A stretch of 64,000 nt of DNA, taken from the NCBI GenBank assembly GCA_045863235.1, contig BTUM01000019.1, positions 18,691 through 82,690 of the forward strand. Reading direction: 5' to 3'. Below are positions 1 through 64,000 of this stretch, one piece after another. The notes below the pieces were generated by a model. It did no database searches and was not told where the DNA came from. It was given only the letters and a program-made list of their open reading frames with translations. Numbering within the stretch: position 1 is the stretch's first letter; each line of letters starts with the position of its first letter. The position numbers and the translations under genes were made by a program. The stretch is from Candidatus Xenobia bacterium (GTDB lineage Bacteria; Vulcanimicrobiota; Xenobia; Xenobiales; QWHO01).

Positions 1-37
1 CCGCTGAGAAGAAAATTCTTCCTTCTCGTCAGCCCGA

Positions 38-2089
38 TTATTCGGCCGCCGCGGCAGCCGCCTTGGCCTGAGCGATGACGCCCTCGGCCACCGTGGGCGG
101 GGCCTCCTCGTAGTGGCTGAACTTCATGTTGAATTCGCCGCGACCCTGAGTCATGGAGCGCAGGTCGATCGAGTAGCGCAGCATCTCCGATGCCGGAACG
201 TTGGCCTTGACCATCTGCAACCCGCGACCGATGGGCTCCATGCCGAGAATACGCCCCCGCTTGGAGTTCAAATCGCCCATGATGTCGCCCATGAAGCTCT
301 CAGGAATGATGACCTCCACCTCCGTGATGGGCTCGAGCAACACGGGGTTCGCTTTGAGAGCCCCTTCCTTGAACGCCTTGGCGCCCGCGATCTGGAAGGC
401 CATGTCGGAGGAGTCGACGTCGTGGTAGCTCCCGTCATACAGGGTGACGCTCATATCCACCACCGGATAACCAGCCAGGAAGCCGTCCTTCATGGCATTC
501 TGGACGCCCTTGTCGACCGATGGGCGGAAGTTCCCCGGAATCACGCCGCCGACGATCTTGTCGATGAATTCGTAACCCTCGCCGCGAGCTTTGGGAGCGA
601 GCTCGAGCCAGACATCAGCGAACTGGCCACGTCCGCCGGTCTGCTTCTTGTGGCGGCCCTGAATCTTGACCGTGCCACGGATGGTCTCCTTGTAGGAGAC
701 CTTGGGATGCTCGAGCTCGACGTCTACGCCCGCCCGCTTGAGGCGGTTGACGCAGATGTCGATCTGCACATCACCCACGCCCTTGAGCAGCGTCTGACGA
801 ATCGAGTCGTCGCGCTCGACCTGCAGGGTGGGGTCCTCGGCCAGGATGTCGGCCAGCTTGCTGGAGAGCTTGTCCTCGTCTGCCTTGGACTTGGGATGGA
901 TGGCCTGCACGAAGTACGGCTTGGCGAACTTGATGGACGGAATGACAACCTTCTTGTCCTTGGTACAGAGAGTGTCGCCGGTCCGGGTTCCTTCCAACTT
1001 GGCTACCAGGCAGATGTCCCCGGCCGCAGCCTCTTCCAGGGGCTCCTGCTTCTTGCCGCGCAGAGTGAAGATGTTGGCCACCTTCTCGGAGCGCTCTTTG
1101 GTGGAGTTGTAGTATTCCCCGTTGGGCTTCAAGGTTCCCGAGAAAACTTTCATGTAGCTCAGCTTGCCCAGATACTGATCGGAGGTGGTCTTGAAGACCA
1201 GACCCGAGAAGGGCCCGGCGGGGTCGATCTTGGGGTCGGATTTACCTTCCAGCGGGTTGGGAACGTAGCGCAGGATGGCGTTCAGCAAAGGAGCCACGCC
1301 TCGAATATGGATAGCCGAGCCGCACAGCACGGGGACGATCTGGCCCGACTGGATGCGGCGCAACAGGCCGTCGCGCATCTCCTCGTCGCTCAGCTCCATG
1401 GTCTCGAGGTACTTTTCCATCAGCTCTTCCGTGGCCTCGGCCGCTTCCTCGGCCAGCTTTTCACGGTAGGTCTGGATGCGCTCATTCATATCGCCCGGGA
1501 TGGGAATCTCCTGAGGCTTGCCCTTGTCGTCGAACTTGTAGGCCTTCTGAGTGACCAGGTTGACCACCCCGGAGAAAGTGTCGGCGGTACCGATGGGCAG
1601 CTCGATGGGGACCAGACGGCTGCCCGAAAGTTTCTCGCTGCAGTCATCCAGGCAGCGGTAGAAGTCGGCGTTCTCCTTGTCCATCTTGTTGAAGAACATG
1701 ATGCGCGGCATTCCAAGCAGCTCGGCCTGGCCCCACACTTTCTCCAGGCCAACCTCGACCCCGGCCACGGCAGAGGCCAGCAGCACCAGGCCTTCGACCA
1801 CTCGCAGCGAGGCGGTGATCTCATACTGGAAGTCAAAAAAGCCCGGCAGGTCGAGCACGTTGATCTTATGGCCCTCCCACTCGACCGGCGCCAGGGCGGC
1901 GTAGATGGTCATCCGCCGGCTGACTTCCTCGGGATCGAAGTCGAGCAGGCTGTTGCCATCATCCACTTTGTGAAAGCGATCAGCCCCACCCGTGAGGTAA
2001 AGGATGGAGTCGGCCAGCGTGGTCTTTCCCGAGGCCTGGTGACCATAGAGTCCTACGTTGCGAATCTGTTCTGTGGAATACTTCTTCAC
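38..2089 (-). CDS. Elongation factor G family GTPase paralog (divergent, likely non-canonical)
   Basis: 683 aa. G1 motif is GHQASGKTT and switch I is RRMTIY. The G3 motif reads VLDLPGFFDF where canonical EF-G has IDTPGHVDF. Domains II-V follow. GTG start at 2087-2089 preceded by GAGGGAGGG. Confidence 0.8.
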   Translation of the reverse strand: MKKYSTEQIRNVGLYGHQASGKTTLADSILYLTGGADRFHKVDDGNSLLDFDPEEVSRRMTIYAALAPVEWEGHKINVLDLPGFFDFQYEITASLRVVEGLVLLASAVAGVEVGLEKVWGQAELLGMPRIMFFNKMDKENADFYRCLDDCSEKLSGSRLVPIELPIGTADTFSGVVNLVTQKAYKFDDKGKPQEIPIPGDMNERIQTYREKLAEEAAEATEELMEKYLETMELSDEEMRDGLLRRIQSGQIVPVLCGSAIHIRGVAPLLNAILRYVPNPLEGKSDPKIDPAGPFSGLVFKTTSDQYLGKLSYMKVFSGTLKPNGEYYNSTKERSEKVANIFTLRGKKQEPLEEAAAGDICLVAKLEGTRTGDTLCTKDKKVVIPSIKFAKPYFVQAIHPKSKADEDKLSSKLADILAEDPTLQVERDDSIRQTLLKGVGDVQIDICVNRLKRAGVDVELEHPKVSYKETIRGTVKIQGRHKKQTGGRGQFADVWLELAPKARGEGYEFIDKIVGGVIPGNFRPSVDKGVQNAMKDGFLAGYPVVDMSVTLYDGSYHDVDSSDMAFQIAGAKAFKEGALKANPVLLEPITEVEVIIPESFMGDIMGDLNSKRGRILGMEPIGRGLQMVKANVPASEMLRYSIDLRSMTQGRGEFNMKFSHYEEAPPTVAEGVIAQAKAAAAAAE

Positions 2090-2259
2090 TCTGAGTCCCT
2101 CCCTCAGCTAGGCAAGTGCGTGTGAGAACGTTGGAGCGCGAAAAATCCGCGTCACCTGGCCCGCAAGCCAGTTCTGGCGCCGCTGAGCCACCGACAATTC
2201 CAGCGCACGGCGAAGAATTCCTTCACATCAGCCGTGCGGGGAGAAACTTTGTGCGACCT

Positions 2260-2643
2260 TCAATCGAGCAGGGCCACGACCTCGATCTCGAGGCGAGCTC
2301 CCCGCGGCAGGCCGGCCACAGCCACCGTGGAGCGAGCCGGGGGCGGAACCGGCAGGTACTCTCCGTAGACCCGGTTGACCTCCGCGAAATCGTCCATCGT
2401 GACAAGGAAGATCACGGTCTTGACCACGCCCTCCAGAGAGCTTCCAGCCGCACCCAACACGGCCTTCAGATTCTCCATCACACGACGGGTCTGAGCCTCG
2501 AGGTCGCCCTCCACGAGCTGGCCGGTGGCCGGGTCGAGGGGGATCTGACCCGAACAGAACAGCAGGTTGCCGGCTCGCACGGCCTGCGAGTAAGGGCCAA
2601 TGGCGGCCGGAGCGTGGGGGGTGGAAACGGCGCTGCGGTTCAT
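2260..2643 (-). CDS. RidA/YjgF/TdcF family reactive-intermediate deaminase
   Basis: 127 aa. Carries the ...GPYSQAV..G.LLFCSGQIP... motifs and a C-terminal ...ARSTVAVAGLPRGARLEIE... segment typical of RidA. Confidence 0.85.
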   Translation of the reverse strand: MNRSAVSTPHAPAAIGPYSQAVRAGNLLFCSGQIPLDPATGQLVEGDLEAQTRRVMENLKAVLGAAGSSLEGVVKTVIFLVTMDDFAEVNRVYGEYLPVPPPARSTVAVAGLPRGARLEIEVVALLD

Positions 2644-3455
2644 GATGAGATCATTCCTCCGATCGGTTTTCGTTGGAGGCTCGCCAGGCGGCGGGCCTCC
2701 AACAGGGTGGGCAGGTCATCCACATTGAACGCGCTTTCGGCAAAGGGGGTCTCGATGCCGGCGCAGGCCACTCCACCCAGCACTCGTTTGCCCGCTTGCT
2801 CGGCCCGCCGAATGGTCAACCGGCCGAACAAAAACGCGAGCACCGGGCCCAGGCCCAGGATACGGGCCAGAGCCAGGGGATTCTTGCGCTGGCGCGTCAC
2901 GGCCACCAGGGCCGTTTGGACACGCTCGAGCACGCAAGGGCGGATCAGAAAGAGCCCCGTGCCGCAGAAGGTTCCCTCGGCCAGTCGGGCCCAGGTGTGG
3001 TGGAGCCCCGGATAGGCGCGCTCGGAATGCTCACGGCGCAAGAAACCATACCAAACGTCCACCTCGGGGCGACGGCGACAGCGATCCACAAAATCCGTCA
3101 CCGCTTCCGGCGTGAGAAAGGCCAGGTCGCCAGTCACCGAAAGCACGGGCTGCTCGGGATCGCGGGCCTGGCGCAAGCCGTTGGCGAAGGATTCGAGGAT
3201 GCTGGCCCCGGCCTGCACCACCGCGTCGGCCGCCCCGAACCAGGCCGGGTCAAGCTCCCCGGCCGGGACGGGACTGACCAGCACCACCCGGTCGACCCGC
3301 ACCGAGGCCTTGAGCGCCTGCAGGGGGCGCGCGGCCATGGGAGCCTCGCCGATTCTCACCAGGCCCTTGCCCGCCGGTTCGACCTCGCCCGGGGGCAGGT
3401 GGCCGAATCGACCGCCTGCCAACACCTGAGCGTCCACTCGAGCAGGAAAGCTCAT
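2640..3455 (-). CDS. MobA-like nucleotidyltransferase (NTP_transf_3 family)
   Basis: 271 aa. N-terminal VLAGGRFGHL...GKGLV glycine-rich NTP-binding loop and an internal TGDLAFLTPEAV motif. Overlaps ispE and ridA by 4 nt each. Confidence 0.55.
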   Translation of the reverse strand: MSFPARVDAQVLAGGRFGHLPPGEVEPAGKGLVRIGEAPMAARPLQALKASVRVDRVVLVSPVPAGELDPAWFGAADAVVQAGASILESFANGLRQARDPEQPVLSVTGDLAFLTPEAVTDFVDRCRRRPEVDVWYGFLRREHSERAYPGLHHTWARLAEGTFCGTGLFLIRPCVLERVQTALVAVTRQRKNPLALARILGLGPVLAFLFGRLTIRRAEQAGKRVLGGVACAGIETPFAESAFNVDDLPTLLEARRLASLQRKPIGGMISS

Positions 3456-4312
3456 CGCGGGCCCCGGAATCGAGTGCAGGTCACGCGCCCCAGACCGGCC
3501 AGTCGGGCGGCCACGGCCGCTCCCCCGGAGGTGAGCAGGCCAAAGAGGCAGGAACCGCTGCCCGAGAGCAGCACTCCCTGGCAGCCGGCTTCAAGCATCG
3601 ACTGGCGCAGCTCGGCCAGCCGAGGTTCGAGACGGGTTGCTGGAGGCTCGAGATCGTTGGCCAGGCCGGCCACCAGAGCGGCCAGGTCTCGCTGCTCCAA
3701 CGCCCTGACCACCCGCTCGGCGGCTCCCGGGGCGACCCGGACGGGCTGCTCGTCCCAGGCGCGATAAACTGGTCCGGTGGCCAGAGCGAAGGGCGGCTGC
3801 AGGACCACCACTTCGCAGGCAGGAGGAGCGGGCACCGCCTGCAGCAGGTCCCCCCGGCCCTGACCGCGGGCAGCTCCGCCCCGAATGCCAAAGGCCACGT
3901 CCGCCCCCAGCTCGGCCCCGATGCGCTCGAGCTCAGCGGGGGAATGGCCCAGGGAGAGCAGTTCGTTGGCTCCCACCAGGACGGCAGCAGCATCGGCGCT
4001 TCCACCTCCCAGGCCGGCGCCTGCCGGGATGCGCTTGATCAGGCGCACACTCAGCTCGACCCCCAGTCGATTCAGGGCTCGAACGGCCAGATTCTCCTCG
4101 GGGGGGCCCAGCGAGAGGCCGCCCTCCACCTCGTTGACAACCTCGAGACCCGAGCCAGAGGACAGTTCAACCTCGTCGTACCAATCCAGCCAGGCGAACA
4201 CGGTATCCAACCTGTGATAGCCACCCGGTAACAAACCGAGCACCTCCAGGGCCAGGTTCACCTTGGCCGGCGCCTCGACGGTCAACACGGCCAGGCTACT
4301 CGCCCTCTTCAT
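3452..4312 (-). CDS. ispE: 4-diphosphocytidyl-2-C-methyl-D-erythritol kinase
   Basis: APAKVNLALEVLG N-terminal motif and the GHMP kinase loop PAGAGLGGGSADAAAVL. Start taken at the internal Met (MKRASSL), not the ORF's first M at 4342. Confidence 0.85.
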   Translation of the reverse strand: MKRASSLAVLTVEAPAKVNLALEVLGLLPGGYHRLDTVFAWLDWYDEVELSSGSGLEVVNEVEGGLSLGPPEENLAVRALNRLGVELSVRLIKRIPAGAGLGGGSADAAAVLVGANELLSLGHSPAELERIGAELGADVAFGIRGGAARGQGRGDLLQAVPAPPACEVVVLQPPFALATGPVYRAWDEQPVRVAPGAAERVVRALEQRDLAALVAGLANDLEPPATRLEPRLAELRQSMLEAGCQGVLLSGSGSCLFGLLTSGGAAVAARLAGLGRVTCTRFRGPR

Positions 4313-6275
4313 CCTCGGACTTCGGAGAGGGGGTGATCTCATAGACCAGCGGTGTGTTGGCGACCTGAGAGACTTCGCGGGCCACCGCCAGCACCTGGGC
4401 GTAGTCTTGCACGGGGATCCATGGCTTTTTCACCACCAGCCGACTGTAAAACCAGGCTTCCCGACCCTCCTGGCGCGAGGTGAGCAGGAACGAGACATAG
4501 TCATTGTCCACCTGCACCGAGCCCGGCATGGACAGGATCTTGCTTCCCTCGGGCAACATCAGGTGCACCTGGCTGTCATCGCGGAAGGGATGGTCGAACT
4601 GCAGCGGATGCTCGCGGTCAGCCGGACTGTTCGCCAGAGAGGCGATGCGCTGATCGAGTTGGATGGGGATGCTCACCTGGCGTTTGTTGCCCTCGACCGC
4701 TACGTAATCCGGCACGATCAGCGTCATTCCCAGCGGAAAGCCCGGCCCGGCCGGCTCCTTGTCCGGGAAGTAACGCTCGTGAACCTGGGCCAGAGGGGAA
4801 TAGCTCTGGGCGATGGCTGCGAAGAGCGAGCGCAGAATGGTATCCCGCCGACCCCGGTCGGAGCTCGCCAGGGCGCGCACGGCTTCCCGCAGGAAGGTGG
4901 CCGACTCCCCATACTGCTGCTTGGAGATGGCCAGCTCGGCGCTGCCCTGCTCGTCCACTCTGGCCTCGATCTTCGTCTCGTCGCGATTCACGTCGAAGGC
5001 ATCAACGCTGGCATCGGCCAGACGAGGGCCCTCGGGACCCAGAAAGAGGGCCGCCCGCCCCTGGAAGCCGCCCGGAGGCCCCGAAATCAGCTGACCCGGG
5101 TGGGCCGGGTCGAACCAGAAGGGCTTGCCGCCAACATCGGGCAGATAGAGCAGCACGCGACCCACAGAAGTCGGCTGAGGGAGCAATCGGGCCACCTCTT
5201 CGGTTGGCTCGGTAAAGGCCAGCACAGGCTGGGTTCGGAACCCGGCGAACTCGAGCATGGCCGAGACCAGGATCGAGGTGTCCATGTAAGACAGGACCGG
5301 CTCGTCGATCAAATCACTGACCTTGTTGGGCAGGAACTGCTCGTAAGACAGGTCGACCTGCTTCTTGGAGGCCACGACCCAGTCGAGAATGGCCTGAACC
5401 CGAGCCGTGGGCGTGGCGGCAGTGGGGAGCAAACCCGAGGTGATCATCCCCAGTCGGGGTCCACCCGCCGAGTTCTCCCGCCAACTGGAATAAAACCAAT
5501 CGCCCAGCTCGTTCCAGGATTTGAAGCTGGACAAGTCCACCCGCCTGAGCAAGGATTCCGCCTCGGGCATGGCCGGCTCGGTGCGCAGAGCGGCCTGATC
5601 GCTCACCTGCCAGCGCAACACCTGGCTTTGATCGGCCACGGAGCGGGCCGGCCGCGAGGGCACCAGGCCCGGGGCGGCCCAGTGCACGTCGGTCCCCAGC
5701 GGGCTCTTCACGGTGAAAATCGAGACCAGCAGCGGCTCGGGGTTCTGAACATAGGAGGTGGCCCACCAGGCGTTGCGATAGTGGGGCTTGCGGGTTGTCG
5801 TCAGCTTGTATTCCAACACCGACCCGGGCGCCAGCTTGGGGAACTCGAACTCGAAACGGCGATAATCGCCGTAAACTTTGGATTTAGGCAGCAGAGGTGC
5901 GTCCACCACCGAATCGGGCTCGAGATCGTGCACCACCTGGTCGGGCCCGATGACCCGGGCCTCGTGCAAGGTGACCTCGCCATATCCCTGGCGGTAGACT
6001 CGGACCAGCGTCTGATGCGGCTCAATCCCCTCGCTGGTAAGAATCTTCACGATGTCATATTCGCTGTAGGCCGTGGAAGCGTCGCTCTTGAGCTCGAATC
6101 CGATATCATCGTAGAGAATGATGGCCGCCGCGTCGGGGAACTGCTGAGGGCCCGGAGAATTGACGAAGCGGCTGTCCTTGCGAAGCAGCGTACGCCCGGG
6201 CTGGCCCTGAACCGAGCCGCAAAGACCAACCGAAAAGAGCAGTGCCCCCACTAACCAGACTCGTCCTCTAAGCAT
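4296..6275 (-). CDS. Secreted DUF3857 + transglutaminase-like domain protein
   Basis: 659 aa. Signal peptide MLRGRVWLVGALLFSVGLCGSVQG. N-terminal DUF3857-like region, a transglutaminase-like core and a C-terminal acidic tail. Confidence 0.6.
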   Translation of the reverse strand: MLRGRVWLVGALLFSVGLCGSVQGQPGRTLLRKDSRFVNSPGPQQFPDAAAIILYDDIGFELKSDASTAYSEYDIVKILTSEGIEPHQTLVRVYRQGYGEVTLHEARVIGPDQVVHDLEPDSVVDAPLLPKSKVYGDYRRFEFEFPKLAPGSVLEYKLTTTRKPHYRNAWWATSYVQNPEPLLVSIFTVKSPLGTDVHWAAPGLVPSRPARSVADQSQVLRWQVSDQAALRTEPAMPEAESLLRRVDLSSFKSWNELGDWFYSSWRENSAGGPRLGMITSGLLPTAATPTARVQAILDWVVASKKQVDLSYEQFLPNKVSDLIDEPVLSYMDTSILVSAMLEFAGFRTQPVLAFTEPTEEVARLLPQPTSVGRVLLYLPDVGGKPFWFDPAHPGQLISGPPGGFQGRAALFLGPEGPRLADASVDAFDVNRDETKIEARVDEQGSAELAISKQQYGESATFLREAVRALASSDRGRRDTILRSLFAAIAQSYSPLAQVHERYFPDKEPAGPGFPLGMTLIVPDYVAVEGNKRQVSIPIQLDQRIASLANSPADREHPLQFDHPFRDDSQVHLMLPEGSKILSMPGSVQVDNDYVSFLLTSRQEGREAWFYSRLVVKKPWIPVQDYAQVLAVAREVSQVANTPLVYEITPSPKSEDEEGE

Positions 6276-6319
6276 TCTTGAAAACCGTTCCTCTGCGCCG
6301 GTCGGCGGCCCTGTGTTGC

Positions 6320-7279
6320 TCAGCCGGGGCCCGCGTAATGACAGGCGACCTGATGTCCGCTGGCCTTCTCCACCAGGGCCGGAATCTCTTCTTTACAGAC
6401 CGCGCTGGCCAGCGGGCACCGCCCGACGTAGGGGCACCCGCGACCGGAGCTGCTCCCGGTCAGCAGTTGCATCGGCTCCCCCGAACGCCGGCCGGGGTCG
6501 GGGAGCGGCGCAGCCGCCATCAAGGCCCGGGTGTAGGGATGGAGAGGGGCCGTGCAGACCGCCTCGGCAGGGCCCTGCTCGACCAGCCGCCCGCGATAGA
6601 GGACGGCTACGCGCTGGCTCACCATGCGCACGACGGCCAGATCGTGGGCGATGAACAGCATGGAGAGACGACGCTCCTCCTTGAGGTCAAGCAGCAGGTT
6701 GAGCACCTGGGCCTGCACCGAAACGTCCAGGGCCGAGACTGGCTCGTCGGCCACGATCAACTCGGGCTCCACGGCCAGGGCCCGGGCGATCCCGATGCGC
6801 TGGCGCTGTCCTCCCGAGAACTGATGGGGGTAGCGCTGAGCGTGCTCAGGCCGCAGGCCGACTCGCTCGAGCAGCGCCCGAACCCGGTCGGGAATCTCGG
6901 CCCGCGGAGCCAGTCCGTGCAGCAAGAAGGGCTCGGCCAGAATGGTCTGAATCGAATGGCGGGGATTCAAGCTGCTGAAGGGGTCCTGGAAGATGAACTG
7001 GGCCTTGCGACGGAAGGAGAGCAGGTCGCGCCGGGCCAACAGGTCTTCGCCCTGAAAGTAGAGCTCGCCCGAGGTCGGCTCCAACAGTCGCAGAGCCATC
7101 CGGGCCGTGGTGCTCTTGCCCGATCCCGACTCGCCCACCAGGGCCAGCGTCTCGCCCGGCTCGACCACGAAGCTCACTTGATCGACAGCCCGAACCGGTG
7201 AGCCCCCCCCTCCGAACATCCCGCCCCCGGAGGCAAATGTTCGGGTAAGCCCACGTGCTTCCATCAAGGGACCGCTCAT
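6320..7279 (-). CDS. Oligopeptide/dipeptide-type ABC transporter ATP-binding protein (OppF/DppF-like)
   Basis: Walker [10 protein letters not shown], signature LSGGQRQR, Walker B LIVADEP, and a C-terminal oligopeptide/Cys-containing tail GCPYVGRCP. ATGA start/stop overlap with the upstream ATPase gene. Confidence 0.85.
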   Translation of the reverse strand: MSGPLMEARGLTRTFASGGGMFGGGGSPVRAVDQVSFVVEPGETLALVGESGSGKSTTARMALRLLEPTSGELYFQGEDLLARRDLLSFRRKAQFIFQDPFSSLNPRHSIQTILAEPFLLHGLAPRAEIPDRVRALLERVGLRPEHAQRYPHQFSGGQRQRIGIARALAVEPELIVADEPVSALDVSVQAQVLNLLLDLKEERRLSMLFIAHDLAVVRMVSQRVAVLYRGRLVEQGPAEAVCTAPLHPYTRALMAAAPLPDPGRRSGEPMQLLTGSSSGRGCPYVGRCPLASAVCKEEIPALVEKASGHQVACHYAGPG

Positions 7280-8253
7280 GCCACCTGGTCCGCGAAGAAG
7301 CAAGCGCTGAAATGGCCTGCCTCCAACTCGGCCAGGGCCGGCCGTTGGCTATGGCAGCGGTCTTGAGCCATGGAACAGCGGGGAGCGAAGGGACAGCCGG
7401 CGGGCAGAGCGCGCAGGTCGGGAGGCTGGCCCGGAATGGTTGGCAGACGGCCGGGAGCGCGGTCGAGACGAGGGACAGACGCGATCAGGCCAGCCGTGTA
7501 GGGGTGCCGGGGCTGGCTGAAGAGACGGCCCGTGGCAGCACGCTCGACAACCTGGCCGGCATACATGACGGCCGTCTCGTCCGACTCCTGGGCCACCACT
7601 CCCATGTCGTGAGTGATCAGCAGCACGGCCGAGTCCGACTGACGTCGGATTTCGCGCAACAGGGCCAGAATCTGAGCCTGAATGGTGACGTCCAGGGCCG
7701 TCGTCGGCTCGTCCGCGATCAACACCGCCGGGTCGCAGGCCAGCGCCATGGCGATCACGACCCGTTGCCGCATTCCACCCGAGAACTGGTGAGGATAGTC
7801 GTCCACCCGGAGGGCCGGCTCGGGAATCTGGACCCTGGCCAGCAGCTCGATGGCAGCCTGGCGCAGAGCGGTGCCGCGCAGACCCCGATGCACCGCGAGT
7901 GGCTCGGCCACCTGACGCCCCACCGTCAGCACCGGGTTGAGGGCCGTCAGGGGGTCCTGGAAGATCATCCCCAACCGGTTGCCACGCAGCCGGCGCAACT
8001 CCGACGGGGGGAGCTCGCGAAGATTGCGGCCCTCGAACTCGATGACGCCATCCTCCACCTTCCCGGGGGGAGCGATCAGCCCGAGGATAGACATCGCGCA
8101 AACACTCTTGCCCGATCCCGACTCGCCCACCACCGCTAGCGTTCGACCGGGATAGAGCTCAAAACTGACTCCGTCGACCGCGGTCAGCATCCCCTGCTCG
8201 GTAGCAAACCGCGTGGTCAGGCCCCGCAGGGCCAGCACTGGAGTCTGGCTCAC
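7276..8253 (-). CDS. Oligopeptide/dipeptide-type ABC transporter ATP-binding protein (OppD/DppD-like)
   Basis: Walker A GESGSGKS, signature FSGGMRQR, Walker [13 protein letters not shown]-terminal CPFAPRC. Start set at GTG 8251-8253 ([12 protein letters not shown]), preceded by AGGAGGG. The longer 432-aa ORF N-terminus overlaps the Zn-ribbon gene and is rejected. Confidence 0.8.
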
Positions 8254-8588
8254 TTCCCTCCTGTGACGCTCTTGATGATCTTGTTGACCGGCTTCTTGAC
8301 CGAGTCGGGCACGTGGGGCCAGGCGAAGTAGCCGCCCACCAGCAAGAGGATCAAGATCACCGTCTTGATCAGGGCCGCTCGCTGGCGCTCGGCTGCCAGG
8401 GCCGCCTCGTCGGCCCGCAGCTTGGCCATCTTCTCGGCCGAGGTAATGCTGTTCTGATGGCACTGATCGCTGCAGAACTTCCCCTCGGGCGTGGTGTAGG
8501 TGCACTCCTCGCAGATCGGCTTGAGGCACGATTTGCACTTGGTATCGGTCGGCCGCTCCTGGTGCTTGAGACAATGTGATTGTGCCAT
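8250..8588 (-). CDS. Zinc-ribbon (B-box / zf-HC2-like) single-pass membrane protein
   Basis: 112 aa. Cys/His cluster HCLKH..CKSCLKPICEEC...CSDQCH, then a coiled-coil stretch, then a TM helix ILILLLVGGYFAW and a short tail. TGA stop overlaps the GTG start of the downstream ATPase. Confidence 0.6.
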   Translation of the reverse strand: MAQSHCLKHQERPTDTKCKSCLKPICEECTYTTPEGKFCSDQCHQNSITSAEKMAKLRADEAALAAERQRAALIKTVILILLLVGGYFAWPHVPDSVKKPVNKIIKSVTGGK

Positions 8589-8591
8589 GCT

Positions 8592-10523
8592 TTACTCCAC
8601 CATCGTGATCGAAGTCGCGCCGGGGCCCAACGGGATCCGGCGGTCCACCGTCTCGCGGGTGGCGCTGACGACGACCACCTCGCCCTGCTCGGTAACGGCC
8701 CAGATCTCGTCTCCCTGCAGGGTGGCGGCCGTCAGCTTGCCCCCTACGGTGACCGCTTTTGACAGGCTCAGCTCGACCGGGGAGAGGGGACCGAGAGTGC
8801 CGCTCTCGTTGACCACCCAGATCTTCTGGCCGTCAGGAGGAACGAGAATGGCGAACGGGCGCGTTCCACCCGTGTCGCGGCCCGTCCTGAGCGCCTCGGC
8901 GCAATTTGGCAGGCGGTAGCTCTGAACGTGACCATCCACGGGCAGAGCCACCAGCAGATTGGACTTGTTGGCCGAGAGCGCCAGCGCTCCGGCACCGGCC
9001 AGGGGAACCTTGAGCAATTCCTTGACCACCGGATAAGGCTCCACGCAGACCAGCTCGTTCCCCGTGAGGCTGGAGAGGTAGAGCTTCCGGCCGCTGAGGT
9101 CCGTGCCGCCCTCGAGAGAAGGAGAGGCACCCGGATCGGGCACGGGAGCATCCAGAGCCATCCCCTGGGCGTCCCTGCCCAGGGCCACCAGGCCAACCAT
9201 GGCGTCCTTGCGCTTGAGCGGGCCGTCCTTTTGCTCGGGCAGAGCTTTAGGATCGAGCGAGACGATGGACACCTGGCCCATCTCGGAGTTCAACAGATAG
9301 AGCAGTTGGCCCGAGGGGTCCATGAGCAAGCGCCGGCAACCCGGGTCGATCTTCAATTCGCCCACGATGCGGTTGCTGCGCGTGTTGATCAGCTTGAGGA
9401 AGCCATTCTCTGTGGAGGCAAAGAGCTTCTTCCCGTCCGGGCTGGAGACCACGGCAAGAAACTTGTCCTGCTCGAGAGGGATACGGGTCAAGACGGTCTT
9501 GTCGGCCCGATTGACCACATAAATGGCGTTACCGCAAGCCACGTAGGCGGCAGCTCCTTGCCTGGCAAGGATGGGGGGGTTGAGCAACTGGTTGGAATAC
9601 CATAGCAAGGCGAGCAGGCCCACCACTTCCAGGGCCACCAGGTAGACCGGCTGCTTGAGAAAGGCCCACAATAGATTCTGCCAGGCGCGCGTATAGCTGT
9701 AGCTCCAGCGGGCGAAACGGGCCAGACCAAAGTTGATTCTGCGGACCTCCACCTTCTCTTGCACGGGAGGGTGGAGCACGTCGTTAAGGTTCTTTTTGAG
9801 CTCTTCGAAGGAGAAATAGAGCCCCTTGTCCTCGGCCGACAGACAACGGTTGATGACCTTGGCGAGCTCGGGGCTGACCGGGTCGGACTGCGAGCAACCA
9901 AAGGGACCGGGCTCCTTGCGGGCCAGAAAGAAAAACACTGTCTCCCCGAACTTGCGGATGTCACTTGCGATGACCGAGGCCTGAGCGGAGAACTCGGGCG
10001 CGTCCTCGTCGCCCAGGAAGCGGTCGAGACCGTAGTTGATCAGCTTGAGCTTGCCTTCCGAGTCGACCATGATGTTGGACGGATCGAGGGCGTCGAAGAT
10101 GAACGGTTTGGGGCGATTGTGCAGGTAGTGCAGCGCGTCGCACAGAGCGATGCCCCACTCGAGCACCTGGGGCTCGGGCTGGCCCTTCACGCTCATCTCG
10201 AGCAGGGTCTTCATGGTGATGCCATCGACCCGCTCGAGCACCACATACTGACGGCGCCCTTCGGAGAAATGGTCGAACATCTTGGTCAGGCCTGGATGAT
10301 CGAACTCGCGCAACACCTCCATGGCCTCTTGCAGCTGCCGGGTGCGCTCGGTCACCTGCTCCTCGCTCAAGGAGGGGTGCGGGATCATCTCTTTGAGAGC
10401 GAATTTCTGATCGTCGGAGGTGCGCTTGGCCACATAGACGCCCCCCTTCTCGCCGAAGGTAAGGGTCTTGACGACCACGTAGCGGCCTTCCGCGAGCTCC
10501 TGGCCAGGGAGTAGCTCTTTCAT
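8592..10523 (-). CDS. Ser/Thr protein kinase-like pseudokinase fused to TM segment and C-terminal beta-propeller
   Basis: 643 aa. Kinase fold with Gly loop and FALKE lysine. Catalytic loop reads FDALDPSNIMV where HRDLKPxN is expected. The DFG motif is replaced by NYG. A TM segment (LVALEVVGLLALLWY) is followed by YVTN/PQQ-like propeller repeats. Confidence 0.75.
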   Translation of the reverse strand: MKELLPGQELAEGRYVVVKTLTFGEKGGVYVAKRTSDDQKFALKEMIPHPSLSEEQVTERTRQLQEAMEVLREFDHPGLTKMFDHFSEGRRQYVVLERVDGITMKTLLEMSVKGQPEPQVLEWGIALCDALHYLHNRPKPFIFDALDPSNIMVDSEGKLKLINYGLDRFLGDEDAPEFSAQASVIASDIRKFGETVFFFLARKEPGPFGCSQSDPVSPELAKVINRCLSAEDKGLYFSFEELKKNLNDVLHPPVQEKVEVRRINFGLARFARWSYSYTRAWQNLLWAFLKQPVYLVALEVVGLLALLWYSNQLLNPPILARQGAAAYVACGNAIYVVNRADKTVLTRIPLEQDKFLAVVSSPDGKKLFASTENGFLKLINTRSNRIVGELKIDPGCRRLLMDPSGQLLYLLNSEMGQVSIVSLDPKALPEQKDGPLKRKDAMVGLVALGRDAQGMALDAPVPDPGASPSLEGGTDLSGRKLYLSSLTGNELVCVEPYPVVKELLKVPLAGAGALALSANKSNLLVALPVDGHVQSYRLPNCAEALRTGRDTGGTRPFAILVPPDGQKIWVVNESGTLGPLSPVELSLSKAVTVGGKLTAATLQGDEIWAVTEQGEVVVVSATRETVDRRIPLGPGATSITMVE

Positions 10524-10656
10524 ACCAGGGGAATGTTCTCAATCTCTCATGCCGGATCCTGCCCGTCAAAATGGCTTAAAAACTCGCATAACGGCCCCAG
10601 CTCTTGAATCGGGCTCAAAGCGGGAAACTCCGCCGAGGGTCCGAACTCCGCCCGCC

Positions 10657-11589
10657 ATGGCGAGCTTTCTGCTCAAGGAGCTGGCCCGGCGGGTGGAGGG
10701 GTCCGTGCTGGGCGATGGCGAGTTGACCATCACCTCGGTGAGCGGCCTGGAGGGCGTGCAGCCGGGCGGGCTGACTTTCATCGAGGAAGCCGGCCGGCTC
10801 GCGGAGGCCGAAACCAGCGGAGCGGTCGCCGTCATCGCCCCTCCGGATGTAGAGTCGAGCCACCTCGCCGTGCTGCGCACACCCCGACCGCGCGTCGCAT
10901 TCGCGCGCCTGTTGGCGCTCTTTCACCCCCGCCCGCCGGTGCACCCGCTCATCCATCCAACCGCCTTCATCCACCCGCAGGCGCGGGTGGCCGCCACCGC
11001 CCACATCGGTCCCTTCTGCTCAGTAGGAGCCGGGTCGGAGGTGGGCGAGGGTGTCGAACTGGTGGCCCGTGTCACCCTGGAAGAGGAAGTCATCCTGGAG
11101 AGGGGGGTCTGGCTGCAAGCCGGGGTGGTCGTCAAGCGGGGCGCGCGGCTTGGCCCGGAATGCTCTCTGTTACCCCACTCGGTGGTGGGTCCGAGGAGCG
11201 TTCTGGGCCCCCGAGTCGAGACGGGCGCTCGGGTCGTCATTGGAGCCGAGGTCAGCATCGGAGAAGGCAGCAAGCTGGATAACCTGGTCCTGGTAGGAGC
11301 TGGCTCGAAGTTGGGCCGCCACGTGCTGATGGTGGGACACAGTATGGTGCTGACCGGCTGCGAACTGGGCGACTACAGTGTCGTGGCCGCCCAGTCGGTG
11401 GTTCTGCCGGGCGTGAAGCTGGGGGCCCAGGTGCAACTCGCGGCTCGCTCCTTTGCCGATCAAGACCTTCCCAAAGCGGGCACCTACTCGGGCGACCCGG
11501 CCCAACCTCATCGTCAGGAGATGGTCTTCAAGGCCCTTCAGGGGAAGGCTGCCGAGCTCTGGCAGGGCTTAAAAAGGGTCCGCAGGTAA
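10657..11589 (+). CDS. lpxD: UDP-3-O-acylglucosamine N-acyltransferase
   Basis: Left-handed beta-helix hexapeptide repeats with the LpxD N-terminal domain (LKELARRVEGSVLGDGELTITSVSGLE..). Start taken at MASFLLKE. Confidence 0.8.
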   Translation: MASFLLKELARRVEGSVLGDGELTITSVSGLEGVQPGGLTFIEEAGRLAEAETSGAVAVIAPPDVESSHLAVLRTPRPRVAFARLLALFHPRPPVHPLIHPTAFIHPQARVAATAHIGPFCSVGAGSEVGEGVELVARVTLEEEVILERGVWLQAGVVVKRGARLGPECSLLPHSVVGPRSVLGPRVETGARVVIGAEVSIGEGSKLDNLVLVGAGSKLGRHVLMVGHSMVLTGCELGDYSVVAAQSVVLPGVKLGAQVQLAARSFADQDLPKAGTYSGDPAQPHRQEMVFKALQGKAAELWQGLKRVRR

Positions 11590-12313
11590 GGGCCAGCAGG
11601 ATCCAACCCAGAATCCCCGAGAGCGGATCGCCTGACAGGCCCCAGAACCAGGAGCTGTCCAACCGTCCCGGCGGGTCGACGATCTGGATGAAAACCCAGG
11701 TGGTGTGGACCCCGATGGCCATCCAGAGTGAGCCGGTTCGTTCGACCAGAAGAGCCAGGAAGATTCCGGCCAGCACCAGAGACACTCCGAAGGCCAGTTT
11801 CCACTCGGTTGTTCCAGGGCGAAACAGATGGAGAACCGCAAAGAAGAGGTTCACGCCCAGATAGGCGGCCGGTCGCCCCCACTCCTCGCGGGCCACCTGG
11901 AACAGGTAGCCGCGGAACACGACCTCCTCGGCGATGGCCATGAGCGGTGCCGCGATCAGCGCCGCCAGAAGGGGGGGATCGGGGGGCGGGGTCCAGCGAC
12001 CGAAGAGGGTTAAGATCAACCGCGAACCAACGATCATCCCCGTGCCCAGCAAGATTCCGGTGGTGAACAGGCGCACCCAGCCCGGGCGCATTGCCAGGCT
12101 GGCCGAGCCCGGCCGCGGACCCCAGCGCCGCCAGCTGTAGGAGGTGCTGAAGAGCAGCCAACAGTAAAGGGCGATCAGATAGCCGTCTTTCCAGGCGCGT
12201 GGCCCGTGGCGACTGAGCAAAATGGTGGGCTCGCCCAGAATCAGTCCCGGGATGAGCCAGGCCGCCACCCAGCCAACGGCCAGCAGACCCAGGAAAGCGC
12301 CGATCCGTTTCAA
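11528..12313 (-). CDS. CPBP (CAAX) family intramembrane metalloprotease
   Basis: Multiple TM helices, the EEVVFRGYLF motif and a downstream FxxxH motif. Its 3' end overlaps lpxD convergently. Confidence 0.75.
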   Translation of the reverse strand: MKRIGAFLGLLAVGWVAAWLIPGLILGEPTILLSRHGPRAWKDGYLIALYCWLLFSTSYSWRRWGPRPGSASLAMRPGWVRLFTTGILLGTGMIVGSRLILTLFGRWTPPPDPPLLAALIAAPLMAIAEEVVFRGYLFQVAREEWGRPAAYLGVNLFFAVLHLFRPGTTEWKLAFGVSLVLAGIFLALLVERTGSLWMAIGVHTTWVFIQIVDPPGRLDSSWFWGLSGDPLSGILGWILLALTCGPFLSPARARQPSPEGP

Positions 12314-13467
12314 GGAGGTGGTTGGCCGTGGGCCAGCGATTCTATCCAGGCCGCCATCCGGGCCGCGCCCCCCGGCGGACCCATGCGCTCACGTCCCACC
12401 GCGCCGCGCCGGTGACGCTCCTCAGGGTCGCGCAGCAGCCTGGACAGAGCGGCGACGATGACTTCGGGACGGTCCTCCACCACCTCCACAGCCTCCCCCA
12501 AGAGGCCCTTCTGGCGGAAACGATACCAGCTCATCCTCTTCTCGCCGCCGGGCCCGTAGGCAAGTACCGGCAACCCCTTGCCGGCGGCCTGCTCGTTTGC
12601 CGTTCCGGCCTGGCCCAGCACGAGCTGGCAGTGAGCCAGCACATCTCCCAGGACTCGCCGCACCAATAGCACGGAGGGCAGACCCTCCCGGCACAGCTCG
12701 CCCACCATGCCACGCTCGGTCGGAGAAGCATTCAGCTGCCACCCGGGGGGAACCAGCCGCTCCAATTGAAGACTATCAGCCACGACCACCACGGCCCGCG
12801 CCCGGTCGCCCCCCTGCCAGAGGAGCCCGTAGACGTCGAGCATCCGGGCCAGTTCGGCGTACGCCTCCACCCGGCTGCCCGGGAAGAGAGCTATCCAGGG
12901 CAAGTTGCCGTTGAGGGGCAGATCGATGCCGGTGGGCTCAAGAGCGTCCATCATCGGGTTTCCCACCCAGGCCGCTCGAATGCCCGCTCGACGCAGGTCG
13001 GCCGCGGTCGGCTCGTCGCGGGTCAGCACCCGATCGGCCAGTTGCCGCATAGCCAGTCGCTCGAACCAGGAGTAACGATGGTGGACGACCGACTTGGCGG
13101 TGCCGATGAAGAGGAGTGGTCGCAACCCTGCAAAGGCGTTGAGCAGGGCAAAGACATCTCCCACCACCACGAAGAGCTGGTACTGGCGCCGCACCTGGCG
13201 CAAGAAGCGAAACTGGCGCAAAAGCAGGGTGAGCAGACCACTGCGGAGATCGCGGGTGATGTGACTGAGCGGAGAATCGTTGACCAGCCCCCCGCTGGGC
13301 ATCGGAGCCTGGCGCGGTCCAACCAGCGGTAGCACGCCCTGATAAGCGGCTCCCTGACCCACCGTGGGCATGGCCTCAGCCTCGACCCGATTCAGACGCG
13401 ATCCGATCAAGCTGGCGATCGCATCCTCGCCGGCGCCGTTGGAGATGAACAGCACCCGGGGGCGCAT
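12310..13467 (-). CDS. Lipid-A-disaccharide synthase-related glycosyltransferase (LpxB-like paralog)
   Basis: 385 aa GT-B-like protein with an N-terminal VLFISNGAGEDAIA motif resembling the LpxB-related family. Distinct from the canonical lpxB at 16639-17802. Confidence 0.55.
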   Translation of the reverse strand: MRPRVLFISNGAGEDAIASLIGSRLNRVEAEAMPTVGQGAAYQGVLPLVGPRQAPMPSGGLVNDSPLSHITRDLRSGLLTLLLRQFRFLRQVRRQYQLFVVVGDVFALLNAFAGLRPLLFIGTAKSVVHHRYSWFERLAMRQLADRVLTRDEPTAADLRRAGIRAAWVGNPMMDALEPTGIDLPLNGNLPWIALFPGSRVEAYAELARMLDVYGLLWQGGDRARAVVVVADSLQLERLVPPGWQLNASPTERGMVGELCREGLPSVLLVRRVLGDVLAHCQLVLGQAGTANEQAAGKGLPVLAYGPGGEKRMSWYRFRQKGLLGEAVEVVEDRPEVIVAALSRLLRDPEERHRRGAVGRERMGPPGGAARMAAWIESLAHGQPPP

Positions 13468-14247
13468 TCAGGCCACCAGGGCTGGGGAGTGTAACCGATA
13501 CTCCAGTTGCCCTGACCCCAGACGCAACTCGGCCAAATAACGGCTGTGGCTCCCGGCCTGCACGATGGGTACTCCCCCCACCCGATGAGGCTCTTCCAGC
13601 ACGGTGTGGCTGTGGGCGCCTAAAATCAGGTCGACTCGGGGCAGTCGGGGCGCGATCCGGCAGTCCACCTCAAATCCCAGATGGGAAAGGAGCAAGACCA
13701 GGTCGCAACGCGGGCGCATCTCCTCCACCAACTGGGGCAGACAATCCTCGGGCTGAAAGAATCGTAGCCCGAAAAGGCGTTCCCACAGCGAGCCATGGGG
13801 ATACTGCACCACCGTGGCCCCGATCAGCCCCACTTTCAAATCCTCGACCTGAAACTCCAGCACCGATTGCCACAGATCGTGATGGGCGTTTCGCAGGTCG
13901 ATCAGGTTGGCGGCCAGCAAAGGAAAACGACGCTGGTCTCGACGCCAGCCCATCACCCGGCGCAGGTAATGGAGTTCGCGATTGCCCATGGCCATGGCGG
14001 CGAAGCCCAGCTCGCGCATCTGATCGAGGACCGGCTCATGACGCCGGTACACAGTGTTGGAGCCGCAGAGGGCATCGCCCCCATCCAGCAGCAGGGTGCG
14101 GGCGTCGCGCGGCTGGCGAGCCAGCAGGTCCAGACTGGCCGTCCGGCCATGCATGTCGTTGGTGTAGAGCAGCCTCAGGTCGGCCACATCAACCCCGGGA
14201 GAGCTTTCCGAGCACCAGGGGGAGTGAGGATCCGAGCAACCAGCCAA
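13468..14247 (-). CDS. Calcineurin-like metallophosphoesterase
   Basis: Metal-binding motifs LLYTNDMHGR, DGGD and GNRE. A possible GTG start at 14185-14187 overlaps the stop of the upstream gene. Confidence 0.7.
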   Translation of the reverse strand: MAGCSDPHSPWCSESSPGVDVADLRLLYTNDMHGRTASLDLLARQPRDARTLLLDGGDALCGSNTVYRRHEPVLDQMRELGFAAMAMGNRELHYLRRVMGWRRDQRRFPLLAANLIDLRNAHHDLWQSVLEFQVEDLKVGLIGATVVQYPHGSLWERLFGLRFFQPEDCLPQLVEEMRPRCDLVLLLSHLGFEVDCRIAPRLPRVDLILGAHSHTVLEEPHRVGGVPIVQAGSHSRYLAELRLGSGQLEYRLHSPALVA

Positions 14248-14767
14248 CGGCCGCGCCCAGAAACGACCCCGTAACTTGATACAGAGCCCAGCAACCGAGC
14301 GCCCCGCCGGCCCAATTCATGACGAAAGCCAGAGGGGAGAGAAAGATGGAGAAGCCCAGCGCCCCCCCCAGAAGTCCTCCCCCCAACCCCGACAGGGCGC
14401 CCGCTCCCAGGTTCAGCAGGCGACTCCCCAATACTGCCCCCTCCCAGGAGGCCAGGGCAAGCCCGGTCAGGGCGGGGGGAGCAGGCGGATTGAGATTGGC
14501 GCCGGTCAAGAAGGCAGCGAGAAACCCGCACAGACCGAATCCCACGATGGAAAGCAAGCGCTGGCCGGGGGTGATGCCGGGAGATCCGGCGGGCTGGTCC
14601 TGAACGCCTCCAATAGGGGCGTCCTCCTGCTCCTGGCCATCCTGTGCCAGTTGGGCTTCGAGCTCCTTGCGCTTGCGTTTCTTCTTGCTCACAGCACTGT
14701 CCCTGTCAAGCGCAGCTTCCAGAGCAGGATGCTCCAGGCCACGGTCAACCAGGCGAAGGTCGACCAC
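14189..14767 (-). CDS. Hypothetical Gly/Ala/Leu-rich membrane protein
   Basis: ORF with a charged N-terminus (KKKRKRKELEAQ) and then several hydrophobic glycine-rich segments. No recognisable family. Confidence 0.35.
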   Translation of the reverse strand: MVDLRLVDRGLEHPALEAALDRDSAVSKKKRKRKELEAQLAQDGQEQEDAPIGGVQDQPAGSPGITPGQRLLSIVGFGLCGFLAAFLTGANLNPPAPPALTGLALASWEGAVLGSRLLNLGAGALSGLGGGLLGGALGFSIFLSPLAFVMNWAGGALGCWALYQVTGSFLGAAVGWLLGSSLPLVLGKLSRG

Positions 14768-15273
14768 TCAAAACGTAGAGCCGTCTTGAGGCAGAAGGTG
14801 CCTTCCCCGCCGGACCAGCCGGTCAGGCGAGGCAGCAGGGCCGGCACGCTCCGGCAATACTGCTCATAGGTCTCGCCAAACTGCTTGCGCAAGAAGCCCT
14901 CTTCCAGCGGGATGATGGTCGTGTAGATGCCCGTGTGAATGCCAACCGCCGCCAGGAAGACCCAGGGACCCACCGAGCCCATGCCGGCTGTGGCCGCCAG
15001 GGCCACCCCGGCCCCGTTGAGCAGGTTGCCCAGATAGAGGGGATTGCGTAGATAGGAGTACGGCCCGGCGGTGATCAACCGGGGCGCGTCGAGGTACTGC
15101 CGGCGAGTGGGAAGCCCGGTGTAGCCCAGGGCCCACAGCCGGAGAAGCTCGCCCATGAAAGCCAGGCAGGCGCCCAGCATCAGGCCGGTCGGGCTGGGGC
15201 GGCTGTAGTAGAGCACCAGCACGCCGGTGACTCCGGCCAGGGCTCCTCTCCAACGAAACACAAATTCACGCAT
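14689..15273 (-). CDS. ICMT/PEMT-family membrane methyltransferase
   Basis: TM helices plus the C-terminal GPYSYLRNPLYLGNLL motif typical of isoprenylcysteine carboxyl methyltransferase-like enzymes. Start taken at the internal MREFVF. Confidence 0.7.
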   Translation of the reverse strand: MREFVFRWRGALAGVTGVLVLYYSRPSPTGLMLGACLAFMGELLRLWALGYTGLPTRRQYLDAPRLITAGPYSYLRNPLYLGNLLNGAGVALAATAGMGSVGPWVFLAAVGIHTGIYTTIIPLEEGFLRKQFGETYEQYCRSVPALLPRLTGWSGGEGTFCLKTALRFEWSTFAWLTVAWSILLWKLRLTGTVL

Positions 15274-16504
15274 ACTGCTTTGCCAGGGGCAGACCGAGGG
15301 TCTCGAGAATTTGGTCCGCCAGCCTTTCCCCCGCACCCGGAGCTCCCATCAGAACGCGCAACTCGCGGGAGAGCTGCGCGCGACGCTCGGAATCTCGAGC
15401 CAACTCCTCCAGAACGCTTATCAACGGCTCCAGAGAATCCTGCAAGAGCACCTCGGGAACCAGCTTGCGCCCGGCCCTGAGGTTCGGTTGCGCCACACCG
15501 TGGGGAAACCTCAAATACTCCCTCAGCCGGAGCTGTTCCTTCCAGGCTCCGAGAGGCATCAGGTCGAGCAGCCCCCCCAGGCCTCCGCGCGGGAGCGGAG
15601 CGCGAGTCGATAGAACCAGCACCATCGGGCATCCTGCGCAGGCGAGCTCAGCCGTATTCGTGCCCGGGATGGTCAGGGCCAGATCGAGCGCTCCCATCGA
15701 CTGGTGGGGCCTGCCCTGGGTCAGTGCGATCTCCAGGCCGGCGCGAGTTCTCAGGCTCTTCAGACCGAACTGGCCCGAGCTGCGCTCCAGTCCCAGGTCG
15801 ATGGGGTGGTCCAGTGCCTGTTGGGCGGCCGCCAGGCTGACGAAGGGCGAAAGAACCAGCAAGAACTGGAACTCCGGGTGGCTGCTGGTGAGCTTCTCAG
15901 CAACGCGCAAAAAGAGCGGCAGAGCGGCCCGCAGATGGACTGCGCGCGAGCCCGGGAAAAGTCCCAGCACGGGCCGGTCCATTGCCAGGCCCAGCGCCTG
16001 GCGCGCACCCTCCCGACTCTCGGGCAGGGACACACCGTCCACCATCAGGTTGCCCACGCAAACGATGCGCTGAGGGGCTACCCCGCGCGCGACCAGGGGG
16101 GCGACCAGCTCCGGACTGGGCACGGCCACACGCTGGAAAGCGCGGGCCTGACGGCTTGGGCGCACCGAGTAGGCCAGACCGGGCACGCCCCAGAGGTGGG
16201 CCAGACGGCCGGCCTGCCACAACTCTCCGCCCAGGAAGACGACAATGGCCTGCCTGGAAGGCCGGAAACCAGACATCCCCAGCAACAGGCGCAGAGTCTC
16301 TCGGGGAGCCAGGACGCTGGTCAAGCCAGGCAACTGGCCAGCATACTCCATTTCGCGACCGCTGGCATAAGGACAGGGAACCAGGGCCACGTGCAGACGA
16401 AGATCGCTCTGGCGAGCCAGCAGGGCCTGGCTGGTGACGCGCACCCACGAGGAGAGCTCGCCCGGCGAATTCGAGGTCATGATGATGTCGGGCATCGCGA
16501 GCAA
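15266..16504 (-). CDS. Lipid-A-disaccharide synthase-related glycosyltransferase (second LpxB-like paralog)
   Basis: 412 aa GT-B-like protein. N-terminus IIMTSNSPGELSSWV is analogous to the 12310-13467 paralog. Confidence 0.5.
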   Translation of the reverse strand: MLAMPDIIMTSNSPGELSSWVRVTSQALLARQSDLRLHVALVPCPYASGREMEYAGQLPGLTSVLAPRETLRLLLGMSGFRPSRQAIVVFLGGELWQAGRLAHLWGVPGLAYSVRPSRQARAFQRVAVPSPELVAPLVARGVAPQRIVCVGNLMVDGVSLPESREGARQALGLAMDRPVLGLFPGSRAVHLRAALPLFLRVAEKLTSSHPEFQFLLVLSPFVSLAAAQQALDHPIDLGLERSSGQFGLKSLRTRAGLEIALTQGRPHQSMGALDLALTIPGTNTAELACAGCPMVLVLSTRAPLPRGGLGGLLDLMPLGAWKEQLRLREYLRFPHGVAQPNLRAGRKLVPEVLLQDSLEPLISVLEELARDSERRAQLSRELRVLMGAPGAGERLADQILETLGLPLAKQYA

Positions 16505-16638
16505 TGTAGTGCATTTGCGGCCGCTTGTCGACCAGGCCCCAGCAGCTCCTCGCGGAATTCTGCATCACTCCGCCAGCAGTCCGGCTATCTTCGGAGGTGC
16601 TAGGGCATTGGCGCGGCGCCCCTACAGTGCTGAGCAGG

Positions 16639-17802
16639 TCAACGCGCGGGACTGTATCGACTCTGCAGGAGCCCTTCGACGTGGTCAGCCACCCGGCCGA
16701 TCACTCCTGGCTCACCCACCGAGGCCCGGGCCCGATCCAGGCACTCCAGCATGCGCTCGCGCTCCGGTCCCTCCTCAAAGAGCCGGATGGCCTCACGGAC
16801 CAGGTTCTCGGGGGTGGCCGTGGTCTGCAAGAACTCCGGCATCACGTCCTCGTCGAGCACCAGGTTGACCAGGCCGAAACGGTCCACCCGCATCAGCTTG
16901 AGGCGGCGCAGCAACCGATAGAGGGCCCAGTCGAAAGAGCTGCCTTTATAGAAAACCACGTGGGGAATGCGCAGGAGAGCCGCCTCCAGGCTGGCCGTTC
17001 CGCTGGTAATCAGGGCCACGCGCGAAGCGGCCAGAGCCTCCCTCGCCTGGCCCTGCAAGACGTGAAGATAGGGCGGCGTGGTGCCCAATTGCCGGGCCAG
17101 AAACGGCGCCAGCCGGGGGGTGGCGCAGGGGATCAGGAACTTCACGTCCGGATAGCGCTGACGCAACAGAGCGGCCGCCTCGAGCAATACCGGAGTCAGA
17201 TAGCGCAGTTCCTGGATGCGGCTCCCGGGTAGCAACGCGACATAGCGGCCGGGCTTCAGTCCCAGGGCCTGCTGGGCCTGTTCCAGCGGTCGGGGGGGAC
17301 CGATGATATCCACCAGCGGATGGCCGAAAAAGCCAACCTCCAGACCGTTCTTGCGGTACTGCTCGGCATTGAAGCGAAAGGCCGTCACCACGCTGGTAAC
17401 CCGCTGGTGGATCTGGTGAAGTCTCTTTGAGCTGCGGGTCCACTGAGAAGGCGGGAAGTAATACATCGTCCTGATCCCGTGCCGCTGTGCAAACCCCGCC
17501 AACCGGTAGTGGGCGGCCGGACTGTCGATCACGATCAGCAGGTCAGGGCGCACCTCGAGCAGCAGTTTGCGCATCTTCCGGTAGGCAAGCAGCAAGGTGG
17601 GGATCAGCCCGATGGCGGCGCTCGGACCGATCACGCCCCAACCGGTGCTGTCGATGAAAACCTCGACTCCGGCCGCCCTCATGGAGTGTCCTCCCGCACC
17701 GAGAATGCGCATCTGGGGGTGACGACGCTTCAATTCGGCGGCCAGAGCGGCGGCCTGCAGATCGCCCGAAGGCTCGGCCGTGCTGATGACCAGCGTGCTC
17801 AC
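16639..17802 (-). CDS. lpxB: Lipid-A-disaccharide synthase
   Basis: N-terminal ISTAEPSGDLQAA motif (the LpxB AGExSGD box), GT19 fold, about 387 aa. Confidence 0.85.
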   Translation of the reverse strand: MSTLVISTAEPSGDLQAAALAAELKRRHPQMRILGAGGHSMRAAGVEVFIDSTGWGVIGPSAAIGLIPTLLLAYRKMRKLLLEVRPDLLIVIDSPAAHYRLAGFAQRHGIRTMYYFPPSQWTRSSKRLHQIHQRVTSVVTAFRFNAEQYRKNGLEVGFFGHPLVDIIGPPRPLEQAQQALGLKPGRYVALLPGSRIQELRYLTPVLLEAAALLRQRYPDVKFLIPCATPRLAPFLARQLGTTPPYLHVLQGQAREALAASRVALITSGTASLEAALLRIPHVVFYKGSSFDWALYRLLRRLKLMRVDRFGLVNLVLDEDVMPEFLQTTATPENLVREAIRLFEEGPERERMLECLDRARASVGEPGVIGRVADHVEGLLQSRYSPAR

Positions 17803-17930
17803 GGGCTTGAGGAGAAGGTGAGAGTGACCATCCCGCGCCTTGACCCGGGCTGAATTTGCACGCGCGCGACTGGGGACAATCTGTTGAACGACGCCGCGCC
17901 AATTCCTGAAGGGGTCAACGCACGGCGCCT

Positions 17931-18755
17931 TTAGACCCCGGCGGCTTCGGCCGCCAGAGTGCGGCCGTTGATGCCCTGACCCTCGCGGCGAATGCAGACG
18001 CCCTGTCGGGAGGGGTTCTCGAGGAATCGGATCAGGTGCCCGGTTTCGTTATTGGAAGGAATGGTACGGCGCATGGCATCGACGGCCTGGGACAAATTGA
18101 GGCCCGAACGCAGCATCAACTGGTAGCACCGTTTGAGGTCGTGGCGCACCTCGCGGGGGATCCCTCGTCGCTGCATACCGCGGATGTTCATCCCGTAAAT
18201 GCGGGCCGGTTGCCCGTCTACCAGAGAGAAGGGGGGCACGTCCTGGATGACCTTGGCCAGGCCGCCCACCATGGCCAGTCGGCCGATGCGAACGAACTGG
18301 TGGAAGCCACTCATTCCCCCGAGCACGGCCTGATCTTCCACGTCCACGTGGCCGGCCAGTCCAACCGAGTTGGCGATGACGATCTGGTTGCCCAGCGTGC
18401 AGTTATGAGCCACGTGCGTATAGGCCATAATCAGGTTGTCGTCGCCGATGGAGGTGACGCCCTCGGGCTCATAGGCGCGATGAATGGTGACATACTCACG
18501 GATGATGTTGCGGTCGCCCAGGCGAGTATACGCACGGTCGCCACTGTAGCGAAGGTCTTGAGGAGCCACCCCGATGACCGCACCGGGCCAGATCTCGTTC
18601 TCCTGGCCGATCTCGGTCCACTCCCCGATCACGACCGAGGAGTGGATGCGGGTGCCACGACCGACCTTCACGTTGGCGGATACAATGGAGAACGGACCCA
18701 CCTCGACGTCTTCGCCAAGTTGGGCCCCCGGATCGACAATTGCCGAGGGATGCAC
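17931..18755 (-). CDS. lpxA: Acyl-ACP--UDP-N-acetylglucosamine O-acyltransferase
   Basis: MHPSAIVDPGAQLGEDVEVGPFSIV hexapeptide beta-helix and the LpxA C-terminal helical domain. Confidence 0.9.
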   Translation of the reverse strand: MHPSAIVDPGAQLGEDVEVGPFSIVSANVKVGRGTRIHSSVVIGEWTEIGQENEIWPGAVIGVAPQDLRYSGDRAYTRLGDRNIIREYVTIHRAYEPEGVTSIGDDNLIMAYTHVAHNCTLGNQIVIANSVGLAGHVDVEDQAVLGGMSGFHQFVRIGRLAMVGGLAKVIQDVPPFSLVDGQPARIYGMNIRGMQRRGIPREVRHDLKRCYQLMLRSGLNLSQAVDAMRRTIPSNNETGHLIRFLENPSRQGVCIRREGQGINGRTLAAEAAGV

Positions 18756-18783
18756 TCTAGTCAGAGCAGCGCCACTCCTCTCG

Positions 18784-19812
18784 CTAACCCGCTAACGCGA
18801 TCAAATCTTTCGGCAGCGGAGCCTTGGACTTGACGATTTTCATTCGGGCCAGAACCTGCATTGCAAGCTCAAGTGCTCGTTTGCCATCCTCGCCGGTCAC
18901 CAGCGGGGTTTTGTGGGTGGCCACGCAGTCGGCAAAGTGACTCAATTCGAGGCGAAGCGGCTCTTTCTTCTCAAGCTGGACAAACTCGGGAGCCATCGGA
19001 TAACCGTTGGAGGGTGGGCGCAGAATGGACAAATTCTGGTTGATGAAGTCGAGGCAGAGTGTCCGGCCCGAGTCTTCGGTGACCTTCAGTTGACGCAACC
19101 GCTCTCCGCTTACCCGGCTGGCCATCAGGCTGGCGGCGGTTCCGTTCTTGAAGAGCAGATGCACCTGGGCGATGTCCTCGAAGTCGGAGTAGACGGACAC
19201 GCCCACCGCATTGATCTCCACCACGGGCGAATTGACCAGGTTGATGAGGATATCCAGGTCGTGGATCATGAGGTCCCAGACAACCCCCACGTCGAGGTTC
19301 CGGTTGGTCGGGTAGGAGAGTCGGTGCGACTCGAGGTGAATGGGCCGACCCAGGACTTCGCGCAGTTTGCCCACCGCAGGATTGAAGCGCTCCAGGTGGC
19401 CCACCTGAAGCACCAGGTTGCGCTTCTTGGCGTAGTCCACCAGGCGCTTGGCCTGAATCAGATCCACGGTGATGGGTTTCTCCACCAGAACGTGAATGTC
19501 GCGAGCCAGAAACTCCATGGCCAGCTCGTAATGAAAGATGGTGGGGGCAACGATGTTCACGGCTTCGACCCGCTCGAACAGGTCGCGGTAGCTGTTGAAG
19601 AACTGGGTATGAAACCGGTCCGAGCAGATGCGACCGCGGGCCTCGTTGACATCGACGACGCCGACCAGCTCGGTCTGGGGAAGCTCGGAATAGACCCGGG
19701 CATGGTGCACGCCCATGTTCCCGATGCCCACCACTCCCACTTTGACCGGTTCCAAGACTTTGCGCCTCCTTCGTCCTGAGGCCCCGCTCCTCAACGGCGA
19801 ATCCCTTGCCAC
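18784..19812 (-). CDS. Gfo/Idh/MocA family NAD(P)-dependent oxidoreductase
   Basis: Rossmann VKVGVVGIGNMG near the N-terminus, the Gfo/Idh/MocA EKP motif (VLVEKPI) and a C-terminal alpha/beta domain. The true start may be an internal GTG. Confidence 0.8.
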   Translation of the reverse strand: MARDSPLRSGASGRRRRKVLEPVKVGVVGIGNMGVHHARVYSELPQTELVGVVDVNEARGRICSDRFHTQFFNSYRDLFERVEAVNIVAPTIFHYELAMEFLARDIHVLVEKPITVDLIQAKRLVDYAKKRNLVLQVGHLERFNPAVGKLREVLGRPIHLESHRLSYPTNRNLDVGVVWDLMIHDLDILINLVNSPVVEINAVGVSVYSDFEDIAQVHLLFKNGTAASLMASRVSGERLRQLKVTEDSGRTLCLDFINQNLSILRPPSNGYPMAPEFVQLEKKEPLRLELSHFADCVATHKTPLVTGEDGKRALELAMQVLARMKIVKSKAPLPKDLIALAG

Positions 19813-19894
19813 TCGCGGGAGTGCCCCGCAAGATCTGCTGGTCGAGTATTTCCCAAAACTTCGCCGGATGCCAGGGAGATCCTGTTAAAATCCT

Positions 19895-20374
19895 TCACGA
19901 TTTTGTGACCGTTCCGCCATCCAGGGCGCCTGGAGAAAGCCCTGCTCCGACACTCACGGGCACGGTCTGGGAATTTGAATGCGCTTCCAGAGTAAAATCG
20001 CCCTGCATGGCCGTCTTCTCTTCAACCAGCGCCTGACACCGCAGCCGATAGCGCTCTCCTTCCCGTTCAAGCAACTCGACCTGCAGGTCGAGTCGGTCGC
20101 CCGGAACGACCTGGCGCCGGAATTTCAGGCGCTCGATGCGCACCACTCGAAAGCCACGGCCCAGGAAGATCCAGGCCAATTGCAGCAGGCTCTCGATTTG
20201 CAGCACCCCGGGCATAACCGGAAAGTGCGGAAAATGGCCCCGAAAGTACGGCTCATTGATGGTGACGTTCTTGTAGCCGGTAGCGCGTTTCTCGTCAAGC
20301 TCCAGAACCCGATCCAAGAGCAGGCATGGGTAACGGTGGGGCAACCTCTTCCTGATTTCGCTCATCTCCAACAT
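19895..20374 (-). CDS. fabZ: 3-hydroxyacyl-ACP dehydratase
   Basis: LPHRYPCLLLDRV..EPYFRGHFPHFPVMPGVL hot-dog fold motifs. Confidence 0.9.
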   Translation of the reverse strand: MLEMSEIRKRLPHRYPCLLLDRVLELDEKRATGYKNVTINEPYFRGHFPHFPVMPGVLQIESLLQLAWIFLGRGFRVVRIERLKFRRQVVPGDRLDLQVELLEREGERYRLRCQALVEEKTAMQGDFTLEAHSNSQTVPVSVGAGLSPGALDGGTVTKS

Positions 20375-21200
20375 CGGTCGGGTCCTCCTTCAGTACTTTG
20401 CCCACCAACTCGACATGCAAGCGGTGGCCGGCCTTGACCGCCACCACCCGGGCCATCAGATCGCATCCAAGCAGTGCCAGATCCCCCACCAGGTCAAGAC
20501 ACTTGTGACGCACGGGCTCGTCGGGAAAACGAAGCTCTGAGGTGTAGCCGTCGGAACGGATCACCAGAGCGTTGGACAGATCTCCCCCCCTGGCCAGACC
20601 CCTCTCGAGCAGGGCCTCGACCTCCTCCATGAAGCCATAGGTGCGAGCCGCAGCCAATCCTGAGAGGAAGCTCTCCGGGGTAGGCGTGTGATGAACCTGC
20701 TGGTAGGTGATCATCGGATGCTGATAATGCAGCGAATACTCCAGCCGCGCCTCGGCCGCAGGCAGAGCCAGCACCAGGGCGTTCTCGTCGCCCACCCAGA
20801 GAGGTCGCGTCAGCACGTGCCGGCAGGCGGGCCGCTCCTGGCCAACGACGCCGACGGCCAGAAAGGCCTCCGCGAACGGCAGAGCAGAGCCGTCCAGAAT
20901 GGGCACCTCAGGGCCCTCGATCAAGATGCGGAGGTTGTCGAGTCGAAGACCCGCGCAGGCGGCCAGCAAATGCTCGACGGTGCTGACCGAAACCCCCCCG
21001 GCCGAGAGCACGGTGCAGCGCTCGACTGAGCTCACCCGGGCGTGCAAGGCGGGGATCTCCTGACCGTGACGAACGAACACCCGACCGGAGTCGACGGGAG
21101 CCGGCAGTACTTCAACCCGGGCCAACTGGCCCAGGTGAATGCCCACCCCCTCGAAGCGCACCGGGGCAGCCAGTGTTTGCTGGGGCCTGCTCACTTCCAT
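20295..21200 (-). CDS. lpxC: UDP-3-O-acyl-N-acetylglucosamine deacetylase
   Basis: QQTLAAPVRFEGVGIHLGQ N-terminus and HxxEH-type zinc motifs (VEHLLAACAG). Start taken at the internal MEVSRPQQTL. The 3' end overlaps the fabZ start by about 70-80 nt in a different frame. Confidence 0.85.
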   Translation of the reverse strand: MEVSRPQQTLAAPVRFEGVGIHLGQLARVEVLPAPVDSGRVFVRHGQEIPALHARVSSVERCTVLSAGGVSVSTVEHLLAACAGLRLDNLRILIEGPEVPILDGSALPFAEAFLAVGVVGQERPACRHVLTRPLWVGDENALVLALPAAEARLEYSLHYQHPMITYQQVHHTPTPESFLSGLAAARTYGFMEEVEALLERGLARGGDLSNALVIRSDGYTSELRFPDEPVRHKCLDLVGDLALLGCDLMARVVAVKAGHRLHVELVGKVLKEDPTDVGDERNQEEVAPPLPMPALGSGSGA

Positions 21201-22999
21201 TCGGTCCCTCCCGGAACTTGCAGAGGACCGGAGGTAGTCGGCTCGCCCTGCCCCGTCACGTCGTGCCATTGCAGTTCGGCCGGGTAACTCGAGGAGGCCT
21301 CGGGGAAGGTCAGCAGACGCACGACCTTCTTTTCGCCCGGCCCCAGGTCGAAGTGGCGAACCAGGCTTGGCGGAGCGCCTTGCGGCTTGCGAAAGGGGGT
21401 TTCATAAACCTTGCCGTCGATGAGAAACGAGCCGGCGGCGGGTCCGTTCAGAGGCAGAAAATAGAGACCCACCCGGACCGGGAAGGGGCGCGGATTGATC
21501 AGTGTCGTCTCCAGCCGATAAAACACCCCGAAATTGCCGGTGTTGGGCAACCCGGTTTCGAAGTCGATCAGCCAGGGATCTTCTCCGAAGCGCACCCCGA
21601 CCGGGGCTCCCCCGGTGCGAAACTCGAGCTCTTCTTCGAAATATGGCTGGGCAAAGACGCCGTGGGGGTGAATCTTGAAAGGGTTGAAGGGGGCGCCCAG
21701 GTGGGGCAACTTCTTACCGTCGTTGAAGCTGGGGGCCAGCTCGGTGCGCACTTCGACCTCCAGCGACTCGCCTTCCAGAATGCGGAGGTTGGCAAAGCCG
21801 GTCACCAGAGCCTGGGTGCCAACCTCATGGGCAGCCAGCTCCAGCTTCGTCCGCGGCGGCATGGTGAGCACGTAACCAGCGCCGTCCCCCTCTTGCTCGA
21901 GAAATCGCGTGGCCGAGGTGTGCCCTACCAGAACCTCGTTCCGACTCGGACCAGCGTACAGCGTGTTGACCAGCACCTTGACTGCCTGGTCGTTGGGGTT
22001 CTCCAGATTGACCCACAGGTTGCGCTTGCCTTTGGAGATGTTTTTATGGCTGTACATCAGCCGGCTGGGCTCTTTCTGGCTGAACTTGTATTGCAGCAGG
22101 ACCCCATCCACGTCAACGAGTTCGGGGCGATTGGAGACCAACAGCAAGTTGGCCTCGACCGGCTCGACGTCCAGGCTGCTGACCACAACGGGCAGGCTCC
22201 TGGCGACAGGATAATAATCCTCGCTGCCTTCGATCTTGATAGGCACGGTCAGTCGCATCATCTGGCCGCGCGGGACGGAAGGGAGCTCGCTCAAATCCCC
22301 CCCCACGCTCATCACACAGCCCGGACGCACCCGGGCCTGCACATAGGCTTCCCGCAAGACCCCTTCGGCCACCACCGCGCCCGGGGCTGGATTGCCCACC
22401 ACCTGGACGTTGACCACCTCGGGCAAGGTTCCGGCCCAGTCCTTGACGTGGACGAAGAGATAGGCCTGACCCTGGCCTCGACGCACCTTCAAGCGGGTCT
22501 TGCCCACCCGCGATCCGGTCAGGGTCAAGAGCCCGGTCTCATCGACCGCAGCCTGGACCACCCCGTTGGCGTCCTCCACCTCGATGGGCCCTTCGGCCAG
22601 GCCGGTCACCTCGATCGTGCGCGCCTCGCCAACGGGCATAACCACTCGCCCGGGAGAAAGTCGCACCAACCCATCGGCGACCAGCTCGTGCAGGTTGTTG
22701 GCCCAGCGCAGAGCCAGCTTGAGGGGGTCGCTCTGGTTGGCCGCGGCCATGCTCCTGGTGACCTCGACGATCAGCACCCCGCCCCAGAGAATGGTGGCGC
22801 CATTCTTACTCTTGACGACCTTGATGCCTTCGGGGTCGGCCCCTCGCTCGAGTTGCGCTTCGATGCGCCGGGACACGGCTTCGGCCTGCTCGGCGCTTTC
22901 CAGTCGCATCACGACTCGATCGCCCAGAGTGACTTCCTGGGCCAGACCAGGCAAAGCCAGGGCCAGGAAAAAGACCATAACCAGGACCCGAACGCTCAC
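21191..22999 (-). CDS. Secreted hypothetical protein (602 aa) embedded in lipid A cluster
   Basis: Signal peptide MSVRVLVMVFFLALALPGLAQE. No recognisable enzymatic motifs. Beta-rich composition. Confidence 0.55.
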   Translation of the reverse strand: MSVRVLVMVFFLALALPGLAQEVTLGDRVVMRLESAEQAEAVSRRIEAQLERGADPEGIKVVKSKNGATILWGGVLIVEVTRSMAAANQSDPLKLALRWANNLHELVADGLVRLSPGRVVMPVGEARTIEVTGLAEGPIEVEDANGVVQAAVDETGLLTLTGSRVGKTRLKVRRGQGQAYLFVHVKDWAGTLPEVVNVQVVGNPAPGAVVAEGVLREAYVQARVRPGCVMSVGGDLSELPSVPRGQMMRLTVPIKIEGSEDYYPVARSLPVVVSSLDVEPVEANLLLVSNRPELVDVDGVLLQYKFSQKEPSRLMYSHKNISKGKRNLWVNLENPNDQAVKVLVNTLYAGPSRNEVLVGHTSATRFLEQEGDGAGYVLTMPPRTKLELAAHEVGTQALVTGFANLRILEGESLEVEVRTELAPSFNDGKKLPHLGAPFNPFKIHPHGVFAQPYFEEELEFRTGGAPVGVRFGEDPWLIDFETGLPNTGNFGVFYRLETTLINPRPFPVRVGLYFLPLNGPAAGSFLIDGKVYETPFRKPQGAPPSLVRHFDLGPGEKKVVRLLTFPEASSSYPAELQWHDVTGQGEPTTSGPLQVPGGTEWK

Positions 23000-23919
23000 T
23001 GGCGATCTCCCAGCAGGCGCTCGAGCTCCTTGAGCGCCTGCGGCAGCCGGTGAAGAGCGGCATACACCTCGACCGCTTCCTTCCTGTCACGCCCCGGGTA
23101 CCCGGCCAGAACCGCGCCCGGAGGCACCTTCTTACGCATCGAGCCGCAACGCGGCAAAAGCTCGACCCCGTCACCAAGCTCTACATGGCCGAGAGTTCCG
23201 CTCTGCCAGCCCAGACGGCAATCCTGCCCGATGTGGGCCGAACCGGGCAGGCCAACCTGCTCGCCGATGACGGTCCGGTCGCCAACCTGGACGTTGTGAC
23301 CGATCTGAGTCAGGCTGCCAATCCTCACCTCGCGGCCGATCCGGGTGGTCGTGGTGGTGGCCCGGTCGATGCACACACCGGACTCGATGACCGAGTCGTC
23401 GCCGACCTCCACCAGACCCACCTGAGGAATCTTGAGGTGCTGGCCCTGGTCCACCACGTAGCCGTAACCGTCGCTGCCCAGAATGGCACCCGAGGCCACT
23501 CGAACCCTGCGACCCAGGCGCACTCCTTGCATCAGCACGGCCCCCGGCTCGAGCAAGCACTCCTCGCCGACCTCAACGCCGGCGGCGACGAAACAGCACG
23601 GCCCGACCAGCACGCGGTCACCCAGGCGAGCACCGGGCTCGACCACGGCCCCGGCTCCGACGGTAACCCCCTCGCCCAACCAGGCCTCGGCCGACACGGC
23701 TGCTCCCGGCACCAGGGTGAGACAGTCTCTGAGACGCTGGTAAAGCTGCTCGTCGCCCTGGAGCTCGACCCCCACGGTAGCGTCCCCACCTGTGCTGCCA
23801 GGAGGACCCAGCCCCCCCGGGCGGGCTCCCAGGCAGCTGATGCGCAGTTCGGGCTGGTCGGTAGTAGCGCCGAATTCTCGGGCCAGATCGACCAGACGCC
23901 AGGGTGGACCGTTTAGCAA
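22996..23919 (-). CDS. lpxD: UDP-3-O-acylglucosamine N-acyltransferase paralog
   Basis: Hexapeptide beta-helix with the LpxD C-terminal helix. This is the second LpxD-family gene in the window. Confidence 0.8.
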   Translation of the reverse strand: MLNGPPWRLVDLAREFGATTDQPELRISCLGARPGGLGPPGSTGGDATVGVELQGDEQLYQRLRDCLTLVPGAAVSAEAWLGEGVTVGAGAVVEPGARLGDRVLVGPCCFVAAGVEVGEECLLEPGAVLMQGVRLGRRVRVASGAILGSDGYGYVVDQGQHLKIPQVGLVEVGDDSVIESGVCIDRATTTTTRIGREVRIGSLTQIGHNVQVGDRTVIGEQVGLPGSAHIGQDCRLGWQSGTLGHVELGDGVELLPRCGSMRKKVPPGAVLAGYPGRDRKEAVEVYAALHRLPQALKELERLLGDRQ

Positions 23920-23946
23920 AGGCGATATCCTCGCACGGATGGTCAG

Positions 23947-24390
23947 CTACTTCTGGTTCAGCTTGATGAGGATGTCGGTGGTCACATTCTCACCGCTCGT
24001 GTACTGCACGGCGGGCAGATGCATGGTATCGATCACGACCACGTCCAGCCCCCGCTCGCGGGCCACCTGCTCGGAAGCCTGGGTGATGCGCCGGTAGGCG
24101 TCTTCGTAAAACTTGCTCGAGCGAGCCTGCCACGACTTGGAGGCCCGCTGGATGCGGTCGTTGAGGTCCTTCAGCTTCCGCTTGTCAAACTCTTCCCTGG
24201 ATTGGGGAATGCTGGAGAGAAAGCTCCCCGTCTCCGCTGCCCAACTCAAGTTCATGTCACGAAACTCGGGCATCTCGCTGACCACACGCTCGGTATTGAC
24301 GACGCCGACCTTCAGCTTGCGCGGCTCGCCCTGACCGCAACCGACGACCAGCAACACCAGGCTCAAGAGGACGGCTCTGGTCATGCTCAT
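23947..24390 (-). CDS. OmpH/Skp family periplasmic chaperone (lipoprotein-type signal)
   Basis: 147 aa. Signal with LLVVGCG lipobox. OmpH-like N- and C-terminal motifs (KVGVVNTERV ... LDVVVIDTMHL). Confidence 0.75.
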   Translation of the reverse strand: MSMTRAVLLSLVLLVVGCGQGEPRKLKVGVVNTERVVSEMPEFRDMNLSWAAETGSFLSSIPQSREEFDKRKLKDLNDRIQRASKSWQARSSKFYEDAYRRITQASEQVARERGLDVVVIDTMHLPAVQYTSGENVTTDILIKLNQK

Positions 24391-24875
24391 TTCTTCTTCT
24401 CGGGCGCCTTCGGCGGAGTTTGCTGGAGTTTGAGCTCCAGGTCCTGGGTGATGCTCACCGCGCCATACTCCACGGTGGGATAGCCAGGCGTGTCCACCAA
24501 CACGAGGTCGATGCCCTTATCCTTGCTGACCGCCTCGGCCGCCTCGCTGATGTGCGCGAAACGGGTCTTGAGGAACTCCTGAGTCTTGGTGAACCACTTC
24601 TTGTCCAGCTCGGCATTCATCTGGCGGAACTTGCTCAGATCGGTCTGGCTAAGATTGCTCGGGCCTCCGGCCTCGCGAATGCGGGCGTTGATCTTCTTCT
24701 GCAACTCGACCCGGGCCTTGGCATAGTCGCTGGCCATCTTCTGATAATCCGGGTCGCTCTGCACCAGCGAAACGGTGTTCACAGTTCCGGTCGTCAATTT
24801 GCCCGTGGGGCTGCAACCGACCAGAGCCAACAGCCCCAGCGCCACCCCCAACAATGCCGTGCGTTTCATAAACAT
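24387..24875 (-). CDS. OmpH/Skp family periplasmic chaperone (lipoprotein-type signal)
   Basis: 162 aa. Signal LLALVGCS. Motifs TGTVNTVSLV ... IDLVLVDTPGYP and a Lys-rich tail. Confidence 0.75.
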   Translation of the reverse strand: MFMKRTALLGVALGLLALVGCSPTGKLTTGTVNTVSLVQSDPDYQKMASDYAKARVELQKKINARIREAGGPSNLSQTDLSKFRQMNAELDKKWFTKTQEFLKTRFAHISEAAEAVSKDKGIDLVLVDTPGYPTVEYGAVSITQDLELKLQQTPPKAPEKKK

Positions 24876-24879
24876 CCTC

Positions 24880-26304
24880 CTAGGGCGATTCGGGCCTGGC
24901 CTTGGTCTTGATAGCGACCATCGCGTAGTCAGTCAGATCGACACAGCCACGATTCTCAACGTAGGTGCCGATCACAATGTCGATCTTCTGCTTCTTGGCC
25001 ACTTCGCCGATGTCGCCCTTGAGGTCCGCCACCATCTTGTCGAAAAGCTCGTTACGCTGTGTCTGGAGCTTGTCACGCTGCTCCTCGAGCACCTTGATCT
25101 TCTCCCTGGTGGCTGCCGAGAGTCCCTCTCGGGCATTGGCCTGCACGGCCTTCTTCAGCTCTTCTTGCTGCTTCTCAATGCGGGCCTTCAGCTCTTCCGA
25201 CTTTGTCTTGAGCCGGGCCACGGCCACACCCTGCTCGGCTTCCATCTTCTGGCGAGCGGCAGCCGCTTCGGCCTCCATCTTGGAGCGCAGCTCATCTTGC
25301 TTCTTGGCGATCATCGCCTTGATCTCCGGTGTCAAGGTGGGCTGCTTGGGGCGAGGGGCCGGGGGAGGGGCCCCCGCGCTGGCAGGCAGAGCCCCGATCT
25401 GGCCCTCGACCTCGCGATTGACTTTGTCGATGGCGGCTTTGGTTTCGGCCGCCTGGCGGGCCTCGGAATCGGCCCGGAAGGTCTTGAAGCTGCCCTCGAG
25501 CTCGGCACGCTTGGCGTCCTTGAGCCGCTCTTCCTCGTCCGAGATGGCCTCGAGCTGGGCCTGCAGGTCGGCCTGCTCGGCCTCGTCCTTGGCCACCTGA
25601 ACTTTCAGCTGAAGGTTCAGCTTCTCTTGCTGATGGGTCTTCATGATCTCGTCTTCGTACGCGGCGATCTCCGAGTCGATGCGGGCTCGCTCGGCCTCGC
25701 GCTGCTCGCGGTGCACTTTCTCGACCTCGAGCTTGATGGCTTGAACCTTGCGCTCGCGCAGGAGCAAGAGGTTCTTGCGCTGCTCGCCGAGAGGCGCCGG
25801 CATGTTGACTGGCTCGGCCGGCGCGGCCGCTTCAGGAGCGTTCTTCTTGATGTAGGCTTCGAGCTCTTTCTGCATCTCGGCCGAGCCCTTGGCTGCCTCA
25901 GCATCGAGCCGGGCCTTCATCTGATCGGAGAGCCCTGCCATCTCGGCCGCGATGGCCGCCTGCTCGGCCTCCATCTCGGACTGCGCTCTCATGAGCTCTT
26001 TCTTGTACTTCTCCTGGGCGGCTCTCAGAATGTCATCGCGGTCCTGCATAGGCGCGAACTCGATCTCTTGCTTGAGCCCGGCCAGTTGCTCGTCGAGTTG
26101 GGTCAAGCGCTCGTAGTCAGGATGAGCCTTGAGCAGGTTGGAATAGTCCACCACGCCCAGCGTGCCGCCCAGGGCCTCACGGACCGCAGCCTGCTGATCT
26201 TGAGCCCCCACCGGAGTCGCCAGAAAGGCGCCCGAGGCCAGGACCGAAACCAGCGCCAATCCACTCCCCCAGCGCAACCATGCGGATCGCAAAGTGTTGT
26301 GCAT
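24880..26304 (-). CDS. Extended coiled-coil OmpH/Skp-like protein
   Basis: 474 aa. Signal peptide. OmpH-like N-terminus (LGVVDYSNLLKAHPDY) and C-terminus (IDIVIGTYVENRG). The roughly 350-aa middle is Glu/Ala/Lys/Gln-rich coiled coil. Confidence 0.6.
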   Translation of the reverse strand: MHNTLRSAWLRWGSGLALVSVLASGAFLATPVGAQDQQAAVREALGGTLGVVDYSNLLKAHPDYERLTQLDEQLAGLKQEIEFAPMQDRDDILRAAQEKYKKELMRAQSEMEAEQAAIAAEMAGLSDQMKARLDAEAAKGSAEMQKELEAYIKKNAPEAAAPAEPVNMPAPLGEQRKNLLLLRERKVQAIKLEVEKVHREQREAERARIDSEIAAYEDEIMKTHQQEKLNLQLKVQVAKDEAEQADLQAQLEAISDEEERLKDAKRAELEGSFKTFRADSEARQAAETKAAIDKVNREVEGQIGALPASAGAPPPAPRPKQPTLTPEIKAMIAKKQDELRSKMEAEAAAARQKMEAEQGVAVARLKTKSEELKARIEKQQEELKKAVQANAREGLSAATREKIKVLEEQRDKLQTQRNELFDKMVADLKGDIGEVAKKQKIDIVIGTYVENRGCVDLTDYAMVAIKTKARPESP

Positions 26305-26317
26305 GACCTTGCCCTCC

Positions 26318-27250
26318 TTACGGACTGCCGGGAGCTTTGGTGTTGGCGGCCGGAGTGCCCTTGCTGCCAGTCTTCTTCAGGAAGGTATCCACCACTTCGT
26401 TGGTGAGGTTTCGCCCTCCATACATGACGTGCACTTTGTCGAGCACCAACGAAACGTTGTTGGCCTCCGCCGCCTCGGACACCGACTGATTGACGGCTTG
26501 CACGAGGGGGGCAACCTCGGATTCCTGGCGAGCTTCCATGCGCATCATCAGCTCCTTCTGGAGATTCTCCACCTCTTGCTGACTGCGACCCTGGGCTTTC
26601 TTACGGAACTCCTCGCCCAGCTCATTCTTGAGGGCGGCGAGCTTGAGGTCCACCTCCTGGAAGGCCTTCAGGTTGCGCACGACATCCTGGTCGAAGTAGG
26701 CGATTGGCGAGTCCTTGGTATCATCCTCGGCCGGCAGCTTGAGCTCGGCCTTGGAGGTGAATTGAGACTTGACTTCCTCGGTGATGTCCTCGACCCCATA
26801 GACCACGATGCGCTTATCCAGCACGACCTTGTAATTCTTGTTGCGAGCCACGATGGCGATGGCCGCCTCGGCCCGGGTCTGCAACGGCTGGAGGGTCTTG
26901 TTTCGCTCCTGCTGCAGCTCCAACTCGAACTCGGAGGCCTTTTCACGCACCTTGCGGGCACCCTCCTCGTTACGCGGTTGGGTGGCGGCAAACTCCTCCA
27001 GCTTTTTGGTGTATTCGGAGTTTTTCTTGTCCAGGTGCTCGCGCGCCTTGGTGAAGTCCTCGAGCTGGTAGATGGCGTCCGAGTCGAGCGAGGCTACCTT
27101 CTTGACGGGCGAGCCGACACCGCCGCTCCTGAGCACGAACCAACCGGCGGCGATGGCCACCAGCAGCAGGACGAAGCCTGCGATCAAAGGGATCTTATTG
27201 GAGCCTCCGCCGGACGAGGGGGATGTCATCGTGGTTTCTCCGTCTTGCAT
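26318..27250 (-). CDS. Membrane-anchored tandem double OmpH/Skp-domain protein
   Basis: 310 aa. N-terminal TM anchor (IPLIAGFVLLLVAIAAGWFVL). Two successive OmpH-like units, each ending in a YKVVLDKRIVVYG / VSLVLDKVHVMYG motif. Confidence 0.6.
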   Translation of the reverse strand: MQDGETTMTSPSSGGGSNKIPLIAGFVLLLVAIAAGWFVLRSGGVGSPVKKVASLDSDAIYQLEDFTKAREHLDKKNSEYTKKLEEFAATQPRNEEGARKVREKASEFELELQQERNKTLQPLQTRAEAAIAIVARNKNYKVVLDKRIVVYGVEDITEEVKSQFTSKAELKLPAEDDTKDSPIAYFDQDVVRNLKAFQEVDLKLAALKNELGEEFRKKAQGRSQQEVENLQKELMMRMEARQESEVAPLVQAVNQSVSEAAEANNVSLVLDKVHVMYGGRNLTNEVVDTFLKKTGSKGTPAANTKAPGSP

Positions 27251-27452
27251 GCGAAATGGACCTCCTCAAGAGCCGGGGGCTTTCGCGCCGCCGCCCGCCA
27301 GAACGATGTCTCACACGCGGGTGAGCTTTGGGTTATCGGTAGTCTATCCGTTTCCGCTCGGCTGTCAACAGTCCGACCAGGAACAATCAGGCAACCGTTA
27401 CAGCAACGGACGCAGAAGGACTTGAAAAAGTTCCCAACTCAGCTGGGGTTTT

Positions 27453-30005
27453 TCAGAACGACTGGCCGATGCCCAGACTGGCCCGACCGCCGTCTTCTCC
27501 GAAGGCGTAGTCGATGCGGATGACGCCCAGCCCGAGGCTGGGGAACACGATGCGAAGACCGGCTCCGACGTCAGCTTTGAGGGCGCCCGAGGTGACCCCC
27601 GGAGTCCAGGCATTGCCGGCGTCAGCAAACACAGCCCCACGCAAGAACTTGATGCGGCCGATTCCGAAGCGATACTCGGCGTTCAGCACCACGAAGCGGG
27701 TTCCGAAGAAGGCGTTCTCACGATAGCCACGCAACGTGTCCGTGCCACCCGCGAAGAAGAACTCCGAAACCGGGGCGTTCCCGTTCAGCATTCCGGCCCA
27801 GGCCCGCATGGCCAGGGTCGAGTTGCTACCGAACGGAATGTAGGAGCGGCCCTCGGCGACCAGCTTCGTGTAGCTGAAATCCCCACCCAGACCGGCAAAG
27901 GCGACCGAGCCGTTGGCAAAGTTGCCCACGGTCGGATTGAAAACATCGTCGCGCGTGTCGTAGAGGGCCGAGACGGCCAGGCTGTTCAGATCGCCATTTC
28001 CAATGCCCACGGGCACGAACAGCGATTCTGGATCCTGGGTAATCTCGATGGTCTCGCGGCGGAAGGTCAAGAAGCCGCGGAAGTCGTCGGTAAAGGGATG
28101 TCCGTAGGTGATCGTGCCGCCATAGCGGCGATCATCATACAGGGCGAACTGATCGGGATTCCCGCCGATGACCGGCTGGCGTAGCCCGGAAACTTCGTTG
28201 AGGAACAAGGAGATGCCGATGGAGTCCTGGTTGTCGTTGATGGCCGGATCGAAGTAGCTCAGGCCCAGAGCGCTGATGTTGGCACCGCGCTGCCACTGGA
28301 CGCTGACCGACTTGCCCTGGCCGAAGAGGTTGCGGTCGGAGAAAGAGATGGCACCGGTGATGCCCGGTCGCACCGCGCCCGAGCCGCCACCGGCATAACC
28401 CACGCCGATGGTGGCCAGGCCCGTCTTCTGCTCTTCCACCGCCAGAACGAGCACCACCTTGCCCGGCTCGGTGCCAGGCTCGGGCTCGATATTGACTTTC
28501 TTGAAGTAACCGAGGTTGTTGAGACGCTCGAGGTCCTTTTGAATCTTGCGCCGCTGCAAGACCTCACCGGGCTTGGTGCGCAGATTCCTGGTGATGGTGT
28601 CGGTTTCGGTCTTGGTGTTGCCCTCGACCCGAATCTCTTCCACCACAGCCTCGAGCACCTTGAGGGTCACCGCGCCCTGATCGGGATCAAGCCGCGGACG
28701 GATGGTATCCAGAATGTAGTCGTTCTTTTCGTACAACTCGGCAACGCGAGCACTGTCTTCTTTGATGGTCTTCTGGTTGAAGAGCTCGCCGACTCGGGTC
28801 TGAACCAACGAGCGAACCTCTTGCTCCGGAAAAACGGTCACACCCTCGATGCTCACGGATTGAACCAGCATGCCATCCTTGATAGTGAGGGCGAGGGTTC
28901 CCTCGCCCCACTTCAAGTCGACCACGTGAGTCGGGGTAAGCAGGTAGCCGAGGTCCTCGTTATAGTACTTATTGATGTTCTGAATGTCGGCGTGCAGAGT
29001 GCGAGTATTCAGAATCTTGCCAGCCCTGGTCTCCATCAACTCGACGATCTTTTCGGTGGGAACCACCTGGTTACCACTGATCACCACCTGGTTGACCATC
29101 GGATTCTCGAGCACCCGGAAGATCAGTCGCACTCCTCCGGGAGCGCCACGCGTATCCAGGCGCACGTCGGTGAAGTAACCCAGATCGAAGATAGCCTGCA
29201 TGTCACGACGCAGCCGCGGCTCGAGCACCGGATCACCGATGCGGGTCGAGACCACCTGCAACACCTCTTCCGTGGGAACCTGAGCGTTGCCCTCGATCTC
29301 GATATTGACCACGCGGGGCGCGGCGGACTCGGGTGGCTGCTCCTCTCCCCCGGGGGTCGGGGTCTCCTCCGAGCCCGGAGCCACGGCGGCCGAATCCACT
29401 GGCAGAATGTCGCGACCGAGCGGAGCCTGAGCGTAACGGGCCGACGAGACGATCATCTCGCGATTGGCCCCCAGGGTAAAAATGACCGAAACCGTGTCGC
29501 CCGCCTTCAATCCTTCGGCCAACTGGCTGTCGGGCGAAACCAGGAAGATCATGTCCCTCTCGCTGCCATCGGCAGCCTTGCCGCGCACACTGAGTTTTTC
29601 GTCTTCGAGCAACAGGACCTGACCGCTGAAACGATAGGTGCCCTCGGGCAGACTGTCGGCAGCGGGGCTCTCCGCGGGAGGCGTTCCTTCGCCGGCCGGC
29701 GCAGCACCCTCACCTTCAGTCGGCTGAGGCGGAGCCGCGCCATCGCCCTCTGGCGGCTGAGGGGGCGCCCCGCCGGGCTGGGGAGGAACGGCGCCCTCAC
29801 CCTCCGCAGGCTGGGGAACCGGGGCCTCAGGCGAGGCCCCCTCCTCCCCGTCGGCCGCGGGCTGAGCCGGAACCGCCTCTTCTTCGGCGGCTACCACCCC
29901 GGACTCGGACGCTCCGCCACCCGGCAACTCCTGAGCCAACACCCCCACGGGCAAGCTCATAAAGAGCATGGCAACCACCAGGGCGAGGCTAATTTTCTTC
30001 TTCAT
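27453..30005 (-). CDS. bamA: Outer membrane protein assembly factor BamA (Omp85) with N-terminal Pro/Glu-rich extension
   Basis: 850 aa. Signal peptide, about 200 aa of low-complexity PPQP/EGEGA repeats, POTRA domains, and a 16-strand barrel ending ...IDYAFGEDGGRASLGIGQSF. Confidence 0.9.
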   Translation of the reverse strand: MKKKISLALVVAMLFMSLPVGVLAQELPGGGASESGVVAAEEEAVPAQPAADGEEGASPEAPVPQPAEGEGAVPPQPGGAPPQPPEGDGAAPPQPTEGEGAAPAGEGTPPAESPAADSLPEGTYRFSGQVLLLEDEKLSVRGKAADGSERDMIFLVSPDSQLAEGLKAGDTVSVIFTLGANREMIVSSARYAQAPLGRDILPVDSAAVAPGSEETPTPGGEEQPPESAAPRVVNIEIEGNAQVPTEEVLQVVSTRIGDPVLEPRLRRDMQAIFDLGYFTDVRLDTRGAPGGVRLIFRVLENPMVNQVVISGNQVVPTEKIVELMETRAGKILNTRTLHADIQNINKYYNEDLGYLLTPTHVVDLKWGEGTLALTIKDGMLVQSVSIEGVTVFPEQEVRSLVQTRVGELFNQKTIKEDSARVAELYEKNDYILDTIRPRLDPDQGAVTLKVLEAVVEEIRVEGNTKTETDTITRNLRTKPGEVLQRRKIQKDLERLNNLGYFKKVNIEPEPGTEPGKVVLVLAVEEQKTGLATIGVGYAGGGSGAVRPGITGAISFSDRNLFGQGKSVSVQWQRGANISALGLSYFDPAINDNQDSIGISLFLNEVSGLRQPVIGGNPDQFALYDDRRYGGTITYGHPFTDDFRGFLTFRRETIEITQDPESLFVPVGIGNGDLNSLAVSALYDTRDDVFNPTVGNFANGSVAFAGLGGDFSYTKLVAEGRSYIPFGSNSTLAMRAWAGMLNGNAPVSEFFFAGGTDTLRGYRENAFFGTRFVVLNAEYRFGIGRIKFLRGAVFADAGNAWTPGVTSGALKADVGAGLRIVFPSLGLGVIRIDYAFGEDGGRASLGIGQSF

Positions 30006-30266
30006 TGGTCAACTCCAGAGATCGGCGGAAAAGCCCGTCACTTCGCAAAAGTCGGCGGCCCTTTCGACGACCGAGAAAGGTGTCCTGCCCTTCAACAGGC
30101 TTGAAACCTTTCACAGTTGGCTCATTGTATGCATGGCTCGGTCCGGGCGCAACCCCAATTTTCTGTTCGCCCTCTCGGCTGACATTGAATTTCTTTCCAC
30201 ATCAAAAGAGAACTCCCTCCTGATGGGAAAACTCGGACACGAACCGGCGGAGGGGGTGGCCGGATC

Positions 30267-31373
30267 TTGTGCGAAAGGGCTCCAATGAGGCGGTTTGGAG
30301 CCCTTCTTCTGGTGCTGACCTGGGTCGCGCAGGCCCAAGAGCCGCCCGGCTCGGTGCGTTGGAGCTACAAGCTGCCCTTCCCGGTGCGCAGCCTGGCCGT
30401 GAGCGAGCAGGGCGTGGCCCTGGTCGGCTCGGACTTTGGCAATTACCTGCACGCAGTGGACGTATTACCTGGAACCTTTCTCTGGAAGAGAGACCTGGCC
30501 GGCTCCATCTGGAGCCCGGCAGTCGTCACTCAGGAAGCGGCCTATCTGGTCCCCAACGCGGCGGCCCTGATTGCGCTTCGTATCGAAACCGGGGACGTAC
30601 TGTTCTGGTTGGGACCCCGCTTCCCATCAGGGGACCGTCCGCCCTGGCAGAACAAAGCCCCTCCCGCCGTGGGCCCTAACCGGATCTGGCTGGTCTCCCT
30701 CAACGGCACGCTCTGCAAGCTTGACGCCACCGGGAAACCGCTGGGACAGACAGAGCTGCAAGGCCTGAACCAGACGGACCAGTTTTGGAGTCGCCCGGCC
30801 CTGGCAGGCGACTCGCTGTTCATCGGCTCCATCCGTGGTCGCCTTCACCGGGTGGCCAGCGAGACCTTGCGACGCAAGGAGACGATTGAGCTGGGAGAGG
30901 ATATCCGAGCCGATGTAATCGCTCGCGACGACCGGCTCTATGTTTCTACCGTCAACGGCTCACTGTATGCCTTTCGAGCCGACCCGGAGCGCACCGTGCA
31001 ACTCTGGAAACTTTCTCTACGCAGCCGAGCTCCTGGCGGCAGCACCGGGCGTTCACCCGTCATTCCACTGGTAATGGAGGACCGCTTGCTGGTTGCCAGC
31101 CGCACCGCCGCCTATTGCCTGGACCGGCGAACCGGCGGCATCCTCTGGAGAAGGGAGGTCGAATCCGGAATCGCCGCCCCCCTGACCCTGGTCAAAGACC
31201 GGGTGCAACTGGTCACCGGTCAGGGAGAACTGGTCTCATTGGCACTCGCCACCGGACAGATGCTGGGAGGAGTCCCCCTGCGTGGCATCCCCACGGCCGG
31301 CCCTCTGGCCTGGGGAGAAGTCGTGCTGGTAGGTTTCTCGGATGGGATGCTCCAGGCGGTAAGCCCGCCCTGA
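30267..31373 (+). CDS. PQQ-like beta-propeller repeat protein (BamB-like)
   Basis: Signal peptide with AQA cleavage site. Repeated W..(D/N)G.L.A.D..TG..LW motifs. Confidence 0.7.
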   Translation: MCERAPMRRFGALLLVLTWVAQAQEPPGSVRWSYKLPFPVRSLAVSEQGVALVGSDFGNYLHAVDVLPGTFLWKRDLAGSIWSPAVVTQEAAYLVPNAAALIALRIETGDVLFWLGPRFPSGDRPPWQNKAPPAVGPNRIWLVSLNGTLCKLDATGKPLGQTELQGLNQTDQFWSRPALAGDSLFIGSIRGRLHRVASETLRRKETIELGEDIRADVIARDDRLYVSTVNGSLYAFRADPERTVQLWKLSLRSRAPGGSTGRSPVIPLVMEDRLLVASRTAAYCLDRRTGGILWRREVESGIAAPLTLVKDRVQLVTGQGELVSLALATGQMLGGVPLRGIPTAGPLAWGEVVLVGFSDGMLQAVSPP

Positions 31374-31381
31374 AAGCGCTT

Positions 31382-32755
31382 TTACATCACTGCTAGCAGG
31401 CGATAGAGCTCGGTGGCCGCCCGGATCCCCCCGAAGAAGTGACGCAACTCGAACTTCTCGTCGGGCGAGTGAATGCCGTCATCGGGGTTGCCCAGGCCCA
31501 ACAGCAGGGTATCCACCCCCAGCACACGACGAAAGTCGGAGACAATGGGAATCGCGCCTCCGTGCCGACTGAAGAGCGGTTCCACCCCAAAACCGGCTCG
31601 GACCGCCTGACGAGCGGCCTCGAAGAGCGACTCATGCCGACCTTCGCGGCGCAAGAGGTAGGGATGCCCGGTGTCGCCCGGCACGAACTCGAGCTCGGCC
31701 CAGGCCGGACACTGCCCGACGAACCACTTGCGCAGGCACTCCATGAGATGGGCCGGCTCCTGGTCGGCCACCAGCCGGGCACTGAACTTGGCACTGGCAG
31801 TCGCGGGCACGATGGTCTTGCTGCCCTCGCCCTGGTAGCCCCCGGTGATGCCATTGCACTCCAGGGTGGGACGAAACCAGCGCCGCTCATTGGTGGTAAA
31901 GCCGTGCTCCCCATGCATGTGGGCCCCCAGCCAGCTCTGGTAGGCGTCCTCATCAAAGGGAAGATTGAAGAGCGACTCGCGCTCCCATTCCTCGGCCTCC
32001 AGAACGCCATCGTAGAAACCCGGGACGGTCACGCGATTGCGGTCGTCGTGCAGAGCGGCGACCATGGCTGCCAGCGTATGAATGGCGTTGGGCAGAGTCC
32101 CTCCGTAGACGCCCGAATGCACATCTCGGTGGGCCACCCGCAGGTGCACCTCGAACACCACAATCCCGCGCAGACTGTAGTGAATCGTAGGAATCCCCTT
32201 GATGGATGTGCTGGTGTCGGACACCACCGCCAACTCGGGAGAGAGCTCTCCCTTCAGTCGCTCGAGCAACTCAACCAGATGCGGGCTGCCAATCTCCTCC
32301 TCCCCTTCGATCAGGAAGGTCAGGTTGACCGGCAATCCGCCCGTCGTCTTCAACAGCGTCTCGACAGCACAAACGTGCGCAAAGAACTGGCCCTTGTTGT
32401 CACAGGCTCCCCTGGCGTAGATCCGATCGCTCTCGACCCGGGGTTGAAAAGGAGGGGAGGTCCACAGCTCGAGCTCATCGGCAGGCTGCACGTCGTAGTG
32501 CCCATACACGAGCACTCGCGGCCTGCCCTCCACGACCGGGCCGTGAGCCACCACGGCCGGATGCCCGGGGGTCTCCTCCAGGCGAGCATTCAGGCCCAGG
32601 CCTCGCAAGCGCTGCTCCACCCAGCGAGCACAGCGCAGCAAATCGGCTTTGCGCTCGGACTGAGTGGAAACGGAAGGGATGGCCAGGAGCTCCTTGAGGC
32701 CTTCCAAGAACGACTCTCGATGCTGGTCGAGGTAAGCAGAAATGGCGTCGGACAT
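31382..32755 (-). CDS. M20 family dipeptidase/peptidase
   Basis: ELLAIPSVS, HYDVQP and GACDNKG motifs plus a dimerisation domain. 457 aa. Confidence 0.85.
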   Translation of the reverse strand: MSDAISAYLDQHRESFLEGLKELLAIPSVSTQSERKADLLRCARWVEQRLRGLGLNARLEETPGHPAVVAHGPVVEGRPRVLVYGHYDVQPADELELWTSPPFQPRVESDRIYARGACDNKGQFFAHVCAVETLLKTTGGLPVNLTFLIEGEEEIGSPHLVELLERLKGELSPELAVVSDTSTSIKGIPTIHYSLRGIVVFEVHLRVAHRDVHSGVYGGTLPNAIHTLAAMVAALHDDRNRVTVPGFYDGVLEAEEWERESLFNLPFDEDAYQSWLGAHMHGEHGFTTNERRWFRPTLECNGITGGYQGEGSKTIVPATASAKFSARLVADQEPAHLMECLRKWFVGQCPAWAELEFVPGDTGHPYLLRREGRHESLFEAARQAVRAGFGVEPLFSRHGGAIPIVSDFRRVLGVDTLLLGLGNPDDGIHSPDEKFELRHFFGGIRAATELYRLLAVM

Positions 32756-32968
32756 AACGTGTTGGGACGTTACGCGCTGAAGGTCTTCCGTTCCTTCGGG
32801 GAGCGCCTCTCGGCGCCACTTTCAGCACTCCACCTGGTTTCGGGCCGTTCTTCCGGAGACCGTTCCGGTCCATCGGATCAGTTTGTTAAAATTTCTCGCA
32901 AAATTGGCAGGATCCGGGGATGGTTTCGCAGTAATGTGGCGACGCTGAAAATATCGGGAGGGTGAACC

Positions 32969-33472
32969 GTGGTCCAAGTTACACAGACTGACCGCTACCC
33001 CGGTCGCAAGATCTGGTTCGGAGCCCTGGATGATACCGTGGATGGCTTGAAACTCCACGGACGGGTGAAAATGAAGCCGACGCTTCTGCGCACCGCTCCC
33101 GACTATTGGACTCGCGTGGAAGCCGAAGAGATCCTCTATCTCGACGGACGCGGCGACGTGATTCACTGGGCTACCGTTCGAGGGCTCCTGCCCGATCTGG
33201 ACAGCCGCAGTTTCGAGGATGCCCTCGACCGGGCCACCCGCATCGGAGTCTTCGTTCGCATCTCGAGCCAGTGCGCGGTGGCCCCAAGCCGCATTCAGGG
33301 CCTGCTGCGGGTTCCCGAAGGCCAGTACCAGGTGGAGATGGAGTCTCCCTTTGGAGAAACGGTCATGCTGCCGCTCGACCGGGCCCGCATTCCGGAATTG
33401 GAAGAGTGCCTGGAGGTGCTCTCCGCCGGCAGTTGCCTGCTCTTTGCCGATCCCGAGGACTTCGAGGACTAA
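32969..33472 (+). CDS. Hypothetical protein (167 aa)
   Basis: GTG start preceded by GGGAGG with 7-nt spacing and an AT-rich promoter-like stretch upstream. Co-directional with fabI. No family recognised. Confidence 0.5.
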   Translation: MVQVTQTDRYPGRKIWFGALDDTVDGLKLHGRVKMKPTLLRTAPDYWTRVEAEEILYLDGRGDVIHWATVRGLLPDLDSRSFEDALDRATRIGVFVRISSQCAVAPSRIQGLLRVPEGQYQVEMESPFGETVMLPLDRARIPELEECLEVLSAGSCLLFADPEDFED

Positions 33473-33520
33473 TCCCCCCTCCCCCGAAGGAACGTGCCCA
33501 TCTCTCTGGAGGACGTTCCC

Positions 33521-34288
33521 ATGATGCTCTTGGAAAATAAGCGGGGTCTCGTTTTTGGCGTGGCCAACAACATGTCGATCGCCTGGGCCATCGCGCAAGA
33601 AGCCCACCGTCAGGGTGCTGAACTCGGTTTTACCTACCTCAACGAAGCGCTCGAGAAACGCATGCGCCCCCTGGCCGAGAGCCTGGAAGCGAGCCTGATC
33701 CTTCCCTGCGATGCCAACAAGGACGAAGACCTCGACGCGGTGTTTGCGGAGGCGGGCCGCAAATGGGGCAAGCTCGACTTCGTCTTGCACGCCATCGCTT
33801 TCGCCCAGCGCGAGGACCTCGACGGGCGTTTCGTGGATACCTCGCGTGAGGGGTTCCGCATAGCCCTGGACACTTCCGCCTATTCACTGGTCGCCATGGC
33901 CCGCCGAGCCGCTCCCCTGATGACCGAGGGAGGCAGCCTGCTTACTCTGACTTATTACGGGTCCCAGAAGGTGGTGGCCAACTACAATGTGATGGGGGTA
34001 GCCAAGGCCGCCCTGGAAGCCAGCGTTCGCTATCTGGCGGCCGATCTCGGGCCTCAGGGCATCCGTGTCAACGCTGTCTCGGCCGGAGCCATCAAGACTC
34101 TTTCCGCCAAGGGAATCCGCAACTTCAACGAGATGCTGAAGGTTTCAGCCGAGCGCAGCCCCCTGGGCCGTAATGTCGCTGTGGACGAAGTGGGCAAGGC
34201 TGGCACCTTCCTGCTCTCCGACTATGCCAGCGGCATCACGGGCGATATCCTGTATGTCGATGCCGGGTGGCACGTCCTGGGGATGTAG
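33521..34288 (+). CDS. fabI: Enoyl-[acyl-carrier-protein] reductase (NADH)
   Basis: GVANNMSIAW..., the SDR fold, and the Y..K catalytic region characteristic of FabI. Confidence 0.9.
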   Translation: MMLLENKRGLVFGVANNMSIAWAIAQEAHRQGAELGFTYLNEALEKRMRPLAESLEASLILPCDANKDEDLDAVFAEAGRKWGKLDFVLHAIAFAQREDLDGRFVDTSREGFRIALDTSAYSLVAMARRAAPLMTEGGSLLTLTYYGSQKVVANYNVMGVAKAALEASVRYLAADLGPQGIRVNAVSAGAIKTLSAKGIRNFNEMLKVSAERSPLGRNVAVDEVGKAGTFLLSDYASGITGDILYVDAGWHVLGM

Positions 34289-34293
34289 ACTCC

Positions 34294-34959
34294 ATGGAGC
34301 CGACTCCGCCGCCGCCCGAGAACGAGCCACCTCGCAGACAGGACCCGCGTACCACGGCAGTTCCGATGCGCGAGTTCAAGCGCACCAAGCGCTCCACTAC
34401 CCTGGCTGACCTGTGGATCCCCCTGGTAGCCCTCGGACTGGCGGCCACCATTTTCTACCTGCAATTCCAGCGCAAACTGATCGCTGACGTGCTGGCGGTG
34501 AACGATACCAGGTCCAAATTGACCCTGCAACTCAACCTCGAACGTCTGCCGCTCGAGCCCGGCGAGTCCGGAAAAATGCGGGTCTTCCACGTCGGGGGCG
34601 AGTCGCTGGAGGTGCTCAGCGGGGGAGGCACCACGGAGTCCATCTATCTGCCCAACACCAGTCCCGCCTGGGTGATCTACAATGTGGGAGGTGTAGCCAA
34701 CCTCTTGCTGGTGGACTACACCTGGGCCTATCGAGCCGATGGTGAGCGCAACACGGCTGGCCCCCAGTTCAAGGTGGTGGCCAACCTGAAGGCAAACAAG
34801 CTGTTTACCTGCGGGGCAGCCGAGGTGCTCGGCCCCGACGAGAAGCTGCCCCAACGCTATCAGGGCAAGCGCCCGCTGCTCAAGGTCGAGCGCGTCCCCA
34901 CCTCGGCCCTGGAGTTTCCCGAAACCTATCTGCGCGAGCAGTTGGAGAAGATCCGATGA
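34294..34959 (+). CDS. Hypothetical membrane-anchored protein
   Basis: Pro-rich N-terminus and a single TM helix (LWIPLVALGLAATIFYL). No recognisable family. Tightly packed between fabI and pta. Confidence 0.45.
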   Translation: MEPTPPPPENEPPRRQDPRTTAVPMREFKRTKRSTTLADLWIPLVALGLAATIFYLQFQRKLIADVLAVNDTRSKLTLQLNLERLPLEPGESGKMRVFHVGGESLEVLSGGGTTESIYLPNTSPAWVIYNVGGVANLLLVDYTWAYRADGERNTAGPQFKVVANLKANKLFTCGAAEVLGPDEKLPQRYQGKRPLLKVERVPTSALEFPETYLREQLEKIR

Positions 34960-35897
34960 GCTTTCTGGACCAATGTCGCGATCGGGTGCGCGGACAGGGG
35001 CTGCGCATCGTCTATCCGGAGGGAACCGAAGAGAGGGCCCGCCGAGCAGCCTCCCAACTCGCCGCCGAGGGCCTGGCCCGGCCCATCCTGCTGGGCTCTC
35101 CCGAGCCATTGGCGGGGGTGGAGCTGCGCACACCCGATGGAGAGTTCGCGTCGACCTACTATGAGTTGCGCCGCCATAAAGGAATCACTCTTGAACAGGC
35201 GACCGAGCGAGCGCGCTTGCCCCATTACTACGCGGCCCTCATGGTTCTGAGCGGCCAGGCCGACGGAATGGTGTCCGGGCTCAACTCGGCCACCAAGCCG
35301 TTCCTGCCGGCTTTCGAAGTGATCAAGCTGGCCCCCGGCTACCGACGCGCCTCCTCGGTCTTCCTCATGGTCTGGCCTGAGAAGACCTGGTTCTATGCCG
35401 ATTGCTCCGTCAACATCGCCCCCGACCCGGCCACTCTGGCCGACATCGCCCGGGCGACGGCCGCCACCGCCCGAGCCTTCGGGGTAGAGCCCCGAGTGGC
35501 TTTTCTCTCCTTCTCGACGCGCGACAGCGCCGAGCACCCTCTGGTCGACCACGTCAAGGAGGCGGTGCGCCTCTGCCGGGAGGCTGAGCCGAGCCTGGCC
35601 GCGGACGGCGAGATGCAGTTCGACGCCGCCATCCTGCCCGAGGTAGCCGCTCGCAAGTGCCCCGGCAGCCCGGTAGCTGGCCGGGCTAACGTGTTCATCT
35701 TTCCCGACCTGGACGCCGGCAACCTCGGCTACAAGATCACCGAGCGCCTGGGCGGAGCCGCGGCGGTCGGCCCCATCTTGCAGGGTCTGCGCCGGCCGGT
35801 CAACGACGTCTCGCGCGGCTGCTCGGTGCAGGATCTGGTGGACGTCGGAGTCATCACCGCGATCCAGGCTCTGGCTCTGAAGGAGTCGATGGTATGA
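34956..35897 (+). CDS. pta: Phosphate acetyl/butyryl-transferase (short Pta/EutD-type)
   Basis: RIVYPEG..., the SGL.S motif, and a C-terminal GxxxNDVSRG phosphotransacylase signature. Confidence 0.85.
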   Translation: MSFLDQCRDRVRGQGLRIVYPEGTEERARRAASQLAAEGLARPILLGSPEPLAGVELRTPDGEFASTYYELRRHKGITLEQATERARLPHYYAALMVLSGQADGMVSGLNSATKPFLPAFEVIKLAPGYRRASSVFLMVWPEKTWFYADCSVNIAPDPATLADIARATAATARAFGVEPRVAFLSFSTRDSAEHPLVDHVKEAVRLCREAEPSLAADGEMQFDAAILPEVAARKCPGSPVAGRANVFIFPDLDAGNLGYKITERLGGAAAVGPILQGLRRPVNDVSRGCSVQDLVDVGVITAIQALALKESMV

Positions 35898-36343
35898 AAC
35901 ACCTGCTGCTCTGTCTCCTGTTGATGAGCGCGGCCTGGGCCGGACCCACCTACGAGTTGGTGGGCGCCACGGCCACGCCCACAGCCACGGCCGAGGTCTG
36001 GCGAGCTGAAGTCGAGGGCAAGTTGGTGGTCGTCCTCAAGATCAAAGAGGCTGGCAAGGAGGGTGAGGTCAACTTTGCCATCGAGCCCGCCCAACTGCCT
36101 GCTTTTGAGAAACATTGCGAGACTTTGCTCCAAGAGCGCACCTCTCTCAAGTCAGGTGCCGTCCAGGTCGTGTCCACGATGAAGTCAGGAGCCAACTGGA
36201 TCGACTTTGCCCGCGTTCGGGTGGGCAACTCGAGTCCGTGGCGTGTCCTCGTGGTTCACGAAGGCAAACAGGAACGAAGTTTCGTGCTGGACAAAACGAG
36301 CTGGTCCAGCCTCAAGAAGCTGACCAGGAAAGCCAGTCCGTAA
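35894..36343 (+). CDS. Secreted hypothetical protein (149 aa)
   Basis: Signal peptide MKHLLLCLLLMSAAWA. No family recognised. Confidence 0.45.
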   Translation: MKHLLLCLLLMSAAWAGPTYELVGATATPTATAEVWRAEVEGKLVVVLKIKEAGKEGEVNFAIEPAQLPAFEKHCETLLQERTSLKSGAVQVVSTMKSGANWIDFARVRVGNSSPWRVLVVHEGKQERSFVLDKTSWSSLKKLTRKASP

Positions 36344-36857
36344 CCGGGAGCCGCTGCGGAAACGAGCGGTGCAACAGGGCGATCACCCCGATTGGAGTCA
36401 TGCGGTGATAGACCCGGTTGACGGGCAGAATCCGCACGTTGGGTCCGCGCTTGCAGTGGTCCATGCAGCCCACCGGCTCGATGACGATCTGATCACCCTG
36501 AGGATGGCGTGAGAGAGCGTCCTGAAGGGCTGCTTTCAGCTCGCGAGCTCCACCCTGACAACAGTTCTTGTGCATGCAGATCTGGATCTTGCCGATCCGC
36601 CCGGTCTCAGGGACGTTCAAAGCTCCTTCGACCAGTGGGATGATCAGACGGGCAACCAGTTGCCCTGCTGTCTCGTCGACAAAGATGCGGACTCGCCGCC
36701 CTTTGGTCAACCCGGGCTCAAAACTCTGGTGCAGGCCCGGGGGGAGTTGAATGCGTTCCACGACGGTCATGGTCTTGAGCCAGAAACTGGCTGGCTCTTC
36801 CTCGTTCAAAGCGGGACAGAAGCCGAGGATGCTTCCTTCTAGGATCGTTTGTGACAT
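36312..36857 (-). CDS. Thioredoxin-like [2Fe-2S] ferredoxin domain protein
   Basis: Cys motif CMHKNCC ... CMDHCKRGPNV of NuoE/Trx-like 2Fe-2S ferredoxins. Carries an N-terminal extension. The true start may be internal. Confidence 0.55.
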   Translation of the reverse strand: MSQTILEGSILGFCPALNEEEPASFWLKTMTVVERIQLPPGLHQSFEPGLTKGRRVRIFVDETAGQLVARLIIPLVEGALNVPETGRIGKIQICMHKNCCQGGARELKAALQDALSRHPQGDQIVIEPVGCMDHCKRGPNVRILPVNRVYHRMTPIGVIALLHRSFPQRLPVTDWLSWSAS

Positions 36858-36948
36858 CAGTTGGGTTAGGTTAGAAAATCCTTCTCCTTAGGTTCACCTA
36901 AATTCCTACCACAGAGGTCGTGTTCTGTCCAGAGGCGAAGGCCGACCG

Positions 36949-37674
36949 GTGATCGATATCGAGCGCGCAAGCAAGTCCTATCAAGGACGCGAGGCGCTGC
37001 ATCCTATCTCCCTCACGGTCCCGGCCGAGCGGAGCCTGGCCTTGATCGGGCCCAGTGGCTGCGGCAAGAGCACCCTGATGCGACTGGTGGTAGGGCTGAT
37101 CCGCCCCGACAGTGGGCAGATCAGCGTGGACGGCATCCCCATGACTCCGAGCACAGCCCGGGAGTTACGTCTGCGGATGGGCTACGTGATTCAGGACGGG
37201 GGGCTCTTTCCCCATCTCACCGTGGCTCACAACGTCACCCTGATGGCCCGCCAGTTACGCTGGGAGAAGGCGCGGATTCAGGAGCGACTGAGCCATCTGG
37301 CAGAACTTGTGCAGCTGCCCCCCGACCTGCTCGGACGCTACCCCGCCCAGTTGAGCGGCGGCCAACGCCAGCGGGTGGGCATCATGCGAGCCCTGATGCT
37401 CGATCCGAAGGTGATTTTGCTGGACGAGCCGATGGGGGCTCTCGACCCCATCGTGCGCAGCCATCTGCAAGAGGACCTCAAGCGCATCTTCCGGGACCTC
37501 AAGAAGACCGTTTTGATGGTGACACACGACATGGGCGAGGCCGCTTACCTGGGCGACGAGATCGCCCTGATGCGCGACGGTGCGATCGTCCAAAAAGGCC
37601 CCCTGGACGACCTGCGCCAGCGTCCCGCTGACGCCTTCGTCAGCGACTTCCTCAAGGCCCAGAGGGTGCAGTGA
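36949..37674 (+). CDS. Osmoprotectant-type ABC transporter ATP-binding protein (OpuCA/ProV-like, short form)
   Basis: Walker A GPSGCGKST, signature LSGGQRQR, Walker B LLDEPMGALD. Confidence 0.85.
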   Translation: MIDIERASKSYQGREALHPISLTVPAERSLALIGPSGCGKSTLMRLVVGLIRPDSGQISVDGIPMTPSTARELRLRMGYVIQDGGLFPHLTVAHNVTLMARQLRWEKARIQERLSHLAELVQLPPDLLGRYPAQLSGGQRQRVGIMRALMLDPKVILLDEPMGALDPIVRSHLQEDLKRIFRDLKKTVLMVTHDMGEAAYLGDEIALMRDGAIVQKGPLDDLRQRPADAFVSDFLKAQRVQ

Positions 37675-39161
37675 GACACTGGCTCTTGTTGTTGATCGCC
37701 CTGCTCAGCTTGCCCGTCTGGGCCGACCCGCCCGTCAAGATCAGGATCGGCTCGAAGGCATTCCCAGAGTCCTGGATCCTGGGCGACGCGCTGACCATCC
37801 TGGCCCGCGAAGCCGGTGCCGACGTGGTGCACCAGGACAATATGGGAGCCACCCAGATCGTTTACGAAGCTCTGCGCCAGGGCAAGATCGACGTCTATCC
37901 AGAGTATACCGGCACGATCTCGGAGGTCTTCCTCAAGGATCTGCCCCACCCGACCACCGGGGTCATGCTCGACGCTTTGGCCCGGGACCGCATCGGGATG
38001 AGCTATCCGCTGGGTTTCAACGATTCTTACGGAATCGCCGTGCGACGCGAAGTCCATGACAAGCTGGGAGTGGTGACCCTCAGCGATCTGGCCCGTCACC
38101 CCGAGCTGATCCTCGGCCTTACGCCCGAATTCGTAGGTCGCAAGGATGGCTGGGCCCCCCTTCAGGCAGCCTACGACCTCAGACCTCAGCAACTCAAGCA
38201 GATGCAGCACGAGCTGGGCTACCAGGCACTCTCAGCTGGCAAGCTGGACGCGGTGGACGTCTACACCACCGACGCCCAGATCGCTCGCCTCAACCTGGTG
38301 GTATTGCAGGACGACAAGCAGTTTTTTCCACGTTACGATGCGGTGCTACTCTACCGCGCCGACCTGCCTCGCAGGGCCCCGGACGCCTGGGGGGCCATGC
38401 TGCGCCTGATGGGGCAGATCAACGAAGAGCAGATGATCGCCGCCAACGCCCGAGTGGTGCTGGAGAACCAGACGTCGCAAGAGTCTGCCCGCATCCTGCT
38501 CAAGGAGTGCCTGGGGCAGGAGAGCGCGCCCCTGATCGCCGTGCGGGGCTGGGACTGGAGCTCCATCGGGACCAATACCCTGCAGCACCTCTACCTGGTC
38601 GCCGCCAGCCTGCTGGTGGCCATCGCCATCGGGATCCCCCTGGGAGTGCTGGCCTCTCGCTCACCGCTGCTGGCTTCCATGACCCTGACGGGTACCGGGC
38701 TGCTGCAAACCATCCCGTCGCTGGCCCTGCTCGCGTTCCTGGTACCGATCATGGGCGTGGGCCTGTGGGCCGCCCTGACAGCTCTGTTTCTTTACAGCTT
38801 GCTCCCCATCGTCCGCAACACCTATACCGGCCTGACGACCATCCCGGGAAATCTGGCCGAAGCCGCCGAGGCCATCGGGCTGACACCCCTGTCCCAGTTG
38901 CTGGTCGTCCGACTGCCCATGGCCTCTCCCTCCATCCTGGCAGGCATCAAAACCAGCGCCGTGATCAACGTGGGCACGGCGACCCTGGCCGCCCTGGTGG
39001 GAGCCGGGGGCCTGGGTCAACCGATCCTGCAGGGCATCGCCCTGATCGATACGCCGATGATCCTGCAAGGGGCCATTCCGGCCGCTCTGCTCGCCCTGGC
39101 GGTTCAGGGCGGCTTCGACCTGCTGGAACGATTCGTCGTGCCGCGGGGTTTACGGCTTTGA
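37671..39161 (+). CDS. Fused substrate-binding / permease protein of glycine betaine-choline type ABC transporter
   Basis: Signal peptide, then an OpuBC/ProX-like binding domain of about 290 aa, then a 6-TM ABC permease domain with an EAA-like loop (EAAEAIGLTP). Confidence 0.8.
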   Translation: MRHWLLLLIALLSLPVWADPPVKIRIGSKAFPESWILGDALTILAREAGADVVHQDNMGATQIVYEALRQGKIDVYPEYTGTISEVFLKDLPHPTTGVMLDALARDRIGMSYPLGFNDSYGIAVRREVHDKLGVVTLSDLARHPELILGLTPEFVGRKDGWAPLQAAYDLRPQQLKQMQHELGYQALSAGKLDAVDVYTTDAQIARLNLVVLQDDKQFFPRYDAVLLYRADLPRRAPDAWGAMLRLMGQINEEQMIAANARVVLENQTSQESARILLKECLGQESAPLIAVRGWDWSSIGTNTLQHLYLVAASLLVAIAIGIPLGVLASRSPLLASMTLTGTGLLQTIPSLALLAFLVPIMGVGLWAALTALFLYSLLPIVRNTYTGLTTIPGNLAEAAEAIGLTPLSQLLVVRLPMASPSILAGIKTSAVINVGTATLAALVGAGGLGQPILQGIALIDTPMILQGAIPAALLALAVQGGFDLLERFVVPRGLRL

Positions 39162-39165
39162 TTCC

Positions 39166-39221
39166 CTAGCAGAGTGATGCAAGAGTTCCTCGAAAGGGCT
39201 TTTGCATCAGCCTGCTACGCG
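39166..39221. repeat. Conserved convergent-junction hairpin element, copy A (putative bidirectional terminator / REP-like)
   Basis: 16-bp inverted arms (tagcagagtgatgcaa / ttgcatcagcctgcta) around an 18-nt loop. Shares about 30 of 35 bp with the 60.1-kb copy. Ends at the TAG stop of the minus-strand gene. Confidence 0.6.
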
Positions 39222-39934
39222 TAAGCGGTCGACTTGGCCGCGTTGTAAGTAGCCCAGTGGCTACCCTGGCCGTTGGCGATGGCCCAGGCGCACACCAGAG
39301 CCTGCTGGCGCCAGTCCATCCAGTTGAGCTCACCCAGGCCTTCCCAGGCCTTCGGGTTGGCGGCCTTCGCCTTGGGAGCCATGCTCTTGAAAGTCGGCTC
39401 GATGAACTGGAACATCCCCTTGGAGGGGGTTCCCTTCTTGGCGTTGGAGTCCCAGTTGTTGACCGCGTCAGCCTTGAAGTTAGACTCGCGGCGCGCGATC
39501 TCTTTGAGGACTTTGGGATCGGCCCCGTAAGCCGCGGCGGCACTCTGAATGAAACTGTCGATCTCGCCCTGGTCCTTGGGCTGGGCTGAGGCGTTGGCGC
39601 TGCTGGCCCCCGAGCTGCCAGTGCTGGCCCCCGAGCTACCGCTGCTGCTGCTGCTGCTGCCGGTGCTGCCCCCCGACGACCCCACCGGAGAGTTGCCACC
39701 AGCGCTGGCCAAACCCTTAGCCAGCTGGGCCATCTGCTGATTGGACTGGCCCACCATTAATTGAGCCAGCAATTGGAGCATGCTCGATTGCATAGCCATC
39801 ATCTCATAGTTGAAGCCGAGCAGGCTGCTGCCTCCCAGGGCTCGCGCGCTGGCCAGGCCAAGGTTGCCTAATGCGCCGGTCCCGGGAAGGCCAAGGTTCT
39901 GAGTCAGGGGACTAAGTGCGGAAATTGCGTCCAT
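39215..39934 (-). CDS. Lytic transglycosylase (SLT) domain protein with Ser/Gly-rich linker
   Basis: C-terminal ESNFKADAV..SNAKKGTPSKGMFQF SLT motif, which matches the ES..A.S.GA.GLMQ pattern. A central poly-Ser/Gly tract is encoded by a (GCT)n run. Confidence 0.65.
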   Translation of the reverse strand: MDAISALSPLTQNLGLPGTGALGNLGLASARALGGSSLLGFNYEMMAMQSSMLQLLAQLMVGQSNQQMAQLAKGLASAGGNSPVGSSGGSTGSSSSSSGSSGASTGSSGASSANASAQPKDQGEIDSFIQSAAAAYGADPKVLKEIARRESNFKADAVNNWDSNAKKGTPSKGMFQFIEPTFKSMAPKAKAANPKAWEGLGELNWMDWRQQALVCAWAIANGQGSHWATYNAAKSTAYA

Positions 39935-40029
39935 CGTTCATCCTCCTGCTCTCAGATTAGCCAGTGGGCGACAGAAGGAGCAGTCAGCAAAAATGAACTT
40001 CGTGTAACAGCTGTGTCCTGGGAGTGAAC

Positions 40030-42096
40030 TTATTGCTTGGGTCCCAGCTCAACCAGCAGCGCTTGCGCCCCATACAGCCTGTCCAGTGCCTCCAGCACGG
40101 CCTTGGAATGGACGGCGATGTGGCGCGCCTGCTGGTCGGTATAAACGAAGTTGCGCACCAACCCGTAGCGGTTCCGGTCAAAGTTGATCCCCACCAGCTG
40201 GCCGGCCCGGTTGATGACCGGACTGCCCGAATTGCCCCCGATGGTGTCAGCCGTGGAAACGAAGTCGAAGGGGGTTTGCAGGTTCAAGCGAGCCTTGCCC
40301 TCCAGCCAGCGGACTGGCAGTTGGAAGGGAGCCGCGTTATGATGTTCGGCAGCCAGTTGGAAGGCCTCGCCGAAGGTCGTGAACCAGGGAACCTCCTTGC
40401 CTCCAACCTGATAGCCCCCCACGCGACCGTAAGCCAACCGCAAGGAAAAGGTGGCGTCGGGGGCCATGGTGGGACCATCGAGGGTGAACATCCCCCGGGC
40501 GATCTGGGCGTAGGCACGCCGCTCAGGCTCTTCGACCTCGCTCTCCATGCGCTTGCGCAGGGCGCGGGAACGCCCATCCACGGCCAGTGCCAGCTGGATC
40601 ATGGCATCCTTCTCCCGGGCCAGGGAATCCGCGTCCAGACCGGCCAATCGCTTGCGCTCGGCCACTTCGAAAAGACGCGTCCCGGCAACCAGCTCGGCCG
40701 CCCGAAGCTCGGGCGAGAGAGGACCCAGAGCCTGGCGTAGAGTGGGCTCCTCGCCGCCCAGCACCTCGGCCGCGAAAGTCAGCGAGTCGGCCAACCGGAC
40801 CCTCTCCAGGTCGGGCTCGATCGGTGCCGGTGAAAACAGGGTCAATTCGAGTGACTCCAGCGCCGTGTCCCGGTATTCGCGCAACCGCTGGTCGCTGGGT
40901 AGCGGACGCTCGGCAGCCAGACGCACCAGATGACGTGCGATGGCAAACAGCTCCGAGTCGAAGGCGTTGGCCTGCTCGAAGAGGGAATGCTCGCGCTCGA
41001 AGGAGGTCAAAGCCTTCTGGCTGCGCGCAATCTCCTGAAAGGCCAGATTGGCCTCCGGCAGCTGGCGCTGGAAGCGCTCTTGCAGGCTCTTCTGAGCCGC
41101 CCGTTTGGCGGCCATGATGTTGTCGTTCAGGAGGCCCTGGAACTGGCCGGCGTAGGCTTTGCGAGCATTGGCGACGCTGTAGAGCTCTCCCTGAGCCTGG
41201 CGAGCCTGCTCGGGACCAAGCTGGGCATACTGAAGCAGGTTGGCCTCGGCATGACGGACCCGGGCCAGCCGGTAAGGCAGCGTCAGGTCGCGCAGGTGCT
41301 CGAGTCGCTCGACGGTATCCAGGCGGTTGGTGCGGCCGGGATTACCGACCACGAAGACCAGCTCGCCGGCCTGGGGCCCGGCCGGGTTGAAGGGTAGAAA
41401 ATCGGGCGTAACAGCCGGCTTGCCGTTCTCGTAGACGCGAAAGAAGCACACGTCGAAGTTGTAGCGCGGATACTCGAAATTGTGGGCATCTCCCCCGAAG
41501 AAAGCGATGGCTTGCTCCGGAGCCATCACCAGCCGCACATCGGTGTACTTCTTGAAGCGGTAAAGGTGATAAGCGCCGCCCTGATAGAGGGTGATGATGT
41601 CGCTGCGCAGGCCGGTCCGGTCGGCCGACTCCTTCTCAATTGCGGCCATGGCTGCGCTGCGCGCCCCGGCCGCCTGGTCGGGGGGTATGCCTGGCTTGAC
41701 GGCGGCCTCCACGCGCTCGGTCACGTCCTCGATCTCCAGCAAAACGTTGAGCTCGAGGTCGGCGCAGGGCAACTCTTCGGCCCGCGTCCGGGCCAGATAA
41801 CCCTGCTGCACCAGGTCTCGCTGGGGGGTGCTGAGCTTCTGGAGAGCATCGGCCCCGATGTGATGATTTGTGACCACCAGGCCCTCGGGACTCACGAACG
41901 AGCCCGAGCCTCCGTTGTTGAAGCGAACCGCCGCCCGCATCACCCGCTGCAGCCAGGCATCGGTCAGCTCGAAACCATAGTCGCGCTTGATCCGCTCTTT
42001 AGGAGGAGCGTTCAGCAGCCACATGCCCTCGTCGGCCTGGCCAGGGGCCGTTAGTGCCAGAGTCAGGCTCAGCAGAGCGCCCAGCAAGACCTTCAT
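40030..42096 (-). CDS. S46 family dipeptidyl-peptidase (DPP7/DPP11-like)
   Basis: Signal peptide followed by DEGMWLLN, VTNHHIGA (His), and serine-protease D/S motifs. 688 aa. Confidence 0.85.
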   Translation of the reverse strand: MKVLLGALLSLTLALTAPGQADEGMWLLNAPPKERIKRDYGFELTDAWLQRVMRAAVRFNNGGSGSFVSPEGLVVTNHHIGADALQKLSTPQRDLVQQGYLARTRAEELPCADLELNVLLEIEDVTERVEAAVKPGIPPDQAAGARSAAMAAIEKESADRTGLRSDIITLYQGGAYHLYRFKKYTDVRLVMAPEQAIAFFGGDAHNFEYPRYNFDVCFFRVYENGKPAVTPDFLPFNPAGPQAGELVFVVGNPGRTNRLDTVERLEHLRDLTLPYRLARVRHAEANLLQYAQLGPEQARQAQGELYSVANARKAYAGQFQGLLNDNIMAAKRAAQKSLQERFQRQLPEANLAFQEIARSQKALTSFEREHSLFEQANAFDSELFAIARHLVRLAAERPLPSDQRLREYRDTALESLELTLFSPAPIEPDLERVRLADSLTFAAEVLGGEEPTLRQALGPLSPELRAAELVAGTRLFEVAERKRLAGLDADSLAREKDAMIQLALAVDGRSRALRKRMESEVEEPERRAYAQIARGMFTLDGPTMAPDATFSLRLAYGRVGGYQVGGKEVPWFTTFGEAFQLAAEHHNAAPFQLPVRWLEGKARLNLQTPFDFVSTADTIGGNSGSPVINRAGQLVGINFDRNRYGLVRNFVYTDQQARHIAVHSKAVLEALDRLYGAQALLVELGPKQ

Positions 42097-43001
42097 CGCA
42101 AGCTATCCTTTCGGGTGAGTCGGGCGACTCCGGGAGCGGGCCGCTCGGTCAGCACTTCACGGCGGAACCGAAACAGCTCGGCCGGGCGACCGCGCGTTCG
42201 AGTGCTGGCACCGGTCCCCTCGACCAACCCGGCATTCTCCACCAGACGCCGAAAGTTCTGCTTGTGCAGCCGCACTCCCGCCAGAGCCTCCACGGCGCTC
42301 TGAAGCTGGAAGAGGGTGAAGACCTCCGGCAAGAGCTCGAAGATCACCGGACGATATTTGATCTTGCCCCGGATCCGCCCCAACGCGGTTGCCAGCATGC
42401 GGCGATGATCGACGGCCATAGCCTGACCAAGCCGCTGCATCGGCTCGGCTGCCTCGGCCACCAACCGGGCCTCGTACAGGAGCTCGTATCGCTCCAGGAC
42501 GCGCTCCTCGTCCCAGGCCGCCCCGCTCAAACCGAAAGCGATCAGGGCTCGCTCGCGACGAGCGGGCTGGCCATGCGACCACTCCCGCATCGAAAGCTCG
42601 ATCTCCTGGAGGATCTGCGGCCGACCCTGGCGCCAGTCTTCCCAGGGCAGGAAGCCGTAGACCGCGGCCCAGTGAGCCGAGAAGGCCGGGGCCACGGCCA
42701 TCTCTCGCACCAGCGCCAGATACGCTACCGCCAGCGAGCGCTCACCCGTTTCCCGCTCGCGCGGATCGCGAAAGCGGTCGGCGAAGGTATAAAGTTGCTC
42801 GACGTAGCCCACCTCTAAACCCGCCCGGGCAAGTACCCAGCGACGCAGAGCGCGTTCCAGGGTTGTGTCGCCGGTCGGGTCAAGAGAGCCGAAAGGAAGC
42901 GCTTCGACCGATTCCAGGTCGCGCACGGTCAGCACACGCGGCTGCTCGCCAGTCACCGCCAGGATCACGGCCGTCAGACCTACGTCGATACGATCGGTCA
43001 C
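42093..43001 (-). CDS. NrtR-like Nudix-related transcriptional regulator
   Basis: N-terminal Nudix fold and a C-terminal winged-helix region (KQNFRRLVENAGLVE..RGRPAELFRF) typical of NrtR. Confidence 0.65.
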   Translation of the reverse strand: MTDRIDVGLTAVILAVTGEQPRVLTVRDLESVEALPFGSLDPTGDTTLERALRRWVLARAGLEVGYVEQLYTFADRFRDPRERETGERSLAVAYLALVREMAVAPAFSAHWAAVYGFLPWEDWRQGRPQILQEIELSMREWSHGQPARRERALIAFGLSGAAWDEERVLERYELLYEARLVAEAAEPMQRLGQAMAVDHRRMLATALGRIRGKIKYRPVIFELLPEVFTLFQLQSAVEALAGVRLHKQNFRRLVENAGLVEGTGASTRTRGRPAELFRFRREVLTERPAPGVARLTRKDSLR

Positions 43002-43007
43002 GATGGA

Positions 43008-43757
43008 TCAGGGAGCTGACTCGATCGGCACCGTCTCAATGTCTACCCGGTTGGTCTTCTCATCATACTGCACTTTGACGGTATATTCGTGGTTACCGGG
43101 CTTGAGGGGTACCGTGACCTCGACCTTGTTCAGCCGGCTGCCGGTCGTCAGGCGCTGAATCTTGCCGTTGTTGTTGATCACCATCGTGTTAAGAAAGTCA
43201 GGGCCGACGCCGGTGTAGAGATACGGTTCCCCCCAGGCGGCTCCATGAGTTCCCTCGTAACGATCGGGCCGGATGCGGAGCTGCAACAACTGCATTTTGG
43301 CGACGGACACTCGAACCAGTTCGGGAGTCTCACCAGAGCGGATGGTGTCGCTGGTATACAGGCAGCTACCGTCCGCCCAGACTTCGAAGACCGCCGCCCT
43401 GCCCTCGGGCGTGCCGGTGACGTAACCAACTCTGGCCTCGAAGGCGTCAAACTTGCCATCGAGCTTGTAGGTCATAACGGAATCGTGAGCCCCTCCGAGA
43501 CCCTGGATGGAACCAGCCACGCTCTCGTCGCCCTTTCCCATCTTCACGCGGTTATAATCCCAGACCGCATTCTCGAAGGCCTCGCGGGGCATGTGCACGA
43601 CCGGTGTCTTAGAAAGCTCGGCCCGAGCTGAACCGGCGCCCAGCGCCAGGACCAGGGCCAGGCCGAGCAAGAAGTGCTTGAGCATAAAGAACCCTCCCAG
43701 TTGAAGAACCGCCGGTCTCGAAGTTAGCGACGACAGGAGCGGTCTAAAAATTCTCAA
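43008..43757 (-). CDS. Secreted NPCBM-like beta-sandwich domain protein
   Basis: Signal peptide (probable start at the internal MLKHFLLGLALVLALGAGSARA). Central region resembles NPCBM carbohydrate-binding modules. Confidence 0.45.
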   Translation of the reverse strand: MRIFRPLLSSLTSRPAVLQLGGFFMLKHFLLGLALVLALGAGSARAELSKTPVVHMPREAFENAVWDYNRVKMGKGDESVAGSIQGLGGAHDSVMTYKLDGKFDAFEARVGYVTGTPEGRAAVFEVWADGSCLYTSDTIRSGETPELVRVSVAKMQLLQLRIRPDRYEGTHGAAWGEPYLYTGVGPDFLNTMVINNNGKIQRLTTGSRLNKVEVTVPLKPGNHEYTVKVQYDEKTNRVDIETVPIESAP

Positions 43758-43928
43758 CCGGTCGAACCTGTCACGCGGCCACTCGGCCGGCGCCCCGAGG
43801 TCAAAACTGTTGAGCGTTAAGTGATGAAGGCTCTGCCCATCCTTCGGGCGCCTCCAAACAAATCCAGCGGTGCAGGCTTCTGCAAGACCTCATCACTTCA
43901 CTTCAGTTCTTGGACTTGAGAGCGATTC

Positions 43929-45263
43929 CTATCGCTTCTTGGAGCGAGTCTGCCACTGCATGACCTCGCGCCCCTGCCGCCTCAGCTGCTCGTAACCCTC
44001 GGTGTCGCTACGGCGCCACACCCGGGAAAGATCATCGAGCAACCGCGCCAGGAAGGTGCGGTCGACCTGGGGAGTGTCGCTGCCCCCCGATTGGCGCCAC
44101 AGGGTCGTACGGGGTCCCTCTCCAGTCTGCTCGGAGTAAACGCCGTTGCGCCCTCGCTCGATGGAAGCCTCCACCCGCTCGTCGCGCTCGGGGGCGAGGC
44201 GCAGAAAGGCCGGCAGCGAGCGGTCCGGCTGCCTGGCGAGAAGATACAGCCCCATGCGAGCCCGAGTGGCCAGACCGTCCTCCCCCAGCGCCAGCGCCAG
44301 ACCCAGACCCGAGAGGTAGTGCTGGCGGGCGGCCGTACTCAACTCGGGTCCCAGCGAGCGGGATGTCTCGGCCTGGTGCAGATGGTAGCGAGCCAGGCCC
44401 AGACCGTAATCGTGCTCTCGCTTTAGCCGCAGGGCCCGCTCGAGAAAGGCCGAGGCTTCGTCGAACAGAGCGCTGCGTGTCTCGATGCTGGGCCCGTCGA
44501 ACTCGTCCAACTCGCTTTCTTGGGCCCTCCGCAGGGCCATCCAGCCCAATCGGTAGAGAATATCCGATTCTTGCTTACGGTTGTTCATTCGCCGGTAGCC
44601 CTCGGAGGCATAGCGATACCATTCGCGAGCCTGCTCGTTGGCGTGCCGGGTCTCGTAGGAATTGGCCAGCTGCAAGGTGACATGCGTCTCCAGCTCGAGG
44701 TGGCCGCGTCCCCCTTCATCGAGGGCTTTCTGGCAGGTTCGAATGGAGTCGGCCACCCGTCCCAGGTCGTAGAGCACGCTGGCCGTGTTGAACAGGGCGG
44801 CGGCTCGATTGTAAGAATGCTCCAGCCTTTCGTAGCGGGAGGCAGCATTGCGAAACAGACGCAAAGCCTCGGTCTTCTTGCCCTGCCGATCGAGCAGGAT
44901 TCCCAGTTCCATGCAGAGTTCGGCGGCGCGCAGGGGCTTGAGACGACTGCGGCGATACTGCTCGAACAGCCTGCGCATCGCCAGAATGGCTTCTTCCTGA
45001 AGCCCCTCGGCTTCCAACCAACGAATGCGCTTTCGCTCCAACCGATAGAGCAGCTCGGCCTGCTCGGAGACGACTTCCTCAGCCAGCATCAGCCAGCGCC
45101 GAGCGGCCGTACGGTGGCCCTGGGCCATCAGCACGTCCACGTGGGCCAGCGCCTGCTCCAAGAGCTGCGTCTTCGCCTCGGGGGTGAGGTCTTGTGCGAT
45201 TTCCCGGCGGCGCTCCGCCTCCATCGGGATCAGGTCCCGCCACTGAAGGTCGTCCCTCGTCAT
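43929..45263 (-). CDS. TPR repeat protein
   Basis: 444 aa. Multiple 34-residue helical repeats with W/L/G/Y/A/F/A/P periodicity. Confidence 0.65.
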   Translation of the reverse strand: MTRDDLQWRDLIPMEAERRREIAQDLTPEAKTQLLEQALAHVDVLMAQGHRTAARRWLMLAEEVVSEQAELLYRLERKRIRWLEAEGLQEEAILAMRRLFEQYRRSRLKPLRAAELCMELGILLDRQGKKTEALRLFRNAASRYERLEHSYNRAAALFNTASVLYDLGRVADSIRTCQKALDEGGRGHLELETHVTLQLANSYETRHANEQAREWYRYASEGYRRMNNRKQESDILYRLGWMALRRAQESELDEFDGPSIETRSALFDEASAFLERALRLKREHDYGLGLARYHLHQAETSRSLGPELSTAARQHYLSGLGLALALGEDGLATRARMGLYLLARQPDRSLPAFLRLAPERDERVEASIERGRNGVYSEQTGEGPRTTLWRQSGGSDTPQVDRTFLARLLDDLSRVWRRSDTEGYEQLRRQGREVMQWQTRSKKR

Positions 45264-45416
45264 ACCTTCCCCTCGGGAGAGCTTTCACGGGGCAGGTGGC
45301 CCTGACCCGCTCTCCATTATAGCACAGGTGTCATCCGGCAGGAGAAGCACCGGTTGAAAAGAACTCGTGGCAGATTTTTTCGCCCTTTTCGTGTATGCCT
45401 CAAGGAGAATGATACG

Positions 45417-46712
45417 TTGAAAACCTGGAATGTCCTCATCCAGCTGGCTTTGATCGCAGCCTTTTGCGCTCTCTGCTTCTGGTGGCTCTACGATGCACCC
45501 AACCACCGGCTGCGCCTGAAGCTCGGTCTGGACCTGCGCTCGGGCTCGCACATCGCCGTGCAGCTCATCCCCACGCCCGATGACCAGGGGAATATCATTC
45601 CCATCAACGAGCTGGTGCGCCAACAGACCATCCAGGTGTTCGAACGACGGCTCAATCCCGATGGCACGCTGGAGATCTTGATCACCCCCGAGGGCGTCGA
45701 CCGCCTGATCATCGAGATTCCCGAGATGACCGACAGCCAGAAGGCTGAGCAAATGGTCCAAAAGGTGGCCAAGCTCGAGTTCAGGCGCCGGGTGCCCAAC
45801 ATCGCCAAGGGCATCGTGGAGTGGAAAACCGTCATGGACGGCAAGTACATCAAGCGAGCCATGCCCGAGAGCAACATGGGCGGGGGCTGGGTGGTGGCCT
45901 TCGAGCTGACCGACAAGGGAGCCGACATCTTCGGCAACATCACCGCCGAGATGGTGGGCCAGCCGCTGGGCATCTTCTTCGACGGCCAACCGGTGGGCCC
46001 GGGGGCCACCGAGGCCGAGAAGCTCGAGCGCCAGCCCATCGTGCAGGAAGCCATCCGGGGGGGTCGCGGCCAGATCAGCGGCAGCTTCTCCGTGGAGCAG
46101 GCCCAGGAGCTGGCAACCTACCTCAACTCGGGCACGCTGCCTGTAAACGTCAAAGTACTCAGCTCCTTCACGGTCAGCCCTACCCTGGGCAAGGAATCGC
46201 TGGACTCGAGCGTCATGGCTTTCGGCGGCGGTCTGGGCATCATCGTGCTCTACATGATCTTGTATTATCGCTTGCCAGGCATCTGCGCCAGTATCGCGCT
46301 GGTGGCCTACGCGCTCATCGTGCTTGCCTCCATGAACATACCCGGCATGGAGTTCGTTCTCACGCTGCCCGGCATCGCAGGCTTCATCCTGTCCATCGGC
46401 ATCGCGGTGGATGCCAACGTGCTGCAGTTCGAGCGCCTCAAGGAGGAGCTGTGGCACGACAAGTCGGTGGGAACGGCCACCGACGTCGGCTTTGCCAGGG
46501 CCTGGTCGTCCATCCTGGACGGCCACGTCACCACCTTCATCGGCGCCTTCATCCTGTATGCCTTTGGTACCGCGACGGTCAAAGGCTTTGGAGCCACACT
46601 GATGATCGGAACGGTATGGAGCCTGATCACCGCCGTCTACATCACCCGCATGCTTCTCGAGTTCTTCATTTACGTCGCCAACGTCAAGAATCGCTGGCTT
46701 TACGGAGCCTAG
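45417..46712 (+). CDS. secD: Protein translocase subunit SecD
   Basis: N-terminal TM, periplasmic domain, and a C-terminal 5-TM SecD/SecF core (GLGIIVLYMILYYRLPG...). TTG start at 45417 preceded by AAGGAG. Confidence 0.85.
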   Translation: MKTWNVLIQLALIAAFCALCFWWLYDAPNHRLRLKLGLDLRSGSHIAVQLIPTPDDQGNIIPINELVRQQTIQVFERRLNPDGTLEILITPEGVDRLIIEIPEMTDSQKAEQMVQKVAKLEFRRRVPNIAKGIVEWKTVMDGKYIKRAMPESNMGGGWVVAFELTDKGADIFGNITAEMVGQPLGIFFDGQPVGPGATEAEKLERQPIVQEAIRGGRGQISGSFSVEQAQELATYLNSGTLPVNVKVLSSFTVSPTLGKESLDSSVMAFGGGLGIIVLYMILYYRLPGICASIALVAYALIVLASMNIPGMEFVLTLPGIAGFILSIGIAVDANVLQFERLKEELWHDKSVGTATDVGFARAWSSILDGHVTTFIGAFILYAFGTATVKGFGATLMIGTVWSLITAVYITRMLLEFFIYVANVKNRWLYGA

Positions 46713-46722
46713 GAGCTAAGTC

Positions 46723-47910
46723 ATGGATACCACCAAGATGATCGAAGTCGCCCTTTGGGCGATCATTCTGACGGCCATCGTCACCTGGGGCCAGTCGTTC
46801 CGCAAGAAGACGCGCGACCTGATGGGGAATCGACGCTACTTCTACTATGTCAGCGCCACTCTGGTAGTGGTCGGGCTGGGAGGAATCCTCATCCGGGGCG
46901 TGCAGCTCGGACTTGACTTCACCGGGGGCACGCTGGTCGAGCTCTCCTCGCCCCAGATGCTCACCGTCAACCAGGTGCGCGAAGCGATGGCTGACCCCCG
47001 GGTTGACGGCCAGAGCCCGGGCAGCGTGCCCATCGCCGACCTCCAGGTGCAGGTATCGGCCAGTCTCATCCCGGGCCTGGGCAAGGACGGCCAGCCAGCC
47101 CAGAAGATCATCTTGCGCATGAAGCGCCAGGGCAACGAAGAGCCAGCCCTGAGCGCAGATCAGACCCAGATGGTGGTCACCGTTCTGGGCGAGAAGCTCC
47201 AGACGACCTTGTTGCGCGAGGAGCGCATCGGGTCTACCATCACCGGCGAGCTGCAGATGAACGCCATCATGGCCCTCGTGATCACGCTCGGGCTCCAGCT
47301 CATCTACATTTATTTCCGGTTCGGGGGCCAGATGCGTTTCGGCCTGGCCGCCGACATCGCCCTGGTCCATGATGTGGTAATCATGCTGGGCATCTACGCC
47401 CTGGCCGGACGTCAGGTTGACTCGCCCTTCATCGCCGCTTTGCTGACCGTAACCGGCTATTCGGTGATGGATTCTGTGGTCATCTTCGACCGCATTCGCG
47501 AGAATCTCCGCATCACCAAGAACGCCACCTTTGACGAAGTGGTCAACCTTTCGGTGAACCAGACCATGACTCGCTCCATCAACACCACGCTGACGCCCAT
47601 CCTGACCCTGCTGGCCATCTACTTCTTCGGGGGCTCCACCCTGCAGAACTTCGCCTTCGCGCTGCTGGTGGGGATCTTCGCAGGCGCCTATTCGTCCATC
47701 TGCCTGGCCTCGCCCCTGCTGATCGAGATCGACCACTACGCCACCCGCAAGGAGAAGGAGCGGCTGGCGATGCGGCGCGAGCTGGCCGAGCAGAAGGCGG
47801 GCGAGCGCAAAAAGCGTGAGGTCACAGTGCGGCCCGAGGAGCTGGATCCCGTCGAGCAAGCCATGCAGGGTGCGGCCAGCGGCAAAAGACGGGGGCGACG
47901 TCGCCGCTGA
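46723..47910 (+). CDS. secF: Protein translocase subunit SecF
   Basis: GLDFTGGT motif and 6 TM helices. The C-terminal basic tail is unusual. Confidence 0.85.
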   Translation: MDTTKMIEVALWAIILTAIVTWGQSFRKKTRDLMGNRRYFYYVSATLVVVGLGGILIRGVQLGLDFTGGTLVELSSPQMLTVNQVREAMADPRVDGQSPGSVPIADLQVQVSASLIPGLGKDGQPAQKIILRMKRQGNEEPALSADQTQMVVTVLGEKLQTTLLREERIGSTITGELQMNAIMALVITLGLQLIYIYFRFGGQMRFGLAADIALVHDVVIMLGIYALAGRQVDSPFIAALLTVTGYSVMDSVVIFDRIRENLRITKNATFDEVVNLSVNQTMTRSINTTLTPILTLLAIYFFGGSTLQNFAFALLVGIFAGAYSSICLASPLLIEIDHYATRKEKERLAMRRELAEQKAGERKKREVTVRPEELDPVEQAMQGAASGKRRGRRRR

Positions 47911-47912
47911 GC

Positions 47913-49049
47913 TTGATCCCCGAGCGCGTCCCTCATCCGGTCGATCGAATGAAGATCCTGGCCAGGATGATCCACATCACCTCGCATCTGAGCGACCTGG
48001 AATCCCTGCAGGAAATCCTGATGGACCACTTGCTGGAGCTGGTGGGAGCAGAGCGGGGCTTCCTGATGCTGGTCGACCCCGAAAGCGGCGCGCTGGAATT
48101 CTGCACGGCTCGCAACTTCTCTAAGGAAAGCCTGTTCGAGTCTGAGTTTCAGGTAAGCCGTAGCATCATTTTCGAGACCTTCCGCAGCCGAGAGGCCGTG
48201 CTGACCTCCAATGCCCAGGATGATGAGCGTTTCCAGAGCGCGATCAGTGTCCAGGAGCTCGGCTTGCGGGCGGTCATGTGCGTACCGGTGGTCGTGCAAG
48301 ACGAGGCCATCGGAGTGCTCTACGTCGACAACCGCTTGCGGCTGGGAGCCTTCGAGACAGAGGACCTCGAATTCATGAAGACCTTTGCCGATCAAGCCGG
48401 GGCCAGCATCCACCGAACCCGCCTGACCCGGGAACGAAACCGACTGGCCCAGCTGTTCAGTCGCTATGTCAGCCCCGAGGTGGTTGGCGAGTTACTGGCC
48501 CGCCCGCACGACGCGCTCAGCGCCCAGCGGCGCCGGGTCACGGTGATGTTCGTGGATCTGCGCGGCTTCTCGGCCCTCTCCGAGCAGCTTCCCCCGGCCG
48601 AGCTCCTGGACATGCTCAATGAATACTACGAGGGCATGCTCGAGGTACTGTTCGCTCACCGGGGCACCATTCTGTCCTTCCTGGGCGACGGCTTGCTGGC
48701 CGTCTTCGGGGCTCCGTTGGCCATGGAGCAACAGGAGTTGAGGGCCATTCAGTGCGCCAGGAATCTGATTCAATGGGGAGAAACCAGACAGGGGCTGAAG
48801 TTTGGGGTGGGTATGGCCACCGGCGAGGCGGTCGTAGGGGATCTGGGGGGCTCTCAGAGAAGAGACTACACGGTCGTGGGCGACCCGGTGAACACCGCCG
48901 CCCGACTCGAAAAACTCACCAAGAGCAAGGGGGTTGCGGTGCTGGTGGATGAGGAGACCTACCGCTCCAGCGGCCTGACGGGAGGAACCAACCTGGGGGC
49001 AGAGCTTCTGGCTGGCAAGTCCAATCCGGTCTCCCTCTGGGCCGTGTGA
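47913..49049 (+). CDS. GAF domain-containing class III adenylate/guanylate cyclase
   Basis: N-terminal GAF domain. CHD domain with RRVTVMFVDLRGFSAL..GDGLLAVFGAP... Starts 3 nt after the secF stop. Confidence 0.8.
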   Translation: MIPERVPHPVDRMKILARMIHITSHLSDLESLQEILMDHLLELVGAERGFLMLVDPESGALEFCTARNFSKESLFESEFQVSRSIIFETFRSREAVLTSNAQDDERFQSAISVQELGLRAVMCVPVVVQDEAIGVLYVDNRLRLGAFETEDLEFMKTFADQAGASIHRTRLTRERNRLAQLFSRYVSPEVVGELLARPHDALSAQRRRVTVMFVDLRGFSALSEQLPPAELLDMLNEYYEGMLEVLFAHRGTILSFLGDGLLAVFGAPLAMEQQELRAIQCARNLIQWGETRQGLKFGVGMATGEAVVGDLGGSQRRDYTVVGDPVNTAARLEKLTKSKGVAVLVDEETYRSSGLTGGTNLGAELLAGKSNPVSLWAV

Positions 49050-50338
49050 AACGCGGCCTGGTCGTGCTGGCTTTGACCGCTCTGCAGGCCTGTGGCCCTC
49101 CTCCCCCGGACCCGGCCCTGCACATGGCTCCCGACACCCCTCTGAGCGAATCGGCCTACGTCGCCTCCGATCGGGGCGGCCAGCTCTGGTTCCGACTCTA
49201 CCGGCGAGGTGACCCCTCGGACGAGCCCTTTCGCCCCAGCGGCGTGAGCGCCCCTGGCCGCATCCGAATTCCAGAAGGACACCTGGTAGATCTGGAGGTG
49301 CGCGGTCGCATCGGTCCCTTCCAGCTGTTCCGCGCCACCCAGGGCCGCGTCCAACCAGAGTCACACGTTTCCCTGGTCAGTGTGGTGGAGCTCGATTGGA
49401 ATCGCATCCTGGCCCTGGGACTGGTCAGCCTGGCCGGCCTCTCGGGAGCGCTCTGGCTGATCCTCGCCAGCCGCCTGCGCCACCGGGAGAATCAGGCACT
49501 GGAGCTCGAGGTCGAGCGCAACCAGGCTGAAGAACGGGCTCGGCGGGCCGAGTCGCGCACCGGTGGTGATCCCATTCGGCTGGGGCCGTACCGCATCCTG
49601 GAACGGCTCGGCCAGGGCGGGCACGCGGTGGTCTACCTGGTCGAAGACGAGTATGGCGACCGCTTCGCACTGAAAATTCCCAGCCAGCCCTCCCAGCGCT
49701 TCCAGCGAGAATGCGAAATCTTGCGGGAGCTGCGCCACCCGGGCATTGTGCGCTTGCACAGCTTCTCGGTCGCAAGCCAGGACGAACCGGCCTACATGGT
49801 GCTCGAACCGGTCGAAGGGGAGAGCCTGCTCGAGCGACTCGAGCGGCCCATGGCCCCTGAGGAAGCGGTGCGCATCGCGCGCGAGCTGCTGCAGGCGCTC
49901 GAATATGCTCATCAGGCCGGGGTCGTTCATCGCGACGTCTCGGCCGGCAACGTGCTCTTGACCGCTCAGGGAGTGCGCCTGCTCGACTTCGGGCTGGCCC
50001 GCCAGGATCTGCAGGTCACCCTGACGGCCCCCGACCAGACCCTGGGAACCCCTGCCTACGCCGCCCCGGAGCAGATCGACAGCCACACCGTCGACGCCCG
50101 GGCCGACCTTTTTGCGGTGGGCGTGTTGCTCTATCAGATGCTGACCGGGCGGCTACCCTGGCAAGAGCGCGACGCCGTCAAGCTGTTCCTGGCCAAGAGC
50201 AGCACGCCGCCGCCTCCTCCCAACCAGCTCAACCCGATGATTTCACGGTCGTTGAGCGAGCTCGTCATGGACCTGTTGCGGGCTGACCCCGCGGATCGAC
50301 CCGAATCGGCCGGGGCCGTGCTGAGGCGGCTGAGCTGA
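49046..50338 (+). CDS. Membrane Ser/Thr protein kinase with N-terminal extracytoplasmic domain
   Basis: Signal-like N-terminus, an extracytoplasmic region of about 100 aa, and a TM helix. Cytoplasmic Hanks kinase with FALKIP, HRDVSAGN, DFGLAR and APE motifs. 4-nt overlap with the cyclase gene. Confidence 0.8.
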   Translation: MKRGLVVLALTALQACGPPPPDPALHMAPDTPLSESAYVASDRGGQLWFRLYRRGDPSDEPFRPSGVSAPGRIRIPEGHLVDLEVRGRIGPFQLFRATQGRVQPESHVSLVSVVELDWNRILALGLVSLAGLSGALWLILASRLRHRENQALELEVERNQAEERARRAESRTGGDPIRLGPYRILERLGQGGHAVVYLVEDEYGDRFALKIPSQPSQRFQRECEILRELRHPGIVRLHSFSVASQDEPAYMVLEPVEGESLLERLERPMAPEEAVRIARELLQALEYAHQAGVVHRDVSAGNVLLTAQGVRLLDFGLARQDLQVTLTAPDQTLGTPAYAAPEQIDSHTVDARADLFAVGVLLYQMLTGRLPWQERDAVKLFLAKSSTPPPPPNQLNPMISRSLSELVMDLLRADPADRPESAGAVLRRLS

Positions 50339-51555
50339 TGGCAACTTTCCGCTACCGGGCTTCGGGCGCAGGGGGAGCGTTGAAGGAGGGGGTGCTGGAG
50401 GCAACCAGCAAACAGGATGCTTCCCGCTCCCTGCTGCAACGGGGCCTGATGGTCCTCGAGCTGAAAGAGGAGCGTGCTGCCGCTCCTCGCCAGCTGGTGG
50501 CCCCACCGGTCCCCCGGGCGATCGTCGCCCCGCCCCCTCGACTGACCCGGCTCTCGGCCATGGAAGCCGCGGTGCTGTTTCGCCAGCTGGCGGTCATGTT
50601 CCAGGCCGGCCTCTCGCTCTTTCGGGCAGTCACCTGCCTGGCCCAGCAGGCTGAGCGGCCCCGCCGGCGCCAGGCACTGGAGCTGCTGGCCGCCCGCCTG
50701 GCCGAGGGCTCCTCGCTGAGCCAGGCCATGGAGCTCTCCGGGCTCTTTTCGCAACTTGAGATCGGGGTGATGAAGGCGGGGGAGGAGTCGGGTATGCTCA
50801 GCGTCCTGCTCGAGCGACTGGCCCGGCTTCAAGAGCTGGAGTTGGCCTTTCAGCAACAGGTGAAGGCCCGCCTCAGCTACCCGGTTGGCGTGGCCGCAGC
50901 CATGGTGGTGGCCGCCTCGCTACTGACCATCTTGATGGGCCGAGTCGTCGCCTCCATGGGGAGCCTGGCCGAGGCCAGCCCCTTTCTGAGGTTGATCCAA
51001 CAACCCTGGCTGCCGGCCCTCATGCTGCTCGTCCCGCTAGCTCTGGGCTGGTTGGCCTGGTGGGGTTGGAGGGGCTCCTCCACCCGGGCCAGCATGGAGC
51101 GCGTCTTGCTGAGGTTTGCCGTGGTCGGGCCCCTGCTGCGCCGGGCCGAGTCAGCCCGCATCTGCCGTATTCTGGCCGTGCTGGCTTCCAGCGGACTGCG
51201 GGTGGATCGCAGTCTGAGCCTGGCCGCCGGCACGACCGGGAGCCCCCTGGCACGCGAGGCCCTCGAGGTCGCTCGCCGCCATCTGGTGGCGGGTGAAGGG
51301 CTGGCCGCCGCTCTGGCGGCAAGCGGCTATTTTCCGCGCGAGGTGATCCAGATGACCGCGGCCGGCGAGAGTTCCGGGCGGCTGGGGCCGATGCTCTCCA
51401 AAGTGGCCGAATATGCCGACCTTCAGGTTACCCAGTTCCTGGAGGCTGCGGTTACGGCCCTGGAGCCGCTGCTACTGAGCGTGCTCGGCTTTCTGGTCGG
51501 ACTTACCATGCTGGCCATCTTCGGGCCCCTTTACGGAGCTCTGGGCAGACTTTGA
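50338..51555 (+). CDS. Type II secretion system F (GspF/PilC/TadB-like) platform family membrane protein
   Basis: Two T2SS-F repeats (..AVLFRQLAVMFQAGLSL.. and ..CRILAVLASSGLRV..) with flanking TM helices. TGATG stop/start overlap with the kinase gene. Confidence 0.75.
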   Translation: MATFRYRASGAGGALKEGVLEATSKQDASRSLLQRGLMVLELKEERAAAPRQLVAPPVPRAIVAPPPRLTRLSAMEAAVLFRQLAVMFQAGLSLFRAVTCLAQQAERPRRRQALELLAARLAEGSSLSQAMELSGLFSQLEIGVMKAGEESGMLSVLLERLARLQELELAFQQQVKARLSYPVGVAAAMVVAASLLTILMGRVVASMGSLAEASPFLRLIQQPWLPALMLLVPLALGWLAWWGWRGSSTRASMERVLLRFAVVGPLLRRAESARICRILAVLASSGLRVDRSLSLAAGTTGSPLAREALEVARRHLVAGEGLAAALAASGYFPREVIQMTAAGESSGRLGPMLSKVAEYADLQVTQFLEAAVTALEPLLLSVLGFLVGLTMLAIFGPLYGALGRL

Positions 51556-52089
51556 CAGGCTCTGCTTGAGGCGAGCCGGCATGGGGTCGATGGGGTCGAG
51601 CTTCATCGCCGCATCGAACTGCTCGATCGCCTTCTCAGGCTGCTCCAGACGCACGTACACCAACCCCAGCGTGGTCCGAAACTGACTGATTCCAGGGTGG
51701 ACCCGACAGGCTTCCTGGAGCACCTCGATCGCCCTGTCGGGCTGCTTGCTCAGAAGGTAGCAGTGGGCCAGCAGGTCCCAGGCGGCCAGATAGTCGGGGC
51801 ACAGGTGGATGACCTGCTCCAGATGCTCGATCGCTTCCGGGAGGTGCCGATGATGCACCTCGTCCTCGGCCTGGGCATACAGGCTACGCGCCCGGTCAAA
51901 ATCGCGCCACTGGGCCTGCGCCCGGAGACTCATCGCCAGCGCGATCGGCAGGAGAAGGCAAAAGATCCCGATACTCAGGGCGCGTCGCCGCGACCCGGCT
52001 GGTGCTACTCGCATTCTGACAAGATTCGCCGCACCCGAGCCCCGGCCTCTCATGGAATGAGCCTTCCGTGCTGAAGCCTTCCGGGACAA
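51472..52089 (-). CDS. TPR repeat protein (membrane-anchored)
   Basis: TM helix followed by TPR-like repeats. Its 5' end overlaps the 3' end of the convergent GspF-like gene, so the true start is probably internal. Confidence 0.5.
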   Translation of the reverse strand: MSRKASARKAHSMRGRGSGAANLVRMRVAPAGSRRRALSIGIFCLLLPIALAMSLRAQAQWRDFDRARSLYAQAEDEVHHRHLPEAIEHLEQVIHLCPDYLAAWDLLAHCYLLSKQPDRAIEVLQEACRVHPGISQFRTTLGLVYVRLEQPEKAIEQFDAAMKLDPIDPMPARLKQSLSKSAQSSVKGPEDGQHGKSDQKAEHAQ

Positions 52090-52105
52090 CCCTCAGCACT
52101 TCACT

Positions 52106-52867
52106 TCAACGGCCGGCCCTGGCGCGCAGATCGACTCGCACCATGGGGACTTCGATCTCGCCCTCGTGGTCGCCCAGGAGCTGGTCGGTGAAGCTTTCCA
52201 GCTCGAGCTCGGTGAGCCGCTCCACATAGGGGCGCCAGCCCGCCTCAAACCAGCTTTTGAAGGCCTGGCGCGAGGCCAGGCGCCCGGTCCGAGAGATCAG
52301 CTCCAGCCGCTCCACTTTCAGATCGGTCAGAGCCCGCTGGAAGGGTTCGAGCCCCAGAAAGGTCCAGGGCATCTCGAAACCGGCGAACGCCTCGCGCCAG
52401 GCCGGCGAGCTTCGCAAAGTCTCCACCCGGTCCAGCCAGAAAGCCATGTTCCCCTGGCCGCCCAGTTGGACCCGGAGCAGTCCGCCCGGATTGAGCAGGC
52501 GACCCATGCGGGCCACGGCCGCGGGAGGATCGCTCAGCCAGTGCAGGCAAGCAAACGAGCAGACCAGATCGAAGCCCGGTGTGAACTCGAGCGAAGCCGC
52601 GTCGGCCACTTCAAAGCTCAAACCAGGTCGAGCGTAATTGCGAGTGGCAAAGTCCACCATTTCGGGGGCCAGATCCACACCCACCACCCGGGCGCCAGGA
52701 CAGCGTGCGGCGAGTTCCGCGGTCACCCGTCCACTTCCACAGCCAACATCCAGAATCGAGCCCACGGCCGTCAGGTCGAGTTGCTCGAGCACCTCCTGCG
52801 CAAGACCGAACTGGACCTGGCTGTGCTGGTCATAACTGGCCGGATTCCACACTGTGGGCCTCATCAC
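52106..52867 (-). CDS. Class I SAM-dependent methyltransferase (trans-aconitate methyltransferase-like)
   Basis: NPASYDQHSQVQ and the ILDVGCGSG motif I. Confidence 0.8.
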   Translation of the reverse strand: MMRPTVWNPASYDQHSQVQFGLAQEVLEQLDLTAVGSILDVGCGSGRVTAELAARCPGARVVGVDLAPEMVDFATRNYARPGLSFEVADAASLEFTPGFDLVCSFACLHWLSDPPAAVARMGRLLNPGGLLRVQLGGQGNMAFWLDRVETLRSSPAWREAFAGFEMPWTFLGLEPFQRALTDLKVERLELISRTGRLASRQAFKSWFEAGWRPYVERLTELELESFTDQLLGDHEGEIEVPMVRVDLRARAGR

Positions 52868-52886
52868 CGAGGTCCCCGAGAAGGGG

Positions 52887-53945
52887 TCACGGAGTCCAGT
52901 CGTCTTGCTTCTTCACCGACTGGCAGAAGGCTGCCAGCAAACGCACGCAATTGTCGAGGTCGTCAAGCTCGAGCATCTCGCAAGGATTGTGCATGTAGCG
53001 CAAGGGGATAGAGAGCAGTCCGGCTGCGACTCCTGCCCTGGAAAGCTGAATGACGTTGGCGTCGGTTCCGGTACCCCGAGGATTGGCCTCGACCTGATAG
53101 GGAATCTTGCCCGCCTCGGCCACCTCGACCAGACGCTGGAAAACGTGAGGATTGACGTTGGGGCCCCGAGCGATGACCGGGCCCTTTCCCATCTGGATGT
53201 CTCCGTGGCGCTTCTTGTCCGAGTCAGGCAGGTCGGTGGCATGGCAGACATCAATGGCGATTCCGATGGTGGGATTGATCCCGTAGGCGGCCGTCTGGGC
53301 CCCGCGTAACCCGATTTCTTCCTGCACCGCCGAGACTCCGTGCACCGATGCCGCCAGCTTCTTGCCCTTGAGCGAGCGCAAAGTCTCGGCCACGACATAG
53401 AGACCGCAGCGGTTGTCGAAGGCTTTGGAAGCAGCTCGACCATTGCGCAACAAGGTGAGACTGGCATCCATCGTAACCGGGTCGCCCAACTTGACCAGCT
53501 CGCGTGCCTCGTCACCGGAAGTGGCCCCGATGTCCACCCACATCTTGTGCAACTCGGACTTCTTCTTGCGCTCTTCCTCGTCCATGAGGTGGATGGCGCG
53601 CTTACCGAAAACGCCGGGTATGGAGCCCGAGGCGGTGTGCACCAGCGCCCGCTGAGCCACGATCACCTCGGCGTCCCAGCCCCCCGAGGCCACCACGAAG
53701 AGGTAGCCCTTGTCGTCGATGTACTTGACCAGAAAGCCGATCTCATCGGAGTGACCGTCGAGCATGATGCGGGGATTGCCCTTGGGGTTGGCGACAGCGA
53801 TCACCGAGCCCATCAGGTCGGTGCGCATCTCCCCCACCTGGCCCTCCAGGCGAGCACGAAAAACTTTCTGAACAGCCTGCTCATAGCCGGGCGTGCCGTG
53901 CGACTCAACGAGCTGTTGAAGGAACTCCAGGGCGCCCTTCTTCAT
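52887..53945 (-). CDS. M42 family metallopeptidase (FrvX/glutamyl aminopeptidase-like)
   Basis: GTPGYE ... MLDGHSDEIGF ... motifs. 352 aa. Confidence 0.85.
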   Translation of the reverse strand: MKKGALEFLQQLVESHGTPGYEQAVQKVFRARLEGQVGEMRTDLMGSVIAVANPKGNPRIMLDGHSDEIGFLVKYIDDKGYLFVVASGGWDAEVIVAQRALVHTASGSIPGVFGKRAIHLMDEEERKKKSELHKMWVDIGATSGDEARELVKLGDPVTMDASLTLLRNGRAASKAFDNRCGLYVVAETLRSLKGKKLAASVHGVSAVQEEIGLRGAQTAAYGINPTIGIAIDVCHATDLPDSDKKRHGDIQMGKGPVIARGPNVNPHVFQRLVEVAEAGKIPYQVEANPRGTGTDANVIQLSRAGVAAGLLSIPLRYMHNPCEMLELDDLDNCVRLLAAFCQSVKKQDDWTP

Positions 53946-56407
53946 CGCTGGATGGTCAAGAACAGCTCGCTCATCTCAGCCGAGGGCGAGATGTTCAACT
54001 CGTTCTTCATGATCTGGGCGCAGCTTTGATACTGGCGGGCGGCCTGCTCGGGCTTGCCCTGCTCCACGAAAGCCCGCATCAGGCAAAGGTGCGCTTCCTG
54101 GTGACAGTTGTCGATCTTGAGCAGGCGCTGGGCGTAATCGTTGCTGACCTCGTAGCGCTCTTTCTCGAAGAAGTAGGTCATCAGGCTCTCGAGCACCTCG
54201 GTATACTTCATCTCCAGCTCTTCGCGGAGCAAGATGGACCAATCAGCGTAGTAGCCTTCCATGAACTCACCCTGATAGAGGCCTTCAGCCTTCTGGAAGG
54301 CGATGATGGACTCGTCATCGCGCCCCTCGCGCTCGCGGGCCTGACCAAGCTCGTACTGTCGCTCGAACTCGGCCACGTCGAAGAACCAGGAACGGTCCAC
54401 ATTGAATCGATAGAAGCCTTTGCGGGCAAGCACCACGCGGTCGGACTCCCCGGTGAAGACTGCTTCCAACGCCTTGCGCATGTGCGAAAGAGCGGCGTAA
54501 AGAGATTGGCGGGCCTTCTCGGGCGGGTGATCGGGCCAGAACAGGTCCATGATCTTCTCGTCTGGGATGTCTCGGCCCGAATGCACCGCCAAATAAGCGA
54601 ACAGGTACTTCGACTTGCGGGTCTTCCAGAGCTTGTCGCCCACCTCCTGGCCGCCCGCGAAGACGCGGAACTTGCCAAAACCATACAGCGAAAGGGGCGG
54701 AGCCTGCACCGCACCGGCCACACCTTCCTTGGGGGACAAAAGCTCCATCACCCGCTCGCGAGTGTTCGCCTGGACGTCGGCCAGGAATGGCTGGACAGCA
54801 TCAAAGCCCAGTGATTGCAGCATGCGGTCGACCGCTGGCGACTCCTGGGCGGCAAATTCGAGCAGCAGCGGAATGGCCAGGTGACGCTGCTGACGCAGCG
54901 ACTGCTGGAGCCCGTACTTCTCGACGGTCTCGGCAGCCAGGTCGACCTGCGCCCTGGCCTCAGCGGCCTGATTGTTCTTGTGCAGCACCTTGCCACGATA
55001 AAGAGCGGTGGAGGCCAGCTCAGGCTGGTGCTCCCACACGGTGAAGATCTCGCGAGCCCTGTCGAGGTCTTCCAGAGCCGGCGCAACTTCTCCCTGTACG
55101 CCCCGGACCAGGCCTCGGACAGCCTGGGCCTTGCCGGTGCGCAGCTGGCTCTGACCGATGGCGGCCTCCACGGCCTGATCGGCGTAGCCGCGCGCGTCGT
55201 CCACGCGACCGCGGTGCAGGTGAGAAAGCGCCAGGCCGACCAGCGCCTCGGAGCGCAAACCGCCCGCCGCCTCCGGCAGCAGCTCCAAAGCGCCCGAATA
55301 GGCTTTCCCCGATATTTCAAGGTCGCCAGCCGACAGGTAGGTGCCTGCCAGGCCCAGCATCAGCTCCACCTGCCGCTCCTTGGAGAGGGCCTCCTCGCGA
55401 ACTTCCTCGTCGTCCTCGGCCGTTTCGTCGGTGGCCTCTTCGTCGGCAGCCAGCATCTTGAGGAACTGATTGACCAGGTCCGGGTCGAAGTGGGTGCCAG
55501 CCTCCTTCTCCAGGATCTGGCGAGCGTCGTGGTGGCTCAAAGGCTCGCGGTGAGGGCGCGCGCTGATCATGGCATCGTAAGCCTCAGCCACGCAAAGAAT
55601 GCGCGATTCCAGAGGAATTTGGGTACCCTTCAGGCCCTGCGGGTGTCCCGAGCCATCGAACCATTCATGGTGGTGCAGCACGATCCGGAACACTTCTCGC
55701 AGACTCCCCAGACTGCTGAACAAAGTCTGGGATTGCTGGCTGGAGGCCTCCTGCAGTTGCTGCTTTTCGCCCTCGTCGAGCATCTCTTCGGTCTTGTCCA
55801 GGAAGGCTTTTTTCTGGCCGATGGTGCCCACGTCATGCAAGAAGGCAGCCAACTCGAGCACCTCGAGCCGGTTGCGGGAAAGCCCGGCCGCCTTGCCGAT
55901 CTTCAGAGAGCTCTCGGCCACGCGGCGCGAGTGACCGCTGAAGTGCTCGTCGCGCTCCTCCACGCCCTCGGCCAGCAGTTTGACGATGGCCGCAAAATCG
56001 CGCCACTGCTGCTCGAGACCCTGAGAGAAACTCTTCTGCAGCCGATAGGACTCCAGGCTGCGCTTGACGCTCTGCACGAACTGCTTGTCGTCAAAGGGCT
56101 TCATCAAATAGTCGTCCACGCCCATCTTGATGGCGCGAATGGGCACGTCGGGACTGGCGTAGCCGGTGATCACGATGGAGCGGGTATCGGGCTGGTCGCG
56201 TTTGAGGTTGGAGATCGTCTCCAGACCGTCCATTTCGGCCATGCGGACGTCACACACCACCAGGTCGAAGGATGTCTCCTTCGCCTTCTGAATGGCGTCC
56301 AGCCCCGAAGACGCGGTGGTTACATCGTAACCCTCGTCCGTAAGCAGAATCTCCAAGGCTGCAAGCATCAAGGGGTCGTCTTCGACCACCAGGATCTTCT
56401 CCGGCAC
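53942..56407 (-). CDS. Multidomain response regulator: REC + HD-GYP + TPR + C-terminal SARP (OmpR-type wHTH + BTAD)
   Basis: REC domain with phospho-acceptor (VCDVRMAEMDG). HD-GYP domain (HHHEWFDGSGHPQGL). TPR region. C-terminal FGKFRVFAGGQEV...KSKYLFAYLAVH...RVVLARKGFYRFN winged helix, then a BTAD helical domain. Confidence 0.75.
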   Translation of the reverse strand: MPEKILVVEDDPLMLAALEILLTDEGYDVTTASSGLDAIQKAKETSFDLVVCDVRMAEMDGLETISNLKRDQPDTRSIVITGYASPDVPIRAIKMGVDDYLMKPFDDKQFVQSVKRSLESYRLQKSFSQGLEQQWRDFAAIVKLLAEGVEERDEHFSGHSRRVAESSLKIGKAAGLSRNRLEVLELAAFLHDVGTIGQKKAFLDKTEEMLDEGEKQQLQEASSQQSQTLFSSLGSLREVFRIVLHHHEWFDGSGHPQGLKGTQIPLESRILCVAEAYDAMISARPHREPLSHHDARQILEKEAGTHFDPDLVNQFLKMLAADEEATDETAEDDEEVREEALSKERQVELMLGLAGTYLSAGDLEISGKAYSGALELLPEAAGGLRSEALVGLALSHLHRGRVDDARGYADQAVEAAIGQSQLRTGKAQAVRGLVRGVQGEVAPALEDLDRAREIFTVWEHQPELASTALYRGKVLHKNNQAAEARAQVDLAAETVEKYGLQQSLRQQRHLAIPLLLEFAAQESPAVDRMLQSLGFDAVQPFLADVQANTRERVMELLSPKEGVAGAVQAPPLSLYGFGKFRVFAGGQEVGDKLWKTRKSKYLFAYLAVHSGRDIPDEKIMDLFWPDHPPEKARQSLYAALSHMRKALEAVFTGESDRVVLARKGFYRFNVDRSWFFDVAEFERQYELGQAREREGRDDESIIAFQKAEGLYQGEFMEGYYADWSILLREELEMKYTEVLESLMTYFFEKERYEVSNDYAQRLLKIDNCHQEAHLCLMRAFVEQGKPEQAARQYQSCAQIMKNELNISPSAEMSELFLTIQR

Positions 56408-56564
56408 GGTGCCTCCCCAGTCACTGGTAAGTCGGTCCGACCGGCGACCGGACCGAGCATCCTACTGATCCCGAGTTGAAATTCTTTGGCAATTCCCCTT
56501 CTCAAGGCGAAGTCCTCCCTGCCCGGCGGGCTCCCGACAGGGGGCCCAGGGGAGGGAAGGATAT

Positions 56565-57752
56565 TCAACCAACCTGAGCGGGCTCGCGTCGAACCTCATC
56601 CTCATAAGCTTGAATCCCGGTGAGATGGCGCCCCAGAATCAACTGCTGAATCTGGCTGGTTCCCTCGTAGAGGCTGGCCACCCGGGCGTCGCGCCAGAGC
56701 CGCTCCGGGGCAAACTCGTTGGAATAGCCGTAGCCACCGTGGATCTGGATGGCTTTGTCGGCGGCCCGCTTGGCCACTTCGCTGGCATAGTACTTGCACA
56801 CCGAGACCTCGATGGTGCTCTTGCGGCCCTCGTTCTTGGCCATTCCGGCCTGGTAGACCAGCAACCGGGCGGCTTGCGTCTCGACATAGAGGTCGGCCAG
56901 CATCTCCTGCACCAATTGGAAGCCCGCGATCGGTTTGCCGAAGGCTTCCCGCTCCTTGGAGTATGCGACGCTGCAATCCAGGGCGTGCTGAGCGATGCCG
57001 ACGCAGCCGCTGGCTACGCCGTAGCGCCCATTATCCAGAGCGCTCATGGCGATCTTGAAGCCCTGCCCCACCTCGCCCAGTCGGGCTGAATCAGGCACCC
57101 GCACGTTCTCGAGGAACAGCTCGCCCGTGTCGGAGGCCTTCAAACCCAGTTTCCCTTTCATCTTCTGAGTCTGGAAGCCGGGCGACTTCGTCTCCACCAG
57201 GAAAGCCACCATCCCGCGATGCTTGGAGCCCGGCTCGGTCTGGGCGAAGATCAGGGCCAGATCAGCCCAGGTACCGTTGGAGATCCAGACCTTCTGGCCG
57301 TTCAAGATCCAGTCCGATCCCTGGCGCACGGCCCGGGTGGCCAGGTTGCCCGCATCCGAGCCCGCTCCAGGCTCGGTCAGGCCAAAGCAGCCGATCCACT
57401 CGGCCGAGCACAGGCGGGGCAGGTAGGTTTTCTTCTGCTCCTCGGTGCCCCAGGCCAGAATCGTCAGCTCCACCAGCGACATCTGCACCGACAGCGTGGT
57501 GCGCACCGAGGAGTCGGCGTAGCCGATCTCTTCGAAGACCATTGCCTCGCTGATATAGTCCAGGCCGGCCCCGCCGTACTGCTCGGGCACCGGAACACCC
57601 AGAAAGCCGAGCTTGCCCATCTCGTTGAGCAGCTCCCGGGGATAGGCCTCCTCGATGTCCCAGCGGCGGGCGTGAGGCAAGATCTTATCCCGCGCGAAGC
57701 TACGCGCGGCATCGCGGATCATTTTTTGTTCGGAAGTCGGGTTGAAGTCCAT
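56565..57752 (-). CDS. Acyl-CoA dehydrogenase (glutaryl-CoA dehydrogenase-like)
   Basis: ACAD N/M/C domains, GLTEPGAGSD, the catalytic Glu region and YEGT. Confidence 0.85.
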   Translation of the reverse strand: MDFNPTSEQKMIRDAARSFARDKILPHARRWDIEEAYPRELLNEMGKLGFLGVPVPEQYGGAGLDYISEAMVFEEIGYADSSVRTTLSVQMSLVELTILAWGTEEQKKTYLPRLCSAEWIGCFGLTEPGAGSDAGNLATRAVRQGSDWILNGQKVWISNGTWADLALIFAQTEPGSKHRGMVAFLVETKSPGFQTQKMKGKLGLKASDTGELFLENVRVPDSARLGEVGQGFKIAMSALDNGRYGVASGCVGIAQHALDCSVAYSKEREAFGKPIAGFQLVQEMLADLYVETQAARLLVYQAGMAKNEGRKSTIEVSVCKYYASEVAKRAADKAIQIHGGYGYSNEFAPERLWRDARVASLYEGTSQIQQLILGRHLTGIQAYEDEVRREPAQVG

Positions 57753-57801
57753 GGTGGCGCGGCCATTCTGGCAGGCCGGTGAGCCCTCCTGCCGAAGGCA
57801 G

Positions 57802-58539
57802 GTCGCCGTGCGTCTGACCGAGCTGACTTACACCCGCTTCGAGGCACTCGACCGCTCACGCTGCGTGGCCCTCCTGCCGGTGGGAGCCATCGAGGCCCAC
57901 GGCCCGCACCTGCCCCTTGGCACCGATGGGGTGATCGCCGAGGCCATGGCCGGGCGGGCGACCGAGTTGCTGGCCCACGAGGGATATACGGCGCTCATAC
58001 TTCCCACGATGGACTTCACAGTGGCCGGGTTTGCCCGGAACTTTGCCGGCACATTCAGCTTCCGGCCCGAGACCGTGCGCCTGCTTTTGCAGGATCTGAC
58101 GGCCGAGCTCTCGCGTTGGGGTCTGGCCGCGCTGGGAGTGGCCAATGCCCACCTTGACCCACTTCACCTGAAGTGCCTGCAGCAGGGCTTGGCGGATGCC
58201 CCCCTCCCGGTGGCCTTCCCAGACCTGACCCGTAAACGTCACGCCACCCGCCTGAGCGAGGAGTTCCAGAGCGGGGCATGCCATGCCGGCCAGTACGAGG
58301 GCTCTATCGTGCTTGCTGCCCGACCCGAGCTGGTCGAGCTGGCCACGGCCCGAGCCTTGCCCGACAATCCGCGCTCGCTGGTGGACGCCATCCGCGCCGG
58401 AATCTCCAGCTTCGAGGAAGCGGGAGGCCCACAGGCCTACTTTGGCTCCCCTCGCGGCATCAACGCCCCGGAGGGTCACGAGAGCATCGCCACGCTGGCG
58501 AGCATCCTGGCCGAGGAGCTGCTGGCTCTGCTGCGATGA
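57802..58539 (+). CDS. Creatininase family amidohydrolase
   Basis: LTELTY..ALLPVGAIEAHGPHLPLGTD motif. Start set at an internal GTG because the ATG ORF start would overlap the divergent ACAD start. Confidence 0.7.
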   Translation, partial: VAVRLTELTYTRFEALDRSRCVALLPVGAIEAHGPHLPLGTDGVIAEAMAGRATELLAHEGYTALILPTMDFTVAGFARNFAGTFSFRPETVRLLLQDLTAELSRWGLAALGVANAHLDPLHLKCLQQGLADAPLPVAFPDLTRKRHATRLSEEFQSGACHAGQYEGSIVLAARPELVELATARALPDNPRSLVDAIRAGISSFEEAGGPQAYFGSPRGINAPEGHESIATLASILAEELLALLR

Positions 58540-58582
58540 AGCGCCTGAAAGGAAGACCGGGGAAGGGCCTGAAGTGTTCCTC

Positions 58583-58954
58583 ATGAGACTCTTGACGCTG
58601 ACCTTCTGCCTGCTGCTGACGGCCGCCGTGCTGGCCGAAGGCTTCACCACCAGGGTTCGCTTCCAGGCGGGAACCAGCGGCGCCAAGCTGCAGGGGGCCG
58701 TGGCCCGCGGTGAGGAGAACACCTACATTCTTGGCGCGACCGGTGGACAGACGATGGCGGTGAAGATCAGCTCGGTCGAAGGCAACGCCGTCTTCCACAT
58801 CATCGGCTCATCGGGCAAGCCGCTGGCCGGCGCCGAGCCAGGCAAGGATGCCACCCAGTGGCAGGGCCAGTTGCAGCGCGACGGCGACTATCGCGTGGTG
58901 GTCGGGGCCACCCGGGGCGGGGCCGAGTACACGCTGCAGATCAGCATCAAGTAG
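58583..58954 (+). CDS. Small secreted hypothetical protein (123 aa)
   Basis: Signal peptide MRLLTLTFCLLLTAAVLA. Beta-rich. No family recognised. Confidence 0.45.
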   Translation: MRLLTLTFCLLLTAAVLAEGFTTRVRFQAGTSGAKLQGAVARGEENTYILGATGGQTMAVKISSVEGNAVFHIIGSSGKPLAGAEPGKDATQWQGQLQRDGDYRVVVGATRGGAEYTLQISIK

Positions 58955-58956
58955 GC

Positions 58957-60045
58957 TTGGGCGTTCCCCGCCTGATCGGGGTCGATGCCCTGCGGGGCGT
59001 TGCCGCCCTCATGGTGTTGCTCTATCACGGCTGGTTCGGTCCGCTGATCAACCAGGTCAGCCCGGAAGCATTCTGGCTGGCCTATCCCAGCTGGCAGGGC
59101 TTCACCGGGGTGCACCTGTTCTTGCTCCTCTCCGGGTTCTGCATTCACGCGCGGGCGGCCAGCGCCGGCCGCGCTCGCCCCTTCCTCGTCTTCTGGCGAC
59201 GTCGGCTGACCCGGCTCTATCCCCCTTACCTGGCCGCCGTCGGTCTGAGCTTTCTGGTGCTGAGCGGGCCGGGCCAGAGAGAGCTCTGGATCGCCCTGGC
59301 GATCCACGCCACCTTTCTCCTCCCCTTCTTCCCCGTGACGCTCTGGAACTCGGGGAATATCGTGTTCTGGACCCTGGCCCTGGAAGAGCAGCTCTATCTC
59401 CTCTACTCCCCATTTCTCTGGCTGCGCAAGCGATTGTCGCTGACGAGGGTCGTCGCCGTGGTGCTGGGGGCGACCCTGCTCTACCGAGCCGCAGCCGTCT
59501 ACTGGATGCAAGCCCGCACGCCGATGTGGTCGACCCCGGTCGAGTTTCTGGGCGCTCTGCCCGCTCAGGGAGGAGCAGCCTGGCTGACGCTGGGCCCGGC
59601 CCGCTGGTTCGAGTGGGTGCTGGGGGCGGCCCTGGCCGAGCGCTACTTTCAGGGTAAGCTCTACTTCTCGAGAAAGGCCGGTCTGCTGAGCCTGCTGGCC
59701 CTGGCCGCTGCCCTGGCCGGTCAGTGGTCTCAGCCCGGCTGGGTGCTCACCGACCCCTGCTGGGGGCTCTTCTACCTGGGGGTCTGCGCCTGGACCTTGA
59801 CCCGGGAGCCCGAGCGACTGAGCGCACGGCCCTTGTGGAAGGCGGCCAGTCAGGTTGGGCTCTACAGCTACAGTCTCTATCTGGTGCACGTGCCGGTGCT
59901 GGATTTGCTCCAGCCCGTACTCGGGACGCTCGTTCCGCAGGCTCTGGCGCTGCCGCTTAGTTGCCTGCTGGTACTGCCCTGCGCCTACCTGTTCTACCTG
60001 CTCTTCGAACGACCCGCCCTGGAATGGAGCCGCCGGCTTCGCTGA
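58957..60045 (+). CDS. Acyltransferase 3 (OafA/YrhL-like) family membrane O-acyltransferase
   Basis: IGVDALRGVAALMV, multiple TM helices, LLSGFCIHA, RRRLTRLYP. TTG start chosen immediately after the upstream stop. Confidence 0.75.
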   Translation: MGVPRLIGVDALRGVAALMVLLYHGWFGPLINQVSPEAFWLAYPSWQGFTGVHLFLLLSGFCIHARAASAGRARPFLVFWRRRLTRLYPPYLAAVGLSFLVLSGPGQRELWIALAIHATFLLPFFPVTLWNSGNIVFWTLALEEQLYLLYSPFLWLRKRLSLTRVVAVVLGATLLYRAAAVYWMQARTPMWSTPVEFLGALPAQGGAAWLTLGPARWFEWVLGAALAERYFQGKLYFSRKAGLLSLLALAAALAGQWSQPGWVLTDPCWGLFYLGVCAWTLTREPERLSARPLWKAASQVGLYSYSLYLVHVPVLDLLQPVLGTLVPQALALPLSCLLVLPCAYLFYLLFERPALEWSRRLR

Positions 60046-60077
60046 GCGGCCGGACTTCTCAGACCCTGGGAGCAGCG

Positions 60078-60145
60078 CAGCCTGCTACTCAATCTGTTGA
60101 GCGCAGGACCTCTTCGAGGACTTTTGCATCACTCTGCTAGGCGGC
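60078..60145. repeat. Conserved convergent-junction element, copy B
   Basis: cctcttcgaggacttttgcatcactctgctaggcgg matches copy A (cctcgaaagggcttttgcatcagcctgctacgcg). It likewise contains the TAG stop of the minus-strand gene, and a small GC hairpin plus TTTT reads into it from the plus-strand gene. Confidence 0.6.
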
Positions 60146-60469
60146 AGGCGGGTTCTCGAGCCGTTCGAGCCGGCGATGAATGGCCTCGATCTCGCTTTCT
60201 CGGCGGGCCGATTCAGCCGCGATGAGCCCCCGCAGAAAGTCGGTCATCTCAAAGGAGCGCTGCTGATAGCTCTGCAGACCCCTGGCCAACTCCTGGTGGG
60301 AACGTTCCATTCTGAGCATCAGCTCACGAAGCAGGTCTCGGTGGTCTGTCAGAGCACCCATGACCAGACTAAAATCTTGAGCCTGGGCCTGACGGAGCTC
60401 TTCGATACGCTGATCCATCAACTCCAACCGGTATTCCATGGAAGCAACCTCCTGAAAGCATTCTACCAA
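60137..60469 (-). CDS. Hypothetical coiled-coil protein (110 aa)
   Basis: Heptad-rich sequence. No family recognised. Its stop codon lies inside the conserved repeat element. Confidence 0.4.
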   Translation of the reverse strand: MVECFQEVASMEYRLELMDQRIEELRQAQAQDFSLVMGALTDHRDLLRELMLRMERSHQELARGLQSYQQRSFEMTDFLRGLIAAESARRESEIEAIHRRLERLENPPAA

Positions 60470-60609
60470 CCACCACCAGGAGAGGAAAGAACTTCCTCTG
60501 ACATTGTTGCCAGCTGTTACCGAGCCTTGAACTCAACTTTGCCGCACCGTGAACGAAAGATGAACACTCCTGAAGGAACCCGACCTTCAAACGCTAAAGG
60601 CGCAGGCCC

Positions 60610-61005
60610 ATGCTCACCCCTGTCAACCCGGACACCCTGGCCAAACCGCGCGGCTACTCCAACGGCCTGCTGGCCCCGGCAGGCTCGCGCCTGCTGTTCA
60701 TCGCCGGCCAGGTCGGCTGGGACGCGCTGGGCCGCTTCGTCAGCACTGACTTTGCCGAGCAGTTCGACAAGGCGCTCGAGAACGTGCTCGAGGTCGTCAA
60801 GGCGGCAGGGGGAGGGCCCGAGAACCTGGCACGCCTGACCCTCTACGTGCTCGACAAGGCCGAGTACAATGCGGCCACCAAACGGGTGGGCGAGTTCTAC
60901 CGCGCCCGCATGGGGCGCCACTACCCCACCATGGCCCTGCTCGAGGTCAAAGGCCTGCTCGAGTCCGAGGCCCGGGTGGAGATCGAAGGGACCGCCGTGC
61001 TGTGA
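60610..61005 (+). CDS. RidA/YjgF family protein (second copy)
   Basis: YSNGLLAP..LLFIAGQVG ... and the C-terminal EVEV motif. Confidence 0.8.
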   Translation: MLTPVNPDTLAKPRGYSNGLLAPAGSRLLFIAGQVGWDALGRFVSTDFAEQFDKALENVLEVVKAAGGGPENLARLTLYVLDKAEYNAATKRVGEFYRARMGRHYPTMALLEVKGLLESEARVEIEGTAVL

Positions 61006-61793
61006 TCGCCCCCCAACACTTCCTCTATCAGCTCGAGGAGGGCGTTGCCACCCTCACCCTGAACCGACCCGACCGGCTCAACGCGCTGACTTTCGATGTC
61101 TACCGCGAGCTCAAGGAGGTCTTTCTGGCCCTGGATACCGAGCCGGGCGTGCGAGCCATCGTTCTTACCGGCGCGGGGCGCGCCTTCTGCTCGGGCGGGG
61201 ACGTGGAGGACATCATCGGAGCCCTGTTCGCGCGTGACTTCGAAGGCTTGCTCGACTTCACCCGGGCAACCGGTGACCTGATCCTGGCCATGATCGAGTG
61301 CCGCCGTCCCATCGTGGGCGCCCTGAACGGCACCGTAGCCGGGGCTGGAGCGGTGATGGCCACGGCCTGCGACTTCCGGGTGGCCTCCGAAACCGCCAAG
61401 ATCGCCTTCCTGTTCACCAAGGTCGGTCTTTCGGGCGCCGACATGGGAGCCACCTGGCTGCTCCCCCGTCTGGTCGGGCTGGGCCGGGCCAACGCCATGC
61501 TGATGACGGGAGACTTCACCAGCGCCCAGGAGGCCCTGGCCATCGGGCTCTACCACCAGGTGGTCAAGCCCGAGGAAACCCTGGCCGCGGCCACCGCTCT
61601 GGCTCGCAAGCTGGCGGCCGGACCGGCCTTCGGCCTGGAGATCACCAAGAAACTGCTCTACCGCGAAGCCCACATGGACCTGCGCTCGGCCATGGCCGCC
61701 GAGACCGAGATCCAGGCCGCCTGTATGCTGCACCCCGACTTCCGCGAGGCCTACGAAGCCTTTACCTCCAAACGGAGCCCCGCCTTCCGGTGA
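61002..61793 (+). CDS. Enoyl-CoA hydratase/isomerase (crotonase) family protein
   Basis: LTLNRPDRLNAL...AFCSGGD oxyanion-hole motifs. Confidence 0.85.
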   Translation: MIAPQHFLYQLEEGVATLTLNRPDRLNALTFDVYRELKEVFLALDTEPGVRAIVLTGAGRAFCSGGDVEDIIGALFARDFEGLLDFTRATGDLILAMIECRRPIVGALNGTVAGAGAVMATACDFRVASETAKIAFLFTKVGLSGADMGATWLLPRLVGLGRANAMLMTGDFTSAQEALAIGLYHQVVKPEETLAAATALARKLAAGPAFGLEITKKLLYREAHMDLRSAMAAETEIQAACMLHPDFREAYEAFTSKRSPAFR

Positions 61794-62947
61794 TCGACAC
61801 CGGCGCCGTCGAGGTCTTCCTCACCGCCGAGCACCGCCAGGCGGCCGACCGCCTGGGCGCTTTCTGCCGGCAAGAGTTGGACCAGGTGGCCCCCGAAACC
61901 GACGCCCAGGCCCGCGAAACGGCCCGCCTGGTGCTGGGCAAGCTGGGCCAGGGCTGGCTGGCCACCGCCGTGCCGGCCCGATTTGCCCGGGCCGAGATGC
62001 CTCAGGACGCGCGCGGGCTCTGCCTGGTGCGCGAGAACCTTGGCTACAGCTCGCCGCTGGCTGACGCCGTATTCGCCCTGCAGGGGCTGGGCTCGACCCC
62101 CTTGGCACTGGCCGGAACCCCGGCCCAGCAGGAGCGCTGGCTTCCGGCCGTGGCCCGAGGCGAGGCCATGGCCGCCTTCGCCATGACCGAGCCCGAGGCC
62201 GGGTCGGACGTTGCTTCCATGCGCACCAGCGCCCGTCCCGAGGGAGACTCCTGGCTGCTCGAGGGCCACAAGACCTTCATCTCCAACGCCGGCATCGCCG
62301 ACTTCTACGTGGTCTTCGCCCAGACCGACCCCGCCCTGGGCAGCCGGGGTATCGGCGCCTTCCTGGTCGAAAAGAACAATCCCGGTCTTCTATTCCTGGG
62401 GCCGCAGGTGATGAGCGCCCCGCACCCGCTGGGAAGTATCGGCTTTGAAGCCTGTCGGGCCGAGCTGATCGCCCGCGAGGGCTTCAAGCTTGGCATGCGC
62501 ACCCTGGACGCCCTGCGCGTCTCGGTGGCCGCCGCCGCCTGTGGAATGGCCGCCCGGGCTCTGCACGAGGCCCGTCGGCACGCCCTCAAGCGCCAGCAGT
62601 TCGGCAAGCCCCTGGCCGAGTTCCAGCTGATCCAGCAGAAGCTGGCCCAGATGGCCATCGGCCTGGACGCCTCCCGCCTGCTCACCTATCGGGCCGCCTG
62701 GCTCAAGGACCAGGGGCGCGAGCGGCTGACCAGCGAGGTGGCCATGGCCAAGGCTTTTGCCACCGAGACGGCCCAGCAGGTCATCGACGCCGCCATGCAG
62801 GTGTGCGGAGGGGTGGCCATGCTCAGCGACCATCCCGTGGAACGGCTCTATCGAGCCGTGCGGAGCCTGCGGATCTACGAGGGAACGACCGAGATCCAAC
62901 ACCTCATTCTGGCCCGGGAGCTGTGTAAAGATGTGGACCCCGCCTGA
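61790..62947 (+). CDS. Acyl-CoA dehydrogenase
   Basis: AMTEPEAGSD, ACAD fold and the IYEGTTEIQ C-terminal motif. GTG start in a GTGA overlap with the crotonase stop. Confidence 0.8.
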   Translation: MIDTGAVEVFLTAEHRQAADRLGAFCRQELDQVAPETDAQARETARLVLGKLGQGWLATAVPARFARAEMPQDARGLCLVRENLGYSSPLADAVFALQGLGSTPLALAGTPAQQERWLPAVARGEAMAAFAMTEPEAGSDVASMRTSARPEGDSWLLEGHKTFISNAGIADFYVVFAQTDPALGSRGIGAFLVEKNNPGLLFLGPQVMSAPHPLGSIGFEACRAELIAREGFKLGMRTLDALRVSVAAAACGMAARALHEARRHALKRQQFGKPLAEFQLIQQKLAQMAIGLDASRLLTYRAAWLKDQGRERLTSEVAMAKAFATETAQQVIDAAMQVCGGVAMLSDHPVERLYRAVRSLRIYEGTTEIQHLILARELCKDVDPA

Positions 62948-64000
62948 GCGCATCAAGCACGAGAAGCCCGAAGGCGGCTGGCCGGACGCCCGGACGGCCG
63001 CCTCAGCCCGGCTGTTTTCTCCCGTCCAGGTCGGCCCGATCCAGCTCGAGCAGCGAACCTGGGTGCCGGCCATGGTTCCCTGGCGCGCCACCGAGGAAGG
63101 CTTCGTCACCCCCGACGTGGTCGACTGGTACGCTCGCTTCGCGGCTGGGCGGCCAGGGGCCCTGGTGGTGGAAGCCACCGGCGTGCGCGACATTCCCAGC
63201 GGACCGCTTCTACGCATAGGCCACGACCGCTTCCTGGAGGGCCTCAAAGAGCTGGTCCAGGCAGTGCGCGAAGCGAGCCAGGGTCACACCAGGCTCTTCA
63301 TCCAGCTGATCGACTTTCTGTCCATCCGTCGCCGACCTGAGCCCGCCAAGTTTTTCGCCCGCTTCCTGGAGTTGACCGAGCGCCACCGCTCCCACTTCCC
63401 CGGTCTGAGCGACGAGGCCATCCGCGAGCATCTCGCCGCTCTTCCCGATCCTGAGCTCGACCGCTATCTCGACGAGCGCGAGTTGGAGTCGCTGCGCTTT
63501 GGCTGGCGCGAGCGCATCAGCGACCTGGACAAGCCCCACATCCTGGAGCTACCCCGGGTGCTGCCCGACATCTTCGCCCAGGCCGCCCGGCGGGCGCGGG
63601 AGGCCGGCTGTGACGGCATCGAGTTGCACTACGCCCACGCCTACACCATGGCCAGCTTCCTGTCAGGGCGAAACGATCGCCCGGATGGCTACGGCCAGAC
63701 CCGCCAGGGCCGCATCCGCCTCCCCCTGGAAGTCTACCGGGCGGTGCGCCAGGCGGTGGGCTCCGACTTCGTGGTGGGCTGCCGCTATCTGGCTCACGAA
63801 GGCATCGAGGGCGGCTATGCGCTCGAGGATGCCGCCTTCTACGGCCAGGAGCTGGCCCGGGCCGGCATGGACTTTCTCTCGCTCTCGCGGGGGGGGAAGT
63901 TCGAGGACGCCAAGCAGCCCCCTGTGGGCTGGTCGGTCTACCCCTACACCGGACCGAGCGGCTACGAGTGCATGCCCACTGTGCTCTCCGACCAGAAAGG
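62931..64000 (+). CDS. Old Yellow Enzyme family NADH:flavin oxidoreductase (5' partial, runs off window)
   Basis: Open frame from ATG 62931 to the window end with no stop. N-terminal LFSPVQVGPIQLEQRTWVPAM resembles the OYE FMN-binding start. It is absent from the ORF track only because it has no stop. Confidence 0.65.
   Translation, partial: MWTPPERIKHEKPEGGWPDARTAASARLFSPVQVGPIQLEQRTWVPAMVPWRATEEGFVTPDVVDWYARFAAGRPGALVVEATGVRDIPSGPLLRIGHDRFLEGLKELVQAVREASQGHTRLFIQLIDFLSIRRRPEPAKFFARFLELTERHRSHFPGLSDEAIREHLAALPDPELDRYLDERELESLRFGWRERISDLDKPHILELPRVLPDIFAQAARRAREAGCDGIELHYAHAYTMASFLSGRNDRPDGYGQTRQGRIRLPLEVYRAVRQAVGSDFVVGCRYLAHEGIEGGYALEDAAFYGQELARAGMDFLSLSRGGKFEDAKQPPVGWSVYPYTGPSGYECMPTVLSDQK

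Follow-up and report, generated by a model that had tools for sequence, protein, structure and literature searches.

Among the components of type IV pili and type II secretion systems (T2SS), the platform proteins are some of the most poorly understood, and we know of no direct partner of a platform protein outside its machine. In an uncultured Candidatus Xenobia bacterium from soil/wastewater, a gene for a membrane protein of the PilC/GspF family (T2SSF) lies at the end of an array that also encodes SecD, SecF, a cyclase and a kinase. The locus thus raises the question of which of these proteins the T2SSF protein works with, and whether it serves a filament machine. We analysed a 64 kb stretch of DNA around these genes (the window) together with related loci.

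The five-gene operon

Direct reading of the ORFs and their junctions confirmed the co-directional array of five genes described in an earlier note: secD, secF, a gene for a GAF and class III nucleotide cyclase protein, a gene for a membrane Hanks-type kinase and the T2SSF gene follow each other on the + strand in head-to-tail order. The junctions of 0-4 nt given in that note hold for secF-cyclase, cyclase-kinase and kinase-T2SSF but not for secD-secF, which are separated by a 10 nt spacer. The TTG start of the cyclase gene lies 2 nt past the secF TGA, i.e. this junction is tight as described, although it reads as 2 nt instead of 3 nt. The cyclase and kinase genes share the expected 4 nt overlap, with the cyclase stop and the kinase start forming GTGA rather than an ATGA-type motif, and the kinase and T2SSF genes overlap by 1 nt in TGATG, just as noted before. 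Start/stop overlaps are commonplace within operons; what exceeds chance is the adjacency of cyclase and T2SSF genes retained across lineages, rather than the overlaps.

The divergent intergenic region 5' of secD (45264..45416, + strand) is the sole non-coding gap of more than 10 nt on the + strand ahead of the five genes, and it is presumed to contain the operon promoter and the ribosome-binding site AGGAGA (45403-45408). A sigma-70 scan of this region gave no match on the + strand, and no terminator-like site was found by a pattern scan of that strand between the five genes. With a relative of 85-96 % identity as the reference, dN/dS was 0.044 for secD, 0.050 for secF, 0.047 for the cyclase, 0.092 for the kinase and 0.105 for the T2SSF gene; purifying selection acts on all five genes. 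In total, the array is best explained as one operon with two functional halves, i.e. SecDF and a downstream signalling cassette.

Proteins encoded by the operon

SecD and SecF are proton-driven helpers of the Sec translocon. The secD gene (45417..46712, + strand; 431 aa) has a TTG start 8 nt downstream of AGGAGA; an alternative, longer ORF could begin at 45354. SecD contains the Pfam domains SecD_1st, SecDF_P1_head and SecD_SecF_C and matches TIGR01129 with 334 bits (cut-off 244). SecF (46723..47910, + strand; 395 aa) contains Sec_GG and SecD_SecF_C as well as a C-terminal tail rich in Lys/Arg, and matches TIGR00966 with 285 bits (cut-off 160). Both proteins exceed the equivalog-domain cut-offs and score as ordinary equivalogs.

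The cyclase gene (47913..49049, + strand) encodes a soluble protein of 378 aa with a GAF domain (1.5e-19) and a Guanylate_cyc domain (1.1e-16). Its TTG start at 47913, already proposed in the earlier note, is correct because the N-terminal peptide MIPERVPHPxDR, encoded from this position, is conserved among the orthologs; the ATG at 47949 chosen by the gene caller is incorrect. The closest solved relatives of the catalytic domain are Synechocystis Cya2 (2w01, the best match with 5e-28) and Pseudomonas aeruginosa CyaB. None of the 65 orthologs deviates at the two metal-binding Asp residues or at the Asn and Arg of the transition state; as judged from the domain and these residues, the protein is a class III nucleotidyl cyclase with intact catalytic residues. 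By contrast, the purine-specifying position, which is Lys in adenylate and Glu in guanylate cyclases, is Ser in 64/65 orthologs, and the second specificity position is Thr in all 65. This Ser aligns with the Lys of CyaB and with the specificity position of Cya2, which is Glu in the wild-type and Lys in the E488K variant (PMC5995499). The designation as an adenylate cyclase in the earlier note is, therefore, unproven. The cyclase is also the best-conserved gene of the locus: at the distance of lineage L017, the cyclase is 59 % identical, compared with 50 % for SecD, 53 % for SecF and 32 % for T2SSF.

The kinase gene (49046..50338, + strand) encodes a receptor-type Hanks kinase of 430 aa with a lipoprotein-like signal (LQAC), a domain of ~105 aa outside the membrane, one transmembrane helix, a coiled stretch and the kinase domain (Pkinase, 1.5e-46; 159 bits, cut-off 31.7). 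A Pfam search with the outside domain gave no family match. StkP and PknB are the best solved relatives, and the Hanks-type motifs ALK (containing the VAIK Lys), HRD, DFG and APE are all found. The catalytic loop reads HRDVSAGN and does not conform to HRDxKxxN; in 4/4 members of the window clade it follows HRD[VIL]SA[GA]N, i.e. the catalytic-loop Lys is replaced by Ser, while the kinase of L016 retains HRDLKPAN. A second Ser/Thr kinase is encoded elsewhere in the window (8592..10523).

The T2SSF gene (50338..51555, + strand) encodes a polytopic membrane protein of 405 aa with two T2SSF repeats (4.2e-40). Its N-terminal beta-alpha domain (residues 1-45) is followed by a disordered, Pro-rich linker (47-68); the rest comprises two cytoplasmic domains, both helical, and three long helices in the membrane. 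The earlier note had allowed for the ORF failing to match T2SS-F profiles; instead, the match is full-length, with PF00482 aligning in two stretches at 137 bits (cut-off 25.2), which places the protein in this family. Both GE..G.L motifs and the N-terminal domain are retained, and the architecture of T2SSF_N, two T2SSF repeats and three membrane helices is that of PilC/GspF proteins such as EpsF, OutF and TcpE over the full length. M. xanthus PilC (3jc8) is the best solved sequence match (7e-54). A Foldseek search with the AF2 model (pLDDT 82.6) recovered M. xanthus PilC, EpsF, OutF, Thermus PilC and TcpE, and the cytoplasmic domain aligned to EpsF, OutF and Thermus PilC with target-normalised TM-scores of 0.82-0.89. 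As modelled, the protein keeps the PilC fold, with helical-bundle cytoplasmic domains and three membrane helices.

Three features set the cyclase-linked T2SSF proteins apart from PilC/GspF. First, the window protein scores below the NCBIfam equivalog cut-offs for GspF (TIGR02120; 228 vs 424 bits) and PilC (NF052607 and NF052606; 204 and 153 bits, cut-off 700). Moreover, cyclase-linked T2SSFs reach 105-151 bits with PF00482 vs 180-244 bits for ordinary PilC/GspF proteins, their first cytoplasmic domain being the weaker-scoring and more diverged one. Second, they are monophyletic and form their own fast-evolving clade in a neighbour-joining tree without support values. Third, a Pro-rich linker of variable length (~20-90 aa) follows their N-terminal domain.

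Conservation of the cyclase-T2SSF pair

The synteny check suggested in the earlier note revealed that T2SSF and the GAF-cyclase stay linked in all lineages sampled: the two genes adjoin in 11/11 lineages of the cyclase family. The sampled family spans 44-100 % identity and covers the window clade (66-100 % T2SSF identity) as well as L015, L016, L017, L018, L019, L020 and L022; the taxonomy of L015-L022 was deduced. The spacing between the two genes is mostly ≤8 nt (a 1 nt overlap in L015, 1 nt in L017, 3 nt in L018, 8 nt in L019 and 33 nt in L022). The kinase gene separates them in the window, with the 4 nt and 1 nt overlaps described above, and their order is swapped in L020. The upstream flank varies between secF, an RND pump, an AAA_16 gene, small ORFs, glnA and an aminotransferase gene, and the downstream flank is either a convergent TPR gene or a pseudokinase-DsbD block. 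The conserved core of the locus is the pair of cyclase and T2SSF genes. That they are neighbours in 11/11 lineages suggests that the two proteins work together.

The kinase, which the earlier note counted among the parts of the module, turned out to be variable. A membrane kinase of ~410-430 aa lies between cyclase and T2SSF in the window clade and L016; deeper relatives carry, in its stead, a pseudokinase-AAA_16 (STAND) protein of ~800 aa downstream of the pair. Kinases neighbouring the pair tend toward degeneracy.

Function of the pair

Unlike genes for PilC/GspF, the sampled T2SSF genes always adjoin the GAF-cyclase gene and never a gene for an ATPase, a prepilin peptidase or a pilin. No ATPase, pilin, prepilin peptidase or secretin gene was found in the 64 kb window or within the 8-10 kb flanks on either side of related loci, so that the set of ATPase, peptidase and (pseudo)pilin genes that defines a type IV pilus or T2SS is missing near the platform gene. 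For the window, tblastn with a PilB and a PilD gave nothing better than E = 0.17, two scans for prepilin motifs found no prepilin, and Pfam scans of ~45 other ORFs found no pilus or T2SS gene. Thus, the earlier statement that no GspE ATPase or pilins are nearby is true throughout the 64 kb. Moreover, the relatives show no placement of T2SSF in a pilus/T2SS operon from which the window copy could have been transposed, an origin that the earlier note had considered.

The description of T2SSF as stand-alone covers only the window and the flanks of related loci rather than the genome, and pilB-pilT-pilC and T2SSF paralogs do occur elsewhere in the phylum. Vulcanimicrobium alpinum has a canonical pilB-pilT-pilC cluster, pilB-pilT is present in Ca. 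E. taraoceanii, and the only isolate of the phylum forms type IV pili (PMC9758169). At least seven T2SSF paralogs occur in the phylum, with Ca. E. taraoceanii as the example, and some are beside kinases: in this organism, T2SSF paralogs come directly after genes for pknD kinases and for a GAF protein of phytochrome-like type (PMC9259500 supplement), and the pknD copies in this annotation are numbered to at least 13. Given the V. alpinum cluster, the cyclase-linked T2SSF could be an additional paralog without a role in a pilus.

We favour, with a probability of about 0.45, the reading that the cyclase and the T2SSF protein form a pair for cyclic-nucleotide signalling that is attached to the platform of a type IV filament. 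In its favour are the adjacency kept under changing flanks, the invariant catalytic residues of the cyclase, the intact, monophyletic T2SSF with its PilC fold, the outer membrane of the organism, the piliated isolate of the phylum, the T2SSF paralogs beside signalling genes in Ca. E. taraoceanii and the precedents given below. The filament machine, pilus or T2SS-like, would include the PilC-like protein as a component of platform type, and its ATPase, pilins and secretin would be encoded elsewhere; this machine is assumed and not seen because its genes are absent from the window and related loci. The cyclase would be produced in a fixed ratio with the PilC-like protein and act at it. Coupling of the two proteins, whether physical or functional, is inferred, as are the involvement of a filament machine and the signalling direction. 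Signals could run from the machine, the state of which would set the cyclic-nucleotide output much as in P. aeruginosa surface sensing, or toward it, with the cyclic nucleotide and a GAF ligand setting platform activity. In the window clade, the receptor-type kinase inserted between the pair would add a periplasmic input; as it lacks the catalytic-loop Lys, it may be a scaffold or a kinase of weak activity. Co-transcription with secDF would tie expression to envelope biogenesis without being essential to the module. Points against this reading are that no cNMP receptor was identified and that T2SSF evolves fast, with lower PF00482 scores than ordinary PilC/GspF proteins and a weaker-scoring first cytoplasmic domain.

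Known systems offer partial parallels. Surface-induced cAMP in P. aeruginosa requires PilC (bioRxiv 10.1101/2022.05.13.491915). The Pil-Chp/CyaB circuit likewise joins a pilus platform to a class III cyclase, and CyaB is close to the catalytic domain described here; however, P. aeruginosa connects the two via a chemotaxis-like pathway and has their genes apart, whereas the present locus shows translational coupling of the cyclase gene to the platform-like gene and lacks Chp-like genes. In Synechocystis, which also belongs to the Bacillati (Terrabacteria), Cya1/cAMP controls type IV pilus motility (PMC7690835), i.e. a cyclic nucleotide governs pilus behaviour as proposed here, but Cya1 acts on pilin genes via a CRP-type regulator (Sycrp1) and has no reported gene linkage to pilC. 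Cya2 of the same organism differs in having Glu, or Lys in E488K, where the window cyclase family has Ser. The same concept, a nucleotide-signalling enzyme or receptor that binds a component of a type IV filament machine directly, is represented by PilO-SadC, FimX-PilZ-PilB and c-di-GMP binding by MshE. There, however, the messenger is c-di-GMP and the partner is the ATPase or the alignment complex, and to our knowledge none pairs a class III cyclase with a platform protein. A cyclase and a PilC-like gene paired constantly across a phylum would provide a concrete test case for the coupling of filament machines to cyclic nucleotides. The locus also flags a class III cyclase family with a near-invariant Ser (64/65) at the specificity position, and indicates that T2SSF paralogs have expanded alongside signalling genes in Eremiobacterota.

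Alternatively, T2SSF could be the platform of a pilus or T2SS with scattered genes, while the cyclase and kinase are unrelated to it and share only a transcript and an inherited order. Because the whole NrtR-NPCBM-TPR|secD-secF...cyclase-T2SSF block is syntenic in L017 and L022, plain inherited gene order could be behind part of the pair's conservation. Consistently, the wider block from NadA/NrtR to T2SSF is shared by L017, L022 and the window, close relatives are collinear far outside the operon, and Ser/Thr kinases are abundant in these genomes (8592..10523 in the window; pknD in Ca. E. taraoceanii). However, insertions and rearrangements have occurred on both sides of the pair but within it only a kinase has been inserted; the pair outlasts loss of the secDF block in L015 and L018 and the order swap in L020; and the spacing stays at ≤8 nt in most lineages. 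We consider mere co-location, in which case the locus would be a lineage-specific operon layout and no more, rather unlikely.

It is likewise unlikely that T2SSF is an exapted platform, i.e. that it no longer works with an ATPase or pilins and instead anchors the soluble cyclase in the membrane, or serves as its sensor or activator, in a new kind of two-protein membrane cyclase. Several observations fit this explanation: no ATPase or pilin gene is near T2SSF in 11 lineages, the T2SSF clade is separate and fast-evolving with a more diverged first cytoplasmic domain, the phylum has a canonical pilBTC cluster at another place, T2SSF paralogs have multiplied beside signalling genes in Ca. E. taraoceanii, and the kinases next door are often degenerate. 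Against it, the full PilC architecture is kept, including the N-terminal domain, the GE..G.L motifs and the three membrane helices, and we know of no T2SSF protein that acts without an ATPase. A specific version, in which such a protein would be the membrane receptor or activator of a GAF-cyclase making a cyclic nucleotide that is unusual because of the Ser at the specificity position, and which would be typical of Eremiobacterota, seems improbable to us.

The earlier note itself suggested a signalling/secretion-coupling module, in which T2SSF, cyclase and kinase would act physically with SecDF and couple secretion to signalling. The junction is tight here, with only 2 nt between secF and the cyclase gene, and secDF is upstream of the cyclase in the window clade, L016, L017, L019 and L022. 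Outside the window clade, the coupling to secDF is loose: three RND genes intervene after secF in L016, an opposite-strand ORF in L017, a 4.4 kb gene in L019 and two ORFs in L022, such that the intervening genes include an RND pump, a 1452-aa AAA_16 gene and small ORFs, and secDF is missing from the locus in L015 and L018. As SecD and SecF, moreover, score as ordinary equivalogs, we regard this proposal as very unlikely. Finally, a Pycsar-type anti-phage system, i.e. a pyrimidine cyclase with a membrane effector, is hardly credible: the cyclase matches PADLOC PycC models (best 6e-26, 89 bits) and has a non-canonical specificity residue, but these matches reflect generic class III similarity, T2SSF has no PADLOC match and, by Pfam, no cNMP-binding domain expected of an effector, the pair is vertically inherited in a conserved housekeeping neighbourhood unlike defence islands, and the cyclase is better conserved than SecDF.

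Two further features of the window concern the surroundings of the signalling pair that we favour. A small exported protein with TPR repeats and an N-terminal hydrophobic segment, which may be an accessory part of the module although its membership is uncertain, is encoded on the - strand (51472..52053); its gene converges on the T2SSF gene, with an 84 nt overlap at the 3' end of the latter. This convergent overlap recurs in L003 (84 nt), L006 and L009 (25 nt each) and L015 (50 nt). Moreover, the organism has an outer membrane, because lpxA/B/C/D, bamA, skp and bamB are also in the window.

Organization of the five-gene operon

The module consists of five plus-strand genes, i.e. secD (45417-46712), secF (46723-47910), a gene for a GAF and class III cyclase protein (47913-49049), a Hanks-type kinase gene (49046-50338) and a gene for a T2SSF (PilC/GspF-family) protein (50338-51555). 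Read directly, the junctions show that secF begins after a gap of 10 nt from secD, and the cyclase gene after a gap of 2 nt from secF; the cyclase gene then shares 4 nt (GTGA) with the kinase gene, which in turn overlaps the T2SSF gene by 1 nt (TGATG). The very tight junctions proposed in an earlier note are therefore correct from secF onwards but not for secD-secF. The cyclase gene starts with the TTG at 47913, 2 nt past the secF stop, while the gene caller of the public assemblies uses the ATG at 47949; because the N-terminal peptide MIPERVPHPxDR, encoded from 47913, is kept in cyclase orthologs, the latter start is too late.

Upstream, a divergent TPR gene delimits the operon; its downstream limit is a small convergent TPR gene, which shares 84 nt with the 3' end of the T2SSF gene. 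This small gene is on the minus strand (overlap at 51472-51555) and encodes an exported protein; a convergent TPR/T2SSF overlap of 25-84 nt recurs in the relatives' loci L003, L006, L009 and L015, down to 41 % T2SSF identity. A pattern scan of the plus strand detected no terminator-like site between the five genes, with the promoter/terminator scan performing at chance level, and the window contains no Rfam match. Relative to an 85-96 % identical relative, dN/dS was 0.044 for secD, 0.050 for secF, 0.047 for the cyclase, 0.092 for the kinase and 0.105 for the T2SSF. Thus, all five genes are functional, and the kinase and the T2SSF evolve approximately twofold faster than the other three.

Conservation of the cyclase-T2SSF pair

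All five genes are kept in relatives with T2SSF identities of 92, 85, 68 and 66 %. In close relatives, the gene order matches that of the window far outside the operon as well and, therefore, five-gene retention in them says little. Since none of the other four genes is as well conserved as the cyclase, homologs were sought with the cyclase, and the neighbourhoods of its orthologs were read. The deeper loci found in this way were given a putative taxonomic placement from labels on a few cluster members together with shared synteny.

In L015 (cyclase identity 66 %), the cyclase and T2SSF genes are followed by a convergent TPR gene, a pseudokinase-AAA_16 gene and DsbD, while L016 (62 %) has secF, three RND efflux genes, the cyclase, a kinase and T2SSF. 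L017 (59 %) has two secD genes, secF, a small opposite-strand ORF, the cyclase and T2SSF, followed by a block of pseudokinase-AAA_16, DsbD, an aldehyde-dehydrogenase-like gene and a CHASE2-cyclase. The same downstream block follows the pair in L018 (52 %), where an opposite-strand glnA precedes it, and in L019 (55 %), where secD, secF and a 1452-aa AAA_16 gene precede it. In L022 (58 %), on a Tara Oceans contig, the order is secD, secF, two small ORFs, cyclase and T2SSF; in L020 (44 %), a T2SSF fragment is directly upstream of the cyclase. T2SSF is thus the neighbour in all sampled lineages of the window cyclase family (reported as 11/11, the lineage count taking in the window, four close relatives and seven deeper loci). 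In deeper relatives, the two genes overlap by 1 nt or are separated by 1, 3, 8 or 33 nt, and the flanks of the pair differ among loci. The linkage does not reach the family of a more distant Desulfobacterota FHA-GAF-cyclase (35 % identity), next to which no T2SSF gene lies. In total, what holds robustly is that a GAF-cyclase gene and a PilC-like gene form a conserved pair, in most cases with translational coupling.

The most economical mechanism would be that the soluble cyclase works at the platform-type membrane protein T2SSF and, in this way, links cyclic-nucleotide signalling with a type IV filament machine encoded elsewhere; in the window and its close relatives, the membrane kinase would bring in a further input from the periplasm. 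We assign this explanation a probability of roughly 0.45. It has precedents in Pseudomonas aeruginosa, in which PilC is needed for surface-induced cAMP, and in Synechocystis, in which pilus motility is under Cya1/cAMP control; our literature search turned up no paper that connects T2SSF with either a GAF domain or a cyclase, and no report of such a gene pair. Plain co-location of the cyclase, kinase and T2SSF genes, as collinear close relatives alone might suggest, is the strongest alternative; given a pair that persists between changing flanks, we consider it rather unlikely.

Several further features of these loci were noted. L017 proteins are 50 % (SecD), 53 % (SecF), 59 % (cyclase) and 32 % (T2SSF) identical to those of the window, and its two tandem secD copies before secF (L017 3658-6331) are each ~50 % identical to window SecD. 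The block downstream of the pair in deeper relatives (L015 7203-13272; L017 10439-17134; L018 6053-12706; L019 9396-16013) encodes a pseudokinase-AAA_16 protein of ~800 aa, DsbD, the aldehyde-dehydrogenase-like protein and a class III cyclase with a CHASE2 sensor; none of these block genes is present in the 64 kb window. In L016, the kinase-stop/T2SSF-start junction lies within a 96-bp tandem repeat (10335-10776; 4.6 copies, 89 % matches) and is duplicated with it; each copy holds a ribosome-binding site, an ATG and the first T2SSF codons.

Properties of the T2SSF, cyclase and kinase proteins

The T2SSF protein, which is 100 % identical to a protein of the Candidatus Xenobia MAG AMXMBFR33, carries a pair of PF00482 repeats (4.2e-40) and can be aligned along its entire length to the GspF and PilC models, scoring below their equivalog cut-offs (228 vs 424 bits and 204 vs 700 bits, respectively). 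Its AlphaFold2 model (pLDDT 82.6) predicts a small N-terminal beta-alpha domain, a Pro-rich disordered linker, two helical cytoplasmic domains and three long membrane helices; Foldseek matched this model to M. xanthus PilC, EpsF, OutF, Thermus PilC and TcpE, and M. xanthus PilC was also the best solved sequence match (7e-54). A crude neighbour-joining tree, computed without support values, separates the cyclase-linked T2SSFs as a single clade from ordinary PilC/GspF matches. The cyclase-linked proteins score 105-151 bits against PF00482 vs 180-244 bits for ordinary PilC/GspF; moreover, their best-scoring repeat is the second rather than the first, and thus divergence is greater in the first cytoplasmic domain than in the second. 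Among 1.84 billion representative proteins, a full HMMER scan returned only seven at 41-68 % identity, followed by the ordinary PilC/GspF continuum, and a T2SSF-alignment search of genome and metagenome contigs returned only close relatives and two ordinary pilus/T2SS loci; a search with a clade profile failed to recover even the clade's own deep members.

The earlier note had stated that no GspE ATPase or pilins lie nearby, and we confirmed this for the 64 kb window: PilB and PilD queries gave no match (best E-value 0.17), two prepilin-motif scans were empty, and Pfam scans of the other ORFs detected no pilus or T2SS gene. Similarly, L015-L020 and L022 encode no PilB-like ATPase. These absences would also fit an exapted T2SSF that acts independently of an ATPase, a reading that we consider doubtful and place slightly behind co-location, the protein having kept the full-length PilC/GspF architecture.

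The closest solved relatives of the cyclase are the guanylyl cyclase Cya2 of Synechocystis and P. aeruginosa CyaB. Two metal-binding Asp residues and the transition-state Asn and Arg are invariant in 65 orthologs and, therefore, the cyclase is very probably enzymatically active, judging from its sequence. At the specificity position, adenylate cyclases have Lys and Cya2 has Glu, and 64 of the 65 orthologs carry Ser; all 65 have Thr at the second specificity position. Cya2 turns from a guanylyl into an adenylyl cyclase through the single change E488K at the first of these positions (PMC5995499); Ser there identifies neither product, which leaves the adenylate label of the earlier note unproven. 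At the level of motifs, a bilin-binding or cNMP-binding GAF domain was considered and is tentatively set aside, as no conserved Cys-His or NKFDE pattern was seen.

The kinase of the window combines a lipoprotein-type signal with an outside domain of ~105 aa that matches no Pfam family, one membrane helix and a kinase domain. Kinase motifs were read from the query sequences themselves, with PknB as a guide; the window kinase domain retains ALK, HRD, DFG and APE. The catalytic loop is HRD[VIL]SA[GA]N in 4/4 clade kinases, so that the catalytic-loop Lys is lost, and HRDLKPAN in L016. In the ~800-aa Pkinase-AAA_16 neighbours of L015 and L017-L019, HRE, HGA or HGG replaces HRD, and DFG is absent from three of the four, so these are pseudokinases. 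Thus, a kinase-like gene is always at most one gene from the pair while its kind and position vary. A second kinase-like protein of the window (8592-10523, minus strand; 643 aa) matches profile positions 1-152 of 263 of Pkinase, and its kinase domain may be truncated or degenerate.

The secDF link and the phylum context

SecD and SecF exceed the NCBIfam equivalog-domain cut-offs. The fixed link to secDF implied by the earlier note did not hold, since L015 and L018 are without secDF; clearly, the secDF link is an old synteny that is often kept and dispensable. True Sec coupling of the module, which the adjoining secDF genes might suggest, is accordingly improbable. A Pycsar-like or other defence system was rejected because of the genomic context and the lack of an effector.

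The cyclase-T2SSF explanation places the filament machine elsewhere in the genome. Vulcanimicrobium alpinum, the sole cultured representative of the phylum (Vulcanimicrobiota/Eremiobacterota), has type IV pili and phototaxis, contiguous pilB, pilT and pilC (WPS_19010-19030), a pilM/D/Q cluster and a Tad locus (PMC9758169). The entries available from the Prokka table of Ca. Eudoremicrobium taraoceanii (PMC9259500 supplement) include at least seven epsF (T2SSF) paralogs, one right after pknD_5 and rcsC_3, one right after pknD_13, one right after a phytochrome-like cph2 and two in tandem, with pilB-pilT on another scaffold. Therefore, the occurrence of T2SSF paralogs next to signalling genes seems to characterize the phylum.

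The window encodes lpxA/B/C/D, bamA, three skp-like genes and bamB and, therefore, the organism has an LPS outer membrane (diderm). The outer-membrane biogenesis cluster spans 10549-31373 with lpxD-like, two LpxB-like (one weak), lpxA, lpxC, hexapeptide transferase, three OmpH/Skp-like, bamA and bamB genes. Sizeable ORFs on various strands (12310-13467, 21191-22999, 24880-26304 and 34267-34959) have coding-like GC3 and no Pfam match at E <= 1e-5. Finally, three genes downstream of the module, an 821-aa protein (53942-56407, minus strand) combines receiver, HD_5 (HD-GYP-like), TPR repeats and a BTAD domain, an unusual response-regulator architecture.

Follow-up and report, generated by a model that had tools for sequence, protein, structure and literature searches.

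The gene at positions 53942 to 56407 of a 64,000-nucleotide window from a Candidatus Xenobia bacterium (the window being the whole stretch of DNA analysed here) raises the question of whether one protein joins a phospho-receiver and an HD-GYP domain to a SARP-type DNA-binding module and whether, in that case, c-di-GMP turnover as well as phosphorylation would be coupled to transcription. The 821-codon open reading frame given in a preliminary description of the sequence is confirmed on the minus strand, where it starts with GTG, carries the Shine-Dalgarno sequence GGAGG 5 nt upstream and encodes a product that is identical over all 821 aa to a protein in the public collection (P0001). The domain order proposed at the same time (REC, HD-GYP fold, TPR, winged helix (wHTH), BTAD) also holds, based on Pfam, a confident AlphaFold model (AF2) and matches in fold with the SARP domains of AfsR and EmbR. 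The features of the gene and its product are:

53942..56407, minus strand: whole regulator gene, 821 aa, stop codon included (ORF list and translation)
56066..56395, minus strand: REC domain, residues 5-114 (Pfam Response_reg, 106 bits)
55955..56089, minus strand: long stalk helix, residues 107-151, leading from REC alpha5 to HD-GYP (AF2 secondary structure)
55475..55978, minus strand: HD-GYP-fold domain, residues 144-311 (Pfam HD_5, 115 bits; alignments with 4mcw, 5z7c and 4r8z)
55631..55675, minus strand: motif HHHEWFDGSGHPQGL, residues 245-259, in which GHP replaces GYP (translation)
55403..55432, minus strand: linker of acidic character, probably disordered, residues 326-335, within ADEEATDETAEDDEEVREE (pLDDT below 50 in AF2; sequence)
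54737..55417, minus strand: TPR-like helical repeats, residues ~331-557 (Pfam TPR_16 and TPR_12; helix pairs in the model)
54404..54700, minus strand: OmpR-type wHTH, residues 570-668 (Trans_reg_C, E 6e-4; EmbR alignment; AF2; Foldseek)
53951..54382, minus strand: BTAD, residues 676-819 (Pfam BTAD, 69 bits; Foldseek match to the AfsR SARP domain)

The AF2 model has a mean pLDDT of 86.5 and is confident throughout with the exception of two short linkers, which argues against a chimeric reading frame created by a misassembly or frameshift that fused two genes. Moreover, about 100 independent clusters (90% identity) from many assemblies share the same REC/HD-GYP/TPR/SARP architecture at a length of 810-860 aa and down to 31% identity. 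As nothing was found in its favour, this explanation is effectively ruled out. The same clusters show that the architecture is not unique to the window, and some members already bear the composite JGI name [quoted passage not shown] The family is uncharacterised, and all members seen so far come from one uncultured phylum, Eremiobacterota (Vulcanimicrobiota).

With its receiver fold and full set of phospho-site residues, the regulator belongs to the response regulator superfamily. Its model matches REC structures in Foldseek with target TM values of 0.87-0.95, and the acceptor D53 is accompanied by D10, D11, T81, Y100 and K103. Among 97 homologues, D53, T81, Y100 and K103 are invariant; the columns of D10 and D11, covered by 83 of the homologues, contain Asp without exception. 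The receiver is followed by the long stalk helix; in DvhD, dimerisation is mediated by stalk helices (PMC13090378). Beyond the HD-GYP domain and the acidic linker, uninterrupted helix pairs run through the TPR-like region of the AF2 model, where TPR_16 is matched at residues 356-418 above the Pfam cut-off (34.4 bits) and where TPR_MalT is matched by 28 of 47 relatives.

The C-terminal module was expected to show Trans_reg_C and BTAD matches at residues of about 580-821. BTAD is clearly detected and is present in all 47 relatives, while Trans_reg_C (residues 593-663) reaches 20.3 bits and stays under the Pfam cut-off of 26.2. Despite this sub-threshold score, the OmpR-type winged helix is supported by the model, Foldseek and the relatives. 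In the AF2 model, the characteristic elements follow each other as strands (572-584), three helices (597-608, 616-623 and 629-650) and a wing (659-668), and Trans_reg_C is matched at E<=0.01 by 34 of 47 family members, with a best value of 2.9e-8. Searches with phmmer match EmbR and AfsR at E 2e-4 to 1e-3 (sequence identity ~18%), with EmbR aligning across the wHTH (E 6e-4). BTAD is placed directly C-terminal to the winged helix and packed against it, and the whole 250-residue unit can be superposed on the SARP domain of AfsR, which Foldseek matches over ~253 columns (target TM 0.78-0.79, rmsd 3.3-3.4 A; the matched structures include transcription initiation complexes), and EmbR is matched over 259 columns. 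In addition, W624, P629, R644 and K645 are found at the offsets of the AfsR DNA contacts W74, P79, R94 and K95 (contacts taken from PMC10936776), W624 and R644 being invariant in the alignment of 47 sequences.

These observations make it very improbable that the module is only an additional TPR-like surface which does not bind DNA and signals by protein contacts alone. Such a reading could draw on the sub-threshold Trans_reg_C score, on the TPR-like nature of BTAD itself (designed TPR proteins score above AfsR in phmmer) and on the 260 nt upstream of the gene and of five related loci, in which no 11- or 22-bp SARP-type direct repeats, i.e., target repeats, were found. However, it would account neither for the OmpR-type topology, complete with its sheet, its three helices and the wing, and the superposition on complete AfsR and EmbR SARP domains, nor for the Trans_reg_C matches among the relatives and the retained W, P, R and K residues. 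DNA binding by the regulator is expected, and the suggested coupling of phosphorylation to transcription via the SARP module is well supported.

Actinobacterial SARPs have been described with the SARP domain at the N-terminus (PMC10936776), and the C-terminal placement in the regulator (residues 570-821 of 821), which does not fit this description, had been considered unusual. This is not borne out when the 252-aa SARP module is used as query in an exhaustive phmmer search, which yielded 43,294 representatives at E<=1e-3: in all of the best 150 of these 43,294, the module ends no more than 18 residues from the C-terminus, and in 139 of the best 150 it is preceded by at least 100 residues. Partner domains ahead of the module in this branch comprise REC, HD-GYP, AAA_16, TPR and HEAT. 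The N-terminal position is consequently treated as descriptive of actinobacterial SARPs and not as defining. In common with AfsR, EmbR and SARPs of the DnrI/ActII-ORF4 type, the regulator exhibits an OmpR-type winged helix directly followed by BTAD as well as the W, P, R and K residues. It differs from them in that its module lies behind sensory domains and under the control of a receiver instead of NOD-TPR, FHA or Ser/Thr phosphorylation, in its occurrence in Eremiobacterota without a biosynthetic gene cluster, and in its low sequence similarity to AfsR and EmbR.

The HD-GYP fold is present in the regulator, as seen from the HD_5 profile, whose match spans positions 2-170 of 170, and from Foldseek matches of the domain to PA4781 and DvhD (target TM 0.74-0.79) and also to PmGH. 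The best NCBIfam match of the protein is the model for NosR-family response regulator c-di-GMP phosphodiesterases (246 bits). The HD-GYP residues H159, H191, D192, H246, H247, R284 and R287 are retained, and E248, D251 and D278 are present as well. Of the seven core metal ligands of PmGH (H189, H221, D222, H250, H276, H277 and D305), five recur unchanged in the regulator, and the retained and conserved pair formed by R284 and R287 (R284-P-H-R287; contact motif RxY[K/R] in Galperin & Chou) is equivalent to the PmGH c-di-GMP contacts R314 and K317; the RxxR pair is considered a determinant of c-di-GMP specificity (Galperin & Chou).

Contrary to what had been assumed, the domain is not complete. 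PmGH H250, a metal ligand, corresponds to Ala221, and no His occurs in residues 193-244, i.e., between the HD at 191-192 and H245. Furthermore, K225 of PmGH, the conserved Lys of HDxGK, is represented by Thr195, D305 by Glu275 and Y285 by H255 (GYP to GHP), and the KPG loop reads KTE, beginning at K205. At the four positions occupied by T, A, E and H in the regulator, K, H, D and Y are kept in PmGH, V-cGAP3 and all of the 17 REC-HD-GYP relatives that have no SARP module, and the KPG loop starts with K-P in 14 of these 17. The pLDDT falls to 53-70 over residues 191-240, which correspond to the segment of the canonical KPG loop and the H250 helix. The preliminary description had named missing metal ligands as the finding that would speak against it, and this applies in part, with one core His replaced by Ala and a ligand Asp by Glu.

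In PmGH, activity is essentially abolished by H250A, K225A and D183A and lowered by D305A, and alanine mutants of the GYP motif keep most of it (PMC4159591). An RpfG without one ligand His is reportedly active (Galperin & Chou), but the residue concerned is H189 and not H250. Because a core His ligand, the K225-type lysine and the KPG loop are lost, the HD-GYP domain, in the regulator as in its clade, probably does not function as a c-di-GMP phosphodiesterase, and the postulated turnover of c-di-GMP becomes doubtful, given that both the ligand His and the lysine required for activity are canonical in all ordinary relatives. This presumably non-catalytic domain still has its HD and HH ligands as well as the nucleotide-contacting Arg...Arg pair.

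The bifunctional reading of the preliminary description, in which the regulator is an active, phosphorylation-controlled c-di-GMP phosphodiesterase and a transcription activator at the same time, appears unlikely, though a fair number of residues would agree with it. The HD and HH ligands, H159, E248, D251, D278 and the R284/R287 pair are in place, the HD_5 and NosR-family models score high, GYP alanine mutants of PmGH are largely active (PMC4159591), and near-canonical family members such as P0084 exist. With five of seven PmGH ligands identical and D305 conservatively replaced by Glu, the metal site might still be binuclear, and hydrolysis might persist in residual or altered form. Fusions of phosphodiesterase and DNA-binding domains are also known to work. 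VieA of Vibrio cholerae (REC-EAL-HTH; PMC4352251) similarly combines a receiver, a central c-di-GMP phosphodiesterase-type domain and a C-terminal DNA-binding domain, and PdeL (YahA) of E. coli (PMC5052742) fuses a domain that binds or breaks down c-di-GMP to a DNA-binding domain, thereby passing c-di-GMP status on to transcription. The known trigger phosphodiesterases are all of the EAL type, and an HD-GYP trigger phosphodiesterase was only suggested as a possibility by Hengge (PMC5052742); if the bifunctional reading were true, the regulator would be the HD-GYP counterpart of VieA or of the trigger phosphodiesterase PdeL. However, the regulator is by nature H250A-like and K225T-like, alanine changes at precisely these sites essentially abolish PmGH activity, and the low pLDDT affects the same part of the domain. 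The middle and output domains of VieA are of unrelated folds (EAL vs. HD-GYP and a simple HTH vs. wHTH-BTAD), VieA lacks the TPR spacer and is an active phosphodiesterase, whereas catalysis by the regulator is doubtful judging from its residues. PdeL, a LuxR-HTH and EAL protein without a receiver, is likewise enzymatically active. Functionally, the regulator may be likened to the trigger phosphodiesterases PdeR and PdeL by analogy only, its own phosphodiesterase activity being doubtful.

The SARP-fused family as a whole points in the same direction. Both residues that are invariant in the 17 ordinary relatives are variable or almost always replaced in its 97 members: Lys at the K225 position is absent from the six commonest residue classes and found only in P0084 in the family site table, and the mid-domain His at the H250 position is retained in only 21 of 97. 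The latter position varies between S, A, H, R, T and K, which suggests relaxed selection on catalysis. The D305 position is Glu in 93 of 97 members. The family forms a graded series that extends from the near-canonical P0084 to P0095-P0100, which are devoid of the HH pair; across it, catalytic residues are progressively lost, but the phospho-site of the receiver is kept, as is the RxxR pair. In 68 of 97 members, the residue corresponding to PmGH E185 is a His (His155), and one might speculate that it serves as a compensating metal ligand.

Progressive degeneration might also mean that the domain is a pure scaffold, which neither binds nor hydrolyses a nucleotide and passes the REC signal on to TPR-SARP as a dimerisation or spacer element. 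In agreement with this, sister proteins of the type REC-X-TPR-SARP contain only a weak, collinear HD-GYP vestige with no HD dyad, and some clades of the family itself lack the HH pair. Two elements that contact c-di-GMP, the tyrosine of GYP and the KPG loop (Galperin & Chou), are altered in the regulator, so that the reading as a cyclic-dinucleotide sensor is weakened, too. Conservation of H159, H191 and D192 without exception and of H246, H247, E248, R284 and R287 in at least 90% of family members, however, exceeds the needs of a spacer, and the RxxR pair that determines c-di-GMP specificity is among the retained residues. We regard a mere scaffold as improbable.

On balance, the regulator is probably a phosphorylation-controlled activator of the SARP type, in which the HD-GYP domain would gate the SARP output as a non-catalytic sensor or relay. 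In this model, a histidine kinase would phosphorylate Asp53. A 453-aa HisKA-HATPase kinase is encoded divergently upstream at the related loci L002, L004 and L006, where it is orthologous across three lineages; the window gave no tblastn match to it and contains no kinase, GGDEF, EAL or PilZ gene. Phosphorylation would alter how the dimer or the stalk is arranged in the unit formed by REC, long helix and HD-GYP, and two SARP modules would thereby be released or positioned. Once bound to tandem repeats in the promoters of target genes, these might touch RNA polymerase in an AfsR-like manner and so activate transcription.

For the HD-GYP domain, a role as cyclic-dinucleotide sensor or dimerising relay would be comparable to that of the non-catalytic receptor DvhD from Desulfovibrio vulgaris (dCache-PAS-HD-GYP), which binds c-di-GMP without hydrolysis and whose dimerisation is altered by the binding (PMC13090378). 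Both proteins display an HD-GYP fold with lost catalytic residues (target TM 0.77-0.79), and a switch that acts via stalk helix and dimer, as in DvhD (PMC13090378), is proposed for the regulator. DvhD lacks HD (SQ) and HH (MN), both of which the regulator retains, and is no transcription factor but a membrane protein whose signal goes to the periplasm. With the REC-HD-GYP proteins of the RpfG family (Thermotoga TM0186, Vibrio and Desulfovibrio RpfG-type phosphodiesterases), the regulator shares the succession of receiver, long helix and HD-GYP fold, the HD and HH ligands, the RxxR pair and the response regulator phosphodiesterase match in NCBIfam. It departs from this family by the replaced equivalents of K225, H250 and D305, by the changes in the KPG loop and at the tyrosine of GYP, and by an HD-GYP domain that is not the terminal output but is followed by the TPR region and SARP module. 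In the text of their survey of HD-GYP domains, Galperin & Chou do not mention DNA-binding, HTH, SARP, BTAD or TPR fusions.

The genomic surroundings of the gene are formed by the following elements:

56408..56564, minus strand: upstream intergenic region of 157 bp between an acyl-CoA dehydrogenase gene and the regulator gene (sequence)
52887..53945, minus strand: downstream M42 aminopeptidase gene (Pfam Peptidase_M42, 301 bits)
52106..52867, minus strand: downstream class I SAM-dependent methyltransferase gene, 19-nt gap (Pfam Methyltransf_11 and Methyltransf_25)
51472..52089, minus strand: downstream gene for a small TPR protein, 16-nt gap (Pfam TPR_2 and TPR_14)

No match to the sigma-70 consensus was found in the 157-bp intergenic region. 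The operon described for the regulator, M42 peptidase, methyltransferase and TPR genes is real in the window, where the ATG of the M42 gene overlaps the TGA of the regulator gene (ATGA), but the linkage is not conserved across the family. A small TPR gene beside the regulator was found in none of the related loci compared, and a methyltransferase gene after the M42 gene in only one of them (L005). Overall, the M42/methyltransferase/TPR operon is common only to a relative with 84% identity, and more distant members either lack it or have it in broken form.

The gene for the regulator is an open reading frame identified from the ORF list and translation of the window, with a GTG start codon and GGAGG 5 bases upstream, and a public protein collection holds an identical entry (P0001). 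Homology places the 821-residue product in the receiver superfamily, with an HD-GYP-fold domain and a wHTH-BTAD module of SARP type. The order proposed in the preliminary description, a receiver (REC) followed by HD-GYP, TPR and a C-terminal SARP module, was recovered by Pfam, structure modelling and Foldseek with each domain in its place:

53942-56407, minus strand: regulator gene, 821 residues
residues 5-114: Response_reg (Pfam, 106 bits)
residues 144-311: HD_5 (Pfam, 115 bits, entire profile covered)
residues 356-418: TPR_16 (Pfam, slightly over the cut-off)
residues 593-663: Trans_reg_C (Pfam, E 6e-4, 20.3 bits, under the 26.2-bit cut-off)
residues 676-819: BTAD (Pfam, 69 bits)

The AlphaFold2 model, computed from a 47-sequence alignment (mean pLDDT 86.5), agrees with the domain scan in showing an intact receiver and a long helix (residues 107-151) that enters the HD-GYP fold. 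After an acidic, low-confidence linker (326-335) come approximately six helical repeats; another short linker (561-569) separates them from the complete SARP unit at the end. Of the expected C-terminal pair, BTAD is clearly matched by Pfam, whereas Trans_reg_C falls under its cut-off and the winged helix is therefore not established from Pfam alone. Evidence independent of this match supports a predicted OmpR-type winged helix. Trans_reg_C is detected at E<=0.01 in 34 of 47 sampled homologues (best E 2.9e-8), and both EmbR (E about 6e-4) and the SARP domain of AfsR align with the region in phmmer. In the model, strands at 572-584 precede helices at 597-608, 616-623 and 629-650 and a beta-hairpin wing at 659-668, and an all-helical domain extends from there to residue 820. 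Foldseek superimposes the wHTH-BTAD unit on EmbR over 259 columns and on the AfsR SARP domain, solved within transcription-initiation complexes (8k60, 8hvr), over about 253 columns with a target TM of 0.78-0.79 and an rmsd of 3.3-3.4 A. Among the SARP-conserved DNA contacts of AfsR (Q48, W74, P79, T88, R94 and K95; PMC10936776), four of six are matched by W624, P629, R644 and K645 when positions are counted from the invariant Trp of the alignment with EmbR, and K598 and A638 occupy the positions of Q48 and T88. Neither W624 nor R644 varies across the 47 aligned sequences.

The C-terminal position of the module had been regarded as unusual, a view that holds for the actinobacterial proteins for which N-terminal placement was described (PMC10936776). 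With residues 570-821 as the query, phmmer was run exhaustively over 1.84 billion representative proteins and returned 43,294 matches at E<=1e-3 and 582 at E<=1e-30; a word-indexed search with the C-terminal module alone returned three proteins. In all of the best 150 of the 43,294 matches, the module ends no more than 18 residues from the C-terminus, and in 139 of these 150 at least 100 residues lie ahead of it. Pfam scans and local profile searches of the same 150 identified an HD-GYP domain in 19 (14 of them REC-HD-GYP-TPR-SARP), a REC domain with or without TPR and no detectable HD-GYP in 17 and a TPR region alone in nine, while 105 had no match to the family's own REC, HD-GYP or TPR profiles. 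In a sample of representatives, Pfam found AAA_16, HEAT or TPR domains, or no recognisable N-terminal domain. Judged from these sequences, the "N-terminal SARP" rule is not applicable to the regulator's branch, which corrects a common assumption: outside Actinobacteria, SARP-like wHTH-BTAD modules are commonly C-terminal in multidomain sensors.

The HD-GYP domain, initially described as complete, departs from the canonical site at several positions. Its signature motif at residues 245-259 (HHHEWFDGSGHPQGL) reads GHP instead of GYP. Alignment to PmGH (4mcw), V-cGAP3 (5z7c) and PA4781 (4r8z), repeated as a profile alignment with controls, gave the following correspondence.

Active-site positions of PmGH and their counterparts in the regulator
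D183, putative catalytic residue: D153, retained
H189, metal ligand: H159, retained
H221/D222, HD metal ligands: H191/D192, retained
H276/H277, HH metal ligands: H246/H247, retained
D308, structural: D278, retained
R314/K317, c-di-GMP contacts: R284/R287, retained
K225, Lys of HDxGK: Thr195
KPG loop, c-di-GMP contact: K-T-E
H250, metal ligand: Ala221
Y285, Tyr of GYP: His255
D305, metal ligand: Glu275

Key metal ligands are thus missing in part: H250 is lost and D305 is replaced by Glu, while H159, H191/D192 and H246/H247 are present. The loss of H250 is independent of the alignment because the translated sequence contains no histidine between residues 193 and 244. The expected K, H, D and Y were found at the K225, H250, D305 and Y285 positions in PmGH, in V-cGAP3 and in 17 of 17 ordinary REC-HD-GYP controls, taken from the more distant matches of the homologue search. 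In PmGH, H250A, K225A or D183A essentially abolished activity, D305A and E185A reduced it and mutants of the GYP motif had little effect (Bellini et al., PMC4159591). We do not count the regulator among the bona fide phosphodiesterases of the RpfG family, since two catalytic features that define them were looked for and not found, and catalysis by its HD-GYP domain appears doubtful. An active phosphodiesterase that also serves as an activator, comparable to VieA or PdeL, would still have the retained HD and HH ligands at its disposal but would have to work with Ala and Thr at the H250 and K225 positions; we consider it unlikely. RpfG, which according to the text of the Galperin and Chou survey is reportedly active without "a key His", was rejected as a precedent for harmless loss of a ligand histidine, since the residue missing there is H189 (Bellini et al., PMC4159591) and the position affected here is H250.

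Residue 155 (codon 55943-55945, minus strand) occupies the position of PmGH E185 and is His in 68 of 97 family members, Tyr in 21 and Phe in eight. E185 is a third-metal ligand in PmGH, and the position is usually Y/F or E/D in HD-GYP domains. His155 could be a compensating metal ligand.

The architecture, presented as novel in the preliminary description, is not unique to the regulator. It is common to about 100 clusters (90% identity) of 810-860 aa that are 31-84% identical to the regulator and named Candidatus Eremiobacterota, Candidatus Xenobiia or Xenobium, with some older "Armatimonadetes" labels. Several members bear a COG-derived composite JGI name joining "RpfG family c-di-GMP phosphodiesterase" and "DNA-binding SARP family transcriptional activator", so that the architecture was already visible in databases. 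NCBI taxonomy places the class Candidatus Xenobia within the phylum Vulcanimicrobiota; of ten representatives, three carry source names, two Armatimonadota and one Eremiobacterota MAG. A scan of GTDB genomes with patterns from the back-translated family alignment, which came from the generic REC domain, yielded at least one full-length relative among the matches listed (L006, a Vulcanimicrobiota MAG). An assembly artefact as the source of the ORF is ruled out by the homologous clusters of the same architecture, and little weight is left for this and any alternatives beyond those discussed here. A 63%-identical full-length homologue (P0021), an NCBI "unnamed protein product" of the alga Phaeothamnion confervicola on a 3.2-kb contig, is probably bacterial contamination of a eukaryotic assembly.

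Across 97 full-length members, D53, T81, Y100 and K103 of the receiver are invariant, and every one of the 83 sequences covering the D10 and D11 columns has Asp at both. The catalytic positions of the HD-GYP domain vary: the ligand Asp (D305) is replaced by Glu in 93 of 97 members, and the mid-domain His (H250) and the GYP tyrosine are retained in only 21 and 55, respectively. At the HDxGK lysine the six commonest classes are S, T, N, Q, Y and L, and in the subclade site table Lys occurs only in P0084, a nearly canonical member with K, KPG, H, HH, GYP and D. Most clades at 31-40% identity lack the Lys while retaining H, HH and GYP. In the clade of the regulator, Lys, KPG loop and mid-domain His are all gone and the Tyr is frequently missing too; in P0095-P0100 the HH pair is absent as well. 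The RxxR pair, a c-di-GMP specificity determinant according to the survey text of Galperin and Chou, is retained in nearly all members of the same table. Variable Lys, His and Tyr alongside a retained RxxR is the pattern expected if selection has ceased to act on catalysis while it continues to act on the fold and perhaps on ligand binding.

Among the nearest relatives of the SARP module are Eremiobacterota proteins of similar length (720-810 aa; P0134, P0147, P0160, P0169 and others) with the arrangement REC-X-TPR-SARP. Region X gives a weak, collinear HD-GYP profile match (E 0.002-0.05) without the HD dyad; one example reads "AAVLLAGIEQAG" in place of the regulator's "LAAFLHDVGTIG". This is suggestive, not conclusive, of a vestigial HD-GYP domain. 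In the regulator itself, with its retained RxxR pair, an HD-GYP domain reduced to a ligand-free scaffold seems quite improbable.

The proposed mechanism starts from phosphorylation of D53, which would reorganise the REC-stalk-HD-GYP dimer and bring two SARP units side by side onto tandem repeats, where they would recruit RNA polymerase, as for AfsR. The HD-GYP domain would modulate this output in one of two ways: it could bind a cyclic dinucleotide that is not turned over efficiently, or it could act as a dimerising relay alone. The first has a precedent in DvhD, a non-catalytic receptor whose HD-GYP domain binds c-di-GMP without hydrolysing it and changes stalk and dimer geometry (PMC13090378). 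Taking sequence, model and analogy together, we hold with moderate confidence that the regulator is a phosphorylated SARP-type activator with such a modulator or relay. The narrower version, in which a cyclic dinucleotide bound at a remodelled HD-GYP site, and perhaps slowly turned over there, sets a phosphorylation-gated activator allosterically, is put forward tentatively.

The known roles of HD-GYP domains are those of a terminal enzymatic output or a protein-interaction module, and we know of no example of an HD-GYP trigger phosphodiesterase. By function, the nearest analogues are the EAL-based VieA (REC-EAL-HTH) and PdeL (HTH-EAL), and an HD-GYP counterpart of EAL-based trigger phosphodiesterases was suggested as possible (Hengge, 2016; PMC5052742). 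The literature searched yielded no paper describing a REC-HD-GYP-SARP architecture or an HD-GYP domain fused to a transcription-factor module, and the running text of the Galperin and Chou survey mentions no DNA-binding, HTH, SARP, BTAD or TPR partners. Neither the pairing of HD-GYP with an output that binds DNA nor the degeneration series is described in that literature; the components and their logic are familiar. The architecture exists and is conserved; its function is what we infer. If the allosteric version is true, the family would be the first example of an HD-GYP-fold domain wired straight to a DNA-binding output and the HD-GYP counterpart of the EAL-based trigger phosphodiesterases, and a single protein lineage would preserve the evolutionary steps by which an enzyme became a receptor and then a vestigial scaffold. 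If c-di-GMP is sensed by the central domain, the family would offer a compact model in which two-component phosphorylation and second-messenger status are joined on one activator, and would extend the trigger-phosphodiesterase and degenerate-receptor concepts from EAL/GGDEF to HD-GYP. The graded loss of catalytic residues over about 100 clusters provides a natural series from enzyme domain to regulatory domain. For specialists in c-di-GMP and two-component signalling the regulator is worth testing, and it is useful because the Eremiobacterota (Vulcanimicrobiota) have reportedly gained a cultured representative only lately (PMC9758169).

The genomic context of the regulator is variable. As initially described, genes for an M42 peptidase, a class I methyltransferase and a small TPR protein lie on its strand; the ATG of the peptidase gene overlaps the regulator's TGA, and the next two gaps measure 19 nt and 16 nt. 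Of the loci compared, only the window and L005 (an 84%-identical relative) have the peptidase and methyltransferase genes behind the regulator. In L004 (70%) the M42 gene lies 2.7 kb off, beyond three other genes, and it is absent from L001, L002 and L006. Since the linkage is confined to the closest relatives, the operon is a local arrangement and a functional link to these three genes was rejected. A more recurrent neighbour is a divergent 453-aa HisKA-HATPase kinase beside the regulator in L002, L004 and L006 (50-71% mutual identity); its gene lies at 6536-7897 in L002 and 6410-7771 in L004. These kinases have no match across the 64-kb window, where an acyl-CoA dehydrogenase gene takes their position. 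The window likewise holds no paralogue of any of the regulator's four domains and, in ORFs of at least 150 aa, no GGDEF or EAL motif. Two genes for PilZ domains, a c-di-GMP receptor family, adjoin the divergent kinase/regulator pair of L004 (4746-6458), a hint of c-di-GMP signalling nearby.

A tightly packed run of genes occupies 45354-51555 on the plus strand:

45354-46712, plus strand: SecD
46723-47910, plus strand: SecF
47913-49049, plus strand: GAF-adenylate/guanylate cyclase
49046-50338, plus strand: Ser/Thr protein kinase (4-nt overlap)
50338-51555, plus strand: T2SS protein-F homologue (1-nt overlap)

In L001 the regulator's 39% homologue has a T2SS-F gene immediately upstream, and in L002 the 62% homologue has a Ser/Thr kinase-WD40 gene immediately downstream, which may reflect a loose recurrent association. 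At 51472-51555, the convergent T2SS-F gene (stop 51555, plus strand) and small TPR ORF (stop 51472, minus strand) overlap by 84 nt at their 3' ends, mostly outside the stretches of the two proteins that match Pfam. Unrelated to the regulator are two minus-strand genes at 40030-43001, the first for a 688-aa dipeptidyl-peptidase of the S46 family (634 bits) and the one after it for a protein with an NrtR-type winged-helix domain.

SARP-type direct repeats were sought as exact 7-mers at 10-12 or 21-23 bp in the 260 nt upstream of the regulator and of its relatives at five loci. None was common between loci, the sole match being one GC-rich 7-mer pair in L005. Within 51300-56700 a sigma-70 promoter scan gave zero matches, and terminator-like sites occurred at chance level. 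In the probable 5' leader (minus strand), CGGTCCG...CGGACCG forms a perfect inverted repeat of 7 bp around a 9-nt spacer at 56433-56455, approximately 26-48 nt upstream of the GTG. After the stop codon of the acyl-CoA dehydrogenase gene comes a second palindromic stretch rich in GC, CCTTCCCTCCCC...GGGCAGGGAGG.
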